64,000 bases of DNA from Candidatus Moraniibacteriota bacterium. Its GTDB lineage: Bacteria > Patescibacteriota > Minisyncoccia > Moranbacterales > UBA9337. Within the stretch, counting starts at the first letter, position 1, and the number at the start of each line of letters is the position of its first letter. Positions 1 to 64,000 of this stretch are shown one piece after another. The translations under genes were made by a program, and so were the position numbers. The DNA lies in assembly GCA_026985555.1 (NCBI GenBank), contig JALSQF010000010.1, forward strand, positions 26,112-90,111, given 5' to 3'. Below the pieces are notes generated by a model, which did no database searches, was not told where the DNA came from, and saw only the letters and a program-made list of their open reading frames with translations.

Positions 1-2
1 TA

Positions 3-125
3 AGTAATCTAACTGATTCATCTGCATTGGATAAAGCAATGGGATTAGGAATTACATACCACATGCTAAAAAGTAACCATGAACTTTCAGAAATTACAGA
101 TAAAATCAATTCAATTTTAAATTAA
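3..125 (+). CDS. 3' end of a CDS that begins upstream of the window (product unknown)
   Basis: Open frame from the window edge to TAA at 123-125 (translation ...SNLTDSSALDKAMGLGITYHMLKSNHELSEITDKINSILN). No recognisable motif. Confidence 0.3.
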   Translation, partial: SNLTDSSALDKAMGLGITYHMLKSNHELSEITDKINSILN

Positions 126-167
126 ATATTTTAAAATCCAACAAAAAACAAAAATAATTTAAATTTA

Positions 168-1949
168 ATGGTAATTAAAAATAAACAATTAAAGAATTTT
201 CTTGCAGATACAGGATTGGTAGATATTAAGAAGCTCAACGAAGCGTTAAAAGAAGCTGAAAAATCTAAACAACCATTGGGAGATATATTGTTAAAGCAAA
301 AACTTATTACTAATACAGAACTAAAAAAAGTAATGGCCTATATTTATGGCATTCCTTTTGTTGATTTAACTAAAGAAAAAATTCCTAAAGATATTCTTCA
401 AATAATTCCTCAGCCAGTGGCAAAAAAATATAATGTAGTAGCTTTTAAAAAAATAAAAGATGAATTAAGTGTGGCCATGTTAGATCCGGATGATTTACAA
501 ACAATAGACTTTATTAAGAAAAAAAGTGGTTTAAAAATAATTCCTTGTTTATCTACGGAAGAAAGTATCAATGCTGTTTTAAGACAATATGAAAAAAGTT
601 TGGAAGCTGAATTTGGTGATATGATTAGTAAAGAGGAAACAGAAGAATTAACTAAAGGTGTTAAAGAAGGAGAAAATGAAAAACAAAATGCTAGTAAAAA
701 AGACTTAGAAGAAATTGCTGAAGATGTTCCGGTAGTAAAAATAGTAGATACACTGCTAAAACATGCTATTTTGGAATCAGTAAGTGATATTCATATTGAA
801 CCAGGAGAAAAGGAAGTGATTGTAAGATTTCGTATAGATGGAATATTGCATGATGCTATGATTTTGCCTAAGAAATTAGCGGCTGGTATCGTAGCTCGTG
901 TTAAAGTTTTATCTAATTTAAAATTAGATGAACATCGTTTACCTCAAGATGGACGTTTTAAAATTCAAAAAGATGAATATAAAATTTCTTTCCGTGTCAG
1001 TATTTTACCTGTATTTGATGGGGAGAAAATAGTAATGCGTTTATTGGATGAATCTTCTAAAGGTTTAACTTTGGAACAAATGGGAATAGAAGGGAAAATG
1101 CTAGAATTAGTTCACAGAGAAATAAAACGTCCTAATGGAATTATATTGATTACTGGTCCAACTGGTTCAGGTAAAACGACTACTTTGTATACTATTTTAG
1201 ATATTTTAAATACTCCAGAAGTTAATATTAGTACAGTGGAGGACCCTGTTGAGTATAGGATGGCGAGAATTAATCAAACTCAAGTTAAAGCAAAAATAGG
1301 AATGACTTTTGCGGCTGCTTTGAGATCATTGCTACGTCAAGATCCAGACATCATAATGGTGGGGGAAATTAGAGATAAAGAAACCTTAGAAATTGCTTTA
1401 CATGCTGCTATGACAGGCCACATGGTGTTATCCACTTTACATACAAATAGCGCAGCTGCTTCTCTGCCTAGAATGTTAGATATGGGAGCAGAACCATTTT
1501 TGATTGCATCTTCAGTAAACTTAATTGTAGCGCAACGTTTAGTAAGGAGAATTTGTAATGATTGTAAAGAAAAATATAATTTATCAGAAAAAGAAGTAGA
1601 AAATCTAAATAAATCTTTTAAGTTAGATGAGATTTTTGATTTTTTAAAAAACAACAAAGAAACAAAAAAATATTTAAAAGGAAAAAAATCTTGGACAGAG
1701 GTTGATTTTTATAGACCTAAAAAAAATTGTCCTGATTGTAGCGGAGGATATAAGGGTAGAGTAGGTATCTATGAAATGTTAAAAGTAGATGATGACATTA
1801 AAAAATTGGTTCAAGAAAGCGCAAGTACAGAAGAAATAGAAGAAAAGGCCAAAGAGAACGGAATGATTACTTTAGCAGAAGATGGTTTTGTTAAAATAAT
1901 CAAAGGGATAACAACTATAGAAGAAGTATTAAGAGTTACAGCCGAATAA
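168..1949 (+). CDS. pilB: Type IV pilus / type II secretion assembly ATPase (PilB/GspE family)
   Basis: N-terminal GspE_N-like region, Walker A GPTGSGKTTT, a C-terminal tetracysteine CxxC...CxxC, and an ORF length of 593 aa. Confidence 0.85.
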   Translation: MVIKNKQLKNFLADTGLVDIKKLNEALKEAEKSKQPLGDILLKQKLITNTELKKVMAYIYGIPFVDLTKEKIPKDILQIIPQPVAKKYNVVAFKKIKDELSVAMLDPDDLQTIDFIKKKSGLKIIPCLSTEESINAVLRQYEKSLEAEFGDMISKEETEELTKGVKEGENEKQNASKKDLEEIAEDVPVVKIVDTLLKHAILESVSDIHIEPGEKEVIVRFRIDGILHDAMILPKKLAAGIVARVKVLSNLKLDEHRLPQDGRFKIQKDEYKISFRVSILPVFDGEKIVMRLLDESSKGLTLEQMGIEGKMLELVHREIKRPNGIILITGPTGSGKTTTLYTILDILNTPEVNISTVEDPVEYRMARINQTQVKAKIGMTFAAALRSLLRQDPDIIMVGEIRDKETLEIALHAAMTGHMVLSTLHTNSAAASLPRMLDMGAEPFLIASSVNLIVAQRLVRRICNDCKEKYNLSEKEVENLNKSFKLDEIFDFLKNNKETKKYLKGKKSWTEVDFYRPKKNCPDCSGGYKGRVGIYEMLKVDDDIKKLVQESASTEEIEEKAKENGMITLAEDGFVKIIKGITTIEEVLRVTAE

Positions 1950-1961
1950 ATTTTGATTGTT

Positions 1962-2822
1962 TCATTTTTTTAAATGACTTCTCATTTTTTTAAGTAGCTC
2001 TATATCTTGTTTAATTTTATCGTACCTAGTTTCTAGAATCATATTAATCTTTTGTTTGTGGGCAAATCTAACAATATTTTGAAAAGCTTTTTTTCCTATT
2101 TTTCCTTCTCCTATATGAGCATGACGATCTATATGACTACCACAATCTGACAAGCTATCATTAGCGTGGATTACTTTTATTTTATTTAATTCTACTTCCT
2201 GTTTAATTTTAGAGAGTGTTTTTTTCCAATCTTTCCAATTGTATCCTGAAGCAAATGAATGTTGAGTATCTAAACAGATGCCACCTAAAGCTGAGTGATT
2301 AACTTTTTCTAAAATATAGTTAAGCTCTGAAAATCTATCTCCTATGATAGAACCTGATCCAGCAGTATTTTCTAAAAGCAGTTGTGCTTTTCCCTTATAA
2401 TTTTTTAATGTTTTTTGAAGCATTTCAATTGTTTTTTTTATACCCTTTTTTTCTCCTAAATCTTTAGTAGAACCTAAGTGAGTAATGACATATTTTATTT
2501 TTAATGAATTAGCTATAGCTAATTCTTCTTGAATAGTTTTTAATGATCCATAACGAATGCGATTATTACTAGAAGCAAAATTTATATAATAAGGGGAATG
2601 AATGTAAGTATCTCTTATATTATATTTAATAACGTTTCTTTTAAATTTATTAGCGATTTCAGAATTTATTTCTCTTTTTTTTCCTCCCTGAGGAGAACGA
2701 GAAAAAATTTGCATTATTTCAGCACCTATTTCAGCTGCACGTTGAGGAGCTTTTTCTATGCCACCAGCAATAGAAATATGGCAACCAATATATGGATAAA
2801 AAGAGTTAGATTTCTTTTTCAT
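1962..2822 (-). CDS. nfo: Endonuclease IV (AP endonuclease, TIM barrel)
   Basis: The N-terminus GCHISIAGG and the overall Nfo-like metal-binding His/Asp/Glu pattern; 286 aa. Confidence 0.75.
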   Translation of the reverse strand: MKKKSNSFYPYIGCHISIAGGIEKAPQRAAEIGAEIMQIFSRSPQGGKKREINSEIANKFKRNVIKYNIRDTYIHSPYYINFASSNNRIRYGSLKTIQEELAIANSLKIKYVITHLGSTKDLGEKKGIKKTIEMLQKTLKNYKGKAQLLLENTAGSGSIIGDRFSELNYILEKVNHSALGGICLDTQHSFASGYNWKDWKKTLSKIKQEVELNKIKVIHANDSLSDCGSHIDRHAHIGEGKIGKKAFQNIVRFAHKQKINMILETRYDKIKQDIELLKKMRSHLKK

Positions 2823-2843
2823 ATTTATTGTTGTTAATTCTAT

Positions 2844-3803
2844 TTAAATAATTTTCCACTGATTATTTTTTTCTAAAATTCTTCCTTTAATAGTAAAGCC
2901 ACTAGCTAATTTATGACCTCCTCCTCCTAGTTTATGAGCAATAGCAGAAACATCTATGCCTTTATATTCTTCACTGCGTAAACTTCCTTTTATAGTGAAA
3001 TCGTCTTTTTGAGTTAATACTAAGGAAAAACGAGTTCCAGGTATAGTGTTTAAAATAGAAGCTATTTCTCCAATATCTTCTGCCTTAGCTTTACATTCTT
3101 TTAAATCAGCTTGAGTAATAACGGTTGTAATCATTTTATTTTTAGGATTAATTTGAGCTTTATCAAAAGCGCGTCCCCAGAGTTTTAAAGTAGAAATCTT
3201 TTTGTTAGCAAAAGTTGAATTAATAATTTTAGGCAAAGACGCCCCTCTCCTAATCAATTCTGCTACTGCAGACATAACTTTTGCGGTGGTATTGGTATGT
3301 TGTAGATTTCCCGTATCACCTAAAATTCCTGTTAAAATTAAAGAAGCTATTTGCGGTGTTATGGGGGCATGTACAAAGGTTAGAAAATCAAAAACTATTT
3401 CACAAGCAGAGGAATAGGAAGCATCAACTATATTAATATCTTCCTGAATAGAAATGTCAGGATGATGATCAATAATAACAGTAACTGTATTTTGAGGCAG
3501 TTTGTTTTTAATTCTATTAAATCCACGTTCAACACTATCGCAAGCAATAACTGCCTCGTATTGATTAAAATCTATTTTATCAGCTGGTAATAATTCTTTT
3601 GGTTTAATTGTTTTTTGCAGATAATTAGGCAAGGGAGTAAAACAAGCTACATCAGCTTTTTTATTTAATCCTTCTAGGTAATATTTTAAAGCAAAATTAC
3701 TTCCTATAGCATCACCATCTGGATCATCATGAGCGAAAAGAAGAATATGAGAAGCTTTTTTGATTACATATTGAAGCGTTTTGAATTCTGATTGAAATTT
3801 CAT
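2844..3803 (-). CDS. nrnA: DHH-family phosphoesterase (NrnA-like oligoribonuclease/pAp phosphatase)
   Basis: DHH motif (IIDHH) and a C-terminal DHHA1-type GGGH motif; 319 aa. Confidence 0.65.
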   Translation of the reverse strand: MKFQSEFKTLQYVIKKASHILLFAHDDPDGDAIGSNFALKYYLEGLNKKADVACFTPLPNYLQKTIKPKELLPADKIDFNQYEAVIACDSVERGFNRIKNKLPQNTVTVIIDHHPDISIQEDINIVDASYSSACEIVFDFLTFVHAPITPQIASLILTGILGDTGNLQHTNTTAKVMSAVAELIRRGASLPKIINSTFANKKISTLKLWGRAFDKAQINPKNKMITTVITQADLKECKAKAEDIGEIASILNTIPGTRFSLVLTQKDDFTIKGSLRSEEYKGIDVSAIAHKLGGGGHKLASGFTIKGRILEKNNQWKII

Positions 3804-3908
3804 AAAACATTTAACATTTTATTTTATAGCAGTGCTAGTTTAGTTTAAATTAGTTAAACGAAAAGTTGTTTAATTTTTTTAGTTTTTATTTTATAAAATA
3901 AAAATAAT

Positions 3909-4247
3909 TTATAAATTTATTTTTTTGAGAATTTTTTCTATCTTATCTGCATTTTTTTCTGTGGTATCTAAATAAAAACGAATACGAGGAAATTTTTTAA
4001 TTACCAACGTTTGATTTAGTTTTTTCTGAATATTGTAGATTTCATTATCAAGTGTTTTTAATAAATAATTTGTCCTTTCTTCTGGAAAAACACTAACGAA
4101 TACATCAGCATAGCTTAAATCTTTGCTGGTGTCAACTTTAGTGATAGTTATGATAAGATTGTTTTTTAAATTTAATTCTTCTGAAATAATATGGGCTATT
4201 TGTTGTTTGATTAAACTATTTAATTTAGAAATACGATGAGATGACAT
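3909..4247 (-). CDS. rbfA: Ribosome-binding factor A
   Basis: Size of 112 aa, RbfA-like sequence, and the conserved position directly downstream of infB. Confidence 0.75.
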   Translation of the reverse strand: MSSHRISKLNSLIKQQIAHIISEELNLKNNLIITITKVDTSKDLSYADVFVSVFPEERTNYLLKTLDNEIYNIQKKLNQTLVIKKFPRIRFYLDTTEKNADKIEKILKKINL

Positions 4248-4270
4248 AGAATAAATAGTATTTTTATTTT

Positions 4271-6064
4271 TTAAATCTTTCTTCTTTTTTCTTCTTCTTG
4301 ATAAAAAACTAAAATATCTCCAATCTCTATTTTTGTTTTGGTTTCAATAGTTAAACCACACTCATTTCCTTGTTTAACTAATGTAACATTGTTTTTATTA
4401 TGTTGAAGGTTAGTTAGTGTTCCTTGTCCTATATTTTCTTTTTCTCTTACAATATCAACCAGACAATTTTTTTCTATTTTTCCTTGCGTAACTAAACCAC
4501 CTACTATCATATCCTTTTTTCCTCTTTTGAATATTGCTAAGACCTTAAGTTTTCCTAGATCTGTGCGGATAATTTCTGGAGGCAATAGTCCTGATAGCTT
4601 ATTTTTGATAGCATCTATTAGTTCGTAAATTATAGTGTATGTTTCTATATTTATATTACTATTTTCTGCCATTCTTTTTGCTACGGTAGTGGTATGAACA
4701 TTAAATCCTATAATTTCTGCTTGAGAACTTTCTGCAATTTTAACGTCCGATTCAGTAATGTTTCCTATTCCCTCAAAAATATATTCAATAGCAACCTCCT
4801 TAGATTTAATTGTGTCTAAAATTTGATGAATGGCCTCTAAGGATCCTTGAACATCTGTTTTAATAATTAAATTTAGTTTTTTTAGTTTGTTTTCATCTAT
4901 TTTTTGATAAATTTTTTCTTTATTGAGAATTTTTTTATCAAAGCCCAGTCTGTTTTTTAAAAGATTATTTTTTTTGTGTGATAAGGTTTGAGTATCAGTT
5001 ACATATAAAACATCATTAACTTGTGGAACTTTATTTAATCCCATTAAAGTAACCGGGGAAGAAGGTAGGGCCTTGTTTATTTTTTTTCCTGTAAAGTCTT
5101 CTAATCTTTTAATTCTTCCAAAAGCATTTCCTGCTATAATATCTTGGCCTGTCTGCAGAAAACCAGTTTTAACTAAAACAGTAGCAATAGGTCCTTTATG
5201 TTTATCTAAATGTGATTCTAAAACCACAGCTAATCCTGGTCTTTGAAAATCGGCTTTTAATTCTAATATTTCAGTAACTAAAAGAATGCTTTCCAATAAT
5301 TTATCAATTCCCAAATTATTTTTAGCGCTAATTTCATTGGCAATTATATCTCCTCCCCATTCTTCTATTACTATTTCATTTTCAGCTAATTCTTGTTTTA
5401 CTTTAGTAGGATTGGCTTCAGGTTTGTCAATTTTATTAATAGCAACAATAGTAGGTATTTTTTTCTCTTTAAGATACTCAATTACTTCTTTTGTTTGAGG
5501 TCTTACTCCATCATCAGCAGCTACTACTAGTATAGCAATATCAGCTAAGCTGACGCCCCGTTCGCGCATAGCAGAAAAAGCTTCATGACCAGGCGTATCA
5601 ATAAAAGTGATTAATTGCCCCTTTTTTTTAACTTGATAAGCGCTAATATGTTGAGTAATTCCGCCAGCTTCCTTATTGGTTATGTGCGATTTGCGAATAG
5701 TATCCAGTAGAGTAGTTTTTCCATGATCAACATGACCTAAAATAGTAACCACAGGAGGACGTGTCTGAAGATTTTTCTTGCTTTCCTTTTCTTTTTGGCA
5801 AATGTCTAATAATTTTTCTAGAGTAATATTTTCATCCGCTTGAATAGATAAATCTCTTTCTGTTTTAAAACCCAAATCCTCGGCTATAATACTAGCTGTT
5901 TCAAAATCTATTTCCTCATTAATAGTGGCAATAATTCCATTTTTAATTAGTTCTGTTATAACTTGTGAAGCGGGTAAATTTAAAAGTTCACTAAGGTGCT
6001 TAACGGTTAGTGTTTCTGGGATAGAAATTACTTTATTCTGTTTTAACTCTTTGATATCATTCAT
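4271..6064 (-). CDS. infB: Translation initiation factor IF-2
   Basis: GTPase motifs [12 protein letters not shown] and DTPGH; typical length and the infB-rbfA gene order. Confidence 0.92.
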   Translation of the reverse strand: MNDIKELKQNKVISIPETLTVKHLSELLNLPASQVITELIKNGIIATINEEIDFETASIIAEDLGFKTERDLSIQADENITLEKLLDICQKEKESKKNLQTRPPVVTILGHVDHGKTTLLDTIRKSHITNKEAGGITQHISAYQVKKKGQLITFIDTPGHEAFSAMRERGVSLADIAILVVAADDGVRPQTKEVIEYLKEKKIPTIVAINKIDKPEANPTKVKQELAENEIVIEEWGGDIIANEISAKNNLGIDKLLESILLVTEILELKADFQRPGLAVVLESHLDKHKGPIATVLVKTGFLQTGQDIIAGNAFGRIKRLEDFTGKKINKALPSSPVTLMGLNKVPQVNDVLYVTDTQTLSHKKNNLLKNRLGFDKKILNKEKIYQKIDENKLKKLNLIIKTDVQGSLEAIHQILDTIKSKEVAIEYIFEGIGNITESDVKIAESSQAEIIGFNVHTTTVAKRMAENSNINIETYTIIYELIDAIKNKLSGLLPPEIIRTDLGKLKVLAIFKRGKKDMIVGGLVTQGKIEKNCLVDIVREKENIGQGTLTNLQHNKNNVTLVKQGNECGLTIETKTKIEIGDILVFYQEEEKRRKI

Positions 6065-6091
6065 CTTGTTTTAAGGTGGTTTTATTAAAAA

Positions 6092-6673
6092 TTAATTTAA
6101 AGCCTTAGTAATGGCTTTTTTCTCTTCTTCGGTAAGAGGGTGTTTAGGAGAAACTCCTTTAATAATTGATTTAGTATATATACGTGTTCCTTCACGCGTA
6201 TATAGAGAGGAAATAACTAAACCATTATTTTTTCCATCTAAAAGAGCAATTGCAAAACTTTGATCTCCTCCCACATCTTTAAAAGGATTAAAACGGATTA
6301 CTCCTATTTTATGAATTCCTTTATGAGCTAATTTATAAATTTTTTCTGATCCTTTGTAAATCTTTTCAATATCTTTGTCCAATTTTTCAATTTCTTTTTG
6401 TTGATTGAGAATAATTTCTTCTAAGTTAGTTCCCTTTTTGCCACTAAAAAATAATTCACTTTTTTTATTTAGTTGTCTTATTTTTAAAAAGGACCAAAAA
6501 TTAGCAACTATTAAAATTATTCCTAAAATAGAAAATAATATCCAACCTAATAATATGTTTTGTGAATCCAATCCTTGCATAAGAAAATAAAATCGTTTAA
6601 GTTTTGTTATCTTAACATTAAAATTAGTGAATGTAAATAGTTTTAAAGTATCTATCAATAAAATTTTATTCAA
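6092..6673 (-). CDS. Hypothetical membrane-anchored protein (DUF4446-like)
   Basis: One TM helix followed by a coiled-coil segment and a conserved C-terminal block (GVIRFNPFKDVGGDQSFAIALLD). The true start may be the internal Met (MQGLDSQ). Confidence 0.45.
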   Translation of the reverse strand: MNKILLIDTLKLFTFTNFNVKITKLKRFYFLMQGLDSQNILLGWILFSILGIILIVANFWSFLKIRQLNKKSELFFSGKKGTNLEEIILNQQKEIEKLDKDIEKIYKGSEKIYKLAHKGIHKIGVIRFNPFKDVGGDQSFAIALLDGKNNGLVISSLYTREGTRIYTKSIIKGVSPKHPLTEEEKKAITKALN

Positions 6674-6722
6674 AATTAAAAGCCTCTAATAAAAAATACT
6701 TTATTAGAGGCCTATTTTTTTT

Positions 6723-7025
6723 TTATTCTAAAAGACTGAAGAAAAAATTAATAAATTTTAAAATAAATTTTCTGGTTATAAATAAAAATATCTCAAAAAC
6801 CAGAAAAATCAAAAAAGAATTTATACAAGAAGTTTTTCCCATAACAAGAAAAATGATTGTTAGCGGGAAACTAGTTGTAATTGCAACTAGTACAGCATAA
6901 GGAAGATAAAGAATAAATCCTATAACGCCGTCCCTTATGCTTACATTCATTTCTATTTTGTTCGCTATAAACAGAAACATAGGTAGCCATGCTATGATGG
7001 CTAAAAAAATTTGACAATCAGTCAT
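6723..7025 (-). CDS. Small integral membrane protein, hypothetical
   Basis: 100 aa with three hydrophobic segments; no identifiable domain. Confidence 0.35.
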   Translation of the reverse strand: MTDCQIFLAIIAWLPMFLFIANKIEMNVSIRDGVIGFILYLPYAVLVAITTSFPLTIIFLVMGKTSCINSFLIFLVFEIFLFITRKFILKFINFFFSLLE

Positions 7026-7323
7026 TTTTATTTTCCTCCTTATTATTTCTATTTTTTTATTAAATAACTAAATATTCAAACGATTTTATAATATTTTTCT
7101 TTTTTTGTCAATCTTTCTATAGTAGCATTTTGAACAAGAGAAAAAGAATTATTTAGGTATCGTTGTTAAATGATTTGATATAGTTTTGCCTTATTTATTT
7201 TTCAATATTACTTATTGAAATATTAAGACTAGAGAGTGTAAAAAAAATAATTTTTTGTAAGATATTTATTTGATTTGATAAAAAAAATATGTAACAATTA
7301 GTACATTAAAATAAAAAAACATT

Positions 7324-7998
7324 ATGCTAAATTTTTATATCATTACTATTTTTCCAGATATGTTTCAGAGCTATTTTAATTATTCCATTATAAAAAGAGC
7401 TCAAGAAGAGAATAAAATTAAAATTCACATAATCAATTTACGTGATTATGCAGCCGATAAACGTGGAACCATAGATGATACTCCTTATGGAGGTGGTGCG
7501 GGAATGGTAATGAAAGTGGAGCCAATATTTAAAGCGGTTAGAGAGATTAAAAAACAAATAAAAGATCAAAAAAAAATAAAGACCATTCTTTTTTCAGCTA
7601 AAGGAAAAACGTATGTTCAGCAAAAAGCAGTTCAATTAACTCAATATAAACATATTATTTTAATTTGTGGACGTTATGAAGGAGTAGATGAAAGAGTAGC
7701 TCATTATATTGCTGATGAAGAAATTTCTTTAGGAGATTATGTTTTAACGGGAGGAGAAATTCCAGCTATGGCTTTGGTGGATTCAACTACACGTCTTTTA
7801 GCGGGCGTGCTTGGCAATAGTGATTCTCTCAAAGAAGAAAGCTTTAGTTCTTCAGTGGGAAAAAAGAAGTATTTAGAATATCCTCAATATACTAAGCCCA
7901 ATAATTTTAAGGGATGGAAAGTGCCAGAAGTTTTATTAAGTGGTGACCATAAAGCTATTTTAAGTTGGAGACAAAAAAATAAAAAAATAAAAAAGTGA
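7324..7998 (+). CDS. trmD: tRNA (guanine37-N1)-methyltransferase
   Basis: The N-terminus IITIFPDMF..., a SPOUT/TrmD signature (YGGGAGMVM, GRYEGVDERV) and 224 aa. Confidence 0.9.
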   Translation: MLNFYIITIFPDMFQSYFNYSIIKRAQEENKIKIHIINLRDYAADKRGTIDDTPYGGGAGMVMKVEPIFKAVREIKKQIKDQKKIKTILFSAKGKTYVQQKAVQLTQYKHIILICGRYEGVDERVAHYIADEEISLGDYVLTGGEIPAMALVDSTTRLLAGVLGNSDSLKEESFSSSVGKKKYLEYPQYTKPNNFKGWKVPEVLLSGDHKAILSWRQKNKKIKK

Positions 7999-8108
7999 TA
8001 TATTATTGACAGTTATTTAAATAAAGATATATTTATAAAGAGCTTTGTTGGTTTAAGTAAATAGCATCAACTGAAGTTTTGTTTAATTTTAAGTTTATTT
8101 AATGAATA

Positions 8109-9173
8109 ATGAATTTTTTAAATAATTTAATTAATCATATTCAGAAAAATCTTTTTCAGTGGATAGTGGCTGTAATTATTTTGGGATTATTTCAGGTAAG
8201 TATAAATAAAGGAATAGAATTTACACCCCTAATTTGTTTACTGGCTGCTTTTATTATGATTTATCCTTCTTTAGTTCCGCTTTCCTTTGGAAAGCTGAAA
8301 AAAATTACAGAAAATTATCAATTGATTTTTATTTCTATTTTATTAAATTTTATTTTAGCTCCTTTTTTTGCTTGGTTGCTAGGATATTTTTTTCTTAAAG
8401 AATATCCTGTTTTGTGGTTAGGATTATTTTTAATTTCCATTTTACCGGGAGGCGGGATGGTAACTACTTGGGCATTGAGATCTAAATCTGATATGCCAGC
8501 TACAGTGAGTATTATTATTTTTAATCTGTTGCTGGCTATTTTAATAGTTCCTTGGGGACTAACTAAGGTGATAGATTATTTAAATTTAGAAACGGTTAAC
8601 GCTAGCAAGCAGTGTTCAATAGAGACAATTAGTTTAGGCGTGCTATCTTGTGGAGGAGGAGAAATAAATTATCAAACGGTAGCAATATCTATGCTTTTTA
8701 TTATAGTAATTCCTTTGATATTAGCTTATTTTACTCAATTTTTTTTGAAAAAAAATTCTCAGTATTCAAAAATACAAAATTTTTTTGGAAAGATTAGCAA
8801 TCTTGGATTATTGATCGTTCTTTATTTTTTAATGAGTTTAAAAAATAATGCTATAATTTTTGATTCTCCTTTTTTAATTACAAAAATATTGTTTCCCTTA
8901 ATTTTATTTTATTTATTGAATTGGATAGCAATATGGATAATTCATAAAAGATATTTTTTTAATTCTAAAGGGCGGGCTTTAGTTTGGGGAAGTTATCTTA
9001 AATATATTACCTTAGCTTTAGGATTAGCTATTTCTTTAATATATCAAAATGAAAGTTTATCTTTAATTGTAATTGTGATTGTTTTATCTTATTTCATACA
9101 AATTCCTACTGCTTTTTGGTTGGCAGATTATTGGAGGCAGAGTAATAAGGAAAAACATAATTTTAATTTATAG
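8109..9173 (+). CDS. Polytopic membrane transporter (bile acid:Na+ symporter / ACR3-like superfamily, putative)
   Basis: About 10 predicted TM segments and a PGGG motif reminiscent of BASS/ACR3 carriers. Weak, by-eye similarity only. Confidence 0.4.
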   Translation: MNFLNNLINHIQKNLFQWIVAVIILGLFQVSINKGIEFTPLICLLAAFIMIYPSLVPLSFGKLKKITENYQLIFISILLNFILAPFFAWLLGYFFLKEYPVLWLGLFLISILPGGGMVTTWALRSKSDMPATVSIIIFNLLLAILIVPWGLTKVIDYLNLETVNASKQCSIETISLGVLSCGGGEINYQTVAISMLFIIVIPLILAYFTQFFLKKNSQYSKIQNFFGKISNLGLLIVLYFLMSLKNNAIIFDSPFLITKILFPLILFYLLNWIAIWIIHKRYFFNSKGRALVWGSYLKYITLALGLAISLIYQNESLSLIVIVIVLSYFIQIPTAFWLADYWRQSNKEKHNFNL

Positions 9174-9181
9174 TAAACAAT

Positions 9182-10357
9182 ATGTTGAAAAAAATTTTAA
9201 AAAAATTATTTAATCTTTTTTTGATCATAGCTTTAATAATAGTAGTAAATATTATATTAGAAAATTATATATTGTCTAGGTTAGCACAAAATCATTATTG
9301 GTCTCAATTCAGTTTTGTTCAAAAAGTAAATAAACCAGTAAAGATTATCAATAAAATAGAAAAAGTAACTCTTCCTCAAGATAAATCCATTAAAGAAATT
9401 GTTTCTCAAACCAATACTGCTATGGTAAATATTCTTTCTTTAAAAACAACTACTAACAGTATTAAAACAAAAACAAAAGAAACAAAATTTAAATTATTGC
9501 AAAATGGAACTGGTGTTATATTAACTAGCGATGGATTAATAATAGCAAATAAAAATTCTTTAGTTTTGGGAGAAGATGTTAATTATAAGGTTTTAGTTTT
9601 CAATGGAAAAAGTTATACTGCTAAAATTACTTGGTTAGATAATTTTTCCAATTTAGTTTTTTTAAAACTTGATAATGTTAACAATTTACCTGTTATAGCT
9701 TTAGCCAATTCTGATGATTTTATGTCTGGTCAAAAAATAATTGCTATTAGCAACAAAGGAAAAGAATATAATAATTTTTTAGCGGAGGGAAATCTTGAAA
9801 CTAAAGATAGAACATTTAATTTATCTACAAGTGTTGTTAATTCATCAGAAAAATTAGAGGGTGTTTTTCGTTTAAATTTAGCTAATACTGATGATTTTGA
9901 TGGAGGAATAGTAACTAATTATAAAGGGGAAGTAGCGGGATTAATTAGCTCTCTTAAAAAAAATAATCAAACAGAGTATTTAGTTATACCAAGTAATAAA
10001 TTAAAAAATATATTTGAATTTTATCTTAATTATCAGGAAGACAAAAAGGAAAGAGCGCGTTTAGGTGTGTCTTATTTATCAATTAATCCTTCATTAGTAT
10101 TAAGCAAACAACTTCCTGTTAACGAAGGGGCTTTAATTTATTCTCCTTCAGGTAGACAAGGGCTGGCTATATTAAAAAGTTCTTCTGCGGATAAAGCAGG
10201 CATTGAAGTAGGGGATATAATTATATCTGTTGATAATCATTTAGTAAATCTAGATAATCCTCTTTCTAATATAATTGCTCAATATCATCAAGGAGAAAGA
10301 GCGAAAATAATTATTCTAAGAAAAAAAGAAAAAAAAGAACTGATAGTAAATTTTTAA
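9182..10357 (+). CDS. HtrA/DegP-like trypsin-fold protein with a C-terminal PDZ domain; catalytic motifs look degenerate
   Basis: N-terminal TM anchor, a trypsin-like core (GTGVILTSDGLIIAN...) and a C-terminal PDZ (GDIIISVDNHLV). The canonical TNNHV and GNSGGPL motifs are replaced (ANKNS and DDFDGG). Confidence 0.6.
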   Translation: MLKKILKKLFNLFLIIALIIVVNIILENYILSRLAQNHYWSQFSFVQKVNKPVKIINKIEKVTLPQDKSIKEIVSQTNTAMVNILSLKTTTNSIKTKTKETKFKLLQNGTGVILTSDGLIIANKNSLVLGEDVNYKVLVFNGKSYTAKITWLDNFSNLVFLKLDNVNNLPVIALANSDDFMSGQKIIAISNKGKEYNNFLAEGNLETKDRTFNLSTSVVNSSEKLEGVFRLNLANTDDFDGGIVTNYKGEVAGLISSLKKNNQTEYLVIPSNKLKNIFEFYLNYQEDKKERARLGVSYLSINPSLVLSKQLPVNEGALIYSPSGRQGLAILKSSSADKAGIEVGDIIISVDNHLVNLDNPLSNIIAQYHQGERAKIIILRKKEKKELIVNF

Positions 10358-10395
10358 TTAAATAATTTGAAATAATAAATAAAAGATAATTCTAA

Positions 10396-10453
10396 TCCTT
10401 TCAATCAATAATAAAAAATCTTAATTGAATTAAGATTTTTTATTATTGAAAGG
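10396..10453. terminator. Near-perfect palindrome of about 56 bp between convergent genes (bidirectional terminator candidate)
   Basis: tcctttcaat...aaaaaatcttaattgaattaagatttttt...attgaaagga; the arms are reverse complements except for a 4-nt insertion. Confidence 0.6.
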
Positions 10454-10463
10454 ATATATTTTC

Positions 10464-10499
10464 GGGGTCATTAAAGGGGTCATTAAAGGGGTCATTAAA
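10464..10499 (+). repeat. Tandem 12-bp direct repeat GGGGTCATTAAA x3
   Basis: Three exact head-to-tail units abutting the stop codon of rpmE. The same unit recurs at 57571-57598. Confidence 0.9.
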
Positions 10500-10502
10500 T
10501 TT

Positions 10503-10811
10503 TTATTGTTTTTGTTTTTTCTTTTTTTTAGTTTGATTAGCTTTTTTTAAATTTTCTTTCTTTCTTTTTTGACGCGCTTGTTGAATTTTCTTTTTTTCAA
10601 TCTGTTTTTCTCTAGCTTTTTTAGCTATATGCTTAAAACGATCAACTCTTCCAGCTGTATCAACAACTTTCTTTTTTCCAGTATAAAAGGGATGACACTG
10701 GGAACAAATTTCTACTTCAATATTTTCTTGAGTAGAGCCCACTTCTAAAACAGCGCCACAAGCGCAAGTGATAGTAGTAGTTTTATATTGAGGATGTATC
10801 TCTTTTTTCAT
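10503..10811 (-). CDS. rpmE: 50S ribosomal protein L31 with a lysine-rich C-terminal extension
   Basis: [12 protein letters not shown]..., CxC...CxxC zinc ribbon, then a K-rich tail. Confidence 0.85.
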
Positions 10812-11002
10812 TTTTTTAAATTTTCATTTTAAAACAATAAGGTCAGTTTAATAAAAAAAACATTTTTTGTCAACTTTTTTCATAAATTTTAAAAATTTAA
10901 ATAGAATTTATTTTGTTGATTTTTGACTTGACTATTTTTTTAAATTTAATTTAAATTAAGATAGTAACTTAACAAATTTTAATTAGAATAAAAGGAGGAG
11001 AA

Positions 11003-11638
11003 ATGAAAAAATATGATGTGCGTTTTGTATTTTTTACACTATTAGCTAATGCCTTATCTCTGAGTAGATTTGCAGGGATATGGATCTTTTTCTTTTCTGA
11101 CATAGATATTGAAAATAAAATGTGGATATACCTAGTTTTATCCTTAACTGATGCTATTGATGGAACTATGGCCAGATTTGCTAGAAAAAATTTTCAAGGA
11201 GGTACAAAATGGGGAAGCATAATAGAGCATACAGCTGATAAGGCTTTGCATATTCCAGGAGTTATTTTTTTGTATTCAGTGGGAGCTCTAGAGTGGTGGA
11301 TTGTCTGGCCAATAGCGGTGGGAGAAATTTATATATCATTAACTGTTTCTAGACATATTTACATCCAGTTTAAACAGATTTTAATGAAACAAATAGTGGA
11401 AAAGAATAAAGATAAGTCAGAATGGCAGATCTTACTAAAGGTGGCTGGAGAAAATTATATTTCAGAGAGCGGTAAGAAAAAGATGGTAGCTTATACTTTA
11501 GCTGGATTTTTTGTTTTTTTGAATTACTTAAAAAGTTCTTTGATTTTTCATGGTTTTTATTTAACATTTTTTCTAGCTGGTTTGATATTTTGTTGGGAAT
11601 CTCGCAAAGATTATGTTTCTCGTAAAGATTATGTTTAA
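11003..11638 (+). CDS. CDP-alcohol phosphatidyltransferase family protein
   Basis: Motif DAIDGTMARFARKNFQGGTKWGSIIEHTAD matches D-x2-D-G-x2-A-R...G-x3-D/E-x3-D. The C-terminus carries a tandem SRKDYV duplication. Confidence 0.7.
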   Translation: MKKYDVRFVFFTLLANALSLSRFAGIWIFFFSDIDIENKMWIYLVLSLTDAIDGTMARFARKNFQGGTKWGSIIEHTADKALHIPGVIFLYSVGALEWWIVWPIAVGEIYISLTVSRHIYIQFKQILMKQIVEKNKDKSEWQILLKVAGENYISESGKKKMVAYTLAGFFVFLNYLKSSLIFHGFYLTFFLAGLIFCWESRKDYVSRKDYV

Positions 11639-11732
11639 TTAAGCAACTATTTTTTATTTAAAATTTTAAAAGATAGTTGCTTTTTTTATATAAATTAGTT
11701 TAATATGTTATAATAAAGTATAAAATTTTTTT

Positions 11733-13535
11733 ATGAGTCAAGTTACCGATGAAATAAAATCTAGAATTAATTTAGTTGATTTGGTAGGGGAATATGTGCG
11801 TTTGCAAAAAGCGGGAACGAATTGGAAAGGACTCTGCCCTTTTCATAACGAAAAAACCCCTTCTTTTGTAGTAAGTGAAGAGAAACAGATTTGGCATTGT
11901 TTTGGTTGCGGGAAGGGAGGAGATATTTTTAGTTTTTTAATGGAAATAGAGGGTCTAGATTTTAAAGATGCTCTAAAAATTTTAGCTGAAAAATCAGGAG
12001 TGCAATTATCAAACTATTTAAAAAACGATTTTTCATCTAAGAAAAAAAATGAAATTAGAGACATATTAGAATTAGCTACAAAATTTTACGAAAAACAATT
12101 ATGGAAAGGAGCTGGCAAAAAAAAAGCTTTAAATTACTTAAAAGAACGAGGATTGAAAGATGATATTATTAAGAAATTTCGTTTAGGATATGCTTTGCCA
12201 GGATGGCATTATCTTCAAAATTTTTTGTTAAAAAAAGGATATTCTTTAGAACAAATAGAATCCACAGGTTTATTGGTAAGACGTCAAGATAATAACAAAA
12301 TTTATGATCGTTTTCGTGAAAGAATTATCTTTCCTATTTTAAACACGCAGGAACAAGTTGTTGGTTATTCAGCGCGAACAATTTCTCAAGAAGAAAAAAC
12401 ACAAGCAAAATATATCAATACTCCCGAAACAATCCTTTATCATAAAAGTCAAATACTGTATGGGATTGATAAAGCAAAATTAGCTATTAAACAAAACAAT
12501 CAGGTAGTATTAGTGGAGGGCAATATGGATGTAATAGCTTGTCATCAAGCAGGTTTAAATTTTGTGGTAGCTGTTTCGGGAACAGCTCTTACTTTAGATC
12601 AATTAAAAATTTTAAAACGTTATACTAGAAATTTAAAATTATTTTTTGATATGGATGAAGCTGGACAACAGGCTGCTCAAAAAAGCGCTAAATTAGCTTT
12701 TCAAGAAGAATTTAATGTAGAATTAATTTCTTCTACGCAAGGAAAAGATGCGGCTGAAATAGCAAAAGAAAATCCTAATAAATTAGTAAAAAGCATTAAA
12801 GAATCTCAACCAGCTATGCAATATTTTTTAAAAGTATTTTTAAAAAAATATGATATTAATACAGCTTCAGGTCAAAAAAAAATAGTAGCAGAAAGTTTAG
12901 AAATGATTAAGAATTTTAATAATCCTATAGAAAAAGAATATTGGTTAAAAGAATTAGCAAAGATAATTAAAATAGAAAAAGATATTTTATTAGGATTATT
13001 AAATGATTTAAAAAATGAACCAGTTATTTCAAAGAAAACTATTGAAAAAAGATTATTATCTAAAGAAAACAAAGACAAAAAAAATAGAATAAAAATTATT
13101 TTAAAGGAGATAACCGGATTAATTTTAAATGATTCTTCTTTATGGAAAAAAATAGTTATTAAAAATGAAAAATATCCTTTATTAAAATTAGATAATTATC
13201 TGTGGAACAAAATTATTTTAGAGTATGGACCAAAAATTAATTATAATTTTGACGAATTAAGAATTTATTTACAGGATGAAAAAATAAGGCAAGAATTAGA
13301 AAGGCAATATTTCAATACACGTTATGATTTTGAAAATGAAAGCCTAAACGATTTTAATTCGGTAGGTATTGAAAAAAAATTTAAAAAACTCTATAATGAG
13401 TTAGAGAAAGAAATAGCAAAAAATAAATTAACCGAATTGGAAAAACAAATAAAAGAAGCAGAAGCTAAAGGTGATCATAAACTTCGTCAACAATTGATGA
13501 AGGAATTTGTTTATTTCTCTAAAAAGACTACTTAA
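11733..13535 (+). CDS. dnaG: DNA primase
   Basis: Zinc-binding CPFHNEKTPSF...CFGCG, a TOPRIM region (VLVEGNMDV), and the dnaG-rpoD synteny. Confidence 0.9.
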   Translation: MSQVTDEIKSRINLVDLVGEYVRLQKAGTNWKGLCPFHNEKTPSFVVSEEKQIWHCFGCGKGGDIFSFLMEIEGLDFKDALKILAEKSGVQLSNYLKNDFSSKKKNEIRDILELATKFYEKQLWKGAGKKKALNYLKERGLKDDIIKKFRLGYALPGWHYLQNFLLKKGYSLEQIESTGLLVRRQDNNKIYDRFRERIIFPILNTQEQVVGYSARTISQEEKTQAKYINTPETILYHKSQILYGIDKAKLAIKQNNQVVLVEGNMDVIACHQAGLNFVVAVSGTALTLDQLKILKRYTRNLKLFFDMDEAGQQAAQKSAKLAFQEEFNVELISSTQGKDAAEIAKENPNKLVKSIKESQPAMQYFLKVFLKKYDINTASGQKKIVAESLEMIKNFNNPIEKEYWLKELAKIIKIEKDILLGLLNDLKNEPVISKKTIEKRLLSKENKDKKNRIKIILKEITGLILNDSSLWKKIVIKNEKYPLLKLDNYLWNKIILEYGPKINYNFDELRIYLQDEKIRQELERQYFNTRYDFENESLNDFNSVGIEKKFKKLYNELEKEIAKNKLTELEKQIKEAEAKGDHKLRQQLMKEFVYFSKKTT

Positions 13536-13590
13536 TTTTTTTTGAATATTTTTTTAGAAATTTCTTTAAAATATGTAACATTATTAAAAT

Positions 13591-14991
13591 ATGGCTAAAA
13601 AAACAAATCAAACTAAATCTAAATCTTCTTGTAAATCAAAAAGGAGATTAAAAAAAGCAAAAACCAAAAAACGAACTAAGTCTAAAAAAAGTCAAAAGAA
13701 AAAAATTGTTACAAAGACTACTGCTAAAAGAAAAAAAACTAATAAAAAAAGAAAGTTGAGTTCTAGAGGTAGAAAGAAAACCAGAAAAAAACAATTAAAA
13801 TCTAGAAGAACTACAAAGCAAAAAAGAAAAACTGCAAGCAAAAAAAGCAAAAAAAATATTAACAGTTTTTTTGACGATTTAATAATGCGTGGTAAACAAA
13901 GAGGTTTTATCACGGAAGATGAAATTATTCATTCCTTTCCAGAAATAGAAAAAGAATTAGATGAACTGGAAAATCTTTATGAAAAATTAGAAAAATTAGG
14001 TATTAAGGTGATTACTTCAGGAGAAATGATAAAGATTGATACAGAAAAAATTGCAGAAGACTTTGAAAAAAAGAAAAAAAACAAAAAGCAAAAAAAGAAT
14101 AAAACTAAAAAAGAAAATATTAAAGAAGAAGTAAATAAAGCAACAGATATTCCAGAAAAAAATCCTAATGACCTCGTTCAAATGTATTTGCAAGAAATTG
14201 GAAAGGTTGATTTACTTACTCCTGAGGAAGAAGTAAAATTAGCTAAACGAATAGAAAAAGGAGATCAAGCGGCTAAACAAAAACTGACAGAAGCTAATTT
14301 AAGATTAGTGGTGAGTATTGCTAAAAAATATGTGGGAAGATCTCAAAATATGTCTATGTTAGATTTAATTCAAGAAGGAAACATGGGACTTTTTAGGGCG
14401 GTAGAAAAATTTGATTATCATAAAGGTTATAAATTTTCTACTTATGCAACTTGGTGGATTAGGCAGGCTATTACACGCGCTTTAGCGGATCAATCTCGCA
14501 CTATTCGTATTCCTGTGCATATGATTGAAACAATTAATAAGTTTGTTCAAATAACTCGTCGTTTGGTGCAAGAATTAGGAAGGGAACCATTAGTAGAAGA
14601 GATAGCGGCTGAAATGAATTTGCCGGCTGATAAAGTAAGGCATATTCAAAAAATTTCCCAAGAAACGGTTTCCTTAGAAACAACCATCGGTAGTAGTGAT
14701 GATGATAGTGTTTTAGGAGATTTTATTGAAGATACAGAAACATTAATGCCCCATAAAGCGGCTGCGCGTAAATTATTAAAAAAACATCTCTCAGAAGTGT
14801 TAAGTGAATTAAATCCACGAGAACAAAAAATTTTAAAAATCAGGTTTGGTTTAGAAGATGGAGTAATTCATACTTTAGAAGAAGTTGGACAAGAATTTGG
14901 AGTAACGAGAGAAAGAATTAGGCAAATAGAATCTAAAGCCTTAGAGAAAATTCGCAAACAACAAGGGATGGAAAAATTAAAGGATTATTGA
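13591..14991 (+). CDS. rpoD: RNA polymerase sigma-70 factor with a lysine-rich N-terminal extension of about 95 aa
   Basis: Region 2 ([10 protein letters not shown]..., [10 protein letters not shown]) and region 4 (LTPREQKIL...RERIRQIE) signatures. Confidence 0.92.
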
Positions 14992-15009
14992 TATGAAAAA
15001 GGAGGTAAA

Positions 15010-15207
15010 ATGAAAGAGTGCGCCTATGTTTTTTCAGGAAAGCAAATATATTATTGCGACAACTGTAAACAACATTTAGTAGAAATAAAAGAGAGTGAAG
15101 GATTAGTTTTTTTACAATGCAATAACTGCGAAAAAAAATTTTTTAAAATAAAAGGAAGTCAAAATATATATCCTTATGTTAAAATTTTATGTAAAAGAAA
15201 TAGCTGA
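15010..15207 (+). CDS. Small zinc-ribbon protein, hypothetical
   Basis: Two CxxC pairs (CDNCKQH...CNNCEKK) and a strong RBS (aaaggaggtaaaATG). Confidence 0.45.
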   Translation: MKECAYVFSGKQIYYCDNCKQHLVEIKESEGLVFLQCNNCEKKFFKIKGSQNIYPYVKILCKRNS

Positions 15208-15219
15208 TAATTTTCTTTA

Positions 15220-15270
15220 GGCAAACAGTTTGTTTGCTAATAGCACCAGTCTTTAAGACTGGTTTTTTTA
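15220..15270 (+). terminator. Rho-independent terminator (two hairpins plus a T-run)
   Basis: gcaaacagtttgtttgc and accagtctttaagactggt, followed by ttttttt. Confidence 0.7.
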
Positions 15271-15331
15271 TTCATTAATCAATGATATTATTATAAATAA
15301 GCATTTTCTATGTAATAAATAATTTTCAAAA

Positions 15332-16069
15332 ATGAAATCAGAAAAAATATTAGGAGTTAAGATAGATAATCTTTCTAAAAAAGAAATTAAAGAAAAAATA
15401 AATTTTTATTTGTTTAATCAAAAAAATAAGACTCATCAAATAGCAACTATTAATCCAGAATTTATTTTATTAGCGCAAAAAAATAAAGTTTTTAAGGAAG
15501 TATTAAATAAAAGTAGTCTAAAAGTGACAGACGGTTTTGGAATAAAAGTGGCTTTCTGGCTAAAAAGAAAAAAAAATAAAACACGTTGGACAGGAGTAGA
15601 TTTATTAAATTACATTTTATTTTTAAGCAATAAAAATAATCTGAAAATTTTTCTTTTAACTAATAAAAAGGGATTATCTTTATGGAAAGAAACAGCTCAA
15701 GCTATAGAAAAAAAATATCCTTATCTTTTAATTAGGGGATATGATTATGAAATTAAACTGGATAATACAACAATAAAAAATATTCAAGATAAAGTAAAAA
15801 ATTCTCAGGCAGATATTTTATTTTGCAACTGGGGAGCTCCTCAACAAGAAATTATACTTTCTTATCTAGTTAATGCTAATATTTCTTTAAAATTAGTTAT
15901 GGGAGTAGGAGGAAGTTTTGATTTTTTAACACAAAAATTAAAACGAGCTCCTTTGTGGATGAGAAAAATAGGATTAGAATGGCTTTATCGTTTTTATCAA
16001 CAACCTTGGAGATGGAAAAGAATTTTTAATGCAACTATTGTTTTTCTTTGGAAAGTGATAAAATCTTAA
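15332..16069 (+). CDS. WecB/TagA/CpsF-family glycosyltransferase
   Basis: Blocks TINPEFIL, VTDGFGI, GAPQQE and MGVGGSFDF typical of the Glyco_tran_WecB family; 245 aa. Confidence 0.75.
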   Translation: MKSEKILGVKIDNLSKKEIKEKINFYLFNQKNKTHQIATINPEFILLAQKNKVFKEVLNKSSLKVTDGFGIKVAFWLKRKKNKTRWTGVDLLNYILFLSNKNNLKIFLLTNKKGLSLWKETAQAIEKKYPYLLIRGYDYEIKLDNTTIKNIQDKVKNSQADILFCNWGAPQQEIILSYLVNANISLKLVMGVGGSFDFLTQKLKRAPLWMRKIGLEWLYRFYQQPWRWKRIFNATIVFLWKVIKS

Positions 16070-16223
16070 TTAAAAAAGGATATTATAAATATTTTAAAAG
16101 CAACTAAGTTTTTTTAGCGCAATTTCCAAATTTTAATTTTTGAAAAATCCTAAAATTGAGTTTGAAAAAGTTAAGTTGAAAATTTAGTAAAAGTTTTCAT
16201 AAATTGATTAGGGTATAATTTAT

Positions 16224-16252
16224 TTGTCAATCAACAATTAGAGTGATATAAT
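16224..16252 (+). promoter_or_regulatory. Sigma-70-like promoter upstream of mraY
   Basis: TTGTCA-N17-TATAAT. Confidence 0.5.
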
Positions 16253-16274
16253 TTTTTTAGATAATTTTTTATTT

Positions 16275-17372
16275 ATGCAAGTTGCTCAAATACAAACTAT
16301 TCCAGAAGTATTTAATTTATTAAAAATTCTTTTTACGGGATTAATTAGTTTTAGTTTAGCTTTTTTCATTATTCCTTTTTGGACTAAATTTTTATATAAA
16401 AATAAAATAGGAATTAAAATAAAAAAAACTTCAGTTAACGGAGAAAAATTAAAGTTTGTTAACAAATTGCATGCTAAAAAAGAAGGAACACCGACAATGG
16501 GAGGAGCTACCATTTGGTTTTCTGTTCTTATATTGGCCTTTCTTTCTCATTATTTTTTTCCTGTTTTAGCTGATTGGTTAGATATTAATTCTTTAGCGCG
16601 TCTTGATTTTTTAAGTCGTTCTCAAACATGGTTACCGCTTTTTGCTTTAGTTGCTGCTGGTATATTAGGATTATTTGACGATGTTATGAGTGTGAAAGGA
16701 TGGGGAAAAAATAAAGGAGGAGGAATGAGATTTATTATGAGATTTGGATGGTTAGTTTTAATTGCTTCTGTGGGAGCGTGGTGGTTTTATAGTAAATTAG
16801 GTTGGGATAAAATTCATGTTCCAGCTGTGGGAGATTTTTCTATCGGTCTATGGTATATTCCCTTATTTATTTTTGTAATTTTGTTTAGTGCTATTTCATC
16901 TAACGAAACGGATGGGCTAGATGGTTTAAATGGAGGTGTTTTACTAATGGCTTTTGGTGCTTTTGCTACGATTGCTTTTTCCCAAAATAAAATGGATTTA
17001 GCTTCTTTTTGTTTGGCTATTGATGGTGCTCTTTTAGCTTTTCTTTGGTTTAATATCTATCCAGCTCGTTTTTTTATGGGAGATACAGGCGCAGTTTCTC
17101 TTGGCGCAACTTTAGGTGTTATCGCTATGCTTACTAATTCAGTAATTATTTTATTTATTGCTGTTTTGATTTATGTTATAGAATCTCTTAGTGTTATTAT
17201 TCAATTAACTAGTAAAAAATTTTTTCATAAAAAAGTGTTTTTAGCTGCACCAATCCATCATCATTTTGAAGCTAAGGGGTGGCCAGAACCTAAGGTTGTG
17301 ATGCGAGCTTGGATTTTTACTATTTTAACCAGTGTATTAGCTGTGATTATTGGAATCATAGGAAAAGGATAA
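16275..17372 (+). CDS. mraY: Phospho-N-acetylmuramoyl-pentapeptide transferase
   Basis: MraY signatures NETDGLDGL, FMGDTGAVSLGA and PIHHHFE; about 10 TM helices. Confidence 0.85.
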   Translation: MQVAQIQTIPEVFNLLKILFTGLISFSLAFFIIPFWTKFLYKNKIGIKIKKTSVNGEKLKFVNKLHAKKEGTPTMGGATIWFSVLILAFLSHYFFPVLADWLDINSLARLDFLSRSQTWLPLFALVAAGILGLFDDVMSVKGWGKNKGGGMRFIMRFGWLVLIASVGAWWFYSKLGWDKIHVPAVGDFSIGLWYIPLFIFVILFSAISSNETDGLDGLNGGVLLMAFGAFATIAFSQNKMDLASFCLAIDGALLAFLWFNIYPARFFMGDTGAVSLGATLGVIAMLTNSVIILFIAVLIYVIESLSVIIQLTSKKFFHKKVFLAAPIHHHFEAKGWPEPKVVMRAWIFTILTSVLAVIIGIIGKG

Positions 17373-17393
17373 TTTTTTTATTATTTTAAATTT

Positions 17394-18293
17394 ATGCCAG
17401 AACTACCAGAAGTAGAAACCATTGTTAGAGATCTTCAAAAGAATATTCAAGGAGATGTTATTGTTGATTTTTGGAGTGATTGGAAAAAGTCTTTAAAAAA
17501 TATTAGTTTTAGTAAGTTTAAAAAAGAAATTCAAGGAATAAAAATTTTAGAAATTAAAAGAATAGGAAAAAATATTTTTCTTAACTTAAGCAATAAGAAA
17601 ACAATCTATATCCACTTAAAAATGACCGGACATTTATTGATAAAAACTAAAAAGAAAAAGAATAAGTATTTTGAAGAAAAAGTTAATCAATATATCCATC
17701 ATATTTGGTTTTTATGTTCTGTAAATTGTCAACAGAAAAAAAGGCAGAGAAAAATTAAAAAAAATGATTATGATAAAACATTAGCATTTTCTGATTTAAG
17801 AAAATTTGCTAAAATAAAATTAATTGATACAAGTAAAATAGAAAATTTATCTGAAATTAAAAATTTAGGAACAGATGTTAATAGTAAAGAATTTACTTTG
17901 AAAAATTTTTTAAAACTTTTAGAAAGGAAACCTCAAAGTTTAATTGGAAATATATTGATGAATCAAAAGGTAATGGCAGGAATAGGTAATATTTATAGAA
18001 GTGAAATTTTATTTGATGCTAAAATTAGTCCTTTTCGTAAGGTAAAAGATTTAAGCGCAAAAGAAAAGAAAAATATTTATAAAAGTATTAAAAAAATAAT
18101 TCAAAAGGCTATTCAAAAAAGAGGAACATCAGATAGTGATTATCGCGATACGCAGGGACGCAAGGGAAATTTTCATAATTATTTACGTGTTTATCATAAA
18201 GAAGGAGAAAAGTGTTGGCGTTGTCCAGGAAGGATAGTTCGTGATAAAATAGGACAGAGAAGTGTTTTCTGGTGCAAAGAATGTCAAAAATAA
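17394..18293 (+). CDS. fpg: Formamidopyrimidine-DNA glycosylase / endonuclease VIII family
   Basis: The N-terminus PELPEVE, a H2TH region and a C-terminal zinc finger CWRC...CKEC. Confidence 0.8.
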   Translation: MPELPEVETIVRDLQKNIQGDVIVDFWSDWKKSLKNISFSKFKKEIQGIKILEIKRIGKNIFLNLSNKKTIYIHLKMTGHLLIKTKKKKNKYFEEKVNQYIHHIWFLCSVNCQQKKRQRKIKKNDYDKTLAFSDLRKFAKIKLIDTSKIENLSEIKNLGTDVNSKEFTLKNFLKLLERKPQSLIGNILMNQKVMAGIGNIYRSEILFDAKISPFRKVKDLSAKEKKNIYKSIKKIIQKAIQKRGTSDSDYRDTQGRKGNFHNYLRVYHKEGEKCWRCPGRIVRDKIGQRSVFWCKECQK

Positions 18294-18325
18294 ATTAATT
18301 TTAATTCTAATTAAAATAAAAAAAT

Positions 18326-19423
18326 ATGGAAAAAAAATATAAATATCTAATTGCTTTATTAGCGATAATAATTATAGGAATAGGATATTATTTTATTAGT
18401 GCAAGGCAAACATTAAGACAAAAAAGAATTAGAGAAATCAAACAAAAGGATGAAAAATTAGTTAAAGAAATGCCAGTGGTTAATCAAGGTCCTGTTAGTC
18501 CAATTAGTGGATTAAGTTGTGAAAATTGGAACCGTCGCCCTCTAGCTGTTATGCAGGCAGCTGATGTAGAAGCGCGTCCAGCAGCAGGATTTTCTCAAGC
18601 CGATATGGTAATAGAAATGCCGGTCATTACAGCTTCTATTACTCGGTTAATGGGAATTTATATTTGTAATTTGCCTCCAGAAGTAGGATCAATGAGAAGT
18701 TCGCGACATGATTTTATTCATTTAGCTAAAGGTTTAGATGCTATTTATGCCCATTGGGGCGGATCTCATTTTGCTAAAGAGATTTTAAATAAAAAAGTGA
18801 TAGATAATTTAAATTGTAATGATGATGGAGGAAGATCAGCCGGAAAATGTTGTTTTCGTAAGGCAGGAATGTCTAGAGGTGTAGATAGTGGTTATGCTCA
18901 TCCAACTAAATTATTAGAATGTGCTAAAGATTTTGGTTATAGATTAAAAGGGGAATTTTCTGGTTATCAACATCAAAAAGAATTAGCTCGCGACGAACGT
19001 CCTAAAGGTGGACATTTAAGAGTTGGTTTTGCTGGACCTTATGGTGTAAGTTACGATTATGATCCAGAAACAAACACTTATTTAAGAACATGGGGAGGAA
19101 AAGAAGATACTGATCGTAACAACGGACAACGATTAGCTCCTAAAAATGTTGTTGTGATGATGGCTAATAGTGAACAAATTGAAGGACAATACAATAATGT
19201 TCAGCTAGGTGATCCTTGGTATGATGTTACTGATTCTGGAGAAGCTCATTATTATCTTAACGGAAGAGTTTATAGAGGAACCTGGAAAAAGGACAAATCT
19301 AACATAGCTAGTAAATTATTTTTTTATGATGAAAAGGGAGAAGAAATGAAGTTTGTTCCTGGTCAAATTTGGGTAGAAATTCTAGAGCCAGGGCAAAATT
19401 TGAAATGGACCCCGGCGCTATAA
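18326..19423 (+). CDS. Membrane-anchored/secreted protein, DUF3048-like (YerB-like)
   Basis: N-terminal TM/signal anchor, Cys-rich region and GFSQADMVIEMPV block. Family assignment is by eye only. Confidence 0.4.
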   Translation: MEKKYKYLIALLAIIIIGIGYYFISARQTLRQKRIREIKQKDEKLVKEMPVVNQGPVSPISGLSCENWNRRPLAVMQAADVEARPAAGFSQADMVIEMPVITASITRLMGIYICNLPPEVGSMRSSRHDFIHLAKGLDAIYAHWGGSHFAKEILNKKVIDNLNCNDDGGRSAGKCCFRKAGMSRGVDSGYAHPTKLLECAKDFGYRLKGEFSGYQHQKELARDERPKGGHLRVGFAGPYGVSYDYDPETNTYLRTWGGKEDTDRNNGQRLAPKNVVVMMANSEQIEGQYNNVQLGDPWYDVTDSGEAHYYLNGRVYRGTWKKDKSNIASKLFFYDEKGEEMKFVPGQIWVEILEPGQNLKWTPAL

Positions 19424-19845
19424 ATAATATTCAACTTTTTAGCAGTTAAAATTTTTTATTTATTTTAAAACCCCCTGTTAGCAAAAAGCTACCAGGGGGA
19501 TTGTATTAGTCAATTAAATGGATATTCTTCTACGAAAAATATTAACAACAAAAAAGTTTGTACAAAGTAATCATTTTATAATTTTATATATGCTTTTATT
19601 ACACTTTTAATGGTAATGGCAATAAAATTTTGGTTATAAAATTTTACTAAATTTTTAAAAGCATTAATAATTGACAATGAATTAAGTTTAATTTTTTGAT
19701 TAGATTAATAAAATTATTCTAGAAATTATATAGGTTGTCCATATAAATTATTTTTATTTTTATCCTATTGTATATTATTTTTTCCTTATTCAATGTTAGT
19801 CTTTTTGTAAAAATAAAACTTATTTTTAATATTTATTCTTCTCTT

Positions 19846-19883
19846 TTTCTGGCTATTTAAATATCCATTTAAATAGCCAGAAA
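19846..19883. repeat. Palindromic repeat element, copy 1 (TTTCTGGCTATTTAAAT-ATCCAT-TTAAATAGCCAGAAA)
   Basis: Perfect 14-nt arms, intergenic position, flanked by T- and A-runs. Confidence 0.9.
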
Positions 19884-20028
19884 GAATTAATTTTGAAAAT
19901 ATACATATAAAACTAATAAAAATTTAATGTTTTAGAAGGTATTGACAGAACAGAAAAAATGTACTAAAACAACAGGTTAATTTAGTTATTTAAAAACTTA
20001 ATAAAAAATAAAAATCAAGGAGGAAAAG

Positions 20029-20850
20029 ATGAAAAAGATTATTTTGTTATTATTTTTATTTCTAGTCCAGGGTGGTTTTGTTGCATCTAGTTATTCTGGG
20101 CAACCAGAACAAAAAGAAGTAGTAAAGATGGAAGGAAATAATTTGATTATCTATCAAATTATTTCCTTGAAAATAGAGAAAAAACGTTTTTTAAATATAT
20201 TTTCACCAGAAGCATTGGCTCTAGTAACACAAATAACACAAACGCCAGAAATAAATTTAAAAAAAATTTATATGCTGGCGGAGGGGAAAGCCGAAAAGAT
20301 ATTATTTTCTCAAAAATTAGAGAAAATAATATTTGGATTTCCTTTGAAATATAAACTGAGAAATAATTACCTGTTCTTAAACAAAAGAACAGGTAGAATA
20401 GAAAAGAGGATAGAAATTGGAGAAGAGGATGCGTCAATTCTAACTCTAATGGCTGTATTGTCTATTCTTTCTCCGGGTGTATTTATATTTATGTATTATT
20501 TGCATTGCAAAGACTATTATTGCAAGCAAAATCAGATTATTTGGTTGTGTTGTTTATTACTTGTGGGCGCATTACTGAGCGCCTTATTTGGATTATTTGG
20601 TGGCGTTATTAGTTTGGTAGTGCCACTGTTTCTAGGTGCAGTGTTGGGATATGTTGCAGAATTCTATTTAAAAGAATTAAATGGAATTCTGTTTGGAGTA
20701 TATATGACATTATTTATTTATTTGCCAATCAGTTTTTTAGTTGAAAAAATAGGATGGCAAAATGCCATGGCCACTCAATATCTGCTAATGCTATTGTTAA
20801 TTTGTGTTATTGCTATAGCATTGGCGCAATTTATAAAAAAAAGAAAATGA
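20029..20850 (+). CDS. Integral membrane protein, hypothetical (signal peptide plus multiple TM)
   Basis: Strong RBS (aaggaggaaaagATG) and a hydrophobic profile. Confidence 0.45.
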   Translation: MKKIILLLFLFLVQGGFVASSYSGQPEQKEVVKMEGNNLIIYQIISLKIEKKRFLNIFSPEALALVTQITQTPEINLKKIYMLAEGKAEKILFSQKLEKIIFGFPLKYKLRNNYLFLNKRTGRIEKRIEIGEEDASILTLMAVLSILSPGVFIFMYYLHCKDYYCKQNQIIWLCCLLLVGALLSALFGLFGGVISLVVPLFLGAVLGYVAEFYLKELNGILFGVYMTLFIYLPISFLVEKIGWQNAMATQYLLMLLLICVIAIALAQFIKKRK

Positions 20851-20862
20851 ATAAAAATTTTA

Positions 20863-20900
20863 ACCCTCTCTAAAAAATTTCTTTTAGAGAGGGTTTTTAT
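20863..20900 (+). terminator. Rho-independent terminator
   Basis: accctctctaaaa / ttttagagagggt, followed by ttttatt. Confidence 0.7.
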
Positions 20901-20984
20901 TATAAAATAATAATTTACAAGTTTTAATTGGAATTTAAAGGTTGATTGATTTAATTTTAATCTTATTTCAATAGAAAGAAAAAA

Positions 20985-22082
20985 TTATAATCCTACTTCT
21001 TTTAATTTTTTAGCAACTTGTTTTTGTTGTCTATTTAGTTTTTGAGGAATATCAACGATAATTTTTACTAAATGATTTCCTCTTCCTCGTCGTCCTAAAT
21101 GAGGAATACCTTTTCCACGAATACGAAATATTTCTCCAGAAGCAGTGCCAGCAGGAATTTTTATTTTTACAAATCCATCAATAGTTTCTACATTTATTTT
21201 ATCTCCTAAAATAGCTTGAGATATTTTAATGTGTTCTTCAGAAAGAATATCATCATTTTCTCTTTTAAATTTAGGATGATTTTTTATATGAACAGTAACG
21301 TATAAATCGCCAGCCGGAGCTCCTATTTCTCCAGCTTCACCTTGTCCTTGAATAGAAATAGTTTGACCATCGTGAATACCAGCAGGAATTTTTACTAAAA
21401 CAGTGGTTTCTTTTTTAATTCTTCCATCACCACCACAACGAGAACATTTTTGAGAATAAGTTTTTCCAGTGCCATGGCAGTAGGGACAAGTGGAAACCTG
21501 TTCAAAAACACCTAAAATAGTTCTAACTTGTTTTTTAATTTTTCCTTTTCCTCCACAATGTGGACAGGGAATAGTTTGACTTCCAGGCTCTCCTCCTGTT
21601 CCATGACAATGATCGCAAACAGTAGCTTTATAAAGTTTAATTTCTTTTTCTGTTCCACGCACCATTTCTTCAAAGGTGATATCAATATCAACTTGAATAT
21701 CATTTCCTCGTTGTCTAGTGTTTCTAGAACTTCTTTGATTTCCTCCAAAAATATCGGAAAATATATCCCCAAATTCTTCACTGCTAAAATTAAAATCATT
21801 AAAACCAAATCCACCTGAAAAACCTTCTGAAGAAAATCCTCCAAATCCATTAGCGCCACCGCCAGCTCCCTCAAATGTTTGACCAAATTGATCATATTGT
21901 TGTCGTTTCTGTTTGTCGGATAATATTTGGTAAGCTTCATTTATTTCTTTAAATTTGGTTTCATCTCCTCCTTTTTTATCAGGATGATATTTATGAGCTA
22001 GTTTGCGAAAAGCTTTTTTAATTTCTTCATCACTGGCATCTTTAGATACTCCTAAAATTTCATAATAATTTTTATTTTTCAT
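20985..22082 (-). CDS. dnaJ: Chaperone DnaJ
   Basis: J domain (YYEILGV...HPDK), G/F-rich linker and four CxxCxGxG zinc-finger repeats. Confidence 0.92.
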
Positions 22083-22226
22083 AGTTTTATTTTAAAGTTA
22101 TCAATTTTATAAATTGTATTGTTATTTTTCAAAAAAATCATAGCACATAAAATAAAAATTAGCAATCCCATTAAGAGAGTGCTAATTGTTATTTTAATTT
22201 TATTAAAAAATATTTTTGAATTTAAA

Positions 22227-22490
22227 TTAAAGTTGTTTAATTTTTCTTTCAACTTGATGTAGCTCTTCTTGGAAATAATTTATCTCGTTGTCTATTTTTT
22301 TAATTAAGGCATTTTTATCTAAAATTTGAGTGTTTATTTCTTTGATTTGACGTTGTAATTGTTTTATTTCTATCAAAAGAGTTTCTTTTTTTCTTTCTTG
22401 CTTTTTTATCTCAGATTTTAATATAATACTTTGTCTCCAAAGATCCTTAGATTTTTTATTGTTATAAAAAGAATTGTTTTCTTCAGTCAT
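22227..22490 (-). CDS. Small coiled-coil protein, hypothetical
   Basis: 87 aa with heptad-like K/E/Q composition. Confidence 0.35.
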   Translation of the reverse strand: MTEENNSFYNNKKSKDLWRQSIILKSEIKKQERKKETLLIEIKQLQRQIKEINTQILDKNALIKKIDNEINYFQEELHQVERKIKQL

Positions 22491-22496
22491 ATTTTT

Positions 22497-22787
22497 TTAT
22501 TCCCAATGTTTATTAAAATTGTCTGGTAATTTTACAGCATCTTTCATTTTTTCTGCCGTTCTGCTACTTATGTATCCTCCTTGATGGGCCTTATTAATTA
22601 TTTCATTCATTTCTTTAGCTTCTAATCTTCCACTATTATCAATTTTGCGCGCTAAGTATTCTTTAGCATGAGAGGTTAGATGCAAATTTCCAAATTGTTT
22701 TTCAATTAAATCACGGGCGCTTTTACGCGAAAAAGAACGAGAAAAAGAAGAGGATCGTCTTCTAAAATTTAAGCGAGGAATAGACAT
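22497..22787 (-). CDS. Hypothetical protein
   Basis: 96 aa with a basic N-terminus, tightly coupled to the downstream ORF. Confidence 0.35.
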   Translation of the reverse strand: MSIPRLNFRRRSSSFSRSFSRKSARDLIEKQFGNLHLTSHAKEYLARKIDNSGRLEAKEMNEIINKAHQGGYISSRTAEKMKDAVKLPDNFNKHWE

Positions 22788-22960
22788 ATTTTTAACATTA
22801 TTTATTATTACAAAGATATTATTATTTTAGCACGATATTTTTAATGAGTAAATTAGGGACAATTATAGATTTGATCTTTTATTTTTAAATTTAATTTGTA
22901 AGGGTATTTAAATTAAATTATAATAATTTAATAAAGATTAGTTTAATATATTTATATAAT

Positions 22961-24970
22961 ATGTCTACAAAAAAAAATAATTATTTAATAACGGTAGTTC
23001 CTTTAGTAAAGATTCCTTTTTTGCGCAATCAATCTTTTTTTTATAGTCATTCTAAGAATTTAAAAGAAGGGACGTTAGTTAAGATCTCGTTTGGAAAAAG
23101 AAATCTTAAGGGAATAGTTTTAAAATCTCAAAAAGATTTTCCGCGAAAGGGTAATTTGCACATTAAACAAATTAAAGAAGTAGAAGAAGAGAATTTTCTT
23201 TCTACGGAACAAATTAAATTAGCTAAAAAAGTTGCAGAATATTATTTAGTTTCTTTAGGGTTAATTTTAAAAACCATTGTTCCTAGTAGAACAAAAGAAA
23301 GGAAAAATTTATCTCAAAAAATGAAAACATTGTCTTCCAATAAATTACTTCTTAATAATTCTCAATTAAAAACAGCGAAAAAAATTTTAAACTCTAAAAA
23401 TCAATTACCTTTTTTGCTGTTTGCTCCAGCTTCTTCTGGTAAAACCAATCTTTATATTTATTTAATTCAAAAGTTTATTCAAAAAAATAAACAAATACTT
23501 ATTTTAGTGCCAGAATTAACCATTCTTATTCAAGACAAGGAACGTTATCAAAAATATTTTCCTCAGGAAGAAATAGGGATATTGCATGGCAAAATAAGTA
23601 AGGGAAAAATTTTTTCTTTTTGGCAAAAAATTAAGCAAGGAAAAATAAAAATTATTTTAGGAACTCGTCAAGCCGTTTGGGCGCCTTTTAAAAAATTAGG
23701 ATTAATTATAATAGATGAAGAACAAGATATTTCTTTTAAACAATGGGATATGAATCCACGTTATGATGCGCGTCAGGTGGCTTTAATTTTAAGCAATATT
23801 TATAAAGCAAAAGTGGTATTAGGAAGCGCTACTCCTCGCATAGAAGATTATTATTTAACTCAAAAAAAATTTTATCAGTTGATAACTTTGCCTAAATTAA
23901 GAAAAAAAAAGACAGAAACCATTATAGTAGATATGAGAAAAGAGTATTATCAAAAAGGTAAAAAACAGAAGACCATTTCTGTTTTTTCTCAAACCTTAAA
24001 AGATGAAATTAGTTATTATTTAAAACAGAAACAACAAATAATGCTTTTAATTAATCGTCAAGGAATGAGTGCTTTTTCTGTTTGCAATAATTGTGGAAGT
24101 GTTTTGCGTTGTCCACGTTGTGAAAGAGCTTTGGTTTATCAAAAAGAAGGAAATTATCAATGTTTACATTGCAACTATCAAACAGATATTTTTCCTGTTT
24201 GTTCTCAATGTCAAGGAGTTAATTTCCATAATTATGGCATAGGAACGCAAAAAATAGAAAAGGAAATTAAAAAAATTTTTCCTTCGGCTAAAATAAAGAG
24301 GGTAGATAATCAAACAATGAAATCTTCTATTAAAAGCCAAGAAGAATTGTGGAAAGATTTTTCTCAAAAAAAAGTTGATATTTTAATTGGCACTCAGATG
24401 ATTACTAAGGCATGGGATCTTTCTTCAATAGGATTAATAGGAATTATTGATACGGATAGTCTTTTTGATTGGCCAGATTTTTTTACCAACGAAAGAGCTT
24501 TTAGTTTTATTTCTCAGGCTAAAGGAAGATTAAATCGTTTAGGTAATCAAATTTCAGGAAAAATTATTTTGCAAACTTTTCATCCTGAAGAAGAAATTTT
24601 AAAGTGGATTAAAGAAGATAATTATTTAAAATTTTATAAGGAAGAAATAGAAGATAGGCAAAAATTATTTTTTCCTCCTTTTAGCCAAATAATTAAACTT
24701 GTTTATCAAAACAAAATACCTCAGAAAGTAAACGAAAAAACAGAAAAAATTTATCAGCAACTTAAAAAAAATCTAGCTGAAAAAGAAAAGGAAACATTTC
24801 GTTTAATTCCTCCTTTTGATCCTTTAGTGTCTAAAATAAGAGGTCGCTGGAGAAAACAAATAATTTTGCAAATTCCTAAAAACGAAAAAATACCTTTTTT
24901 TTGGAAAAAAATAATTAGTAGTCTGGATTCAGCTTGGATAGTGGATGTTGATCCTGTTAATTTAAGCTAA
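22961..24970 (+). CDS. priA: Primosomal protein N' (PriA helicase)
   Basis: Helicase core with a degenerate Walker A (SSGKT), DEEQD box and the PriA-specific Cys-rich insert CNNCGSVLRCPRCERAL...CLHC...CSQC. Confidence 0.8.
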   Translation: MSTKKNNYLITVVPLVKIPFLRNQSFFYSHSKNLKEGTLVKISFGKRNLKGIVLKSQKDFPRKGNLHIKQIKEVEEENFLSTEQIKLAKKVAEYYLVSLGLILKTIVPSRTKERKNLSQKMKTLSSNKLLLNNSQLKTAKKILNSKNQLPFLLFAPASSGKTNLYIYLIQKFIQKNKQILILVPELTILIQDKERYQKYFPQEEIGILHGKISKGKIFSFWQKIKQGKIKIILGTRQAVWAPFKKLGLIIIDEEQDISFKQWDMNPRYDARQVALILSNIYKAKVVLGSATPRIEDYYLTQKKFYQLITLPKLRKKKTETIIVDMRKEYYQKGKKQKTISVFSQTLKDEISYYLKQKQQIMLLINRQGMSAFSVCNNCGSVLRCPRCERALVYQKEGNYQCLHCNYQTDIFPVCSQCQGVNFHNYGIGTQKIEKEIKKIFPSAKIKRVDNQTMKSSIKSQEELWKDFSQKKVDILIGTQMITKAWDLSSIGLIGIIDTDSLFDWPDFFTNERAFSFISQAKGRLNRLGNQISGKIILQTFHPEEEILKWIKEDNYLKFYKEEIEDRQKLFFPPFSQIIKLVYQNKIPQKVNEKTEKIYQQLKKNLAEKEKETFRLIPPFDPLVSKIRGRWRKQIILQIPKNEKIPFFWKKIISSLDSAWIVDVDPVNLS

Positions 24971-25073
24971 TGATTAATGAATTGACAAGTAGCAAAAAGT
25001 AGGATATACTAAAAAAGTTATTAGTATAAATAAAACTTATTTGATCTAAATAAATTTGTTTTAAGCATTTAAA

Positions 25074-25712
25074 ATGTCAAATGCAAGTGATAATAATTTG
25101 AAAAATAATAATGAATATACGGTCGCTACTTTTCTTTGGGAAATGGTGAAATTGTTTTTTTTGGCTCTGGTTATTATTGTACCCATTCGTCTTTTTTTGT
25201 TCCAACCATTTTTTGTAGAAGGTAGTAGCATGCGTCCTAATTTTACAGATGGAGATTATCTGATAGTCAATGAGATAGGATATAAAACAACTGCTTTAAA
25301 TATTTCGGGAAGAAATATTTTTACTGTGAAATCATTTAGGAACTTAAAGAGAGATGATGTAGTTGTTTTTCGTTATCCACGTGATCCATCTAAATTTTTC
25401 ATTAAAAGAATAATTGGATTGCCAGGAGAAACAGTAAAAATTAAGAATGGTTTTGTTTATATTTACAATAACGCTCACCCAGAAGGAATAAAACTAGATG
25501 AAAAATCTTATTTAAGCAATAAGGTAAAAACAGTAGATAGAGGAAAAGATACATTTATTTTAAAAAACAATGAATATTTTGTTTTAGGTGATAATAGAAA
25601 TGGAAGTTCTGATTCGCGAGTTTGGGGTCCAGTAAAAAAGAAATATATAGTAGGAAAAGTAATAATTAGAGCTTGGCCAATAAATAATTTTAAAGTATTT
25701 ACTGGTTTTTAA
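25074..25712 (+). CDS. lepB: Signal peptidase I
   Basis: S26 motifs GSSMRPNF, GDNRNGSSDSR and RIIGLPGE; N-terminal TM. Confidence 0.85.
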   Translation: MSNASDNNLKNNNEYTVATFLWEMVKLFFLALVIIVPIRLFLFQPFFVEGSSMRPNFTDGDYLIVNEIGYKTTALNISGRNIFTVKSFRNLKRDDVVVFRYPRDPSKFFIKRIIGLPGETVKIKNGFVYIYNNAHPEGIKLDEKSYLSNKVKTVDRGKDTFILKNNEYFVLGDNRNGSSDSRVWGPVKKKYIVGKVIIRAWPINNFKVFTGF

Positions 25713-25798
25713 TTTTTTTAAAAAATGTTATAAAGATTTATTTTACGATAAATCTGATGTTTATTTTTTAATGTCAGTGTTTTATCGCTTTACTATTT

Positions 25799-27397
25799 AT
25801 GCCTAGGAAAAAGAAAGCTACTAAAACTAAAAAAACAACGTCAACTCAAAGAAAAAAAAGAAAGTTAACAAAAAAGAGACCTAAAAAAAATCAAAAGAAA
25901 ACATTAAAAAAACAGCAAAGAAAAAGAACTACTCAAAAAAAAACAACCAAAACAAAAACGAAGCAATTAAAAAGAAAATCTAAAGCTAGCAAAAAACAAA
26001 GTCAAAAAAAGGAAATTAAACGGAAAAAACAATCAGGAAAAAAGAAGTTATATTCTTCCAAGAAAGCTAAAAAAATTAAAATAGAAGAAGCTATTTTGCT
26101 GCAACCTCCTAGAGGAATGAGAGATATTTTACCTGGAGAACAATCTTATTGGAATAAGGTCAGAAAGGTTTTAGAAAAAGTTTATCAAGATTATGGTTTT
26201 CAAAGAATTGATTTGCCTTTGTTAGAATATGAAAAGTTATTTATTCGTTCTTTAGGAACAGGAACAGATGTAATTGAGAAAGAAATTTATTCTTTTACTA
26301 CTAAGGGTAAAGATAGAGTTGCTTTAAGGCCAGAATTTACAGCAGGGATTGCTCGCGCTTATATTCAACATGGTATGAATGTATTGCCAAAACCAGTAAA
26401 ATTATTTTCTATGGGAACCGCTTATCGTTATGATCGTCCTCAAGATGGTCGCTACAGAGAATTTTATCAGGCTAATTTTGATATTTTAGGAGAAGAAGAT
26501 CCTATTTTAGATGCGCAATTAATTCAATTAGCTGCTAGAGTAGTAAAGGCCTTAGGAATTAAAAATATTCAATTTCAAATAAATAGTATTGGTTGTCAAG
26601 AATGCAGGGTTGATTACTTGGATCTCTTAAAAAGCTACTTTGAATCTAAAAAGCATAAATTGTGTCAAAATTGTAAAAAAAGACTTAAAACCAATCCTTT
26701 ACGAATTTTAGATTGCAAAGAAGATAAATGTATGCAAGTTTCAGCTAATGCTCCTAAAACTGTAGATCACTTATGTGATAGTTGTCATACTCATTTTAAA
26801 AATCTTTTAGAATATTTGGATGAATTGGGTGTTTCTTATGTAATTAATTCTAATTTAGTAAGGGGATTAGATTATTATACTAAGACTGTTTTTGAAATTT
26901 GGTCATTAAGAGAAAGTGGTAAGCGAGCTTTAGGTGGAGGTGGTCGTTATGATATGCTAATAGAAAATATAGGAGGAGAACCTACTCCGGCTATTGGTTT
27001 TGCTTTAGGTTTGGATAGAGTAGTTTTGGAAATGAAAAAAAACAAAATAAAAGGTTATCAAGAACCACGTCCAAAAGTTTTTTTAGCTCAATTAGGAAAT
27101 TTGGCTAAAAAGAAAAGTTTAAAAATATTTTCTAATTTAGAAAAAAGTGGTATCTTAGTAGCAGAAAGTTTTGGACGAGGAAGTTTACGTTCACAAATGC
27201 GTGCCGCTGATCGTTTAAATGTTGATGTTACTATTATTATTGGGCAAAAAGAAGCTTTAGATGGGACAGCTATTATTAAAAATATGTCAACAGGTACTCA
27301 AGAAATAATAACTCAAGAAAAGATGGTAGAAATGGTAAAGAAAATATTAAAAAATAATAAACCTAAAATTTTTTCTCAAAAGAAAAAGAGAAAATAA
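25799..27397 (+). CDS. hisS: Histidine--tRNA ligase with a lysine-rich N-terminal extension of about 100 aa
   Basis: Class II aaRS motifs (RGMRDILPGE, FQRIDLP..., GGGGRYD) and a C-terminal anticodon-binding domain. Confidence 0.9.
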   Translation: MPRKKKATKTKKTTSTQRKKRKLTKKRPKKNQKKTLKKQQRKRTTQKKTTKTKTKQLKRKSKASKKQSQKKEIKRKKQSGKKKLYSSKKAKKIKIEEAILLQPPRGMRDILPGEQSYWNKVRKVLEKVYQDYGFQRIDLPLLEYEKLFIRSLGTGTDVIEKEIYSFTTKGKDRVALRPEFTAGIARAYIQHGMNVLPKPVKLFSMGTAYRYDRPQDGRYREFYQANFDILGEEDPILDAQLIQLAARVVKALGIKNIQFQINSIGCQECRVDYLDLLKSYFESKKHKLCQNCKKRLKTNPLRILDCKEDKCMQVSANAPKTVDHLCDSCHTHFKNLLEYLDELGVSYVINSNLVRGLDYYTKTVFEIWSLRESGKRALGGGGRYDMLIENIGGEPTPAIGFALGLDRVVLEMKKNKIKGYQEPRPKVFLAQLGNLAKKKSLKIFSNLEKSGILVAESFGRGSLRSQMRAADRLNVDVTIIIGQKEALDGTAIIKNMSTGTQEIITQEKMVEMVKKILKNNKPKIFSQKKKRK

Positions 27398-27417
27398 TTA
27401 AATAATAATAAGAAAAT

Positions 27418-27822
27418 ATGTTAAATGAAAATGAAAACAATAAAAGTAATCAAGAAAATAATGATAACTGTGTTTTTTGTAAAATAGTTCAAAAAGAACT
27501 TCCAGCTGAAATAGTTTTTGAAAATAAAAACATTTTAGTTTTTAAAGACATCCATCCTATAGCTCCAATACATCTATTAATTATCCCTAAAAAACACATT
27601 AAAAGTCTTAATGAACTTACAGAAAAAGATCAACAATTAGTTGGGGAAATGATTATAGTGGGAAAGAATCTTGCTCATGACTTGAAAATTTCTGAAAAAG
27701 GTTATAAAATATTATTTCGTATTGGCGAGGATGGTGGACAAGAAGTTCCTCACTTACATCTTCATCTGATCGGAGGAGCTCCTTTATACGAAGAAATTAG
27801 ACCATTAAATAATTCTGTTTAA
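27418..27822 (+). CDS. HIT-family (histidine triad) hydrolase
   Basis: HLHLHLIGG histidine-triad motif and an N-terminal CxxC. Confidence 0.8.
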   Translation: MLNENENNKSNQENNDNCVFCKIVQKELPAEIVFENKNILVFKDIHPIAPIHLLIIPKKHIKSLNELTEKDQQLVGEMIIVGKNLAHDLKISEKGYKILFRIGEDGGQEVPHLHLHLIGGAPLYEEIRPLNNSV

Positions 27823-27881
27823 TTTTTTAGTTTAAATTTTAATTTATTTATAATTATATTATTTAGAAGGGAGGGATTATT

Positions 27882-28136
27882 ATGATTGAAGTAAAAAAGA
27901 AAGAAAAGGAAACTAATGAAAGTCTTATTAGGCGTTTTTCTCGTAGAGTTCAACAAAGCGGTATTTTAATGAATGCTCGTAAAGCGCGTTTTCAAGAAAG
28001 AAAAAAGAGTAAAAAACAACAAAGAGAAGAAGCTTTATATAAAATTAAAATTAGAAAAGAAATAGAAAAACTAAAAAAACTAGATAAGTTTGACGAAGAA
28101 GCGCTCAAAGCTATTAAGAAAAAAATTGATAATTAA
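27882..28136 (+). CDS. rpsU: 30S ribosomal protein S21
   Basis: ESLIRRFSRRVQQSGIL...ARKARFQE; RBS gaagggagggattattATG. Confidence 0.8.
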   Translation: MIEVKKKEKETNESLIRRFSRRVQQSGILMNARKARFQERKKSKKQQREEALYKIKIRKEIEKLKKLDKFDEEALKAIKKKIDN

Positions 28137-28157
28137 TTTTAGATTTAAATTTAAAAC

Positions 28158-28613
28158 ATGCTAGCTTTAAAAGAAAAAATTAAAACTGATTTAATAAAAG
28201 CAATTAAAAGTGGAGACAAAGAGAAAAGAAATGTTTTGCGTGAGTTAAATAGTCAAATTAAAAATTTAGAAATTGAAAAAAAGAAAAGAGAAGAAGGATT
28301 ATCAGAAGAAGAAATTATTAGTATTCTAACGCGTTTAGTCAAGCAACATAAAGAGAGCATAAAACAATATTCTGAGGGAAAAAGAGATGATTTAGTAGTG
28401 CAGGAAGAGAAAGAATTAAAAATAATTCAAAGCTATTTGCCACAACCATTGACGGAAAAAGAAATCCTTGATGAAATAAAAGATGCTATAAAAAAAGTTG
28501 ATGCTCAAGGTCCTCAAGATTTAGGTAGAGTAATGTCTTTAGTTATGGGAAAAAATAAGGGTAGGGTGGATGGAAACCAAGTTCGTGAATTATTTTTAAA
28601 TTATTGGAAATAA
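28158..28613 (+). CDS. GatB/YqeY-domain protein
   Basis: 151 aa with YqeY-like helical composition and a conserved C-terminal block. Confidence 0.6.
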   Translation: MLALKEKIKTDLIKAIKSGDKEKRNVLRELNSQIKNLEIEKKKREEGLSEEEIISILTRLVKQHKESIKQYSEGKRDDLVVQEEKELKIIQSYLPQPLTEKEILDEIKDAIKKVDAQGPQDLGRVMSLVMGKNKGRVDGNQVRELFLNYWK

Positions 28614-28640
28614 TTTTTTATTGTTAATTATTAATTATTA

Positions 28641-29123
28641 ATGGATATTAATTTAGAGATAAATAGAAGAGTTAAGTGCTGGAAAGAAAATGTTTTTTTT
28701 AAAAAAATAGCTCAATTAACAATTCAAAATGTTTTTGATTGTAATGAAAATGAAGAAGATAATCTAGTAGAAATTAGTGTAGCTTTAGTTTCCAAAAAAG
28801 AAATAAAAAAAATAAATTGGAACTGGAGAGGTGTAAATAACTCTACAGACGTGCTCTCTTTTGCTGAAAGAGAAGTTAAAATAAAAAAAACAATTTCTCA
28901 AAAAAATCAGCGACCTAAAGCAAACAAGCAAGAATACTTAGGTGAAATTATTTTATGTTGTGATTTTATTGCAGAATCTGCTATAATGAAGAAGCGGAAT
29001 AAGGAAAAAGAATTAGCCGAAGTTTTTTCTCATGGTATATTGCATTTATTAGGATTAAGTCATGGCAAAAAGATGTTTGATATTCAAAAAAAAGTATGTC
29101 AAAAAATAAGCGGTTTAAAATAA
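28641..29123 (+). CDS. ybeY: Endoribonuclease YbeY (rRNA maturation)
   Basis: HGILHLLGLSH zinc-binding motif; ybeY-dgkA adjacency. Confidence 0.85.
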   Translation: MDINLEINRRVKCWKENVFFKKIAQLTIQNVFDCNENEEDNLVEISVALVSKKEIKKINWNWRGVNNSTDVLSFAEREVKIKKTISQKNQRPKANKQEYLGEIILCCDFIAESAIMKKRNKEKELAEVFSHGILHLLGLSHGKKMFDIQKKVCQKISGLK

Positions 29124-29491
29124 AAAAAAATTCAATTAGTCAATTTGCTAGTAGCTTAAATTATGCCTGGAGTGGTTTGAAATATGCCTTTAAGCACGAG
29201 AGAAATTTTAGAATAGAAATCATGCTGACCAGTTTAGTAATTTTTTTAATGTTATATTTTTCTTTAAAAAGTTGGGAAATAATAATTTTATTTTTAATGA
29301 TAGTGTGGGTTATTACAGTGGAATTAATAAATACAGTTTTGGAGAGAGTGGTAGATATTCTTAAACCAAGATTTCATCCTTATGCAAAATTAATTAAAGA
29401 TATTATGGCCGCAGTGGTGTTAATTTCAGCTTTAGCAGCTTTAGTTGTAGCTATTATTATATTTTTACCACATATAAAATCTCTTTTTTAA
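29096..29491 (+). CDS. dgkA: Diacylglycerol/undecaprenol kinase (DgkA family)
   Basis: Three TM helices, a prokaryotic DAGK signature (ELINTVLERVVD), and an overlap with ybeY. Confidence 0.7.
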   Translation: MSKNKRFKIKKNSISQFASSLNYAWSGLKYAFKHERNFRIEIMLTSLVIFLMLYFSLKSWEIIILFLMIVWVITVELINTVLERVVDILKPRFHPYAKLIKDIMAAVVLISALAALVVAIIIFLPHIKSLF

Positions 29492-29499
29492 TATAATAT

Positions 29500-30753
29500 A
29501 TGAATAAAAAAAATATTATTGCTGGAATAGATATTGGAAGTTATGCTATTAAAACAGTTATTGCGCAAGCGCCTGCAGAAGAAAGCGTATGGCGTGTTTT
29601 AGGTGCTAGTTCAATTTTATCTAAAGGAGTAAGAAAAGGAGTGGTGGTAGATCCAGAAGAAACGGCTAAAGCAATAAAAGAATCGTTACAAATAGCGCAA
29701 CAGATGTCTGATATAAAGCCTAATAAATTTTGGGTGAGTGTTACTAGTCATAATATAGAAATGAGACAAGCAAAAGGAGTGGTAGCTATTGGTCGTTCTG
29801 ATGGAGAAGTAACTAAAAATGATTTAGAAAGAGTGTTGGAATCTTCACGTAACACCCTAAGTGTCTCTAATAGAGAAATTATTCATAGTTTTCCTAGCAG
29901 TTATCGTTTAGATGATCAGGAAAATATAAAAGATCCCTTAGGAATGAAAGGAGTTCGTTTAGAATTGCAAGCTATTTCTATAGAAGGACCAATTAATCAA
30001 ATTAAAAACTTAATTAAAAGCGTCCAACAGACTAAAATAGAACCCGATGGATTAGCGCTTAATTCCTTAGCTGCTTCAGAAGTTATTCTTGATAAACAGC
30101 AAAAAGAACTAGGAGTAGTTTTAATAGATATAGGAGCAACTACTACTTCTCTAATAATTTTTGAAGAAGGAGAAATAGTGTATATAGCTAGTATACCAAT
30201 AGGATCGGGACATATAACTAATGATATTGCCATAGGATTAAGAACATCAATAGAAACAGCCGAAAAAATTAAGTTAAAATATGGTAATGCTTTTAGTAAA
30301 GAAGTTAGCAAAAAAGAAGAAATAGATCTTTCAGAAGTTGATTCTAATGAATCAGAATCTGTTTCACGTTATCATGTATCGGAAATTATAGAAGCTCGTT
30401 TGGAAGAGATATTTGAATTAATTAATAAAGAACTAAAGAAAGCAGGCAAAGCTAGTCTTTTGCCAGCCGGTGCAGTACTTGTTGGCGGTGGTGCGCAACT
30501 ACCTCAAATAGTTGAATTTACTAAAGAAAAATTAAGATTACCAGTTCAATTAGGTTACCCACATAGTTTAGGAGGAGTTTTAGATAAAGTTGATGAAACA
30601 TCTTTTGCGGTGGCTTTAGGACTAATAATGTGGGGAAATAAAACGGAGGGAAAAATTGAAAATAGTCAAAATGTTTTTTGGGACAAAATATTAAATAGAG
30701 ATAATGAATTATGGAATAAATTAAAAGATTGGAGTAAAAAATTTTTGCCTTAA
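29500..30753 (+). CDS. ftsA: Cell division protein FtsA
   Basis: Actin-like ATPase fold (GIDIGS, DIGATTT, VGGGAQLP); immediately upstream of ftsZ. Confidence 0.88.
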   Translation: MNKKNIIAGIDIGSYAIKTVIAQAPAEESVWRVLGASSILSKGVRKGVVVDPEETAKAIKESLQIAQQMSDIKPNKFWVSVTSHNIEMRQAKGVVAIGRSDGEVTKNDLERVLESSRNTLSVSNREIIHSFPSSYRLDDQENIKDPLGMKGVRLELQAISIEGPINQIKNLIKSVQQTKIEPDGLALNSLAASEVILDKQQKELGVVLIDIGATTTSLIIFEEGEIVYIASIPIGSGHITNDIAIGLRTSIETAEKIKLKYGNAFSKEVSKKEEIDLSEVDSNESESVSRYHVSEIIEARLEEIFELINKELKKAGKASLLPAGAVLVGGGAQLPQIVEFTKEKLRLPVQLGYPHSLGGVLDKVDETSFAVALGLIMWGNKTEGKIENSQNVFWDKILNRDNELWNKLKDWSKKFLP

Positions 30754-30859
30754 TTTAAGGATAATAATTTAAAGTAACTTGACACTTTTTGAATAAGTAT
30801 GTTAGATTGAATTATTAGAAGTTTTTTATTTTAATTTATTTATTATTTGTTATAAAACT

Positions 30860-32104
30860 ATGGGAGAAATTAAACCAGAAATAGAAACATTTGCTCGTAT
30901 TAAAGTTGTAGGAGTAGGTGGATCAGGTAATAATGCTATTAGTAGAATGATAGAATCCAAAATAAAAGGAGTAGAATTTGTGGCTATCAATACAGATTCT
31001 CAAGCATTACATCATTCTAGAGCAGCAGAAAAAGTGCATATAGGAAAAAATTTGACTAAGGGATTAGGCGCTGGCATGAATCCAGAAATTGGAAGGCAAG
31101 CTGCTGAAGAAAACAGAGATGAAATTCAAGAAGTATTAAAAGGCGCAGATATGGTTTTTGTTACGTGTGGCTTAGGTGGCGGAACTGGAACAGGAGCGGC
31201 GCCAATTGTAGCTGAAACAGCTAAAGAATTAGGAGCTTTAACAGTAGCAGTAGTCACTAAACCGTTTACTTTTGAAGGAGCGCAAAGAAGAGCTATTGCA
31301 GAGGAAGGCTTAGAAATTTTAAAAGAAAGAGTAGATACTCTAATTACCATTCCTAACGACAAATTACTTTCTATTATTGATAAGAAAACTACTTTAATTA
31401 ATGCCTTTAAAATTGTAGATGATATTTTGAGACAAGGCGTGCAAGGTATTTCTGATTTAATTACTAAGCCGGGAATTGTTAATGTAGATTTTGCTGATGT
31501 AAGAGCTATTATGAGTGATAGTGGTTCTGCACTAATGGGAATAGGTATTGCGAGTGGAGAAAATAGGGCAGCGGAAGCAGCTAAAGCGGCTATTAATAGT
31601 CCTTTGCTAGAACTTTCTATAGATGGAGCGCATGGAGTTCTTTTTAATGTTTCAGGCTCTAGTGATTTAACTATGTTAGAAATAAACGAAGCAGCTAATA
31701 TTATTACAGAAAATGTTGATCCTAATGCTAAGGTGATTTTTGGAGCTGTTACCGATGAACAAATTAGAAAAGGAGAAATACATATTACGGTAGTAGCAAC
31801 AGGTTTTGATTTAAATGATTCTGATACATCTGTAGCTGATCAAATTTCTCGTTCTTCTTATTCTGGTTCCCAATCTCAAACATCTAAAGACAATAATCAG
31901 TTAGAGGGTAATTCTTTAGAAAAAAAAGAAGAGGAAAATTTAGCCAAAAAAAACAAGGTTACTTTTCCTTCTAAAAAATTAGAACCTAAAATGATTATTG
32001 AAGAAAAAGTGCAACCATCAAATATTTCCATACAGGAAGAAGATGAACTTGATGATAATGATTTAGAAATTCCCGCTTTTATTAGACGCAAAATGAATAA
32101 ATAA
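30860..32104 (+). CDS. ftsZ: Cell division protein FtsZ
   Basis: Tubulin signature [10 protein letters not shown], the NTD (Q)AL motif and a C-terminal variable tail. Confidence 0.95.
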
Positions 32105-32206
32105 GTTGTTAAAAAAGGTAAAGAATTTAATCTCTTGCCTTTTTTTATTTATTATATATAATAAATAAGTATTGTGATTAAATTTTTTTAATTTAATCAA
32201 CATTAT

Positions 32207-32281
32207 TCCGCGGTAGCTCAGTGGTAGAGCAGGTGGCTGTTAACCACTTGGTCGGGGGTTCGAATCCCTCCCGCGGAGCCA
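32207..32281 (+). tRNA. tRNA-Asn (anticodon GTT), CCA encoded
   Basis: Cloverleaf folded by hand: acceptor TCCGCGG/CCGCGGA, anticodon loop CTGTTAA, T-loop TTCGAAT, discriminator G. Confidence 0.85.
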
Positions 32282-32423
32282 AATTGTATGTTGTTGTTCT
32301 GCCGCCTCGGCGCTTCATGCTTCGGCAAACAAATTCGCTAGTATTTTCTAAAGATTTTTAAAAGAAATAGAATTTTTTTCATTTTCGCAAAAGATTTATT
32401 ATTTGATAGTTTTAAAAGATTCA

Positions 32424-32454
32424 ACTCGTTTGGTTTTTAACCAGACGAGTTTTT
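32424..32454 (+). terminator. Rho-independent terminator hairpin (part of the left direct repeat flanking the GC-rich gene)
   Basis: ctcgtttgg-ttttta-accagacgag plus ttttt. A second copy with compensatory base changes lies at 33334-33366. Confidence 0.7.
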
Positions 32455-32455
32455 C

Positions 32456-32493
32456 TTTCTGGCTATTTAAATGGATATTTAAATAGCCAGAAA
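32456..32493. repeat. Palindromic repeat element, copy 2
   Basis: TTTCTGGCTATTTAAAT-GGATAT-TTAAATAGCCAGAAA; the centre is inverted relative to copy 1. Confidence 0.9.
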
Positions 32494-32570
32494 GAATTAG
32501 TTTTACAAATCTATTTATTATAAAAAACTAATAAGAATCTAATATTTAAACAATACAAAAATGCAAGGTA

Positions 32571-32599
32571 TTGACAAAAAAGAAAAAATAAGCTATAAT
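32571..32599 (+). promoter_or_regulatory. Consensus sigma-70 promoter (TTGACA-N17-TATAAT) driving the GC-rich ORF
   Basis: Exact -35 and -10 hexamers with a 17-nt spacer. The upstream context aggtattgaca is shared with the promoter at 19942. Confidence 0.7.
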
Positions 32600-32662
32600 G
32601 GTCGGTTAGTTTGAGTGAAGTTCTTTAAAAATTTTTTAAAAAATTTAACAAAGGAGGAAAAA

Positions 32663-33325
32663 ATGAAAACAACAGAAAAAAGAAGAGAGCTGGTGAACAT
32701 GGTTAAAGAAATTCTCCTTTCTAAAGGAGAGGAGAAAAAAAATTCCCTTCTTGCTGCCAAGGTGGCAGTGAAGATGGGGAAAAAGAAGCTTGACAAAGAG
32801 GTCATCTCCATTGTCAGGCAGGCCAGGGCCGAATTGGCTTACGCCAAGGAGGCCAGGGAGACTATTCTTAATTTTTGTCAAAAAAACAGGGACTTCAGCA
32901 GGAGTCCCTACAAATTAGCGGATGCGGTTTTTCGGACAGAGCATCCGCACTGTCCCTTTTCGGCTGTTATGGCAGAGGCGAAAGCCCTTCTGGCCGACTG
33001 GAAGAAGGATCTGGAAATCTTTGGTAAGGATTGGCGCCGACGTGTCAATTATGCCAAGGATATTTTGGAGGAAGAAAATAGTGTTGCCAAAACGAACGAG
33101 TTGTATGCGGTTCGTTTTGACGATAATCCCCTTTTGCGTCAGAAGGTTTTTCGAATGGCGCTGAGGGAGTTAGAGAGAAATGCTTCTGATTTTAAGGCCA
33201 GAGTATCTCAAATAAAAATCCCTTCTCCTCCAAGTGGGGAGGGAAAAAAGAAAAAGAAAATAAAAAAGAAAAAAAGGCGTCAACGTGACGCCAAAATTCG
33301 CAACAATGTGTTGCGAATGTTTTAA
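32663..33325 (+). CDS. Hypothetical alpha-helical protein encoded by a compositionally foreign (GC-rich) gene; AT-rich lysine-rich C-terminal tail
   Basis: Perfect RBS (AAGGAGG-N7-ATG at 32663). Codon usage (AGG, GCC, AAG, CTG) is unlike every other gene in the window. The ORF-track start at 32615 is probably an upstream extension. Confidence 0.6.
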   Translation: MKTTEKRRELVNMVKEILLSKGEEKKNSLLAAKVAVKMGKKKLDKEVISIVRQARAELAYAKEARETILNFCQKNRDFSRSPYKLADAVFRTEHPHCPFSAVMAEAKALLADWKKDLEIFGKDWRRRVNYAKDILEEENSVAKTNELYAVRFDDNPLLRQKVFRMALRELERNASDFKARVSQIKIPSPPSGEGKKKKKIKKKKRRQRDAKIRNNVLRMF

Positions 33326-33333
33326 AAAAATCA

Positions 33334-33366
33334 ACCCGTCTGTGGTTTTTAACCAGGCGGGTTTTT
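33334..33366 (+). terminator. Rho-independent terminator hairpin (right direct-repeat copy)
   Basis: cccgtctgtgg-ttttta-accaggcggg plus ttttt. Confidence 0.65.
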
Positions 33367-33367
33367 C

Positions 33368-33405
33368 TTTCTGGCTATTTAAATGGATATTTAAATAGCC
33401 AGAAA
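33368..33405. repeat. Palindromic repeat element, copy 3
   Basis: Identical in sequence to copy 2. Confidence 0.9.
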
Positions 33406-33513
33406 AAGAGTTGGTTTTCTATTTTTTATATTTATTATATTTTTTTATTTCAGCAGTTGATTTTTAATAATAAGAAAGTTAAAATTAAAAGGATTTTTTA
33501 ATTAAAATAATTT

Positions 33514-34194
33514 ATGTCAAATAATAAGAAAAAAATACTGTTAGGGTTAACAACTACTTCGGGATCTAATTGGCGAGAAAAAATTGAAGAAATTAAAAAA
33601 TACAATATTCAAGATATAGCTTTGTTTTTAACAGGTATTCAAAAAAAGGAAAGAGAAGAATTGTATTATCTTTTAGAAAAAACAAAAATTGATTTCATTT
33701 ATCATATTCACATTAGAAGTGATATGGCAGAAAAAGAATTAGAGTATTTAGTAAAGAAATACAGAGTGCAAGCTTTGAATATTCATTCTCAACGTTCTCG
33801 GTTTGCTTTTCCAAATTTTCCAACAAGATTTAAAAAAATTACTTATATAGAAAATACAGTCGTAGTTCCAACTTTTCAAGAATTAAATCAATTTGCGGGG
33901 GTGTGTATAGATTTCTCTCATTGGGATGTGTATAAATTTTTTCACTGGAAAGAATATCAAAGAATGAAAAGAGTAGTTAAACAATATCCCATAGGATGTT
34001 GCCATGTTTCAGCGGTGCGTTATTTTAAAAAAATTAGAATTTCTTTTGATAAACATAAAGCCAGACGCCAACAAGAATTTGATTACTTAAAAAAATATAA
34101 AAATTATTTACCTCAATACATTAGTTTAGAATTAGAAAATAGTTTTCAAGAACAATTAGTTTATAAAAAATATATAGAATCTTTTTTAAACTAA
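33514..34194 (+). CDS. Hypothetical protein
   Basis: 226 aa with no recognisable motif; only His/Cys-containing blocks (FIYHIHIRSD, IGCCHVSAV). Confidence 0.4.
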   Translation: MSNNKKKILLGLTTTSGSNWREKIEEIKKYNIQDIALFLTGIQKKEREELYYLLEKTKIDFIYHIHIRSDMAEKELEYLVKKYRVQALNIHSQRSRFAFPNFPTRFKKITYIENTVVVPTFQELNQFAGVCIDFSHWDVYKFFHWKEYQRMKRVVKQYPIGCCHVSAVRYFKKIRISFDKHKARRQQEFDYLKKYKNYLPQYISLELENSFQEQLVYKKYIESFLN

Positions 34195-34289
34195 TAATTT
34201 TTAAATAAAAAAAATAAAAAATTATTATACAAAAGGTTGCTTTTTGTTTTTTTTATGCTACTCTATAACAAATTAATCTTATTAAAATT

Positions 34290-34604
34290 ATGTTTGATCC
34301 AGGTCCCAGTGATTTTAATGTGCTCATCTTTTTTTTAATTATTTCCTTTATTATTTCTATTTTGATTTATTCTTTTTTTAAAAAAATGGATTGGGCTTTT
34401 TTTTCTTTTTCTGTTTTGAGTAATGTTAGTTTTTATATTTTATCAAACTCTCTAATGTTTGTTGAAAATGATGCAATTTGGATTATGAAATTTACTTTTA
34501 ATTATTGGCCATGGTTAAATGGTTTTCTTTTAATCTTTTTAATTATTAAGTGGTTTAGAAAAAGGAGGCTGAACAGTAAAGAAAATGGGAAAAAATTTTT
34601 TTAG
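34290..34604 (+). CDS. Small membrane protein, hypothetical
   Basis: 104 aa with 3 hydrophobic segments. Confidence 0.35.
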   Translation: MFDPGPSDFNVLIFFLIISFIISILIYSFFKKMDWAFFSFSVLSNVSFYILSNSLMFVENDAIWIMKFTFNYWPWLNGFLLIFLIIKWFRKRRLNSKENGKKFF

Positions 34605-37206
34605 AATTTTATTTATCTTTCTTTTTTTATTAGCTCCTGAAGTTTCTTGGTTAGAATCTTTCGCTCAACCATATTCTCAATATTCTCAACCAATTATAAT
34701 TTCTTTAAATACGGTTTGGCATAAAGAAGATAAATTGATTTTTCAAAGACCGATAGTTATAGTTAATGGCGCCACTTTAACTATTGAAAAAGGAACTCAA
34801 ATTATTTTTAAAAATAAAAAAGACTTTAGAGTCCCTCTTGGCATTAAGGTTCTGAAAGGGAAAATAATTGCTCAAGGAGAAACTCAGTCCAAAATTATTT
34901 TTCTTTCTCAAGATAAAACTCCTTTTAGCCTTTCCATAGAAAGCAAAGAACAACAATCTTTTTTTCGCTATGTAAAAATTATTGGCGGAGGATATCAATT
35001 AGCTTTTCATAGCCATAATTCTAATTTTAATTTTTTTTCTAAAGCTTACGCTTTTAGGGGTATCCTAGGGCAAGCAGCTTTGGAAGTTAGGGGTGGAAAA
35101 ATTAAAGTAGAAAATACAGAGTTTTTAAATAGCCATTATGCAGATGTAGAAACAGGAATAGGAACAGAATATGATAAGGAAAATCAAGAATTGAAAAATG
35201 TTTATTTACCTCAAGTAACCATTGTGAATAGTAATTTTTCTTTTACACCTGCTCTTGTAGGTAATCAATGTAGAGAGTATAAGGAGATGTTAGGAAAGAA
35301 TAATCCTCAAGAATGTTCTCAAAGTGTTTTTTTAAAAGATAATTGGTATGGTTTTTCTCAAGAGGAAAAAAAGGAAAAGTTTAAATTGCAAGGAGACTAT
35401 TTAAAAAAGGGTTCTAGAAAAAGTAGTTTGATTTTAGATCCAGTGGTTTTTATTCCAGGAATTTTAGGATCAGATTTTAATAGAGAAGGAGAATTAAAAA
35501 TAGATCCCATCTGGCATCAATACGATGATCTACTTCAATCATTGCAAAAAAATGGTTTTCCAGAAAACAAAAAATTATTTCTTTTTCCTTATAACTGGCG
35601 TTTTAAGAATGAAGTTAGCGCTGCGCTTTTAAGAGAAAAGATTAAACAAATTCAAAAAGAAACACAAATTTCTAAAGTAGACATAGTGGCTCATTCTATG
35701 GGCGGATTAGTAGCGCGAGCCTATGCGGAAAAAAAAGACTATGCTAATAATATTGATCAAATGATTTTTTTAGGAACGCCTCATCAGGGAGCGCCAAAAG
35801 CTTTTTTAATGTGGGAAGGAGGAGAGGGCTATCAATTTTTATTGGCTAGGCATTTGCGTCATGAAGCAGAAGAAAATAATTATGATGAATTGTATCAATA
35901 TGTTCAAGAAAAAACTCCTTCTGTTAAAGAACTACTGCCAGTTTATAGTTATTTGTTTGATCTGGAGAAAAATAATCTTGAAAAATATCCTCAAGGTTAT
36001 CCGGTTAATTCTTTTTTAGAAAAATTAAACGCAACGGATAATTTATATAAATTAGAAAAAATAAATATAATTAATATTATAGGAAAAACTAGGAAAAATA
36101 ATACCATTGGTAAAATTAGAGTAAATAAAAGTATTTCTTTTGCTGAAAAAAAATGGGTAGATGGTTATCCAGAAAAATTTGATGATAAAAAAACAGATAG
36201 AGGTTTAGAACTTGTTTCTGGTGATGGGACTGTGCCCTTTCAAAGCGCTGAAAAAATTCCATTTAATAAAGAAATAATTTTGGAAACTACACACACTAAT
36301 CTACCTACTGAAGCTCAGTGTGAAATTTTTTCAGAACTAACTTTATTAGAAAAAAATAAGTGTCAATTTATTGATAATTGGCATAGTCCTAACTGGTTAT
36401 TATTTCATATTTTTTCTCCCGTAGATGTCCAAGTAATAGATCCTTTAAAAAGGAAAATTGGAAAGGATTTTTCTACAGGGAAAATTTTTAATGAAATTTA
36501 TGGAGCTTATTATAGTGGATATAAAACAAAGAAAGAATTCTTAGCTATTCCTTTTCCTCAAGAAGGGAAGTATAGAATTTTAACTCAAGGAGTAGGTCAA
36601 GGAAAATATAGAATTGAAGTAGCTTATCTTTCTCAAAATAAAAACGGAGAAATAATTGATAGCCAAATTATTTATCAAGGAAAAACTTCTCTTCAAGAAG
36701 AAAATCAACAGGTTTTTTTCTTGAAAGATAATTTGTTATCAAAAGAAGAAACCAATCAAAAAGATTATCAAGAAGAGAACAAAGATAATATCAATCATAA
36801 TGTGGACAATAATGTTATTTTAGAAAGTTTAAATAATTCTTCGGTGTCTCAAAACAAGCACCAAAAGAAAGATTCTTCTGATTCTCAAAAACAAAAAAAG
36901 AAAAACCCAAAAAAAAATTTAAAATCAAAGAAAATAATTCAATCAAAAAAGAAGCTATCTTTCTCTAAAAATAAAACTAATTATTCGGAAAAAATAAAGG
37001 AAGAGAATTATCAGAGTAAAGAAAATCTAGTTACAGAAAAGAAAGTGAAAGGAGAGGAAAATAATATTTATAAAATCAAAAAAAATAATTCGCAGAAAAC
37101 AAAAAAGAATTTTTTAAAAAGATTATTACTAATTATAGGTATAGTAGTTTTAACTCTTATAATTTTTGGATGGAAAAAAATATTTGGAAAAAAAACCAAA
37201 GAATAA
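34585..37206 (+). CDS. Large secreted/surface-anchored alpha/beta-hydrolase (lipase/esterase) with a lysine-rich spacer and a C-terminal TM anchor
   Basis: Signal peptide, a beta-rich N-terminal region, an oxyanion-hole-like PVVFIPGILGS, the nucleophile elbow AHSMGG (GxSxG), a K-rich low-complexity tail and a terminal hydrophobic helix (LLLIIGIVVLTLIIFGW). Confidence 0.65.
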   Translation: MGKNFFRILFIFLFLLAPEVSWLESFAQPYSQYSQPIIISLNTVWHKEDKLIFQRPIVIVNGATLTIEKGTQIIFKNKKDFRVPLGIKVLKGKIIAQGETQSKIIFLSQDKTPFSLSIESKEQQSFFRYVKIIGGGYQLAFHSHNSNFNFFSKAYAFRGILGQAALEVRGGKIKVENTEFLNSHYADVETGIGTEYDKENQELKNVYLPQVTIVNSNFSFTPALVGNQCREYKEMLGKNNPQECSQSVFLKDNWYGFSQEEKKEKFKLQGDYLKKGSRKSSLILDPVVFIPGILGSDFNREGELKIDPIWHQYDDLLQSLQKNGFPENKKLFLFPYNWRFKNEVSAALLREKIKQIQKETQISKVDIVAHSMGGLVARAYAEKKDYANNIDQMIFLGTPHQGAPKAFLMWEGGEGYQFLLARHLRHEAEENNYDELYQYVQEKTPSVKELLPVYSYLFDLEKNNLEKYPQGYPVNSFLEKLNATDNLYKLEKINIINIIGKTRKNNTIGKIRVNKSISFAEKKWVDGYPEKFDDKKTDRGLELVSGDGTVPFQSAEKIPFNKEIILETTHTNLPTEAQCEIFSELTLLEKNKCQFIDNWHSPNWLLFHIFSPVDVQVIDPLKRKIGKDFSTGKIFNEIYGAYYSGYKTKKEFLAIPFPQEGKYRILTQGVGQGKYRIEVAYLSQNKNGEIIDSQIIYQGKTSLQEENQQVFFLKDNLLSKEETNQKDYQEENKDNINHNVDNNVILESLNNSSVSQNKHQKKDSSDSQKQKKKNPKKNLKSKKIIQSKKKLSFSKNKTNYSEKIKEENYQSKENLVTEKKVKGEENNIYKIKKNNSQKTKKNFLKRLLLIIGIVVLTLIIFGWKKIFGKKTKE

Positions 37207-37225
37207 GTCTTATCTTTTCTTTAAT

Positions 37226-37275
37226 TTTCTGGCTATTTAAATATCCATTTAAATGGATATTTAAATAGCCAGAAA
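37226..37275. repeat. Palindromic repeat element, copy 4 (longest form, perfect 44-nt palindrome core)
   Basis: ctggctatttaaatatccatttaaatggatatttaaatagccag. Copies 1-3 look like centre-deleted versions. Confidence 0.9.
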
Positions 37276-37584
37276 AGATTTTGTTTTTCTAAAAATAAAA
37301 GTTTATTTAAATTATTTATAAGTATAAAGATAAAGCAGATTGTATTTTGAAAATACTGAATTGAAAGTTAGTAAAGTTGTTTACGAAAACTATTGACAAG
37401 AAAAAAATATTTTGTTAGTTTATACAAGGTGTTGTCAAAAAATAAATGTTATGCTAAAGTAAAAAATAAGTAAGGAGGTTTTTTTATTTGTTTTATTTTT
37501 TATTAATTTTTTAAATAATAAATATTAAAAAATATTAAACGATAGGCAGGGTGGTTAATCTCTGTCAATCGTCCAATAAAATCT

Positions 37585-38775
37585 ATGGCGGAAAAATTTG
37601 AACGTAACAAAACCCATGTCAATGTAGGAACAATAGGACATGTTGATCATGGTAAAACAACCTTAACAGCGGCTATTTTGCATGTGTTAAGTTTGAAAGG
37701 AATGGCTCAAGAGAAAAAAGTGGAAGATATTGACAATGCGCCAGAAGAAAAAGAAAGAGGAATTACCATTGCAACAGCTCATTGTGAATATGAGTCAGAA
37801 GGACGTCACTATGCTCATGTAGATTGTCCTGGTCATGCTGATTATATCAAAAATATGATTACAGGAGCAGCTCAAATGGATGGAGCTATTCTTGTAGTAA
37901 GTGCTACTGATGGTCCTATGCCTCAAACACGTGAGCACATTTTGTTAGCGCGTCAAGTAGGTGTGCCAGCTATTGTTGTTTTTATAAATAAAGTAGACAT
38001 GGTAGATGATCCTGAATTAGTAGATTTAGTAGAAGAAGAAGTAAGAGAATTACTAAATAAATATGAGTTTGATGGTGATAATGCAGCTGTTATTAGAGGT
38101 TCTGCCATGAAAGCGCTAGAAGCTAAATCTGTTGATGATGAAGCAGCTAAACCAATTATAGAATTAATTAAGGCTTTAGATGAAAAAATTCCAGAACCAG
38201 TGCGTGATACAGATAAGCCATTTTTAATGCCAATAGAAGATATTTTTTCCATTGAAGGAAGAGGAACTGTAGCCACAGGTAGAATTGAAAGAGGAGTAGT
38301 TAATGTAAACGATGAAGTGGAAATAGTGGGACTAAGAGATACACAAAAAACAGTGGTAACGGGAATTGAAATGTTTAATAAATCATTGGATCAGGGTGTA
38401 GCAGGAGATAATGCGGGAGTTCTTTTAAGGGGAATTAAAAAAGAAGATATTGAGAGAGGTCAAGTTGTAGCTAAACCAGGATCTATAACTCCTCATACGG
38501 AATTTGAAGGAGAAGTATATATTTTAACTAAAGAAGAAGGTGGAAGACATACCCCATTTTTCAAAGGGTATAAACCACAATTTTATATTAGAACTACTGA
38601 TGTAACAGGAGAAGTAGAGCTTCCAGAAGGAACAGAAATGGTTATGCCAGGAGATACAGTTAATTTGAAAATTAAATTAGTTTCTCCAGTGGCCATGGAA
38701 GATGGAATGAGATTTGCTATTCGTGAAGGAGGACGTACTGTAGGAGCAGGAGTAGTAACTAAAATTATCAAATAA
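37585..38775 (+). CDS. tuf: Elongation factor Tu
   Basis: [25 protein letters not shown] and a highly conserved full-length EF-Tu. Confidence 0.97.
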
Positions 38776-38785
38776 ATTTTATTTG

Positions 38786-38830
38786 AGAGAATATAGCTAG
38801 CGTAAGTTTTTGCGCTAGCCCTTATTCTCT
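38786..38830 (+). terminator. Extended hairpin between tuf and rpsJ (attenuator/terminator candidate; no clean T-run)
   Basis: agagaata-t-agctagcg-loop-cgctagc-cc-ttattctct. Confidence 0.45.
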
Positions 38831-38884
38831 TAAAAGTAATAAATAACAAAAAGAGAATATTTAACAAATCAGTCATTTTATTCA

Positions 38885-39208
38885 ATGAAAAGTTCAACAG
38901 AGGAAAAATCAAGAATTAGAATTAAAATTAGAGCTTATGACAATAAAGTTATTGATCAATCAGCTCAAAAAATTATTGAAGTAGCTAAAAGAACAGACGC
39001 TGAAATATCTGGTCCAGTTCCTTTGCCGACAGAAATCCATAAAATGACAGTTAATAAATCTACTTTTGTGCATAAAGATTCTCGTGATCAATACGAGATG
39101 CGCGTGCATAAAAGATTAATTGATATTTGGAACCCTAAACCAAAAACAATTGATGATTTAACCAATCTGGATTTACCGGCAGGAGTAGATATTGAAATTA
39201 AAATGTAG
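38885..39208 (+). CDS. rpsJ: 30S ribosomal protein S10
   Basis: [16 protein letters not shown]...; first gene of the S10 cluster. Confidence 0.9.
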
Positions 39209-39371
39209 ATTTTTAATTAAAATATTCTAGTTAAAGTCTTTCTTTAAGAAAGATACTTGACTAGCCAAAACTTTCATAATAGTATTATATTATGAAGTAA
39301 GTTTTTTAGAAACTGGCTAGTAAGCCATTTTTTGTTTAGCTATTTTTATTAGTTTATAGATACAAGAAATT

Positions 39372-39944
39372 ATGAAATTTATTTTAGGAAAAAAATTAGG
39401 AATGACTACTCTTTATGATGAAGAAAGAGGAGCTCTAAATATTACTTTAATTGAATGTGAACCAAACGAAGTAACACTGAAAAGAGAAGAGAAAAAAGAT
39501 GGATATTTAGCCGTTCAATTAAAAGTAAAAAAAACAGCTAAAAAAGATTATTTAAAAGAGTTTCGTTGTAAAGAGGCAAAAGAATTAGATAAATTTAAAG
39601 TAGGAGATAAGATTAAAGTAGATGTTTTTGAATTAGATGAGAAAGTTAAAATTTCTGGAATAACCAAAGCAAAAGGATTTCAAGGAGTAATGAAAAGACA
39701 TGGATTTCATGGTTCTCCAGCTACTCATGGACATCGTCATGATCATCGCGCGCCTGGTTCTATCGGAAGCGCTTTTCCAGAACATGTCCTAAAAGGTAAG
39801 AAAATGGCAGGAAGAATGGGAGCGAGAAAATTTACAGTTTCAAATTTGAAAATAGTTTTTATTGATAAAGAAAAAAATTTAATTGGAGTAAAAGGAGCTG
39901 TTCCAGGAATAGAAAAAGGAATAGTTTCATTAGTAGTTGAATAA
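39372..39944 (+). CDS. rplC: 50S ribosomal protein L3
   Basis: GKKLGMTTLYDE..., FQGVMKRHGFHG. Confidence 0.9.
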   Translation: MKFILGKKLGMTTLYDEERGALNITLIECEPNEVTLKREEKKDGYLAVQLKVKKTAKKDYLKEFRCKEAKELDKFKVGDKIKVDVFELDEKVKISGITKAKGFQGVMKRHGFHGSPATHGHRHDHRAPGSIGSAFPEHVLKGKKMAGRMGARKFTVSNLKIVFIDKEKNLIGVKGAVPGIEKGIVSLVVE

Positions 39945-39948
39945 ACAT

Positions 39949-40587
39949 ATGACAAAAATTTCAATTTATAGTTTAAATGGCAAAAAGGTTGGAGAAGAAA
40001 AAATTTCTTCCGAAGTTTTTGGATTATCTGATAATGATCAACTTTTACATCAAGTTTATGTGAGTCAAAGAGCTAATCAAAGACAAGTCATAGCACATAC
40101 AAAAAATCGTTCTGAAAGAGCTGGTTCTGGGAAAAAACCTTGGAAACAAAAAGGAACAGGTAATGCAAGAACAGGATCTATCCGTAATCCTATCTGGAGA
40201 GGGGGAGGAATTGTTTTTGGTCCTACTAAAAATAGAAATTTTAAAAAAAATATCAATCAGAAAATGAAACAAAAAGCTATTAAAATAGCTTTGAGCGCTA
40301 AAATTAGAAATGAGAGAATGATTGTTGTAGATAAATTAGAAATTAAAGAAAAAAAGACGCAAGCCTTTGCAAAAGCTCTGGAAAAATTAAAAATAAAAGG
40401 AAGTTTATTAGTAGGATTTAATCAAAAAGAAAGTGATAATTATCTTTATTTACGTAATATTGCCAATACCAAAGGTATTTTAGAAAATCAAATCAATGTA
40501 TTAGATATGTTAAATTACAAATATTTATTATTAAGTATAGATTCAGTTAAGTCTATTGAAAAACGTTATAGTAAAAGTAAGAAATAG
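39949..40587 (+). CDS. rplD: 50S ribosomal protein L4
   Basis: KPWKQKGTGNARTGSIRNPIWRGGG; the ATG at 39949 is preferred over the TTG start of the ORF track. Confidence 0.85.
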   Translation: MTKISIYSLNGKKVGEEKISSEVFGLSDNDQLLHQVYVSQRANQRQVIAHTKNRSERAGSGKKPWKQKGTGNARTGSIRNPIWRGGGIVFGPTKNRNFKKNINQKMKQKAIKIALSAKIRNERMIVVDKLEIKEKKTQAFAKALEKLKIKGSLLVGFNQKESDNYLYLRNIANTKGILENQINVLDMLNYKYLLLSIDSVKSIEKRYSKSKK

Positions 40588-40601
40588 TTAAAATTTTTAA
40601 T

Positions 40602-40973
40602 ATGGGAATTTTTCAATCAAAAAAAGAGGAAAAAAAGAAAAATATTAAGAAAGAAAAATCTGTTACTGAAAAGAAAATGGTAATAAAAGAGGATAAAGGG
40701 GCGGCTAGAGTATTGCTTTCTCCTTGGATTACTGAAAAAACTCATAATCTTATGGATGATAGACAATATGTTTTTAAAGTTTTTCCTAAAGCTACTAAAA
40801 AAAATATTAAACAAGCCATTAAAAGTATTTATAATGTAACTCCAGAATCAGTAAAAATTATTAATATTCATCGTAAAAAGAAAAAGGCAGGACTAAAAAC
40901 AGTTTATCGTTCTGGATTTAAAAAAGCTATAATTAAATTAAAACCTAAAGATAAAATTGAAATATATGAGTAG
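40602..40973 (+). CDS. rplW: 50S ribosomal protein L23 (K-rich N-terminal extension)
   Basis: An L23 core ([10 protein letters not shown]..., [10 protein letters not shown]) preceded by a roughly 30-aa basic extension. Confidence 0.8.
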
Positions 40974-41292
40974 AAGTTTAAAAAAGGGTCCTTATATAGA
41001 TCCACGTTTGCTAAAGAAAATAGAAAATTTAAAACCTGGTGATAAAACAGTGATTAAGACTTGGTCTCGTGCTTCTACAATTAGTCCAGAAATGGTGGGT
41101 TTTACTTTTGGTGTTCATAATGGGAAAGAGTTTATCAAAGTTTATGTAACTGAAGAAATGGTGGGTCATAAATTAGGAGAATTTTCTCCAACAAGAAAAT
41201 TTTTCCGTCATGGTGGTAGAATGCAAAAAGAATTAGAACAAGCTGCTAAACAAAGAGAGATTGAAGCGGCTAAAGCAGCTAAAAAATCATAA
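40966..41292 (+). CDS. rpsS: 30S ribosomal protein S19 (directly after L23; L2 is not in its canonical slot)
   Basis: [28 protein letters not shown] and [13 protein letters not shown]. Confidence 0.9.
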
Positions 41293-41314
41293 AAAGTGTT
41301 AATATTTAATTACT

Positions 41315-41953
41315 ATGAAAGTAAAAGCTCAATTAAATAGAATAAGAATAGCTCCCCGCAAAGTAAGATTAGTTGCTGATTTAATACGAGGAAAAAAGGT
41401 AGAAGAAGCTCTAGTGCTTCTAGGTAATGCTGTTAAAAAAAGCAGTTTACCTCTAGAAAAGTTAGTAAAAAGTGTTGTAGCTAACGCAGAAAATAATTTC
41501 AAATTAAAGAAAAGTGATTTGTATATTACAGAAATATTAGTTAATGAGGGTCCGACTTTGAAAAGATGGATGCCACGCGCTTATGGTAGAGCTAGTAAAA
41601 TTTTAAAAAGAACATCTCATGTTACTTTAGTGGTGGAAGAAAAAGTAGAAGAAAAAATTGATACAGATAAAAATAATAAGGAAAAAAATAAATTAAAACA
41701 AACTAATAAAATTTCTGCAAAGAACGAAAAAATGTTAAAGGAAAAACAGAAAAAAGAAATTGAAAAAGATGAAGAAAAAGCTCTAGATAAATTGACAGAA
41801 GGAAGTCAGAAAATTGAAGAAAAAATTTCAGAAAAGAAAGAGAAATTGTCTCAAAAAGAAGTGATTAAACATAAGGAAGTAGTAAATCCACGGAATGCAA
41901 GCAGAGAAACAGGCAGAACGCAAAAAATTTTTAAAAAAACAAGTAAGAAATAA
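41315..41953 (+). CDS. rplV: 50S ribosomal protein L22 with a K/E-rich C-terminal extension of about 100 aa
   Basis: [33 protein letters not shown]..., then a low-complexity tail. Confidence 0.85.
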
Positions 41954-41968
41954 TAAATTAAAGTTTAT

Positions 41969-42814
41969 ATGGCTATAAAGGTTTACAAAAGAAATACTGC
42001 GGGGAGAAGAAATATGTCGGTGGTAAAACACAGCAAAGAAATAACTCGTCAAAGACCAGAGAAGTCTTTGTTGCGCAAAAAAACTAAAAAAGCCGGCCGT
42101 TCTCAAGGAAAAATTTCTGTAAGACATAAAGGAGGAGGACATAAACAACGTTATCGTTTAGTTGATTTTAAACAAGATAAATTTGGTGTTCCAGGAAAAA
42201 TAATTGCTTTAGAAAAAGATCCTAATCGTTCAGCGTTAATTGCTTTAATTTCTTATTTTGATGGAGAGAAAAGATATGTTTTAGCTACAGAAGGAATGAA
42301 AGTGGGAAAAAATATTATAACTGATAAAAAAGTTCCAGTTAAAAAAGGTAATAGAATGTTATTAAAAAATATTCCCGTAGGAACAGTGGTATCTTTAATA
42401 GAGTTAATTCCTGGAAAAGGAGCACAAATGATTAGAAGTGCTGGATCAGGCGCAAGTTTAATGGGTATTGATGGTAAAATGGCACAATTAAAAATGGCTT
42501 CTGGAGAAATAAGGTTGGTGCCTAATAATTGTTATGCTACTATTGGACAAGTAAGTAATTTTGAACATAATGCTATTAAGATAGGAAAAGCAGGAAGAAA
42601 AAGATGGATGGGTATCCGTCCAACTGTAAGAGGAAGCGCTATGAATCCTGTAGATCATCCACACGGAGGAGGAGAGGGAAGACAAGGTGTAGGATTGAAA
42701 CATCCTAAAACTCCTTGGGGTAAACCGGCTTTAGGTAAAAAAACTCGTGCCAAAAAGAAAATTACTAATAAATTTATAATTCAAAGAAGGAAAAAGAGAA
42801 AAAAAAGACGTTAA
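41969..42814 (+). CDS. rplB: 50S ribosomal protein L2 (relocated downstream of S19-L22)
   Basis: MAIKVYKRNTAGRR..., GNRMLLKNIP, HPHGGGEGRQ; a C-terminal K/R tail. Confidence 0.9.
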   Translation: MAIKVYKRNTAGRRNMSVVKHSKEITRQRPEKSLLRKKTKKAGRSQGKISVRHKGGGHKQRYRLVDFKQDKFGVPGKIIALEKDPNRSALIALISYFDGEKRYVLATEGMKVGKNIITDKKVPVKKGNRMLLKNIPVGTVVSLIELIPGKGAQMIRSAGSGASLMGIDGKMAQLKMASGEIRLVPNNCYATIGQVSNFEHNAIKIGKAGRKRWMGIRPTVRGSAMNPVDHPHGGGEGRQGVGLKHPKTPWGKPALGKKTRAKKKITNKFIIQRRKKRKKRR

Positions 42815-42865
42815 AATTTAATTTTTAATTTATTTAATTGATTATATTATTTTTTATAAAATATT

Positions 42866-43546
42866 ATGGGACAAAAAATTAATCCAAAAAATTTCCGATT
42901 AGGTATTACTACAACATGGAGATCACGTTGGTTTAGTGATAAGAAAAACTATGTTCAAAAATTAAAGGAAGATATAAAGTTAAGAGAATTGATAATAGAT
43001 AAATGGAAGACTGCTGGCATTGCTGATGTTGAAATAGAACGTTCTACTAATTCTGTTAAAATTATTATTTATACTTCTCGTCCAGGAGTGTTAATTGGTA
43101 GAGGAGGAAGTGGTTTAGAAGATCTTAATCGCATTGTGAAAAATAAATTTTTTGCAGGACAACGATTGGAAATTAAGGTAGAAGTTAAAGAAGTGCGTAA
43201 ATTTGAAGAAAATGCTTCTTTGGTAGCGCAGAACATAGTAGAACAAATAGAAAAAAGAATTCCTTTTCGTAGGGTAATGAAATCAATGTTGGATCAGGTA
43301 GAGAAAAATAAGAAAGTGCGAGGAGTAAAAATTGAATTATCAGGACGATTAGGAGGAGCGGAAATGTCAAGAGTAGAATGGCTTTCTCGCGGAAGAATAC
43401 CTTTACATACATTGAGAGCTGATGTTGATTATGCTAAGGCAGTGGCTAGAACTACTTATGGGGCGATTGGTGTAAAAGTGTGGATTTACAAAGGGGATGT
43501 TTTTAAAAAAGATAATTCTGAAAAAAATATTAAAGAAAAGAGATAA
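42866..43546 (+). CDS. rpsC: 30S ribosomal protein S3
   Basis: MGQKINPKNFRLGITTTWRSRWF..., KH and S3-C domains. Confidence 0.9.
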   Translation: MGQKINPKNFRLGITTTWRSRWFSDKKNYVQKLKEDIKLRELIIDKWKTAGIADVEIERSTNSVKIIIYTSRPGVLIGRGGSGLEDLNRIVKNKFFAGQRLEIKVEVKEVRKFEENASLVAQNIVEQIEKRIPFRRVMKSMLDQVEKNKKVRGVKIELSGRLGGAEMSRVEWLSRGRIPLHTLRADVDYAKAVARTTYGAIGVKVWIYKGDVFKKDNSEKNIKEKR

Positions 43547-43579
43547 TAATTAATAGAAAATATTTATTTTGACAAATAT

Positions 43580-43993
43580 ATGTTAATGCCTAAAAAAGTA
43601 AAACATAGAAAGATTCACAGAGGCGGTAAGTTAAAAGGAGTAGCTACTAAAGGAACTCAGATAAATTTTGGAAGTTATGGGTTAAAAGCTTTAAATGGAG
43701 GTTTAATTTCAGCACGTCAGATTGAAGCTGCTCGTCGCGCAATGACGCGTTATATTCAAAGAGGAGGGAAAATTTGGATAAGAATATTTCCTGATAAACC
43801 AATGACAAAAAAAGGAGATGAAACTCCTATGGGTAAAGGTAAAGGAACAGTAGATCATTATGTGGCTAAGATTAAAAGTGGAAAAATAATGTTTGAAATG
43901 GACGGCGTAGAAAGAGATGTGGCTAAAAGAGCTATGGAATTAGCTTCCTATAAGCTAAGTGTAAAAACTAAATTTGTAGAAAAGAATAAGTAA
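43580..43993 (+). CDS. rplP: 50S ribosomal protein L16
   Basis: [13 protein letters not shown]..., [24 protein letters not shown]. Confidence 0.9.
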
Positions 43994-44015
43994 TTAAAAA
44001 ATTAAGAAAAGATTT

Positions 44016-44201
44016 ATGAAATTTCAAGAAATTAAAGAAAAAAATGAAGGAGAATTGAAAAAACTTTTAGCGGAAAAAAGAGAGGAATTGCGTCGGATAC
44101 GTTTTCAATTATATGCTAAACAATTGAAAGAAAATCATCAGTTTAAGGAAGTAAAAAAGGATATCGCGCGTATATTAACCCAACTTAATGCTAGTAAATA
44201 A
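44016..44201 (+). CDS. rpmC: 50S ribosomal protein L29
   Basis: 61 aa, elevated Lys/Glu content, canonical position after L16. Confidence 0.8.
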   Translation: MKFQEIKEKNEGELKKLLAEKREELRRIRFQLYAKQLKENHQFKEVKKDIARILTQLNASK

Positions 44202-44228
44202 AATTTGTTTGAATAAAAAATTATAATT

Positions 44229-44537
44229 ATGAAGAAAGAAAAAAAAGTTAAACAAGAAAAAATGAATAATTCTAAATCTAAAAATGGTAACAGTGATAAG
44301 GAAAAGATTTTACGAAAAAGAAAAGGAATTGTGGTAAGCGCTAAAAATGATAAAACAATAGTAGTGGCAGTAGAAAGTTTTAAAACTCATCCTAAATATT
44401 TGAAAAAATATAAGTCTACAAAAAAGTACCATGTGCACGATGAGAATAATGAATATAAGGAAGGAGATAGAGTGGAATTTATAGTAAGTCGTCCTTATAG
44501 TAAAAAAAAGAAATTTAAAGTTTTGAAGAGTAAATAA
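44229..44537 (+). CDS. rpsQ: 30S ribosomal protein S17
   Basis: RKGIVVSAKNDKTIVVAVESFKTHPKY; position after L29. Confidence 0.8.
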   Translation: MKKEKKVKQEKMNNSKSKNGNSDKEKILRKRKGIVVSAKNDKTIVVAVESFKTHPKYLKKYKSTKKYHVHDENNEYKEGDRVEFIVSRPYSKKKKFKVLKSK

Positions 44538-44560
44538 TTTATTAATAAAGAATTAATTTT

Positions 44561-44926
44561 ATGATACAAGCAGAAACTAAAGTTAAAGTAGCTGATAATA
44601 CTGGCGCAAAAATAATTGAATGTTTTAAAGTTTTAGGCGGAAGTCGTAAACGTTATGCTTATATTGGTGAAGTTTTTGTAGCTTCTGTAAAAGAGGCTGA
44701 ACCGCGAGGAACTGTAAAAAAAGGAGATGTAGTTAAAGCAGTTTTAGTAAGACAAAAGCAAGCCTTAAAAAGAAAAGACGGATCTTTAATTCGTTTTGAT
44801 GAAAATGCAGCAGTTATTGTAGATGGAGTGGATCCTAAAGGAACTCGTATTTTTGGTCCAATTGCTAGAGAAGTAAAAGAAAAAGGGTTTAATAAGATTG
44901 CTTCTCTTGCGGTGGAAGTATTATAA
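44561..44926 (+). CDS. rplN: 50S ribosomal protein L14
   Basis: [17 protein letters not shown]... over a 121-aa full-length match. Confidence 0.9.
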
Positions 44927-44966
44927 ATAAGATTTTTTAATATATTAATTTCTGGAAAAAAGTTTT

Positions 44967-45281
44967 ATGAAAATGAAAATTAAAAAAGGAGATAAAGTTA
45001 AAATATTATCAGGAAAGGATAGAGGGAAAAAGGGAAAGGTAATTGAAGTCTTACCTCGTCAAGGAAAGTTAATTGTGGAAAATTTAAATTTAGCTAAAAA
45101 ACATTTACGTCCACAAAAAGAAGGAGAAAAAGGAAAAAGAGTAGAAGTAGCTATTCCTTTACCTGCATCTAAAGTAATGTTGATTTGTCCTAATTGCGGA
45201 AAACCAACGCGGATAGGATATAAAATAGAAGGAAAAAAGAAATTTAGAATATGTAAAAAGTGTCACAAAGAAATAATGTAA
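44967..45281 (+). CDS. rplX: 50S ribosomal protein L24 (KOW) with a Cys4 C-terminal extension
   Basis: IKKGDKVKILSGKDRGKKGKV; extra CPNCG...CKKCH. Confidence 0.85.
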   Translation: MKMKIKKGDKVKILSGKDRGKKGKVIEVLPRQGKLIVENLNLAKKHLRPQKEGEKGKRVEVAIPLPASKVMLICPNCGKPTRIGYKIEGKKKFRICKKCHKEIM

Positions 45282-45312
45282 TTTATTAAGTTTATTTTTC
45301 AAGAAAAAGATT

Positions 45313-45885
45313 ATGAAAATTCAAAATATGAAAATTAAATATGAAAAGGAAGTAGTTAAAGCTATGCAGAAAGAATTTGATTATAAGAATGTTTGGGAAG
45401 TGCCTACCATTAAAAAAGTAACCATTAATGCTGGAATTGGAAAAATAAATAAAGAAAAAGAAAAAATTGAAGAATTAGTTGGTTATTTAAAGGATATTAC
45501 TGGACAAGCTCCTGTAAAAACAAAAGCGAGAAAAGCAATTTCTGGTTTTAAGGTGAGAGAAGGCGCTGATGTAGGATTAAAGGTTACATTAAGAGGAAAA
45601 AAGATGTGGGACTTTTTAGATCGTTTGGTGCACATAGCTCTTCCTAGAACAAGAGATTTTCAAGGAATTAAATTGAGTGCTTTGGGAGCAAGAGGGAATC
45701 TAAATTTAGGCATTAAAGAAATAGTAATTTTTCCAGAAATAAATCCAGAAAATGTTCGTAATAATTTTGGATTACAAATAAGTGTTAGCAACTCAGCTAA
45801 TAATCCAATTGAAGGAGAAAAACTGTTCCGTTTGTTAGGTTTTCCTTTAGCGGAAAATAAAAAAAAGAATAAATCAAATAATTAA
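45313..45885 (+). CDS. rplE: 50S ribosomal protein L5
   Basis: Conserved L5 blocks (NVWEVPTIKKVTIN, FPEI). Confidence 0.9.
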   Translation: MKIQNMKIKYEKEVVKAMQKEFDYKNVWEVPTIKKVTINAGIGKINKEKEKIEELVGYLKDITGQAPVKTKARKAISGFKVREGADVGLKVTLRGKKMWDFLDRLVHIALPRTRDFQGIKLSALGARGNLNLGIKEIVIFPEINPENVRNNFGLQISVSNSANNPIEGEKLFRLLGFPLAENKKKNKSNN

Positions 45886-45925
45886 AATATTAAAAGTAAA
45901 AAATATTTAAAAATAATTAAATTAT

Positions 45926-46111
45926 ATGGCAAAAAAATCAGTTCAAGCAAGAGCAGAAAAAAAACCGAAATATTCTACAAGAGTAGTAAATAGATGTTGG
46001 CGTTGTGGAAGAAAACATGGTTATATGAGAAGGTTTGGATTGTGTAGAATTTGTTTTCGGGAATTAGCTAGTCAAGGAGAAATACCGGGAGTTAAAAAAA
46101 GCAGTTGGTAA
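45926..46111 (+). CDS. rpsN: 30S ribosomal protein S14, short zinc-binding type
   Basis: 61 aa with [20 protein letters not shown]. Confidence 0.85.
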
Positions 46112-46169
46112 ATTTTTTCTCAAAATTAATAATTAATTTTTTAATTTTATAATAATTATATATAGTTAT

Positions 46170-46577
46170 ATGTTAGATCCTATTGCAGATATGTTAACCA
46201 GAATTAGAAATGCTCAGAAAGCTGAGCATCAAGAAGTGGTTATTCCGTTTTCTAAATTGAAAATGGCTATAATTACTATTTTTCAAAAAAAAGGTCTTAT
46301 AGAATCATTTCAAAAAGTAAAAGAAGAAAAGTCTAATTTTTATAATATAATTTTAACACTTAAATATAAACAAATAGGAAACAAGAAAGTTCCTACTTTT
46401 CGCTCATTAAGACGTGTAAGTAAAGAAGGGCAAAGAATTTATGTTAAAAAGAATGATATTCATAAGATAAAAAATGGATTAGGGTTTAGTATTATTTCTA
46501 CTTCTCAAGGAGTGTTAACTTCTGAAGAAGCTAGGAAAAAAGGAGTAGGAGGAGAAATTATTTGTGAAGTGCGTTAA
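46170..46577 (+). CDS. rpsH: 30S ribosomal protein S8
   Basis: MLDPIADMLTRIRNA... Confidence 0.9.
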   Translation: MLDPIADMLTRIRNAQKAEHQEVVIPFSKLKMAIITIFQKKGLIESFQKVKEEKSNFYNIILTLKYKQIGNKKVPTFRSLRRVSKEGQRIYVKKNDIHKIKNGLGFSIISTSQGVLTSEEARKKGVGGEIICEVR

Positions 46578-46615
46578 TTATTAATTAAATTTTAATTTTT
46601 TTAAATTTAGAAATT

Positions 46616-47158
46616 ATGAGTCGTTTAGGTAAAAAACCAGTCATTATTCCCAACGGAGTTGAAGTAAAAGAAAATCAACACCTAATAGAAGTTAAGGGCG
46701 CAAAAGGAACCTTAACCTTGCCTCTTAGTTATGACTTATCAATAGAAATAAAAGAAAATAAAATATTTATTAAAAAATTAGGAAAAACCAAAAAAGCATC
46801 CGCTATGTGGGGAACTACAGCGCGTCTTTTAGAGAATATGATTAAGGGAGTTACAGAAGGATTTGAAAGAAAATTAGAATTAAATGGAGTAGGTTATAGG
46901 ATGGCGGTTAAAGGCAATAAATTAGATTTAGCTTTAGGATTTTCTCACCCAGTGGAAGTAGAAATTCCTCAAGATTTAAAAGTGCAGATAGAAAAGAATA
47001 TACTTACTGTTAGTGGAATAGATAAACAAAAAGTAGGCCAATTTGCAGCTAAAATTAGAGACTTAAAACCAGTAGAACCGTATAAGGGAAAAGGGTTTAA
47101 ATATGATGATGAAATTGTTAGAAGAAAAGAAGGTAAAAAAGCGGTTGCATCAGAATAG
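46616..47158 (+). CDS. rplF: 50S ribosomal protein L6
   Basis: MSRLGKKPVIIPNGVEV..., two L6 repeats. Confidence 0.9.
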   Translation: MSRLGKKPVIIPNGVEVKENQHLIEVKGAKGTLTLPLSYDLSIEIKENKIFIKKLGKTKKASAMWGTTARLLENMIKGVTEGFERKLELNGVGYRMAVKGNKLDLALGFSHPVEVEIPQDLKVQIEKNILTVSGIDKQKVGQFAAKIRDLKPVEPYKGKGFKYDDEIVRRKEGKKAVASE

Positions 47159-47214
47159 TAATCTATAAATAAAATAAATTGATAAATTAAAATTTTATAA
47201 TATTAAATAATAAT

Positions 47215-47577
47215 ATGGGAGTAATTAAAAATCGCAATCAACAACGTTTGCATCGCAAAAGAAGAATTAGAAGTAAAATTAAAGGAACTGCGCAACGTCC
47301 TCGTTTAGTGGTTTTTCGTAGTTTAAAAGGTGTAACAACGCAAGTAATAGATGATACCAAAGGACATACATTAGTAGCTACAAGTTTAAAAGAAATATAT
47401 TCTTCTCCAAAAGTAAAAAATGATGTGAAGACAGCGGGAAAAGTAGGAGAATTGATTGCTCAAAAATGTTTAAAAGCTAATATTAAAGAAGTAGTTTTTG
47501 ATAGAGGTGGATATAAATATCACGGAAAAATTAAAGCTTTAGCAGATGGAGCCAGAAAAGCAGGTTTAAAATTTTAA
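47215..47577 (+). CDS. rplR: 50S ribosomal protein L18
   Basis: RPRLVVFRSLKGVTTQVIDD...FDRGGYKYHGKIKALADGAR. Confidence 0.85.
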   Translation: MGVIKNRNQQRLHRKRRIRSKIKGTAQRPRLVVFRSLKGVTTQVIDDTKGHTLVATSLKEIYSSPKVKNDVKTAGKVGELIAQKCLKANIKEVVFDRGGYKYHGKIKALADGARKAGLKF

Positions 47578-47600
47578 AAATTAACTAATTTATTATTTTT

Positions 47601-48092
47601 ATGAAAACTAAGAATAAGAAAAAACAATTTATTCGCAAAAGAGAGAAACCAGAATTTGATCAACGTTTATTAGATTTAGCTAGAGTAACTCGCGTAGTAA
47701 AAGGTGGAAGACGTTTTCGTTTTCGCGCTACTATGGTTATTGGTAATCGCAAAGGAAAAATTGGAGTAGGAGTAGCCAAAGGAGCTGATGTGTCAGACGC
47801 TATTAATAAAGCTGTCAATGATGCCAAGAAACATTTAGTAGAAGTTAATATGTGGAAGACAACTATTCCTCATGACATTAAAGTAAAATTAGGTAGCGCT
47901 AAAGTAATGTTACGTCCTGTAAAAGAAGGACGAGGAATTGTAGCTGGTGGAGCTATGAGGATGGTAGTAGAATTAGCAGGAATAAAAGATGTTGTAGCTA
48001 AGTCACTAGGAACTTCTAATAAATTAAATGTAGCCAGAGCAACTTTATTAGCTCTTTCTCGTTTGGAAGCTTTAGAAAAAAATGAAAGATAA
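47601..48092 (+). CDS. rpsE: 30S ribosomal protein S5
   Basis: VTRVVKGGRRFRFRATMVIGN..., S5 dsRBD and C domain. Confidence 0.9.
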   Translation: MKTKNKKKQFIRKREKPEFDQRLLDLARVTRVVKGGRRFRFRATMVIGNRKGKIGVGVAKGADVSDAINKAVNDAKKHLVEVNMWKTTIPHDIKVKLGSAKVMLRPVKEGRGIVAGGAMRMVVELAGIKDVVAKSLGTSNKLNVARATLLALSRLEALEKNER

Positions 48093-48134
48093 TTAAATTT
48101 ATTTTATAATTTATAAGGAACTAATTTTAAAAAT

Positions 48135-48572
48135 ATGCAGATACATGAATTAAAAGTTAAAGCTAAAAAAACGCGTAAGAGAATTGGCAGAGGAGGAAAA
48201 AGAGGAACCTATTCTGGTAGAGGAATGAAGGGACAAAAATCTCGTTCTGGAGGAAATGTAGATCCTCTTTTTGAAGGTGGTCGTTCTTCTTTAATGCAAA
48301 GAATGAAGAAATTACGTGGTTTTAAATCCATTCATCCTAAAAAAGTGGTTGTTAGTTTAGACGCGCTAGAAAAACATTTTTCTGAAGGAGAAACAGTTAA
48401 TCTAGAAACATTAAAAAAGAAAGGATTGTTAAACAATAAAAACAAGGATTATGGTGTTAAAATTTTAAACAATGGAAAAATTACTAAAAAACTTGTTATA
48501 GCTAAAGAAATATTAGTTTCTCAAAAAGCAAAAGAAGCCATAGAAAAAGCTAAAGGAGAAATTAAAAAATAA
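48135..48572 (+). CDS. rplO: 50S ribosomal protein L15 (L30 absent; followed by no secY)
   Basis: L15 motif RIGRGGKRGTYSGRGMKGQKSRSGG. Confidence 0.85.
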   Translation: MQIHELKVKAKKTRKRIGRGGKRGTYSGRGMKGQKSRSGGNVDPLFEGGRSSLMQRMKKLRGFKSIHPKKVVVSLDALEKHFSEGETVNLETLKKKGLLNNKNKDYGVKILNNGKITKKLVIAKEILVSQKAKEAIEKAKGEIKK

Positions 48573-48608
48573 TTTAGTTGTTTAAAAAAAATAGAGGAGG
48601 AGGAAGAA

Positions 48609-48878
48609 ATGTATTATCTAGATTCTTTTTTAAAGTGGTTTCAAAGAGGGGAAATTGGCTTAAGTTTGGTTATTTTAATAACTTTAATAGTTATTTTAAT
48701 AATCGTATTAATAAAAAACGAACAAAAACATTATCAATCAAAAAAAGATTTTTTCTGTCCTGCTTGCGGACAAAAATTAATTTTGAATAACGAAATTTTT
48801 ATTTGTCCGAAGTGTGGATGGAAGGAAGAATTGATAATTATTAAAGGACTGTTTTCTAACTTTAAAAAAGAAACTTAA
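48609..48878 (+). CDS. Small membrane-anchored zinc-ribbon protein, hypothetical (occupies the slot where secY normally follows L15)
   Basis: Strong RBS (gaggaggaggaagaaATG), a single TM helix, CPACGQ...CPKCGW, and a terminator directly downstream. Confidence 0.5.
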   Translation: MYYLDSFLKWFQRGEIGLSLVILITLIVILIIVLIKNEQKHYQSKKDFFCPACGQKLILNNEIFICPKCGWKEELIIIKGLFSNFKKET

Positions 48879-48887
48879 CTTCTCATA

Positions 48888-48930
48888 AAAAACAGGTTAT
48901 TTTTTTTGAAAACTAACCTGTTTTTTTTAT
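48888..48930 (+). terminator. Rho-independent terminator ending the r-protein cluster
   Basis: acaggtta...taacctgt followed by tttttttt. Confidence 0.75.
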
Positions 48931-48991
48931 TTTTTTAGAATGTATTTCTATGCTAAACTAAAGTTAATAAAAATTAATTAACTTTTAAGCA

Positions 48992-51697
48992 ATGAAGAAA
49001 GAAAAAAAAGAAAGAAAAAAAGATATTTTACTTATTTTGGATAGTAACGCTATTATTCATCGCGCTTATCATGCTCTACCACCATTAACTACAAAAAAAG
49101 GAGAGTTAGTCAATGCTGTTTATGGCTATCTTTTAACATTATTAAATGTTATTGAAAAATTTAAACCAACTTATTTAGTGGCTAGTTTTGATTTAGCAGG
49201 GCCCACTTTTCGGCATAAGGAATATAAAGAATATAAAGCTACACGAGTAAAGGCTCCTGATGAACTTTACGAACAGATAGATAAAGTAAAAAATGTTTTA
49301 AAAGCTTTTCAAATACCTATTTTTGAGAAGCAGGGTTTTGAAGCGGATGACGTAATTGGAACTATAGCCAAAAAGATAACTCAAAAAAATAAAAATATAG
49401 AAGTAATTATTGTAACTGGAGATTTAGATGCTTTGCAATTAGTGGATGATAATATTAAAGTGTATACAATGAGCCGAGGTATTAGTCAAGCAGTTTTATA
49501 TAATAAAGAAAAAGTTAGAGAAAGATATTCTTTAGAACCAGATCAACTCAAAGATTATAAAGGATTAAGAGGTGATGCTTCGGATAATATACCAGGAGTA
49601 AAGGGAGTAGGAGAAAAAACAGCCATTAAGCTTTTAAAGGAATTTGGTAGTTTAGAAAATGTTTTTGCTCATTTAAATGAAATTAAGGGAAGTTTAAAGG
49701 AAAAACTAGAAAAAGACAAAGCGCAAGCTTTATTATCTAAACAGCTAGGGATTATTAAAACTAATTTAAAATTAAAAATTGAATTAAAAAAACTTCTTTG
49801 GAAAAAAGATTTTGATAAAAATAAGATAATTAAAATTTTTCAAGAATTAAATTTTTTCAGTTTATTAAAACGTTTAAATAATTTCTTGCCTGACAAAAAT
49901 AAAAATTCTTTAAATTTGGATACAGAAAATAATCCTTCAATAGTAAGTGACTTTAAATATAAAATTTTAAAAGATGAAAATGATTTTAAAAAATTTACTC
50001 AGGAATTAAACCTTCAAAAAGAAGTAGCGATTTTTCAAAAAGATAATTATTGGGCTTTCTCTTGGAAAACTGGTAGAGCAACAATTTTTAAAGATTCTTT
50101 ATTAAAAAATGAAAAAAATTCTGAAGAGAATTTTAAAAAATGGCTAGCAAATTCGGAAAATAAAAAAATTTCTTTTGATTTTAAAAAACTTTATAAAAAA
50201 ATAAAAAGAGAAAATAAAATTATTTTAAAAGGAATTTATTTTGATTTAGAAATTGCTTATTATTTATTACACTCAGGCAAGAAAATAGAATGGGAGAGGA
50301 TAGTTTTAGAGGAACTAGGAGAAGAAATTTTAGAAGAAAAAGGTCAATTAGGATTTAATTTTGAAAACAATATTAAAAACAAAGAAGAAAAAATAGCGCA
50401 AAAAGTTATTAATTATTGGAAGCTAAAAAAAATATTAAGTAAAGAATTGAATTCTATAAAAAGTAATCAAAAAAATAAATTAGAAAAGCTTTTCTATAAT
50501 TTAGAAATTCCTTTAATTTCTGTTTTAGCCGAAATGGAATTGAAAGGAATTAAGACTAACCCTTTAGTTTTAAAGGGTATTAATGCAAAAATCTCTCAAA
50601 AAATAGAAAAACTAAAAACTCAAATTTATCAATTAGCCGGAGAAAAATTTAATCTAAATTCCCCTCAACAATTAAGGGTGATTCTTTTTGAAAAATTGAA
50701 ATTAGCTACGGATGATATTAAAAAGACAAAAACAGGATTTTCTACGGCTATTTCAGAATTAAGTAAATTAAAAGGGAAACATAAAATAATAGAAAAAATA
50801 GAAACATACCGAGAATTATTTAAACTAAAAACAACTTATTTAGACACTTTACCAGAATTGATTGAAAAAGACGGTAGAATTCATACAACTTTTAAACAAA
50901 CTACTACAGCTACGGGCAGACTAGCTTCAGAAAATCCTAATTTACAAAATATTCCCATTAAAACTGCTTTGGGTAAAATGATTAGAACAGCTTTTGTGGC
51001 TGAAAAAAATTATAAATTAGTATCTCTAGATTATTCTCAAATAGAGCTAAGAGTAGCCGCTCACTTAAGTGGCGATAAAAAACTAATTCAATTTTTTCAA
51101 GAAGGCAAAGATATTCATCAAGCTACCGCCGCGGAAGTTCACCATATATCTCTTTCTCAAGTAACTCAAGCGATGCGGAGATCGGCTAAGGCCTTAAATT
51201 TTGGAATAATTTACGGAATGAGTACTTATGGTTTTGCTCAATCGGCTAATATATCTCAAGAAGAAGCGCAAAAGTTCATACAAGAATATATGAAGAAATT
51301 TCCTCAAGTAGCCCAAATGATAAAAGAAATCAAAGAAGAAGCGCGTAAAAATGGCTATGTAGAAACAGAAACAGGAAGGAGACGTTATGTTCCAGAAATA
51401 AATTCTCCTAATTTTCAAGTTAGATCAAGCGCGGAAAGAATGGCTGTTAATATGCCTTTACAAGGATTAGCCGCTGATATTATGAAAATAGCTATGTTGC
51501 AAGTAGATAATTATTTAAAAAATATTTCTTCTGCTAATATAATTTTACAAATTCACGATGAATTAATTATAGAAATAAAAGAAAATTTAATAGAAAAAAA
51601 TATTCCCAAAATCAAAAAAATAATGGAGAATGCTTATCAATTAAAAGTGCCTTTAATTGTAGATGTTAGTCAAGGAGACAATTGGGGAGAGTTGTAA
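48992..51697 (+). CDS. polA: DNA polymerase I
   Basis: 5'-3' exonuclease/FEN domain at the N-terminus; pol motifs A (DYSQIELR), B (RRSAKALNFGIIYG) and C (QIHDELI). Confidence 0.9.
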   Translation: MKKEKKERKKDILLILDSNAIIHRAYHALPPLTTKKGELVNAVYGYLLTLLNVIEKFKPTYLVASFDLAGPTFRHKEYKEYKATRVKAPDELYEQIDKVKNVLKAFQIPIFEKQGFEADDVIGTIAKKITQKNKNIEVIIVTGDLDALQLVDDNIKVYTMSRGISQAVLYNKEKVRERYSLEPDQLKDYKGLRGDASDNIPGVKGVGEKTAIKLLKEFGSLENVFAHLNEIKGSLKEKLEKDKAQALLSKQLGIIKTNLKLKIELKKLLWKKDFDKNKIIKIFQELNFFSLLKRLNNFLPDKNKNSLNLDTENNPSIVSDFKYKILKDENDFKKFTQELNLQKEVAIFQKDNYWAFSWKTGRATIFKDSLLKNEKNSEENFKKWLANSENKKISFDFKKLYKKIKRENKIILKGIYFDLEIAYYLLHSGKKIEWERIVLEELGEEILEEKGQLGFNFENNIKNKEEKIAQKVINYWKLKKILSKELNSIKSNQKNKLEKLFYNLEIPLISVLAEMELKGIKTNPLVLKGINAKISQKIEKLKTQIYQLAGEKFNLNSPQQLRVILFEKLKLATDDIKKTKTGFSTAISELSKLKGKHKIIEKIETYRELFKLKTTYLDTLPELIEKDGRIHTTFKQTTTATGRLASENPNLQNIPIKTALGKMIRTAFVAEKNYKLVSLDYSQIELRVAAHLSGDKKLIQFFQEGKDIHQATAAEVHHISLSQVTQAMRRSAKALNFGIIYGMSTYGFAQSANISQEEAQKFIQEYMKKFPQVAQMIKEIKEEARKNGYVETETGRRRYVPEINSPNFQVRSSAERMAVNMPLQGLAADIMKIAMLQVDNYLKNISSANIILQIHDELIIEIKENLIEKNIPKIKKIMENAYQLKVPLIVDVSQGDNWGEL

Positions 51698-51765
51698 TTT
51701 ATAACTTAATTGTGGAGTTGATTTTTTTGTTGTAGTATAAAATTAAACATATTTAAATTAAAATT

Positions 51766-53835
51766 ATGCAATTAATAAAAAAACTTATAAAAACCAATGA
51801 CAAATATGATTTATCAGTTTTTAGTAAGGAAAGTGTAGATGAACTAGAAAAAAGAATTTATGAAAAAAATAATAAACTTTATTTTGATTGTTTAGTCAGA
51901 GAAAAATCAATCCAAGTAAAACCAGAAGAAATTGTAAGACAACTAATGATTGATAAACTTTTGAAAGAATATAATTATCCCAAAGAACTTTTACAAGTAG
52001 AGTATACAGTTACTTTTGGAAGAGAGAAAAAATCAGCTGATATTGTTATTTTGAATAAAAAAGATAAAACAAGTCCTTATATAATTGTTGAAGTTAAAAA
52101 AGCAAGTGCCAAAGATGGCAAAGAGCAATTAAAATCATATACAAATGCAACAGGCGCACCTCTTGCTGTATGGACTAATGGTCAAGAAATAAATATATAT
52201 GAAAGGCTTGACCCAAACTATTTTGAGCCACTTTCAGATTTACCAAAATATGAAGAAACTATTGAAGATGTAAAACAAGAAATTTTCACTTATCTTGATT
52301 TGATGGTGAAAGACAAGCTTGCAAATGAAAGAAAATCTTTAAAAGATTTGATTTTAGAGCTTGAAGATGAAGTTTTGGCAAATGCAGGTGTAGATATTTT
52401 TGAAGAAGTTTTTAAACTGATTTTCACAAAACTTTATGATGAAATGCAAAGTGCAGATGATAGAATTCAGATAGAAAGAGATTTTGTTAGACTAAAAAGA
52501 CAAAAGCCAGAGCTTACAGATAAAGAAATTTTGCAAGGATTATTAAAAGAAAACAAAAATAATGTAGAAGGATACAGAAAACTTGAATTTAGAAGTAGGG
52601 GAGATGCTCATCATACAAAAGAAGTGATAAATAAGCTTTTTGAAAAGGCAAAAAGAAAATGGCCGGGTATTTTTGATGATGGAGAACCTCTTAGAATTAC
52701 CGATGAAAATCACTTACAAATTTGTGTTGGTTATTTACAAAATGTAAAACTTTTTAACTCAAATTTGCAAGTAATTGATGAAGCATTTGAATATCTTGTA
52801 AATAAATCAGCAAAAGGTGATAAAGGTCAATATTTCACACCAAGAAATGTTATAGATATGGCTGTTTATATGATAAACCCGAAGCCAAATGAATATGTAA
52901 TAGATACAGCAGCCGGCAGTTGCGGTTTTACAGTGCATACACTATTTAATGTTTGGAATAAACTTAAAAATCAAGGAAAAGCAAATTTTCATAATTTTTC
53001 AAATCAGAGGTTAACTCCTGAACAAATAGAATATACAAGTAAAGTTTTTGGTATTGATTTTGATGAAAAAGCAGTAAGAGTAGCAAAAACTCTAAATATG
53101 ATTGCAGGAGACGGAAAAACAAATGTAATTCATCTAAACTCACTTGATTTCACAAGATGGAATGAAAAGATAAAAGATAGAGAGTGGATGAGAAAATATG
53201 GCGAGGGGTATTATAGGCTGCTTGATTTAGCAGTAAATAGAGATGAACCAAAAGAATTCAATTTTGATATAGTTTTGACTAATCCTCCTTTTGCGGGAGA
53301 TATAAAAGATAATAGACTTTTAGCTCAATATGAAATAGCATATAAAGAAAATGGAAAAAGAGTATCAAAACTTAGTAGAGATATTTTATTTATAGAAAGA
53401 AATCTAAATATGCTAAAACCTGGTGGTAGAATGGCAATAATTTTACCACAAGGTAGATTTAACAATACTTCAGATGAAAGAGTCAGAGAATATATAATGA
53501 GTAAAGCAAGACTTATTGCTGTAATAGGACTTCATGTTAATACTTTCAAACCACATACAGGAACAAAAACTTCTGTTTTGTTTGTGCAAAAATGGAATGA
53601 TGACCCAAACAAAGGTCCATTAAATCCTTATAAAGAAGATTATGAAGTTTTTATGGCAGTAAGCGAAAAACCAGGAAAAGATAATTCAGGGCAAGAAGTT
53701 TACAAAACAGATCCTGAAACGGGAGAAAGGTTGCTTGACGAGCATGGGCATTTAATACAAGATCATGATTTGGAAGAAATAGCAAAAGAGTTTGAGAAGT
53801 GGGCTAAGAAGGAAGGGTTGAGTTTTTGGAAATAA
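51766..53835 (+). CDS. Restriction-modification subunit: N-terminal PD-(D/E)xK nuclease-like domain fused to a gamma-class N6-adenine DNA methyltransferase (HsdM-like; Type IIB/BcgI-A-like architecture)
   Basis: N-terminal D92...E109-V-K111 (SADIVILNKKDKTSPYIIVEVKK), resembling the HsdR_N endonuclease fold. MTase motif I VIDTAAGSCGF and motif IV TNPPFAG. No hsdR in the window. Confidence 0.7.
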   Translation: MQLIKKLIKTNDKYDLSVFSKESVDELEKRIYEKNNKLYFDCLVREKSIQVKPEEIVRQLMIDKLLKEYNYPKELLQVEYTVTFGREKKSADIVILNKKDKTSPYIIVEVKKASAKDGKEQLKSYTNATGAPLAVWTNGQEINIYERLDPNYFEPLSDLPKYEETIEDVKQEIFTYLDLMVKDKLANERKSLKDLILELEDEVLANAGVDIFEEVFKLIFTKLYDEMQSADDRIQIERDFVRLKRQKPELTDKEILQGLLKENKNNVEGYRKLEFRSRGDAHHTKEVINKLFEKAKRKWPGIFDDGEPLRITDENHLQICVGYLQNVKLFNSNLQVIDEAFEYLVNKSAKGDKGQYFTPRNVIDMAVYMINPKPNEYVIDTAAGSCGFTVHTLFNVWNKLKNQGKANFHNFSNQRLTPEQIEYTSKVFGIDFDEKAVRVAKTLNMIAGDGKTNVIHLNSLDFTRWNEKIKDREWMRKYGEGYYRLLDLAVNRDEPKEFNFDIVLTNPPFAGDIKDNRLLAQYEIAYKENGKRVSKLSRDILFIERNLNMLKPGGRMAIILPQGRFNNTSDERVREYIMSKARLIAVIGLHVNTFKPHTGTKTSVLFVQKWNDDPNKGPLNPYKEDYEVFMAVSEKPGKDNSGQEVYKTDPETGERLLDEHGHLIQDHDLEEIAKEFEKWAKKEGLSFWK

Positions 53836-53856
53836 TTTATTTTTAATGGAGGAGAT

Positions 53857-56115
53857 ATGATTAAAAAAATTAAAAAAATAAAAAACCTTGGAATATTTAA
53901 TGAATTTAGATGGAATTCATCTATTTTAGAATTTAAAAGATATAATTTATTTTATGGATGGAATGCATCAGGAAAAACTACTTTGACTACTATTTTTGAG
54001 TCATTGAATTTAAATATTACGAAATATTTTAAAGATGCGGGATATGAGATAGAAACTAATAATGGTGATATTTATAAACAAAATGATATTTTTCCAACAA
54101 AAGTTAGAGTTTTTAATCAGCATTACATAGATGAAAATATACATATTTCTAATGGAAAAACAAAACCTATTTTTTTATTGGGTGAAGAAAGTAAAGAATT
54201 AAAAGAAAAAATAGATAATTGGGAAGATGAAAAAATCAAATTAAAAAATATAAAAATAGAATTAGAAAGAGTGAAAGAGCAAAAGGAAAAAGATATTAAT
54301 AATATTTTTACAAATACTGCTAGAATTATAGGTGAAAATTTATCTGGTTCATCAGTCAGAAATTATAGAAGAAATGATGCAAAAGATGATTTTGAAAAAT
54401 TAGCTCAGAAAGAACTATTGTCACAAGAAGATTTAGAAAAATATAAAAAGATAAAAGAACAAAAGAAAAAAGAAAAGATTGATGAAATAGTATTTACTTT
54501 AAGGCAAGACAAAATTTTAGAAGAAATAAAAAACATTTTAAAAAAATCTGTTAATTCTATTATAATAGCAAGACTAAAAAATAATCCAGATATTTCTGCT
54601 TGGGTTGAGAAAGGTATTGAAATTCATAAAAAACACAATTCTAAAACTTGTGAATTTTGTGGTCAAAGTTTACCAAATGGTTTAATAGAAAAACTTTTGC
54701 TTTATTTTAATGAAGAAGATAAAAAATTAAAGCAAATTATTGATGAAAAAATAAATTTTTTAAATAATAAATTTAATGAATTAAATAATTTAAACATACC
54801 TAAGAAAGTTGAATTATATGATGACTTGTATAATGATTTTGAAAGCAGATTAAGTTCCTTTAATAAAGAAAGGATAAATTTATCAAATGAGATTTCAGAA
54901 TTAATCAAACATTTACAAAACAAAAAATTTAAGACTAGTGAACCTATGAAAATTACATTTTATTTTAACAATTCATTTGAAGAAGCATTAAAAAATTTAA
55001 ATGAAATAATAAAAAAGCATAATAATAAAACAGAAAATTTACAAGAGCAAAAAGATGAGGCATTTAAAAAAATAAAAAACCATTATCTAAGTGAGATATG
55101 GGATAAGGTGAAAGAAAATGAAAGTAAAATTAGTGAAATAAACAATAATATAACTATCATTAATAATGGTGGTAGTTTTACTTATAAAGGTAAAAACATT
55201 GAAACAATTGAAACAATAGGGCTTTCAAAATTAAATAATGAAATTTTAGAGGCAAAGGCTAAAATATCTGATTTACATAAATCAGTTGATAAATTGAATA
55301 AGTATTTAGAAACATTTTTAGGTAGAAATGAAATAAAATTTAAGGTATCTGATGAGCAAGATGGATTTATAATATTAAGAAATAATGAGATTGTAAGCAA
55401 TTTGAGTGAAGGTGAAAAAACAGCAATTGCTTTTGTTTATTTTATAATTCATTTGCAAGATAAAGATTTTAATATAAACAATGGAATTGTAGTTGTAGAT
55501 GATCCTGTATCTAGTTTTGATTCAAGTTCTGTTTTTCAAGCCTTTGCATTTATGAGAGAAGCTGTTAAAGATGCAAAGCAAATCTTTATTTTTACTCATA
55601 ATTTTGATTTTTTTAAATTAACTTTAAATTGGTTTAAGAATTCAAGAAGAAATTGGAGTTGTTATCAAATTAAAAATAAAATGATTAAAGAAAAAGAGAA
55701 TACAAAAAGAATAGCTTATATAGATAAAATCGATCATTTTATTGAAAAATATACTACAGAATATGAATATTTGTTTAAGGTATTGTATGAATTTAATAAT
55801 TCAGACCCAAGTAATATAGAAGATGTTTATAATATACCAAACATTGGTAGAAAAGTTTTGGAAACATTTTTAACATTTAGAATTCCTACTTCAGAAAGTT
55901 TGTATCAAAAATTACAGAAAATAAATTTTGATGAAAATAAAAAGACCTCAATATACAAGTTTTTTAATGATTTATCACATTTGACAGGTAGTGGTTTTCA
56001 CCCATCATTGATACAAGAATCTAAGAAAAATGTAAAATATTTGTTAGAAATGATAAAAAGTTCTTTTAAGGAACATTATGATATTTTAGAAAATACTTTA
56101 TCTAACCAAAACTAA
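53857..56115 (+). CDS. RloC/PrrC-like ABC-type ATPase with a coiled-coil CxxC zinc-hook insert and a C-terminal R-x3-E...H module (putative anticodon nuclease)
   Basis: Walker A GWNASGKTT (residues 34-42), a long coiled-coil insert containing CEFC (residues 265-268), Walker B IVVVDDPVSSFD, and a C-terminal GRKVLETF...LSH. It sits between the MTase and S genes, and its stop is 2 nt before the hsdS start. Confidence 0.55.
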   Translation: MIKKIKKIKNLGIFNEFRWNSSILEFKRYNLFYGWNASGKTTLTTIFESLNLNITKYFKDAGYEIETNNGDIYKQNDIFPTKVRVFNQHYIDENIHISNGKTKPIFLLGEESKELKEKIDNWEDEKIKLKNIKIELERVKEQKEKDINNIFTNTARIIGENLSGSSVRNYRRNDAKDDFEKLAQKELLSQEDLEKYKKIKEQKKKEKIDEIVFTLRQDKILEEIKNILKKSVNSIIIARLKNNPDISAWVEKGIEIHKKHNSKTCEFCGQSLPNGLIEKLLLYFNEEDKKLKQIIDEKINFLNNKFNELNNLNIPKKVELYDDLYNDFESRLSSFNKERINLSNEISELIKHLQNKKFKTSEPMKITFYFNNSFEEALKNLNEIIKKHNNKTENLQEQKDEAFKKIKNHYLSEIWDKVKENESKISEINNNITIINNGGSFTYKGKNIETIETIGLSKLNNEILEAKAKISDLHKSVDKLNKYLETFLGRNEIKFKVSDEQDGFIILRNNEIVSNLSEGEKTAIAFVYFIIHLQDKDFNINNGIVVVDDPVSSFDSSSVFQAFAFMREAVKDAKQIFIFTHNFDFFKLTLNWFKNSRRNWSCYQIKNKMIKEKENTKRIAYIDKIDHFIEKYTTEYEYLFKVLYEFNNSDPSNIEDVYNIPNIGRKVLETFLTFRIPTSESLYQKLQKINFDENKKTSIYKFFNDLSHLTGSGFHPSLIQESKKNVKYLLEMIKSSFKEHYDILENTLSNQN

Positions 56116-56117
56116 CT

Positions 56118-57467
56118 ATGGCACAAATAAGCATAATAAACATAAAAAATATAATCCAAGCAAAAAGGTTTGATGCTGAGTATTTTAAACCGGAGTATTT
56201 GAAGGATGATTTTTATTTAGAAAATAAAGGCTTTTTCTTATTGTATGAAATTTCAAATGTTAAAGGGGGGAAAAGATTACCATTAGGAGAAAAGTTTTCA
56301 GAAAAAGGAGTTCCTTATATTAGGGCAGAAGATATAAAAAATGATTTTGTTGAATATGAAAATGTACCAAGAATTTCTTTACAATTACATGAAAAATTAA
56401 AAAAATATCAAACTAAAAAAGATGATATATTGTTAACTATTGTAGGTTCTGTTGGAGCTATTGGTATTGTAAATTTTAATTTAGAAAGATGCAATTTAAC
56501 AGAAAATGCAGCTAAAATAACTAATTTAGATTTTAATAAATATAAATCAGAAGTGATATTTTCTTTTTTGTTATCTAAATATGGTCAAAATCAAATAAAA
56601 AGAGAAAAAGTAGGAACAGTTCAAGAAAAATTATCATTAGATAGACTAAGAAAATTTAAAATTCCTCTTCTCCCTCAATCCTTCCAACTCCAAATAGAAA
56701 AAATAGTAAAAGAAGCTTATGAAAAACAATCTCTTTCAAAAGAACTTTACAAAGAGGCAGAACAGATTTTGCTTAAAGAATTGGATTTGAAAGATTTCAA
56801 ACCAAAACATAAATTGACTTTCACCACAACAAAAAAAGAAATAGAACAGGATAAAAGATTTGATGCAGAATATTTTCAGCCAAAATATGAAGAAATTATT
56901 GAGAAAATAAAAAGTTATAAGGGGGGATTTGATAAAGTTGGGGAAGTAGTAAATATAAAAGATAAAAATTTTACATCAAAAGATTATGTAAAATATAAAT
57001 ATGTTGCATTAGCTGATATTTCAAATGATGGATATATTCAAAGTTTTGAAGAAGATTTCGGTAAAAATTTACCTACAAGAGCAAGAAGACTTATAAATAA
57101 AGGAGATGTAATTATTTCTTCTATTGAAGGTTCTTTAAATTCTTGTGCTTTAATTGAAGAAGAATTTGATAATTCAATTTGTTCTACAGGTTTTTATGTT
57201 GTAAATTCTGAAAGAATAAATCCTGAGACATTATTAGTTTTAATGAAATTATATCCAATACAAAAACTGTTGAAAAAAGGGTGTAAAGGAACAATACTTA
57301 CTGCAATACCAAAAGATGAATTAGAAAAAATTGTTTTACCAATTATTGACAATCAAACCCAACAAAAAATTTCTCAAAAAATACAAGAGAGCTTTAAACT
57401 TAAAAAAGAGTTAAAAGAGCTTTTGGAAAAAGCCAAAAAAATGGTAGAAGAGGAAATAGAAAAATGA
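56118..57467 (+). CDS. hsdS: Restriction-modification specificity subunit (HsdS-like, two target-recognition domains)
   Basis: Duplicated conserved segments RFDAEYFKPEYL and RFDAEYFQPKYEEI separating two variable TRDs. Central and C-terminal conserved helices (LQIEKIVKEAYEKQ, ELKELLEKAKK). Confidence 0.8.
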   Translation: MAQISIINIKNIIQAKRFDAEYFKPEYLKDDFYLENKGFFLLYEISNVKGGKRLPLGEKFSEKGVPYIRAEDIKNDFVEYENVPRISLQLHEKLKKYQTKKDDILLTIVGSVGAIGIVNFNLERCNLTENAAKITNLDFNKYKSEVIFSFLLSKYGQNQIKREKVGTVQEKLSLDRLRKFKIPLLPQSFQLQIEKIVKEAYEKQSLSKELYKEAEQILLKELDLKDFKPKHKLTFTTTKKEIEQDKRFDAEYFQPKYEEIIEKIKSYKGGFDKVGEVVNIKDKNFTSKDYVKYKYVALADISNDGYIQSFEEDFGKNLPTRARRLINKGDVIISSIEGSLNSCALIEEEFDNSICSTGFYVVNSERINPETLLVLMKLYPIQKLLKKGCKGTILTAIPKDELEKIVLPIIDNQTQQKISQKIQESFKLKKELKELLEKAKKMVEEEIEK

Positions 57468-57570
57468 TTTCTTTTTTATATTAAAATTTCCAAACATTTT
57501 GTAAAAATCTTAAATTATGTTAGAGTTAATTAAAGTTAACGCAATTGAAAGATAAATTTAAAAACGACCA

Positions 57571-57598
57571 CATTAAAGGGGTCATTAAAGGGGTCATT
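57571..57598 (+). repeat. Tandem 12-bp repeat GGGGTCATTAAA (about 2.7 units), second locus
   Basis: ccacattaaaggggtcattaaaggggtcatt. Same unit and orientation as 10464-10499; 34 bp upstream of the AbrB-like ORF. Confidence 0.9.
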
Positions 57599-57631
57599 TT
57601 TTAATTTTAAATAATAAGCAATAATAAAACT

Positions 57632-57808
57632 ATGTCTAGAAGAAAATTAAAGGATAGAAATATCCGTGAACTATCTAAACGAAGCAATGGAACTTATGCT
57701 CTTACTTTACCCATTGAATTAATACGTGAATTAAAATGGAGAGATAAACAAAAATTAGTGGTGGAAAAAGCAGATAAAAAAATAATTATTAAAGATTGGA
57801 AAAAATAA
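57632..57808 (+). CDS. Small AbrB/MazE/SpoVT-type DNA-binding protein (58 aa; absent from the ORF track, probably below its length cutoff)
   Basis: MSRRKLKDRNIRELSKRSNGTYALTLPIELIRELKWRDKQKLVVEKADKKIIIKDWKK; this is a swapped-hairpin-like segment (TYALTLPIELIRELKW...KLVV). Confidence 0.5.
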   Translation: MSRRKLKDRNIRELSKRSNGTYALTLPIELIRELKWRDKQKLVVEKADKKIIIKDWKK

Positions 57809-57833
57809 ATAAATAATTTTAAAAATAAAAACC

Positions 57834-58742
57834 ATGCAAAAAATAATTGAATTTTTTCAAAAAATCGGTTTGTTGCGAATTAACTCCGGAGATTATTATA
57901 CCGGAGAATTTTCATCAAAAGTTAAAAAAAATAAGAACGAAGAAAAAGTTACCCCTAATCAATCTAATAAAAACAAGGATAAAAAAAAATCAAGTTTACC
58001 TTTAATTTTTTGGATAATAATTTATTTATTATTAGCTATTTCCTTTTTCTTGTCTATATTTTCTAGTTTTACAGCTGTAATTATTATCTTAATTATTTGG
58101 CTCTTTTTTATTTTTATTTTAAAAAGATTTTCGTTTAGTTTGCCAGTGGCTATAGTTAGTTTGGTTTTAGTTTTCTCTTTCTCCTTTTTTTATTTGATAT
58201 TTTTTACAAACAATCATCAAGATAATCAGCAGAAAAAAACTGTCAGTCAAAAAAACTTACCTCAATTAGAAATGGTTGTAATTAAATCTCCCGCTGTTAT
58301 TAATTGTGACAAAGAAAAAAGCATACTTGAAGTGAAAGCTAAGAATGTTGGTAAAAAAGCGTTAACTTTTAACGAATTTCAAAATCATCAATATGATTTT
58401 GAAATTTGCGATGGAGACAAGGAACATAAAAATGGTGGTCGTTCTTGTTTTTCGGCTTTAGGCGGTTATTTAAAGGTGAATGATTTTGGAATAATTAAAG
58501 AAGGGGAGAGTAAAATTATTCAATTAGTTACACCAACGGCAACTAAACCAGATAATGCTATTGCCAGTTTTTTAGATAAAACTAAAATCAACGGAAAATA
58601 CAAATATTATATCAGTTTTGTTAAAATGGAATCAGCCAAAAAGAAACCACTCATTAGTCAATCTAATCTTTTCACTGTGCAAACCAATATAATGAACGCT
58701 ACCAATGAATACATTAAAACTGATTGTTATAAGACAAATTAG
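57834..58742 (+). CDS. Membrane protein with 3 TM helices and a C-terminal extracytoplasmic domain, hypothetical
   Basis: A Cys-containing C-terminal domain (CDKEKS...CDGDKEH...RSCFSALGG) with no recognisable family. Confidence 0.4.
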   Translation: MQKIIEFFQKIGLLRINSGDYYTGEFSSKVKKNKNEEKVTPNQSNKNKDKKKSSLPLIFWIIIYLLLAISFFLSIFSSFTAVIIILIIWLFFIFILKRFSFSLPVAIVSLVLVFSFSFFYLIFFTNNHQDNQQKKTVSQKNLPQLEMVVIKSPAVINCDKEKSILEVKAKNVGKKALTFNEFQNHQYDFEICDGDKEHKNGGRSCFSALGGYLKVNDFGIIKEGESKIIQLVTPTATKPDNAIASFLDKTKINGKYKYYISFVKMESAKKKPLISQSNLFTVQTNIMNATNEYIKTDCYKTN

Positions 58743-58760
58743 TTCTTATAATTTTTTATT

Positions 58761-58830
58761 CCAATTATCTCTAAAAATCAGTATTTAGTATTTAAAAGTT
58801 AAAAAATAATTTTTACAAAAATTTTATTCT
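58761..58830. repeat. Left arm of an imperfect inverted-repeat pair of about 75 bp (partner at 63769-63846)
   Basis: ccaattatctctaaaaatcagtatttagtatttaaaagttaaaaaataatttttacaaaaattttattct; by eye about 85% reverse-complement identity to the partner, including an exact 21-mer. Confidence 0.8.
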
Positions 58831-59750
58831 TGTTTCTCTTGTTTTTTGTTTTTTTTGTTATGAAACTTTTGATGAATTTTTTTTAATTGCTGATTGGTAA
58901 TGTGAGTGTAAATTTGAGTAGTGGTAATAGAAGAATGGCCTAACATACTTTGCACGCTTCTGATATCAGCACCATTAGATAAAAGATCAGTGGCAAAGCT
59001 ATGTCTTAAAGTATGAGGATGAACATCTTTAGTGATACCAGCTTTAGTAGCGTAATATTTAACAATTCTTTGTATACTTCTAGATGTTAAACGTAAATTA
59101 TCTTCCTTTTTATTTTTAGTTAGACGAATAAAAAGAGCTTCATCTATATCAGTCCGCTGTTGCAAATATTTTAAAAGCGCTTGACGGGCAGTTTCCGAAA
59201 GGAAAACTAGTCTTATTTTCCCGCCTTTTCCTTTAACACTAAACTCTTGTTTATCTAAATTAATTTGATCGCGATTTAAATTAACTAGTTCGGAAACACG
59301 CAAACCAGTGGAGAAGAGTAATTCTAAAATTGCTCTATCACGTAAACCTTTAAAGCCGTTTTCATCGGGAGATTGAAGTAATTTTTCTAATTCATCTTTG
59401 GTTAGAAATTCAATTTCTTTTTGTGGATTTTTACCTACTTCTATTTTTTCTGCTGGTAAAGTTTTTATATCACGAACGGCCAGATATTTTAAAAAATTGC
59501 GTAAAGCAATAATGTGATAATTTTGAGTAGATTTTTCTAGTTTTTTTCCTTTTTCATCTTCAAAACGATTTAAATACAAACGATATTGTCTTACTTTTTC
59601 TAGGGTGATATCTTCTGGTTGGCTAATTTGAGTAAAATCTAAAAAACGTTTTAAATAATGATGATAATTTTCTATGGTTTTAAGGGAACGGTTTACTTCT
59701 ATTTCTAAATGCTCTAAAAATTGATTAACTAATTTTTCTAAAGTAGTCAT
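58824..59750 (-). CDS. xerC: Tyrosine site-specific recombinase (XerC/XerD family)
   Basis: N-terminal core-binding domain; catalytic R...HxxR...Y region (HTLRHSFAT, GHSSITTTQIYTH). The stop codon lies inside the left inverted-repeat arm. Confidence 0.8.
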   Translation of the reverse strand: MTTLEKLVNQFLEHLEIEVNRSLKTIENYHHYLKRFLDFTQISQPEDITLEKVRQYRLYLNRFEDEKGKKLEKSTQNYHIIALRNFLKYLAVRDIKTLPAEKIEVGKNPQKEIEFLTKDELEKLLQSPDENGFKGLRDRAILELLFSTGLRVSELVNLNRDQINLDKQEFSVKGKGGKIRLVFLSETARQALLKYLQQRTDIDEALFIRLTKNKKEDNLRLTSRSIQRIVKYYATKAGITKDVHPHTLRHSFATDLLSNGADIRSVQSMLGHSSITTTQIYTHITNQQLKKIHQKFHNKKNKKQEKQE

Positions 59751-59911
59751 AAGGATTTATTAATTGATTATATTATTATAACATTGTTTGAAAAATATGA
59801 AAAATTGTAATTTTTTGCTAATTATGTTTATGTGTAAAACATTATAAACATTGAAAAATATTAAAAATAGTATTATGATAATTAATATTTAAACTCTTTT
59901 AGGAAAATATT

Positions 59912-61447
59912 ATGTCAGATTTAGAAAAAAAGAAAAAAGAAATTAGAGTAAGATTTGCTCCTTCTCCCACAGGTGAACTTCACATTGGAGGTTTAAGAAC
60001 AGCTTTAACTGATTTTCTTTTTGCCCAACAAAATAAGGGTAAATTTATTTTAAGAATAGAGGATACCGATCAAAAAAGATTAGTAAAGGGATCTATTAAA
60101 AGAATTATCCATTCCTTAGAATGGTCTGGAATAAAAATTGATGAGGGGGTTTTTTTAAATCAAAAGGGAGAAATTATTCAAAAGGGGAAGTTTGGACCTT
60201 ATATTCAATCTCAACGTTTAAAAATTTATCAAAAATATGTAGAAAAATTACTTCAAGAAGGAAAAGCTTACCGATGTTTTTGTTCTGCTCAAAGATTAGA
60301 AAAAATGAGAAAAGAACAATTAGCTCAAGGAGAAGCTCCTCATTACGATAGAAAATGTCTTAATCTTACTCAAAAAGAAATTGATGAAAAAATTCAAAAA
60401 GGAGAAAAATATGTTGTTCGTTTTAAAATTCCTTCAGGAAAAACTAGTTTTAATGATTTAGTTTATGGAAAAATAGAAGTAAAAAATGAAACTTTAGATG
60501 ATCAAGTTATTTTAAAATCAGATGGTTTTCCCACCTATCATCTCGCTTCTGTGGTGGATGATTATTTAATGAAAATAACTCATGTTTTTCGGGGAGCAGA
60601 ATGGATTTCTAGTACACCTAAACATATATTACTTTATCAAGCTTTAGGATGGGAGAAAAGTCAGCCGTATTTTTGCCATATGCCTAATATTTTGAACAAA
60701 AATAAACGAAAGCTTTCCAAAAGAGAGGGAAGTGTTAGTGTGCAAGATTTTAAACAACAGGGTTATCCTGCTGAAGCGTTAATTAACTTTATTGCTTTAT
60801 TGGGCTGGAACCCTAAAACAGAACAAGAAATTTTTACCTTAAAAGAACTAATAGAGCAGTTTGATATTAAAAAAATGAATAAATCAGGAGGAATTTTTGA
60901 TTTAGATAGATTAAACTGGATTAGTGCCCAACACATAAAAAGAATGTCCGTGGAAAAACTTTATGGATTAGCTTTGCCTTTTTTAGAAAAAAAGAATTTC
61001 TTTCAAGAGTGGAAAGAAAAAAATAAATTTATAAATCAAGAAGAATATCTAAAAAAAGTTTTAGAAGTTGAAAAAGAACGATTAGAAAAATTTACTGATG
61101 TAGGAGAAAAAAATAAATTTTTCTTTCAAGAAAGCGGGACTATAAAAATTTCTTTTGATGAAATGCGTTGGAAAAAGCAAACTAATCAAGATATTCAAAA
61201 AAATCTTAAAAAAGCTTATAATACATTATATAATATATCAAAAAACAACTGGACAAGAGCTAATATTGAAAAAGAATTATTAAAAACAGCTCAAGAGAAG
61301 AGAGGAGAGCTTCTTTTTCCCTTAAGAGCAGTTTTAACTGGTCAAAAATATTCTCCTTCTCCCTTTGAAGTGGCTTGGGTCTTAGGAAAGAAAGAAACAC
61401 TAAGTAGAATTAATCGGGCATTGGATTTGTTTAAAAATTTAGATTAA
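59912..61447 (+). CDS. gltX: Glutamate--tRNA ligase
   Basis: HIGG motif (PSPTGELHIGGLRTAL) and KMSKS-like KLSKR; class I aaRS catalytic domain plus an anticodon-binding tail. Confidence 0.9.
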   Translation: MSDLEKKKKEIRVRFAPSPTGELHIGGLRTALTDFLFAQQNKGKFILRIEDTDQKRLVKGSIKRIIHSLEWSGIKIDEGVFLNQKGEIIQKGKFGPYIQSQRLKIYQKYVEKLLQEGKAYRCFCSAQRLEKMRKEQLAQGEAPHYDRKCLNLTQKEIDEKIQKGEKYVVRFKIPSGKTSFNDLVYGKIEVKNETLDDQVILKSDGFPTYHLASVVDDYLMKITHVFRGAEWISSTPKHILLYQALGWEKSQPYFCHMPNILNKNKRKLSKREGSVSVQDFKQQGYPAEALINFIALLGWNPKTEQEIFTLKELIEQFDIKKMNKSGGIFDLDRLNWISAQHIKRMSVEKLYGLALPFLEKKNFFQEWKEKNKFINQEEYLKKVLEVEKERLEKFTDVGEKNKFFFQESGTIKISFDEMRWKKQTNQDIQKNLKKAYNTLYNISKNNWTRANIEKELLKTAQEKRGELLFPLRAVLTGQKYSPSPFEVAWVLGKKETLSRINRALDLFKNLD

Positions 61448-61475
61448 TTATATACAAAACTAAAACTAAATAAAA

Positions 61476-62810
61476 ATGTTAAAATTATTAAAATTTGTTT
61501 CTGTTAGTATAATTTTATTCTTTTTTCTTTTTTCTCCTTATTATATTTTTGCTGAAGATACTACCAATTATACAGATAATACAAATGGATTGAGTAAGCA
61601 AAAACAAAAAGAATATGAAAGTAAAACAAAAAAAATTGAAAAGCTTAATGAAAAAGCTAGAATTTATCAAAAAATTTTAGATATTAAACGCAATCAAAAA
61701 ACAACACTTTATCAACAATTACAAAATATAAATAATGAAATAAAATCATTACAAGAAGAAATAACCACTCAAAAAGAAAAAATAATCACACTCAATGATA
61801 AGATTGCTGTTTTAGAAAAAAGAATTACAGAAAATCAAAAAAAAATTAAAGAACAAAAAAAGCTTTTATCTTATATGGTGCGTTCTTATTATGAATACGC
61901 TCAACATGATTGGTATCCTGCCATTTTAAGTAATGAAGGTGTAGCTGGTTTTCTAACTAATAAAGATAGATTAACACAATCAGGAGATAAGATTAAAAAA
62001 TTATTGGGAGCATTGAAGTCTCTTAAAAATAATTTAGAAAACAAAAAAAGATCTTTAACTAACAAAAAGAAAGAAGTTATAGAGATGCAAAGGAAATTAG
62101 AAGAAAAAAATCTTTATTTGATAAGCAATAAACAACGGAAAAACAATTTATTAATTCAAACCAAAGGAGAAGAAGCTAGATATCAAAAAAAACTAGAGAG
62201 AATAAAGGCAGAAAAAATGCAATTGTTAGGTGATATTGATGAGTTATTTAATGCTAATAGTGCTAATATTAATGTATGGAAAGCTAATCTTCCGCAACCA
62301 AAAAGTGGTTTAGCTTCTTTACGTTGGTATTATTCACAAAAAGACTCTCGTTGGGGAAATAAAACTATAGGTAACTCTAACAGTTTGATGAAAAATTATG
62401 GATGTGCTATTACATCTATTTCCATGGTCTTTACTTATCATGGTAATCGTATTTCTCCAGGATTAATGTGTAAACAATCCATTTTTGATTGGGATTTAAT
62501 TAAATGGCCTAATACTTGGGGCGGATTGTCTTTGGATAAGGGTGTAGGACATTTTCATGGAAACATAAACTGGAAAACTATAGATAAAAACTTAAAAAAG
62601 AAAAATCCAGTGGTAGTTTATATTAGAGCAGGGCGCAAAGGGGGTCATTATGTCGTAATTCATCATAAGGATAAAAAAGGAAGATATATAGTTCACGATC
62701 CTTATTTTGGACCGAACATTTTTTTAAGCTCTACAATGTCGTTGCTTTCTAAATTATATAAAGTTCCTATTTCAAAAAGATCAATAGATCAAATGATTTT
62801 ATATAAATAA
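61476..62810 (+). CDS. Secreted coiled-coil protein with a C-terminal papain-like (C39-like) cysteine-peptidase domain (PcsB-like architecture; putative cell-wall hydrolase)
   Basis: A signal peptide, roughly 230 aa of coiled coil, and a C-terminal domain with NYGCAITSISMVFTYHG (Cys), GGHYVVIHH (His) and HDP. Confidence 0.55.
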   Translation: MLKLLKFVSVSIILFFFLFSPYYIFAEDTTNYTDNTNGLSKQKQKEYESKTKKIEKLNEKARIYQKILDIKRNQKTTLYQQLQNINNEIKSLQEEITTQKEKIITLNDKIAVLEKRITENQKKIKEQKKLLSYMVRSYYEYAQHDWYPAILSNEGVAGFLTNKDRLTQSGDKIKKLLGALKSLKNNLENKKRSLTNKKKEVIEMQRKLEEKNLYLISNKQRKNNLLIQTKGEEARYQKKLERIKAEKMQLLGDIDELFNANSANINVWKANLPQPKSGLASLRWYYSQKDSRWGNKTIGNSNSLMKNYGCAITSISMVFTYHGNRISPGLMCKQSIFDWDLIKWPNTWGGLSLDKGVGHFHGNINWKTIDKNLKKKNPVVVYIRAGRKGGHYVVIHHKDKKGRYIVHDPYFGPNIFLSSTMSLLSKLYKVPISKRSIDQMILYK

Positions 62811-62848
62811 AAAATTTAAGAATGTCTATTTTTTATTAAGTAAAGAGA

Positions 62849-62875
62849 GGGTTGTGTCGCACAACCTTTTATTAT
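62849..62875 (+). terminator. Rho-independent terminator
   Basis: ggttgtg-tcg-cacaacc followed by ttttattattattttttt. Confidence 0.7.
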
Positions 62876-62937
62876 TATTTTTTGATATATATTTGCTAAA
62901 AAATATTTTTTTAGTGATTGATAAGAATTTTTTGATG

Positions 62938-63011
62938 TGGGCGTATTCCGACTTGAACGGAAGACCTCTTGCGTGTCGAGCAAGCGCTCTAACCAGCTGA
63001 GCTATACGCCC
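62938..63011 (-). tRNA. tRNA-Val (anticodon GAC), CCA not encoded; unusual C at position 33
   Basis: Reverse complement folds as acceptor GGGCGTA/TACGCCC, D-stem GCTC/GAGC, anticodon stem CTTGC/GCAAG, loop TCGACAC and T-loop TTCAAGT. Confidence 0.7.
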
Positions 63012-63768
63012 AAATTTAAATTTTAAATAAATATATTTTTTGTAATTTTAATTAATTTATTTATTTAGTTAAAACTAAATATTATATTATATCATAATAT
63101 GTAATATGTATAGTATTATAAATTTTTTTATATATATTTATATATGAAATTACATAAACCATATACATACTTGTATAAATCATATACATATATGTATATG
63201 ATTATATAACAAATAGTATGTTGTAATGAAATAATAAAAAGAAAAAACAAAAAAGGAAATAAATTAAATATAGAAACATAAATATATAATATAAATATTT
63301 AATATATATCAAAATGATAACTAAATTTAATTTTATATATTTTTTATAATATAAAAAATATATAAAATTAAAAAACAAAACTTAATCTAATAAAAAACAA
63401 GTAAACAAAAAATTTTTATATACGTTACATGTATAATCACAATAAAGATATTTAAAACAAATAAAAGATAAAAAATAAAAGTAATTTTATTTGTGTAAAT
63501 GTCGTCCAATCTACATTGTGCGACACATATAATATAAGTATCTATGTATGTATATATAAATATATACGAAAGCAATAAGTAAAAATATAAACAAGCCATT
63601 TATATATTTATTTGTATATATATAAATATTACCCTATTCCCTTTTTTAAAACTCTTAAAATTAAAAAAAATTTAAAAGATTAAAAGTGAAGTTTTATTTT
63701 TAATTAAAATTAATTAGAATAAAAAAAATTATTATTATATAGAAAATAGAAAATAAAAAAACAAAAAT
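63012..63768. repeat. Extremely AT-rich low-complexity tract with short TA/CATA-type micro-repeats
   Basis: Runs of atatacata and tatgtatatg and poly-A/T; only a dubious 70-aa antisense ORF. Confidence 0.6.
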
Positions 63769-63846
63769 AAAAATAAAATATTTTTTGCAAAAAATATTTT
63801 TTAAATTTTAAATACTAAATACTGATTTATTTTTAGAGATAATTTA
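63769..63846. repeat. Right arm of the inverted-repeat pair (partner of 58761-58830)
   Basis: aaaataaaatattttttgcaaaaaatattttttaaattttaaatactaaatactgatttatttttagagataatt. Confidence 0.8.
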
Positions 63847-64000
63847 TATTTTATATATTTAATTTAAATTCTAGTAATGAATAATAATTGAGTTAAAAGA
63901 AGTCCTATTATATCAAAATTGTCTAAATATTTCATTTGATTTTTGTTTAATATTAATAAGACTGAATAATTATTTATTTTTTGATGAGATGGAATCAATA

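What the first reader, a model, noticed from the sequence alone, without database searches (positions are those of the whole stretch)
53857..56115. 752-aa ABC ATPase with a Rad50-like CxxC zinc hook in a coiled-coil insert and a C-terminal Arg-x3-Glu...His triad: the RloC hallmark features
Seen directly in the translation: Walker A GWNASGKTT at residues 34-42; then about 450 aa dominated by heptad-like K/E/L segments containing CEFC at residues 265-268 (nt 54649-54660); then Walker B/D-loop IVVVDDPVSSFD; then a C-terminal region with GRKVLETF (R-x3-E) followed about 35 residues later by LSH. RloC is described as a PrrC-like anticodon nuclease whose ATPase head carries a Rad50-like coiled-coil/zinc-hook insertion, and which excises the wobble nucleotide of tRNA. 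This ORF reproduces that layout in a tiny AT-rich, probably CPR-type genome, where losing tRNAs would be especially costly.
Basis: partly seen in the sequence, partly recalled or inferred. Interest (0 to 1): 0.65.

Follow-up and report, generated by a model that had tools for sequence, protein, structure and literature searches.

The report
RloC anticodon nuclease inside restriction operon
This gene encodes a clear member of the already known RloC family, a Rad50-like ATPase fused to a tRNA-cutting HEPN nuclease that shuts down translation as a back-up antiviral defence, and here it sits in the middle of a two-gene restriction-modification system, so the finding is correct but ordinary.

Summary
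ORF 53857-56115 (+) encodes 752 aa. It carries Walker A (34-42), CEFC (265-268) in a ~380-aa, 72% helical insert, signature LSEGEK, Walker B/D-loop (544-555), switch His581, and R665-x3-E669-x38-S707-H708.

These motifs are not chance. In 88 homologues down to ~22% identity, K40, C265, C268, D548, D549, H581, R665 and H708 are invariant. The Glu-to-His spacing (36-50) fits the published RloC rule (X36-52).

The gene splits a BsaXI-like Type IIB restriction-modification pair: a nuclease-methylase fusion upstream and an S subunit downstream. In its clade, 10 of 11 loci are R-M-linked.

Verdict: a new member of a known family. The likely function is an abortive-infection tRNase, triggered by DNA ends and/or failure of restriction. 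Activity, tRNA target and the apical position of the hook remain untested.

The parts
53857..56115 (+). rloC-like gene, 752 aa: ABC ATPase head split by a coiled-coil/CxxC insert, followed by a C-terminal HEPN nuclease domain
   Evidence: ORF. Pfam AAA_13 E=4.4e-127, residues 11-730 on model positions 2-712 of 713. PADLOC PDC-S06 E=4.5e-231. 107 homologues, many named 'wobble nucleotide-excising tRNase' by IMG.
53956..53982 (+). Walker A / P-loop, GWNASGKTT (residues 34-42)
   Evidence: K40 is invariant in 88 sequences. It corresponds to GkaRloC K44, whose mutation abolishes ACNase activation.
54184..55326 (+). Helical (coiled-coil type) insert, residues 110-490, between the two ATPase lobes
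   Evidence: AlphaFold2 model, mean pLDDT 88.7. Helices at 110-162, 172-259 (segmented), 276-437 and 456-488; 72% helical overall. Foldseek's best solved matches are Rad50 and SMC heads with coiled coils.
54601..54660 (+). Zinc-hook region: W249-V-x-x-G253 ... H257 ... C265-E-F-C268
   Evidence: W249, G253, C265 and C268 are invariant in 88 sequences. The region aligns with GkaRloC '...DLQEWVREGLGLHKGLECAFCG' at 42% identity, E=2e-6. The CxxC lies in a hairpin-like loop (260-275) between helices.
55402..55419 (+). ABC signature-like motif, LSEGEK (516-521)
   Evidence: E520 is invariant; L516, S517, E518 and G519 are conserved at >=90%.
55486..55521 (+). Walker B and D-loop, IVVVDDPVSSFD (544-555)
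   Evidence: D548, D549, P550, S553 and D555 are invariant. The Asp-Asp form is that of PrrC (Asp215/Asp216). The GkaRloC Walker B residue that was mutated is Asp572.
55594..55602 (+). Switch/linchpin histidine, T-H581-N
   Evidence: H581 is invariant. It is the counterpart of PrrC His251.
55642..56112 (+). C-terminal domain (596-752): a beta-hairpin followed by a helical HEPN-fold nuclease domain
55849..55863 (+). R665-K-V-L-E669: the Arg and Glu of the anticodon-nuclease triad
   Evidence: R665 is invariant; position 669 is E in 59/88 and D in 29/88. These are the counterparts of GkaRloC R692/E696 and EcoPrrC R320/E324, which are essential by mutagenesis.
55957..55980 (+). K701-x2-N704-x2-S707-H708: HEPN-type [R/K]x6H motif carrying the triad His
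   Evidence: H708 is invariant; S707 is Ser in 83/88; N704 is Asn in 82/88; position 701 is K in 61/88 and R in 15/88. The spacing is identical to EcoPrrC R349-x2-N352-x3-H356, all three essential.
51766..53835 (+). Upstream operon partner: 689-aa nuclease-methyltransferase fusion (Type IIB-like RM subunit). Motifs: D93...E109-x-K111, QLKSY 121-125, motif I 380-388, NPPF 506-509
   Evidence: Pfam HSDR_N_2 53-160 plus N6_Mtase 336-623. The best solved relative is RM.BsaXI 8w0p_A, E=1.1e-24, with both domains aligned. The gene ends 21 nt before rloC.
56118..57467 (+). Downstream operon partner: 449-aa specificity (S) subunit with two target-recognition domains
   Evidence: Pfam Methylase_S, two stretches. 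Solved S subunits 5ybb_D and 3okg_A match at E~2e-17. The gene starts 2 nt after the rloC stop codon.

Best explanation
The ORF is an RloC-family anticodon nuclease. It acts as an abortive-infection back-up to the restriction-modification system whose two genes flank it.

Shown here:
- It has the full RloC anatomy: an ABC ATPase head with intact catalytic motifs, a long helical insert with an invariant CxxC, and a C-terminal HEPN-fold domain with invariant Arg and His.
- It is homologous to the characterised G. kaustophilus RloC.
- It lies in one tightly packed, same-strand gene cluster (an inferred operon) with a BsaXI-like nuclease-methylase fusion and an S subunit.

Inferred from what is established for GkaRloC and AbaRloC:
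- The protein dimerises through its ATPase heads.
- In the resting state, a zinc ion held by the CxxC hooks keeps the nuclease silent.
- Binding of DNA ends plus ATP hydrolysis releases the HEPN domain.
- The HEPN domain cuts tRNA anticodon loops by metal-independent transesterification, excising the wobble nucleotide. This blocks translation and stops phage that escaped restriction.

Also inferred: the cis-linked R-M enzyme either supplies the signal (double-strand ends, or loss of restriction) or masks the nuclease as EcoprrI masks PrrC.
For: - Family placement: Pfam AAA_13 full-length match, E=4.4e-127; PADLOC PDC-S06, E=4.5e-231.
- All three published RloC screening criteria are met (searches give the criteria; one search gives the positions).
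- In 88 homologues, K40, C265, C268, D548, D549, H581, R665 and H708 are invariant, and the Glu-to-His spacing is 36-50.
- Homologues at 46-49% identity are named 'wobble nucleotide-excising tRNase' by IMG.
- The GkaRloC hook region aligns directly (E=2e-6). It also links through Paenibacillus P0102: 337 aa at E=1e-17, and P0102 to the ORF at E=1.5e-42.
- The whole model has pLDDT 88.7, and its best solved matches are Rad50 and SMC heads.
- The essential PrrC residues R320, E324, N352 and H356 have identically spaced counterparts R665, E669, N704 and H708; R349 is matched in spacing by K701, i.e. Lys rather than Arg.
- Published mechanism for the family: a zinc-hook/DNA-dependent ATPase switch, with linear DNA as the best activator, and activation by double-strand-break inducers in the natural host.
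- Context: the gaps to the flanking RM and S genes are 21 nt and 2 nt. The same RM gene sits upstream of a 96%-identical copy in another sample.
- R-M genes lie within 5 kb in 10 of 11 loci of the >=40%-identity clade. The nearest R-M gene is within 100 bp in 22 of 33 loci and on the same strand in 30 of 33.
Against: - There is no biochemical evidence for this protein.
- No full-length sequence of GkaRloC or of any PrrC could be fetched. The direct link to the characterised enzyme rests on an OCR-derived fragment (residues ~121-480) and a transitive chain.
- Position 701 is Lys, whereas the equivalent PrrC R349K mutant was inactive. Lys is, however, the majority residue in this family at 61/88.
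- A His found in 62/88 homologues (column 637, 'SEYHYLF') is Glu in this ORF. If it corresponds to the essential PrrC His295, activity could be altered. The mapping is unverified.
- The apical position of the CxxC could not be measured. The helices around it are asymmetric, with 109 helical residues before it and 167 after.
- The published view is that RloC needs no R-M partner, so the coupling to the flanking enzyme is inference from gene order.
Confidence: 0.8

Rival explanations
1. PrrC-style masked nuclease. The protein is held inactive by physical binding to the flanking (RM)2S-type restriction enzyme. It is unleashed when a phage anti-restriction protein disables that enzyme, rather than by autonomous sensing of DNA ends. 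This differs from the best explanation only in the trigger.
For: - The gene sits between the RM and S genes with 21-nt and 2-nt gaps.
- The Wolfebacteria homologue lies in hsdM-hsdS-rloC-hsdR, which is the prr locus order.
- In this clade, 10 of 11 loci are R-M-linked, and the R-M gene is usually within 100 bp on the same strand.
- The PrrC precedent, and the proposal that RloC may team up with R-M enzymes, are published.
Against: - The partners are R-M systems of unrelated architectures: type I, DpnII and HinfI type II, MmeI-like, and BsaXI-like. A conserved protein-protein masking interface is hard to reconcile with that diversity.
- GkaRloC is regulated in vitro without any R-M protein.
- AbaRloC is activated in an R-M-deficient host.
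- The invariant CxxC argues that the internal switch is kept.
Confidence: 0.3
2. A HEPN RNase of the same architecture but with a different substrate, such as mRNA, rRNA or another tRNA site, so that it is not a wobble-nucleotide-excising enzyme.
For: - HEPN domains cut many kinds of RNA.
- Identity to the retrieved relative nearest the characterised enzyme (P0102) is only about 23-24%.
- K701 stands in place of Arg, and E637 in place of the common His, so the active-site surroundings differ.
- Even PrrC and RloC differ from each other in cleavage pattern.
Against: - The residues shown to be essential in both tRNA-specific enzymes are conserved with identical spacing.
- No member of this ABC-HEPN family has been reported to have a non-tRNA target in the papers read.
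Confidence: 0.15
3. A non-nucleolytic Rad50/SMC-like accessory ATPase of the restriction enzyme, for example bridging DNA or sensing DNA ends, whose C-terminal HEPN domain only binds nucleic acid.
For: - The best solved-structure matches are Rad50, cohesin and SMC heads, and also LmuB.
- There is a weak PADLOC LmuB hit, E=8e-7.
- Some HEPN domains are non-catalytic.
Against: - R665 and H708 are invariant, and E/D669, N704 and S707 are nearly so, across 88 sequences. That is the pattern expected of an active site.
- BsaXI-type enzymes work as (RM)2S without any ATPase.
- No Mre11/SbcD-like or LmuA-like partner gene is nearby.
Confidence: 0.05

Closest known systems
RloC of Geobacillus kaustophilus HTA426 (YP_146738, 804 aa) and of Acinetobacter baylyi ADP1
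   Same: - The order of parts is the same: Walker A, coiled-coil insert with CxxC at about 40% of the insert, signature, Asp-type Walker B/D-loop, switch His, then Arg-x3-Glu-x(36-52)-Ser-His.
- The local hook motif W-V-x-x-G...H...C-x-F-C-G is shared.
- The size falls within the family range of 658-897 aa.
   Different: - Overall identity is low: about 23-24% to P0102, the retrieved relative that aligned best with the GkaRloC fragment.
- The protein is shorter (752 vs 804 aa).
- It has Lys701 where PrrC has Arg349, which the PrrC paper says is conserved in RloC, and Glu637 where most homologues have His.
- It is embedded in cis in an intact R-M operon, whereas the Gka gene lies in a transposon next to an hsdR relic.
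PrrC anticodon nuclease of E. coli (EcoprrI locus)
   Same: - ABC NTPase with an Asp-Asp Walker B and a switch His.
- C-terminal nuclease with R-x3-E and [R/K]-x2-N-x3-H at identical spacing.
- The gene is inserted within an R-M operon, and the role is back-up abortive infection.
   Different: - PrrC has no coiled-coil/zinc-hook insert and is much shorter (its triad His is residue 356; I recall about 400 aa in all).
- PrrC has a PrrC box and a LARP motif, nicks rather than excises, and its partner is a type Ic enzyme with HsdR.
- Here the partner is a motor-less BsaXI-like RM+S pair.
Rad50 / SbcC
   Same: ATPase head split by an antiparallel coiled-coil insert carrying a CxxC hook. Foldseek's best solved match is Rad50 in 7zr1_C.
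   Different: - Rad50/SbcC have no C-terminal HEPN domain.
- They have much longer coils (my own knowledge).
- They work with the Mre11/SbcD nuclease, and no such gene is nearby.
- Their Walker B is hhhhDE (my own knowledge), whereas here it is hhhhDD.
PADLOC candidate system PDC-S06
   Same: Full-length match to model PDLC04894, E=4.5e-231. It is a single-gene AAA ATPase candidate defence system.
   Different: PDC-S06 is only a bioinformatic candidate label with no assigned mechanism in the papers read. The RloC assignment supplies the mechanism.
BsaXI Type IIB restriction-modification enzyme (for the flanking genes)
   Same: An RM fusion subunit with an N-terminal PD-(D/E)xK-type nuclease and a gamma-class N6-adenine methylase, plus a separate two-TRD S subunit.
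   Different: - The RM subunit is shorter (689 vs 916 aa).
- Similarity is modest (E=1.1e-24).
- Whether it cuts on both sides of its site is unknown.
- The rloC gene is inserted between the two subunit genes.

Membership tests
RloC | ABC ATPase motifs: Walker A, signature, Walker B/D-loop and switch His | tested here: met
   GWNASGKTT 34-42, LSEGEK 516-521, IVVVDDPVSSFD 544-555 and H581. K40, E520, D548, D549, D555 and H581 are invariant in 88 sequences.
RloC | Largely alpha-helical insert splitting the ATPase domain, with a central CXXC | tested here: met
   The insert spans 110-490 and is 72% helical in a model of pLDDT 88.7. CEFC 265-268 sits in a loop between helices. C265 and C268 are invariant.
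RloC | CXXC at the apex of an antiparallel coiled coil, forming an intermolecular zinc hook | not testable with these tools
Only local helix-hairpin-helix geometry is visible. The asymmetry around the hook resembles GkaRloC, where the hook is at 288-291 in an insert spanning 121-540.
RloC | C-proximal Arg-X3-Glu-X36-52-His, with Ser often before His | tested here: met
   R665-x3-E669-x38-S707-H708. The family spacing is 36-50. R and H are invariant.
RloC | Size 658-897 aa | tested here: met
   752 aa.
RloC | Sequence homology to an experimentally characterised RloC | tested here: met
   An OCR fragment of GkaRloC aligns to residues 234-269, E=2e-6. It aligns to P0102 over 337 aa, E=1e-17, and P0102 matches the ORF at E=1.5e-42 over 99% of its length. 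The full-length Gka sequence could not be fetched.
RloC | Excision of the tRNA wobble nucleotide; Zn-responsive nuclease activated by a DNA-dependent ATPase | not testable with these tools
   These are biochemical properties of GkaRloC. No computation can show them for this protein.
HEPN superfamily (PrrC/RloC branch) | Helical HEPN fold with a conserved basic-x4-6-His motif | tested here: met
PrrC | Contiguous ABC NTPase without a coiled-coil insert (I recall about 400 aa in all), with PrrC box and LARP motif | tested here: not met
   The ORF is 752 aa with a 380-aa insert. The features are described. The PrrC box and LARP could not be aligned because no PrrC sequence was available.
Rad50/SbcC | No C-terminal nuclease domain; partnered with an Mre11/SbcD gene | tested here: not met
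   A C-terminal HEPN domain is present. The neighbours are the RM and S genes, polA and a MazE-like ORF.
Lamassu LmuB | SMC-like LmuB encoded with an LmuA effector | tested here: not met
   There is only a weak LmuB hit, E=8e-7, against E=4.5e-231 for PDC-S06. No LmuA-like neighbour is present.
MADS (for the flanking genes) | MAD2 and MAD5 equivalogs above the NCBIfam cut-offs, together with the other mad genes | tested here: not met
   MAD2 scores 319.9 bits against a cut-off of 720. MAD5 scores 145.6 bits against a cut-off of 400. The ORF itself matches no mad model.

The most novel reading that the evidence does not exclude
In this clade, RloC is not the free-standing, self-regulated enzyme described for Geobacillus and Acinetobacter. 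Instead it is an obligate cis-encoded guard that plugs into R-M systems of any architecture. Here that system is a motor-less BsaXI-like Type IIB (RM)2S enzyme in a small AT-rich (possibly CPR) genome. The double-strand ends produced by the partner enzyme, or the loss of the partner, would be the physiological trigger. This would extend the PrrC-EcoprrI paradigm from type Ic to Type II/IIB enzymes.
Probability: 0.3. Interest if true: 0.45.

Novelty: new member of a known kind. Interest (0 to 1): 0.25.

Why it matters
It adds a well-supported RloC to a small, AT-rich genome and documents a clean operon in which an anticodon nuclease splits the two genes of a Type IIB-like restriction enzyme.

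The survey suggests that in this branch of the family, cis-linkage to R-M genes is the rule (10 of 11 loci). The founding paper found linkage to type I or type III loci in only 8 of 72 cases.

That bears on the open question of what triggers RloC in nature: DNA ends, or failure of restriction. The locus offers a compact three-gene system for testing it. It changes no general concept, because the family, its fold assignment and its association with R-M operons are already published.

Tried and rejected
- NCBIfam has no model that matches the ORF.
- No PDB chain matches the ORF by sequence, either whole or with a C-domain profile.
- I tried to fetch the characterised GkaRloC. The genome-contig scan with the Paenibacillus homologue returned only two Paenibacillus loci. 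A second homologue search did not list Geobacillus among its top 120 hits. Scanning 225 retrieved proteins for the published residue fingerprint K44/C291/D572/R692/E696/H737 found none. I fell back on the OCR text of the paper's supplementary alignment.
- No PrrC sequence could be obtained. The PrrC comparison therefore rests on published residue numbers and spacing only.
- The afdb50 fold library was unavailable.
- The first metagenome scan, with the single protein, found nothing. The second, with the alignment, succeeded.
- An exact look-up of the RM protein's encoding contig found nothing on record. Cluster look-ups gave no organism names.
- MADS was considered for the flanking genes and rejected, because both scores are far below the cut-offs and the other mad genes are absent.
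- An HsdR elsewhere in the window was looked for and not found.
- The promoter/terminator scan is uninformative in this AT-rich DNA: 54 promoter-like sites against 42 expected.
- The GC dip over the gene (21-23% against 25-31% nearby) is too modest to call an acquired island.
Full report
**Observation.** The window carries an ATG-initiated ORF at 53857-56115 on the + strand, encoding 752 aa. A GGAGGAG ribosome-binding site sits just upstream. The ORF also has an ABC signature-like LSEGEK at 516-521 and a switch histidine in T-H581-N. Two details need correcting. The helical insert is about 380 aa (110-490), not about 450. The triad His lies 38 residues after the Glu, not about 35.

**Not chance.** A search of the 5.8-billion-protein collection returned 107 homologues, almost all 730-800 aa and all carrying PF13166. 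In an 88-sequence alignment reaching about 22% identity, the invariant residues are K40, W249, G253, C265, C268, R508, E520, D548, D549, P550, S553, D555, Q575, H581, R665 and H708. S707 is Ser in 83 and Thr in 5. Position 669 is Glu in 59 and Asp in 29. N704 is Asn in 82. The protein has only three cysteines, and two of them make the CxxC.

**Family definition.** The paper that defined RloC screened candidates for ABC ATPase motifs, CXXC and the putative nuclease triad. It describes the triad as Arg-X3-Glu-X36-52-His with Ser often preceding His, and gives a size range of 658-897 aa. The ORF has R665-x3-E669-x38-S707-H708, and the family spacing I measured is 36-50. The Asp-Asp Walker B is normal for these enzymes. 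The essential Walker B residues are Asp215/Asp216 in EcoPrrC, and the GkaRloC Walker B mutant is D572N.

**Database placement.**
- Pfam AAA_13 matches residues 11-730 to model positions 2-712 of 713, E=4.4e-127.
- The PADLOC candidate system PDC-S06 matches end to end, E=4.5e-231. The best alternative, LmuB, reaches only E=8e-7.
- NCBIfam has no model for the ORF, and no PDB chain matches by sequence.
- IMG names many homologues at 46-49% identity 'wobble nucleotide-excising tRNase'. NCBI uses the same name for a Nitrosomonas protein in the Paenibacillus-type branch.

**Link to the characterised enzyme.** I could not fetch GkaRloC from the collections. The supplement of the 2008 paper holds an OCR'd alignment of GkaRloC residues 121-540. 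The reconstructed fragment (~121-480) aligns with ORF residues 234-269 at 42% identity, E=2e-6. That stretch covers N-x-D-[IL]-x-x-W-V-x-x-G-[IL]-x-[IL]-H-K...C-x-F-C-G, which is the invariant W249/G253/C265/C268 block. The same fragment aligns over 337 residues with the Paenibacillus homologue P0102, E=1e-17. P0102 in turn matches the ORF over 99% of its length, E=1.5e-42. The hook sits at about 40% of the insert in both proteins.

**Structure.** An AlphaFold2 model built on the 88-sequence alignment has mean pLDDT 88.7. It shows:
- a beta/alpha N-lobe;
- helices at 110-162, 172-259 (segmented), 276-437 and 456-488;
- the CxxC in a short hairpin-like loop (260-275) between helices;
- the C-lobe of the ATPase, a long beta-hairpin, and a helical C-terminal domain.

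Foldseek against the PDB puts Rad50 of the Mre11-Rad50-Nbs1 complex first (E=5e-7). Cohesin, condensin and SMC heads follow, then LmuB and PtuA. No RloC or PrrC structure appears in any of the PDB searches.

I could not test whether the CxxC is at the apex of an antiparallel coiled coil, because model coordinates are not exposed. The helices are asymmetric around the hook, with 109 helical residues before it and 167 after.

**Active-site detail.** Mutagenesis of EcoPrrC found R320, N321, E324, R349, N352, H356 and H295, among others, to be essential. The ORF has R665-K666-x2-E669 and K701-x2-N704-x3-H708, with exactly the PrrC spacing R349-x2-N352-x3-H356. There are two caveats:
- PrrC R349K was inactive, yet position 701 is Lys in 61 of 88 homologues and Arg in only 15.
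- A His present in 62 of 88 homologues ('SEYHYLF', column 637) is Glu in this ORF and in a few close relatives, and Asn in the Paenibacillus proteins. It might correspond to PrrC His295, but I could not verify the mapping without a PrrC sequence.

**Surroundings.** The gene is the middle one of three tightly packed + strand genes.

- *Upstream gene, 51766-53835 (ends 21 nt before the ORF).* It encodes a 689-aa protein with an HSDR_N_2 domain (53-160) and an N6_Mtase domain (336-623). Its best solved relative is RM.BsaXI (8w0p_A, E=1.1e-24). Both domains align, including D93...E109-x-K111 against the BsaXI D...E-V-K. It also has NPPF at 506-509 and a QLKSY motif. BsaXI is a Type IIB enzyme that assembles as (RM)2S from an RM fusion and an S subunit.
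- *Downstream gene, 56118-57467 (starts 2 nt after the ORF stop).* It encodes a 449-aa two-TRD specificity subunit.
- *No HsdR.* No HsdR-type gene exists among the large ORFs of the 64-kb window, which are housekeeping genes.
- *MADS rejected.* The MAD2 and MAD5 hits are far below their cut-offs.

So rloC splits a two-subunit, motor-less, Type IIB-like R-M system. A 96%-identical copy from an independent sample has the same RM gene upstream.

**Is this context typical?** Individual look-ups gave:
- a DpnII-type type II system immediately upstream;
- orphan methylases nearby;
- hsdR-hsdM-...-hsdS-rloC;
- hsdM-hsdS-rloC-hsdR in a Wolfebacteria genome, which as I recall is the prr locus order;
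- a HinfI-type system.

In a seed-based survey of fetched loci, R-M genes lay within 5 kb in 10 of 11 loci of the >=40%-identity clade. The rates were 11 of 20 metagenome loci at 30-40% identity, 6 of 19 below 30%, and 14 of 71 on viral contigs. Among non-viral loci with an R-M gene, the nearest one is within 100 bp in 22 of 33 and on the same strand in 30 of 33. These are lower bounds. Pfam on 'negative' loci revealed an MmeI-type enzyme, a RhuM protein and an OLD-family ATPase as neighbours. RhuM and R-M association of PrrC/RloC genes is already in the literature. No random-locus control was run.

**Mechanism.**
- *Shown here:* anatomy, conservation, folds, homology and tight same-strand gene packing (co-transcription is inferred).
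- *Established for the family:* GkaRloC cuts tRNA anticodon loops and excises the wobble nucleotide. Triad mutants are inactive. Zinc-hook mutations activate it and uncouple it from an ATPase that needs DNA, with linear DNA the best activator. Double-strand-break inducers activate RloC in its natural host, even without R-M.
- *Inferred for this locus:* the resting dimer is silenced through its zinc hooks. DNA ends plus ATP hydrolysis release the HEPN nuclease, and tRNA cleavage stops translation.

The cis-linked restriction enzyme makes double-strand breaks if it behaves like BsaXI. It may therefore supply the signal, or it may mask the nuclease as EcoprrI masks PrrC. The diversity of partner R-M types in the clade argues against a conserved masking interface and favours a DNA-borne signal. 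Neither possibility is tested.

**Verdict.** The protein is a new member of the known RloC family. PrrC, Rad50/SbcC, LmuB and MADS memberships are each excluded by a tested feature. The mildly new elements are the insertion between the two genes of a Type IIB-like enzyme and the near-obligate R-M linkage of this clade. The remark about a CPR genome could not be checked. The closest named homologues are Parcubacteria and Wolfebacteria, and the window is 27.8% G+C.

Noticed in passing
window 51766-53835 (+) and 56118-57467 (+): The genes flanking the ORF form a BsaXI-like Type IIB restriction-modification pair. One is a 689-aa nuclease-methylase fusion with D93...E109-x-K111, QLKSY and NPPF motifs. 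The other is a 449-aa two-TRD S subunit. No HsdR is present anywhere in the window. The MAD2/MAD5 hits are far below their cut-offs.
   Followed up: partly
window 57560-57600 and 57632-57808 (+): A tandem CATTAAAGGGGT x2 followed by a T-run lies between the S gene and a 58-aa MazE/AbrB-like ORF (Pfam MazE_antitoxin, E=1e-5). It may be an operator or a terminator. No toxin partner is evident; the next ORF encodes a 302-aa protein with no Pfam match and long hydrophobic stretches (possibly membrane-bound).
   Followed up: no
window 63012-63900: About 900 bp with no ORF of 250 aa or more, at only 13% G+C, lies directly next to tRNA-Val(gac) at 62937-63011 (-). No Rfam family matches besides the tRNA.
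   Followed up: no
L001 (NCBI GCA_054022635.1, JBPMRF010000008.1): In this public assembly the contig ends inside the RM gene, leaving only 409 codons, whereas the window holds the complete gene. The assembly breaks within the restriction-modification gene.
   Followed up: no
L009-L082 (IMG/VR contigs): RloC-like proteins at 22-32% identity are encoded on 74 predicted viral or prophage contigs. Only 14 of the 71 with enough flank have an R-M gene nearby. A prophage-borne, R-M-independent branch of the family therefore exists.
   Followed up: partly
L092 8501-9496, L134 8386-8826, L094 2015-4180: Loci without seed-detectable R-M genes have other defence neighbours next to the RloC homologue: a RhuM-family protein, an MmeI-type enzyme N-domain, and an OLD-family AAA_15/TOPRIM ATPase.
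   Followed up: partly
window 58824-59750 (-): A XerC/D-type tyrosine recombinase gene lies about 1.4 kb downstream of the S gene on the opposite strand. The rloC gene has lower G+C (21.9%) than the window (27.8%). Whether the three-gene cluster is a mobile island was not resolved.
   Followed up: partly

Follow-up and report, generated by a model that had tools for sequence, protein, structure and literature searches.

The 64,000-nucleotide window, from a Moranbacteria-type chromosome of the candidate phyla radiation, contains two non-coding sequence arms in inverted orientation (58763..58822 and 63784..63846), which we explain, with slightly less than even confidence, as a local inverted duplication, now inert, that is connected with the relocation of the recombinase gene xerC. 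The arms would represent a lineage-specific, two-copy inverted duplicate of the non-coding spacer of approximately 60 bp that follows the xerC stop codon. This 60-bp copy may have been made locally during the rearrangement of xerC, for example by patch copying, template switching, or staggered-break repair. The second copy is located 4.9 kb from the first, following a different, unrelated membrane-protein gene. The pair would now be inert, i.e., a by-product of rearrangement rather than a working recombination site, an inversion switch, or a transposon end.

The gene content that the sequence-only reading had described for the 5-kb segment was located in full. The left arm core (58763..58822) fills the spacer between p302 and xerC, running from 20 nt past the p302 stop codon (58740-58742, plus strand) to the xerC stop codon (58824-58826, minus strand), and the recombinase gene was correctly placed as ending at the inner edge of this arm. 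The p302 gene (57834..58742, plus strand), which encodes a 302-aa membrane protein of unknown function, reads with its 3' end into the left arm, while xerC (58824..59750, minus strand) encodes a Xer-type tyrosine recombinase of 308 aa with Pfam Phage_integrase and SAM-like domains. Next come gltX, encoding glutamyl-tRNA synthetase (59912..61447, plus strand), a gene for a secreted coiled-coil and Peptidase_C39_2 protein (61476..62810, plus strand) with a canonical GC-hairpin terminator at its 3' side (62846-62870), and a tRNA-Val (GAC) gene (62937..63011, minus strand). A non-coding AT-rich tract with 12% GC (63012..63783) then leads to the right arm core (63784..63846), which is inverted relative to the left arm. 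Beyond its outer end, at a distance of 17 nt, lies the stop codon (63864-63866, minus strand) of p237, a gene for a 237-aa membrane protein that runs off the window. The AT-rich tract differs by indels between strains and has no Rfam match. Its interpretation as a decayed inverted xerC copy was rejected, as neither tblastn nor sensitive blastn detected a remnant and the homology ends at the stop codon, and an oriC was rejected on the basis of zero DnaA boxes. Homologues of the FtsW fragment in the right flank were found as fragments only, with at most 69% identity. The segment borders a strain-variable defence island, which holds a Type I RM/RloC locus in one strain and CRISPR-Cas in another; the Type I RM locus is 1.3 kb from the segment. 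An hsdS inverton beside this locus was considered and rejected, since only one hsdS is present, and neither a fragment nor a repeat of hsdS in inverted orientation accompanies it.

The inverted repeat proved to be real. In a shuffled-sequence significance test, local alignment of the arms scored 112, far above the dinucleotide-shuffle null (mean 31.6, sd 5.1, maximum 57), and the runner-up, in which either arm was paired with a different stretch of 141 nt, scored 65. A repeat finder called the arms at 58775-58853 and 63750-63828, with 79 nt and 84% complementarity. Alignment of the reverse complement of 58761-58830 with 63769-63846 gave 64 matches, 6 mismatches, and 8 gap columns; the identity of approximately 85% that had been estimated by eye over the whole length thus amounts to 82% over all columns or 91% without gaps, but the similarity is significant only in the intergenic part of approximately 60 nt. 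This significant core, 58763-58822 versus 63784-63846, aligned with a score of 92, with 54 of the 57 aligned bases matching, 3 mismatches, and one 4-nt indel. Extension of the arm into the coding tail of xerC scored 31 versus a null of 26 +/- 4, and the xerC-coding part of the reported repeat is compositional. The homology begins exactly at the xerC stop codon, and none was detected into the coding sequence. The exact 21-mer reported earlier (TTAAATACTAAATACTGATTT) is present at 58775-58795 on the minus strand and at 63808-63828 on the plus strand, and no third site was found even at 3 mismatches, for which the chance expectation is 0.02. The arms share two perfectly identical blocks of 21 nt and 16 nt, contain two tandem AGTATTT heptamers, and match sharply at their outer ends (AATTATCTCT). 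Their outer 37 nt are identical except for one 4-nt indel, which could reflect constraint or gene conversion; all 3 substitutions fall in the inner part, a distribution that is not significant (P ~0.06).

Five independent assemblies agree letter for letter on the left arm and three do so on the right arm, which rules out an assembly artefact. In approximately 88 kb of DNA of this species only two copies were found, 4.9 kb apart. Searches of 74 related loci with blastn-short and nhmmer yielded nothing beyond chance; the arms are absent from the relative L078, the XerC of which is 82% identical, and from 22 Moranbacteria loci. A 20-mer scan of metagenome contigs, a collection that does not include this species, returned 5 chance matches in unrelated organisms only, and the same scan of viral contigs gave no arm match. 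The arms diverge from each other by approximately 5% plus indels, compared with 0.2-0.9% between strains. Taken together with the absence from L078 and other relatives, this divergence suggests a duplication that is younger than the genus and older than the split of the strains.

The recombinase passed the XerA-type NCBIfam model (252.7 versus a cutoff of 220) and remained below the cutoffs of the XerC and XerD models, and its orthologues across Moranbacteria share approximately 70% identity. Judged from these matches, it is the conserved chromosomal housekeeping Xer of Patescibacteria. A typical Moranbacteria xerC is a lone opposite-strand gene with LysM/CHAP on one side and pcrA on the other, and the wider context (F4-F3-LysM/CHAP, xerC, pcrA-ksgA-...-comM) is kept in 16-20 of 22 Moranbacteria loci. 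This LysM/CHAP-xerC-pcrA context is lost here, and L078 has yet another one. From this loss of the context conserved in relatives, comparison of the loci shows that xerC has moved in this lineage and now occupies a position immediately upstream of gltX. For genome work on Patescibacteria, this xerC neighbourhood, conserved in Moranbacteria and broken in this genus, may be of use. That the duplication of the spacer was tied to this relocation seems plausible but is circumstantial, because no donor or intermediate arrangement was found, as there is no genome between 82% and 100% XerC identity.

The neighbours of xerC tell a different story from that of the recombinase gene itself. In a genus-level relative, gltX likewise comes after the ribosomal-protein operon and points the same way, and the pairing of gltX with the peptidase gene also occurs in the 69% relative L084. 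By this synteny, the gltX-peptidase pair is in its ancestral place and orientation, not inverted. The suggestion that the arms mark the junctions of an ancient inversion of the whole segment is consequently disfavoured, since the orientation of gltX relative to the ribosomal-protein operon matches that of the relative.

The same position of gltX bears on the possibility that a 5-kb mobile element carries the recombinase and has the arms as its terminal inverted repeats. Such a reading would draw on the sharply matching outer ends (AATTATCTCT) and on the tyrosine recombinase gene at one end, but we find it scarcely credible: the flanks (ATTCC on the left, TATAT on the right) form no target-site duplication, there is no transposase, the gltX-peptidase cargo is in its ancestral chromosomal position, the recombinase is a core Xer orthologue, and there is no second unit, nor anything in the viral or metagenome scans. 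The doubt that the sequence-only reading had itself expressed about a mobile element was therefore well placed.

The adjacency of the arms to a recombinase gene raises a further alternative, namely that they are targets of this Xer-type enzyme, either as boundaries of an invertible 5-kb segment or as inverted Xer sites of a dif-like or accessory kind. The gene abuts the left arm, the arms contain the perfect 21-nt and 16-nt blocks, and the enzyme is of the single-recombinase XerA type, for which the site is kept beside the gene in single-Xer systems (PMC5357621). Moreover, 3 relatives have, immediately beyond the 3' end of xerC, an element of approximately 100 nt bounded by 16-nt inverted repeats, and in one of them its orientation is opposite (L013 versus L016). 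An enrichment of repeats beside xerC was rejected, as relatives hold 4-7 such repeats per 20 kb and this adjacency is expected by chance. The inversion switch that had been proposed found no backing in the assemblies, all five of which show a single orientation, with contigs that cross the arms unbranched, although such counts reflect the majority state only. Both arms follow the stop codons of the outer genes (by 20 nt and 17 nt) and face the xerC stop codon and the non-coding tract on their inner sides, so that a flip would alter no promoter-gene or coding junction. In addition, the recombinase is a conserved housekeeping orthologue and not a lineage-specific or dedicated invertase, and the GC skew at third codon positions (GC3 skew) of xerC, gltX, and the peptidase gene fits, weakly, a long stay in the present orientation.

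The arms were also searched for the dif-like site that had been suggested, and at 9 or more matches out of 11 per half-site the two arms have no 11-nt half-site dyad with a spacer of 6-8 nt in common. The sole dyad of this kind (63774-63801) belongs to the right arm, at a point where its homology with the left arm fades. The canonical dif pattern was not found in the arms and had one chance-level match outside them, and neither the canonical dif nor the AAAWCATATAC half-site motif recurs. A dif site would be expected as a single copy at the terminus and to be conserved among related species, whereas here there are two copies, the GC3 skew reveals no replichore switch (with a right flank of 5.7 kb), and the arms are missing from L078 and the 22 Moranbacteria loci. 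On balance, we regard a role of the arms as Xer targets as distinctly unlikely. The more specific proposal that the housekeeping XerA-type Xer may flip the 5-kb segment, including its own gene, gltX, and tRNA-Val, at low frequency via the arms as non-canonical sites has, in our estimate, a slender chance of being correct. If it were true, the difference in orientation between L013 and L016 would be another sign of this activity, and demonstration of inversion or of Xer binding would make this a first example, for this phylum, of a chromosomal inversion driven by Xer.

Location at the replication terminus was considered in its own right, with the arms either serving as polar, Ter-like fork-trap sites or arising from template switching at the terminus. 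Gene orientation and raw GC skew both turn from plus to minus at the AT-rich tract within the segment, the left side of which is dominated by the plus strand over at least 74 kb, and the orientation of the arms fits a fork trap. However, the GC3 skew does not support a terminus at this location. On the left side it amounts to +0.14 for minus-strand genes and +0.39 for plus-strand genes, for which a second replichore would give approximately -0.14 and -0.39; to the right of the tract, within the 5.7-kb flank, the plus-strand GC3 skew is still positive, with +0.04 for minus-strand genes (n=5) and +0.61 for the lone plus-strand gene. The orientation flip is thereby reduced to a mere cluster of lagging-strand genes, like that at 1962-7025. 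This phylum is not known to have a Tus or RTP homologue, and we consider a terminus function of the arms very improbable.

The placement of the arms behind genes offers a further explanation, in which they form a common cis element at the 3' end of the unrelated membrane-protein genes p302 and p237, acting, for example, as an unconventional signal for termination or 3' processing or, via the tandem AGTATTT heptamers, as a protein-binding site. In agreement with such an element, each arm is met in the same orientation by the gene reading into it, starting 20 and 17 nt past that gene's stop codon, their best-conserved part is the outer block nearest to p302 and p237, and p302, xerC, and p237 lack the canonical GC-hairpin terminator that other genes in the genome possess. 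Conversely, neither strand shows a significant secondary structure (z -0.56 to +0.27), only two copies occur in the approximately 88 kb, the 21-mer has no related site at 3 mismatches, the proteins encoded upstream of the arms are unrelated, and the arm sequence is conserved in no relative. A 3'-end element is in our view rather unlikely. The arms were likewise rejected as an RNA gene, terminator, or promoter, on the basis of fold z values around zero and the lack of consensus sites, and Rfam yielded nothing for the arms at thresholds up to E<=1. The idea that p302 and p237 are paralogues, which would make the repeat part of a larger gene duplication that has diverged, was discarded, as BLASTP detected nothing.

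For the inert duplication that we prefer, the fold z values close to zero, the lack of a promoter or terminator consensus, of an Rfam match, and of a common 11-6/8-11 dyad all point to arms that are probably without function. The equal orientation of the arms and their nearly equal distances from the stop codons (17 and 20 nt) argue against it, as these would not be expected of a random scar. Several intergenic repeat families occur in this genome and in its relatives, which makes small repeated spacers ordinary in this clade. If the inert duplication holds, the arms are an ordinary by-product of rearrangement and their value is chiefly negative: a recombinase gene beside an inverted repeat is insufficient to call a switch or mobile element, in particular when the recombinase is a housekeeping Xer.

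Among comparable known systems, inversion by tyrosine recombinases is exemplified by the Xer-like systems of Mycoplasma and Ureaplasma (PMC3599477) and by hsdS epigenetic invertons (PMC7672463). In invertons, including the fim switch, a pair of inverted repeats is accompanied at one boundary by the gene of a tyrosine recombinase, as it is here, where a Type I RM locus also lies at a distance of 1.3 kb. This locus departs from them in showing one orientation only in the assemblies, in having both arms after stop codons so that nothing is switched, in lacking an inverted hsdS copy, and in its recombinase, which is a housekeeping Xer. The pdif modules of Acinetobacter plasmids and the single-recombinase modules XerS/difSL and XerH/difH (PMC5357621, PMC12907356) provide a second comparison. 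As in single-Xer modules, a XerA-type single recombinase has a repeated sequence directly beside its gene, and pdif modules are bounded by inverted Xer sites as the arms are inverted; unlike both, the arms lack a common 28-31 bp core of two ~11-bp half-sites around a 6-11 bp spacer, are unconserved in relatives, and lie at no demonstrable terminus.

The dispersed or locally duplicated intergenic repeats of small AT-rich genomes, represented by tandem-unit hairpins in the Moranbacteria relatives L006, L009, L010, and L077 and by a hairpin family in this window, resemble the arms in being short (40-120 nt), non-coding, species-specific, unconserved between species, and located after stop codons, and also in their short tandem units (AGTATTT x2 in the arms). 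They are self-complementary hairpins with several copies per 20-60 kb, whereas the arms have no self-fold and two copies. Finally, inverted duplications at rearrangement breakpoints, as described by the staggered-break or template-switch model, are best documented for inversions in Drosophila. The present locus does not fit a single, simple inversion of the whole segment, because the orientation of the gltX-peptidase pair relative to the ribosomal-protein operon is, unlike in those cases, unchanged. The likeness lies in the duplication itself: either end of a rearranged segment carries one copy of what had been a short, single-copy spacer, the two copies being inverted relative to each other, and the gene beside it here, xerC, has moved.

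The two arms form a genuine inverted repeat of approximately 60 nt that starts precisely at the stop codon of xerC (58824-58826). A repeat finder placed the arms at 58775-58853 and 63750-63828 (79 nt, 84% complementary, 4,896 nt apart), and alignment over the span proposed in the sequence-only reading yielded 64 matches, 6 mismatches, and 8 gap columns, i.e., 82% of columns, in agreement with the identity of about 85% with small indels estimated there by eye. The exact 21-mer that had been pointed out within the arms occurs at two sites only within the window, with up to three mismatches permitted (chance expectation 0.02). The local alignment score of the arms (112) exceeded both the scores of dinucleotide shuffles (31.6 ± 5.1, maximum 57) and the highest score (65) that either arm reached with the remaining 141-nt windows of the 64 kb, so that the repeat survives the shuffled-sequence check and AT-driven similarity is ruled out. 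Significance is restricted to the intergenic core, 58763-58822 versus 63784-63846 (score 92; 54 matches, 3 mismatches, and one 4-nt indel, with identical blocks of 21 nt and 16 nt), and the similarity over the lysine-rich xerC coding tail (score 31, null 26 ± 4) is a matter of composition, which sets the boundary of the repeat at the stop codon. No third copy was found within approximately 88 kb of DNA of this species (window and fetched loci).

Stop codons precede both arms. The left arm lies 20 nt from the stop of p302, a plus-strand gene for a 302-aa membrane protein, and the right arm 17 nt from the stop of p237, a minus-strand gene for a 237-aa membrane protein that is complete in the extended ENA assembly; the two proteins show no relationship to each other. 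Enclosed between the arms are xerC (-), gltX (+), a gene for a Peptidase_C39_2 protein (+) that has a canonical hairpin terminator, tRNA-Val (-), and a 0.77-kb tract of 12% GC. Because of the position of the arms behind stop codons, a crossover inside them would leave every coding sequence, and every promoter-gene junction that can be recognised, as it is. The two arms share one orientation and lie at almost equal distances behind genes without ordinary terminators, which would fit an element shared by these 3' ends, an explanation that we consider possible but unlikely. Folding of both strands of both arms gave z values from -0.56 to +0.27, sigma-70-like or terminator-like sites were not prominent in the arms, and Rfam returned no match to them at gathering thresholds nor at E<=1.

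The arms abut a single-type Xer gene and share the 21- and 16-nt identical blocks, and they could on that basis be non-canonical Xer targets, which we regard as distinctly unlikely. A scan for dif-type cores (11-nt inverted half-sites, 6-8 nt spacers) detected no dyad that the two arms share; a single one (63774-63801) is confined to the right arm, where homology decays, and stronger dyads lie outside the arms, namely a perfect 24-bp palindrome in the AT tract (63179-63202) and a perfect 30-nt dyad in the p302 coding sequence (58376-58405). The canonical dif pattern gave a single chance-level match, outside the arms. The dif-like site suspected in the arms was thus not recovered, either as a shared 11-nt dyad or as a canonical match. 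The dyad in p302 (ATTTCAAAATCA TCAATA TGATTTTGAAAT) has 12-nt arms and a 6-nt spacer, lies 360 nt from the left arm, and is expected approximately 0.05 times by chance in the region scanned.

Exact-protein look-ups recovered other assemblies of the locus: ENA ERZ27262668 (99.8% identical, reaching 5.7 kb beyond the window end), NCBI GCA_054024795.1 (97.9% identical), and the Logan assemblies SRR8439172 and SRR33214773; relatives belong to Candidatus Moranbacteria/Moraniibacteriota and other Patescibacteria. The segment has the same orientation in every assembly, and contigs cross the arms unbroken. The arms are identical in all copies (left arm in five assemblies, right arm in three), which says little, since the neighbouring genes of these strains differ by merely 0.2-0.9%. 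Among 74 related loci the arm sequence was undetectable, and a 20-mer scan gave chance matches only in the metagenome collection and zero in the viral collection.

In the genus-level relative, gltX is located downstream of the ribosomal-protein operon in the orientation seen in the window, and a 69% relative likewise has a homologous peptidase-like gene behind gltX; this synteny and recurring pairing show that the gltX-peptidase block is ancestral and has not been inverted. Such a block counts against a simple whole-segment inversion and against a mobile element, in line with the doubt about the latter voiced in the sequence-only reading, and we give scarcely any credence to the arms being transposon ends. 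Three independent assemblies of the genus-level relative stop approximately 200 nt past gltX, which suggests a repeat or a hard-to-assemble, perhaps AT-rich, tract matching the peptidase/AT-tract region here.

The AT tract (63012-63783) is non-coding and lies upstream of tRNA-Val. Between strains it varies by indels only: GCA_054024795.1 has deletions of 32 nt and 48 nt and a duplication of 10 nt, and a 47-nt palindrome (63326-63372) is deleted there. The tract contains zero DnaA boxes, has no Rfam match, and shows no remnant of a degraded xerC gene. At the tract, raw GC skew changes sign and the genes switch strand (window and ENA extension), which raises the idea of a replication terminus, with the repeat pair as fork trap or dif neighbourhood. 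The coding-strand effect on skew equals the replication effect in size in this genome, and raw skew alone can therefore mimic a terminus. At third codon positions, in plus-strand reading, GC skew left of the tract was +0.39 for plus-strand genes (n=62) and +0.14 for minus-strand genes (n=9), and right of it +0.61 (n=1) and +0.04 (n=5), versus approximately -0.14 and -0.39 expected for a second replichore. The third-position skew thus keeps its sign, over a covered right flank of just 5.7 kb, and the switch is probably just a lagging-strand gene cluster, as at 1962-7025. The terminus reading is without positive support, and both it and a fork trap are very improbable.

The recombinase has Phage_integrase and SAM-like domains, passes only the XerA-type NCBIfam model (252.7 vs 220) while remaining under the XerC and XerD cutoffs, and has thousands of close homologues, with orthologues of approximately 70% identity in Moranbacteria and 55% in Saccharibacteria and Peregrinibacteria. 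Clustering of neighbour proteins at 22 Moranbacteria-level loci revealed a common context of two unknown proteins, LysM/CHAP, xerC alone on the opposite strand, pcrA/uvrD, ksgA, G5/lytic transglycosylase, and comM, as displayed by loci L004-L021, L065-L068, and L077 (each xerC ± 5 kb). Among the loci clustered, this context is absent solely from the window species and its nearest relative, in which an 82% identical XerC is encoded between dprA and a radical-SAM gene, and none of the genes next to xerC in the window adjoins xerC at any other locus compared. The loss of a context conserved elsewhere, together with the unique neighbours, indicates that xerC is the housekeeping Xer and has been relocated in this lineage. 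As the most economical account, we tentatively favour the arms being a local inverted duplication of the post-xerC spacer: xerC would have moved to its present site, the spacer behind it would have been duplicated locally and inverted at that time, and the resulting pair would now be without function. We infer both that duplication and relocation are linked and that the arms are neutral.

The neighbouring defence island varies by strain (51766-57467 in the window versus 12518-20927 in the GCA_054024795.1 locus) at one and the same place, between shared flanks. In the window it comprises a Type I RM system of hsdM, a 752-aa RloC-like ATPase, and hsdS, and in GCA_054024795.1 a GIY-YIG gene with Cas2, Cas1, Cas4, and a 1138-aa putative effector, hsdS being reduced to a remnant of approximately 60 codons. 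Comparison of hsdS in the window (56118-57467) with that of the ENA assembly (L094, 1-1215), where it is broken into two ORFs, showed that the first target-recognition domain is replaced between strains (residues 1-194 approximately 32% identical, residues 195-449 98%). An hsdS inverton (compare PMC7672463), through which the recombinase would have had a part to play at this locus, was rejected because there is no inverted hsdS copy; the variation is allelic exchange.

Relatives carry multi-copy, species-specific intergenic elements of tandem 6-8 nt units forming long hairpins, often next to xerC, though not preferentially so. The window harbours several lone palindromes and a dispersed family of near-perfect hairpins (TTCTGGCTATTTAAAT..ATTTAAATAGCCAGAA; ~19846-19886, 32453-32496, 33365-33418, and 37225-37276), intergenic and after stop codons, whose members are likely to be terminators or REP-like elements. 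Short repeated spacers are therefore frequent here; unlike these elements, the arms are non-hairpin and a close pair. A 28-nt tandem array of a 12-nt unit (CATTAAAGGGGT, 2.3 copies) is present in two distant intergenic spacers (57571-57598 and 10469-10496), and both Logan contigs of the locus start exactly at this array. Directly 3' of xerC, three Moranbacteria species carry a GC-richer element of approximately 100 nt (L013 10914-11028, L011 6708-6839, L016 10924-11022), bounded by 16-nt inverted repeats (TTAAAAGTATATGTTT ... AAACATATACTTTTAA) and reversed in L016 (minus strand, 82% identity), which may represent an RNA gene or a small element of invertible or MITE-like type.

The locus resembles invertons and pdif-type modules in outline only, by its repeat pair and tyrosine recombinase; it showed none of the tested features that define those systems, having neither switchable junctions nor a dedicated invertase, no dif-type core or target-site duplications, and no sign of conservation or mobility. 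The arms are best filed as a small inverted duplication, or a low-copy repeat between genes, of an ordinary kind beside a relocated housekeeping gene.
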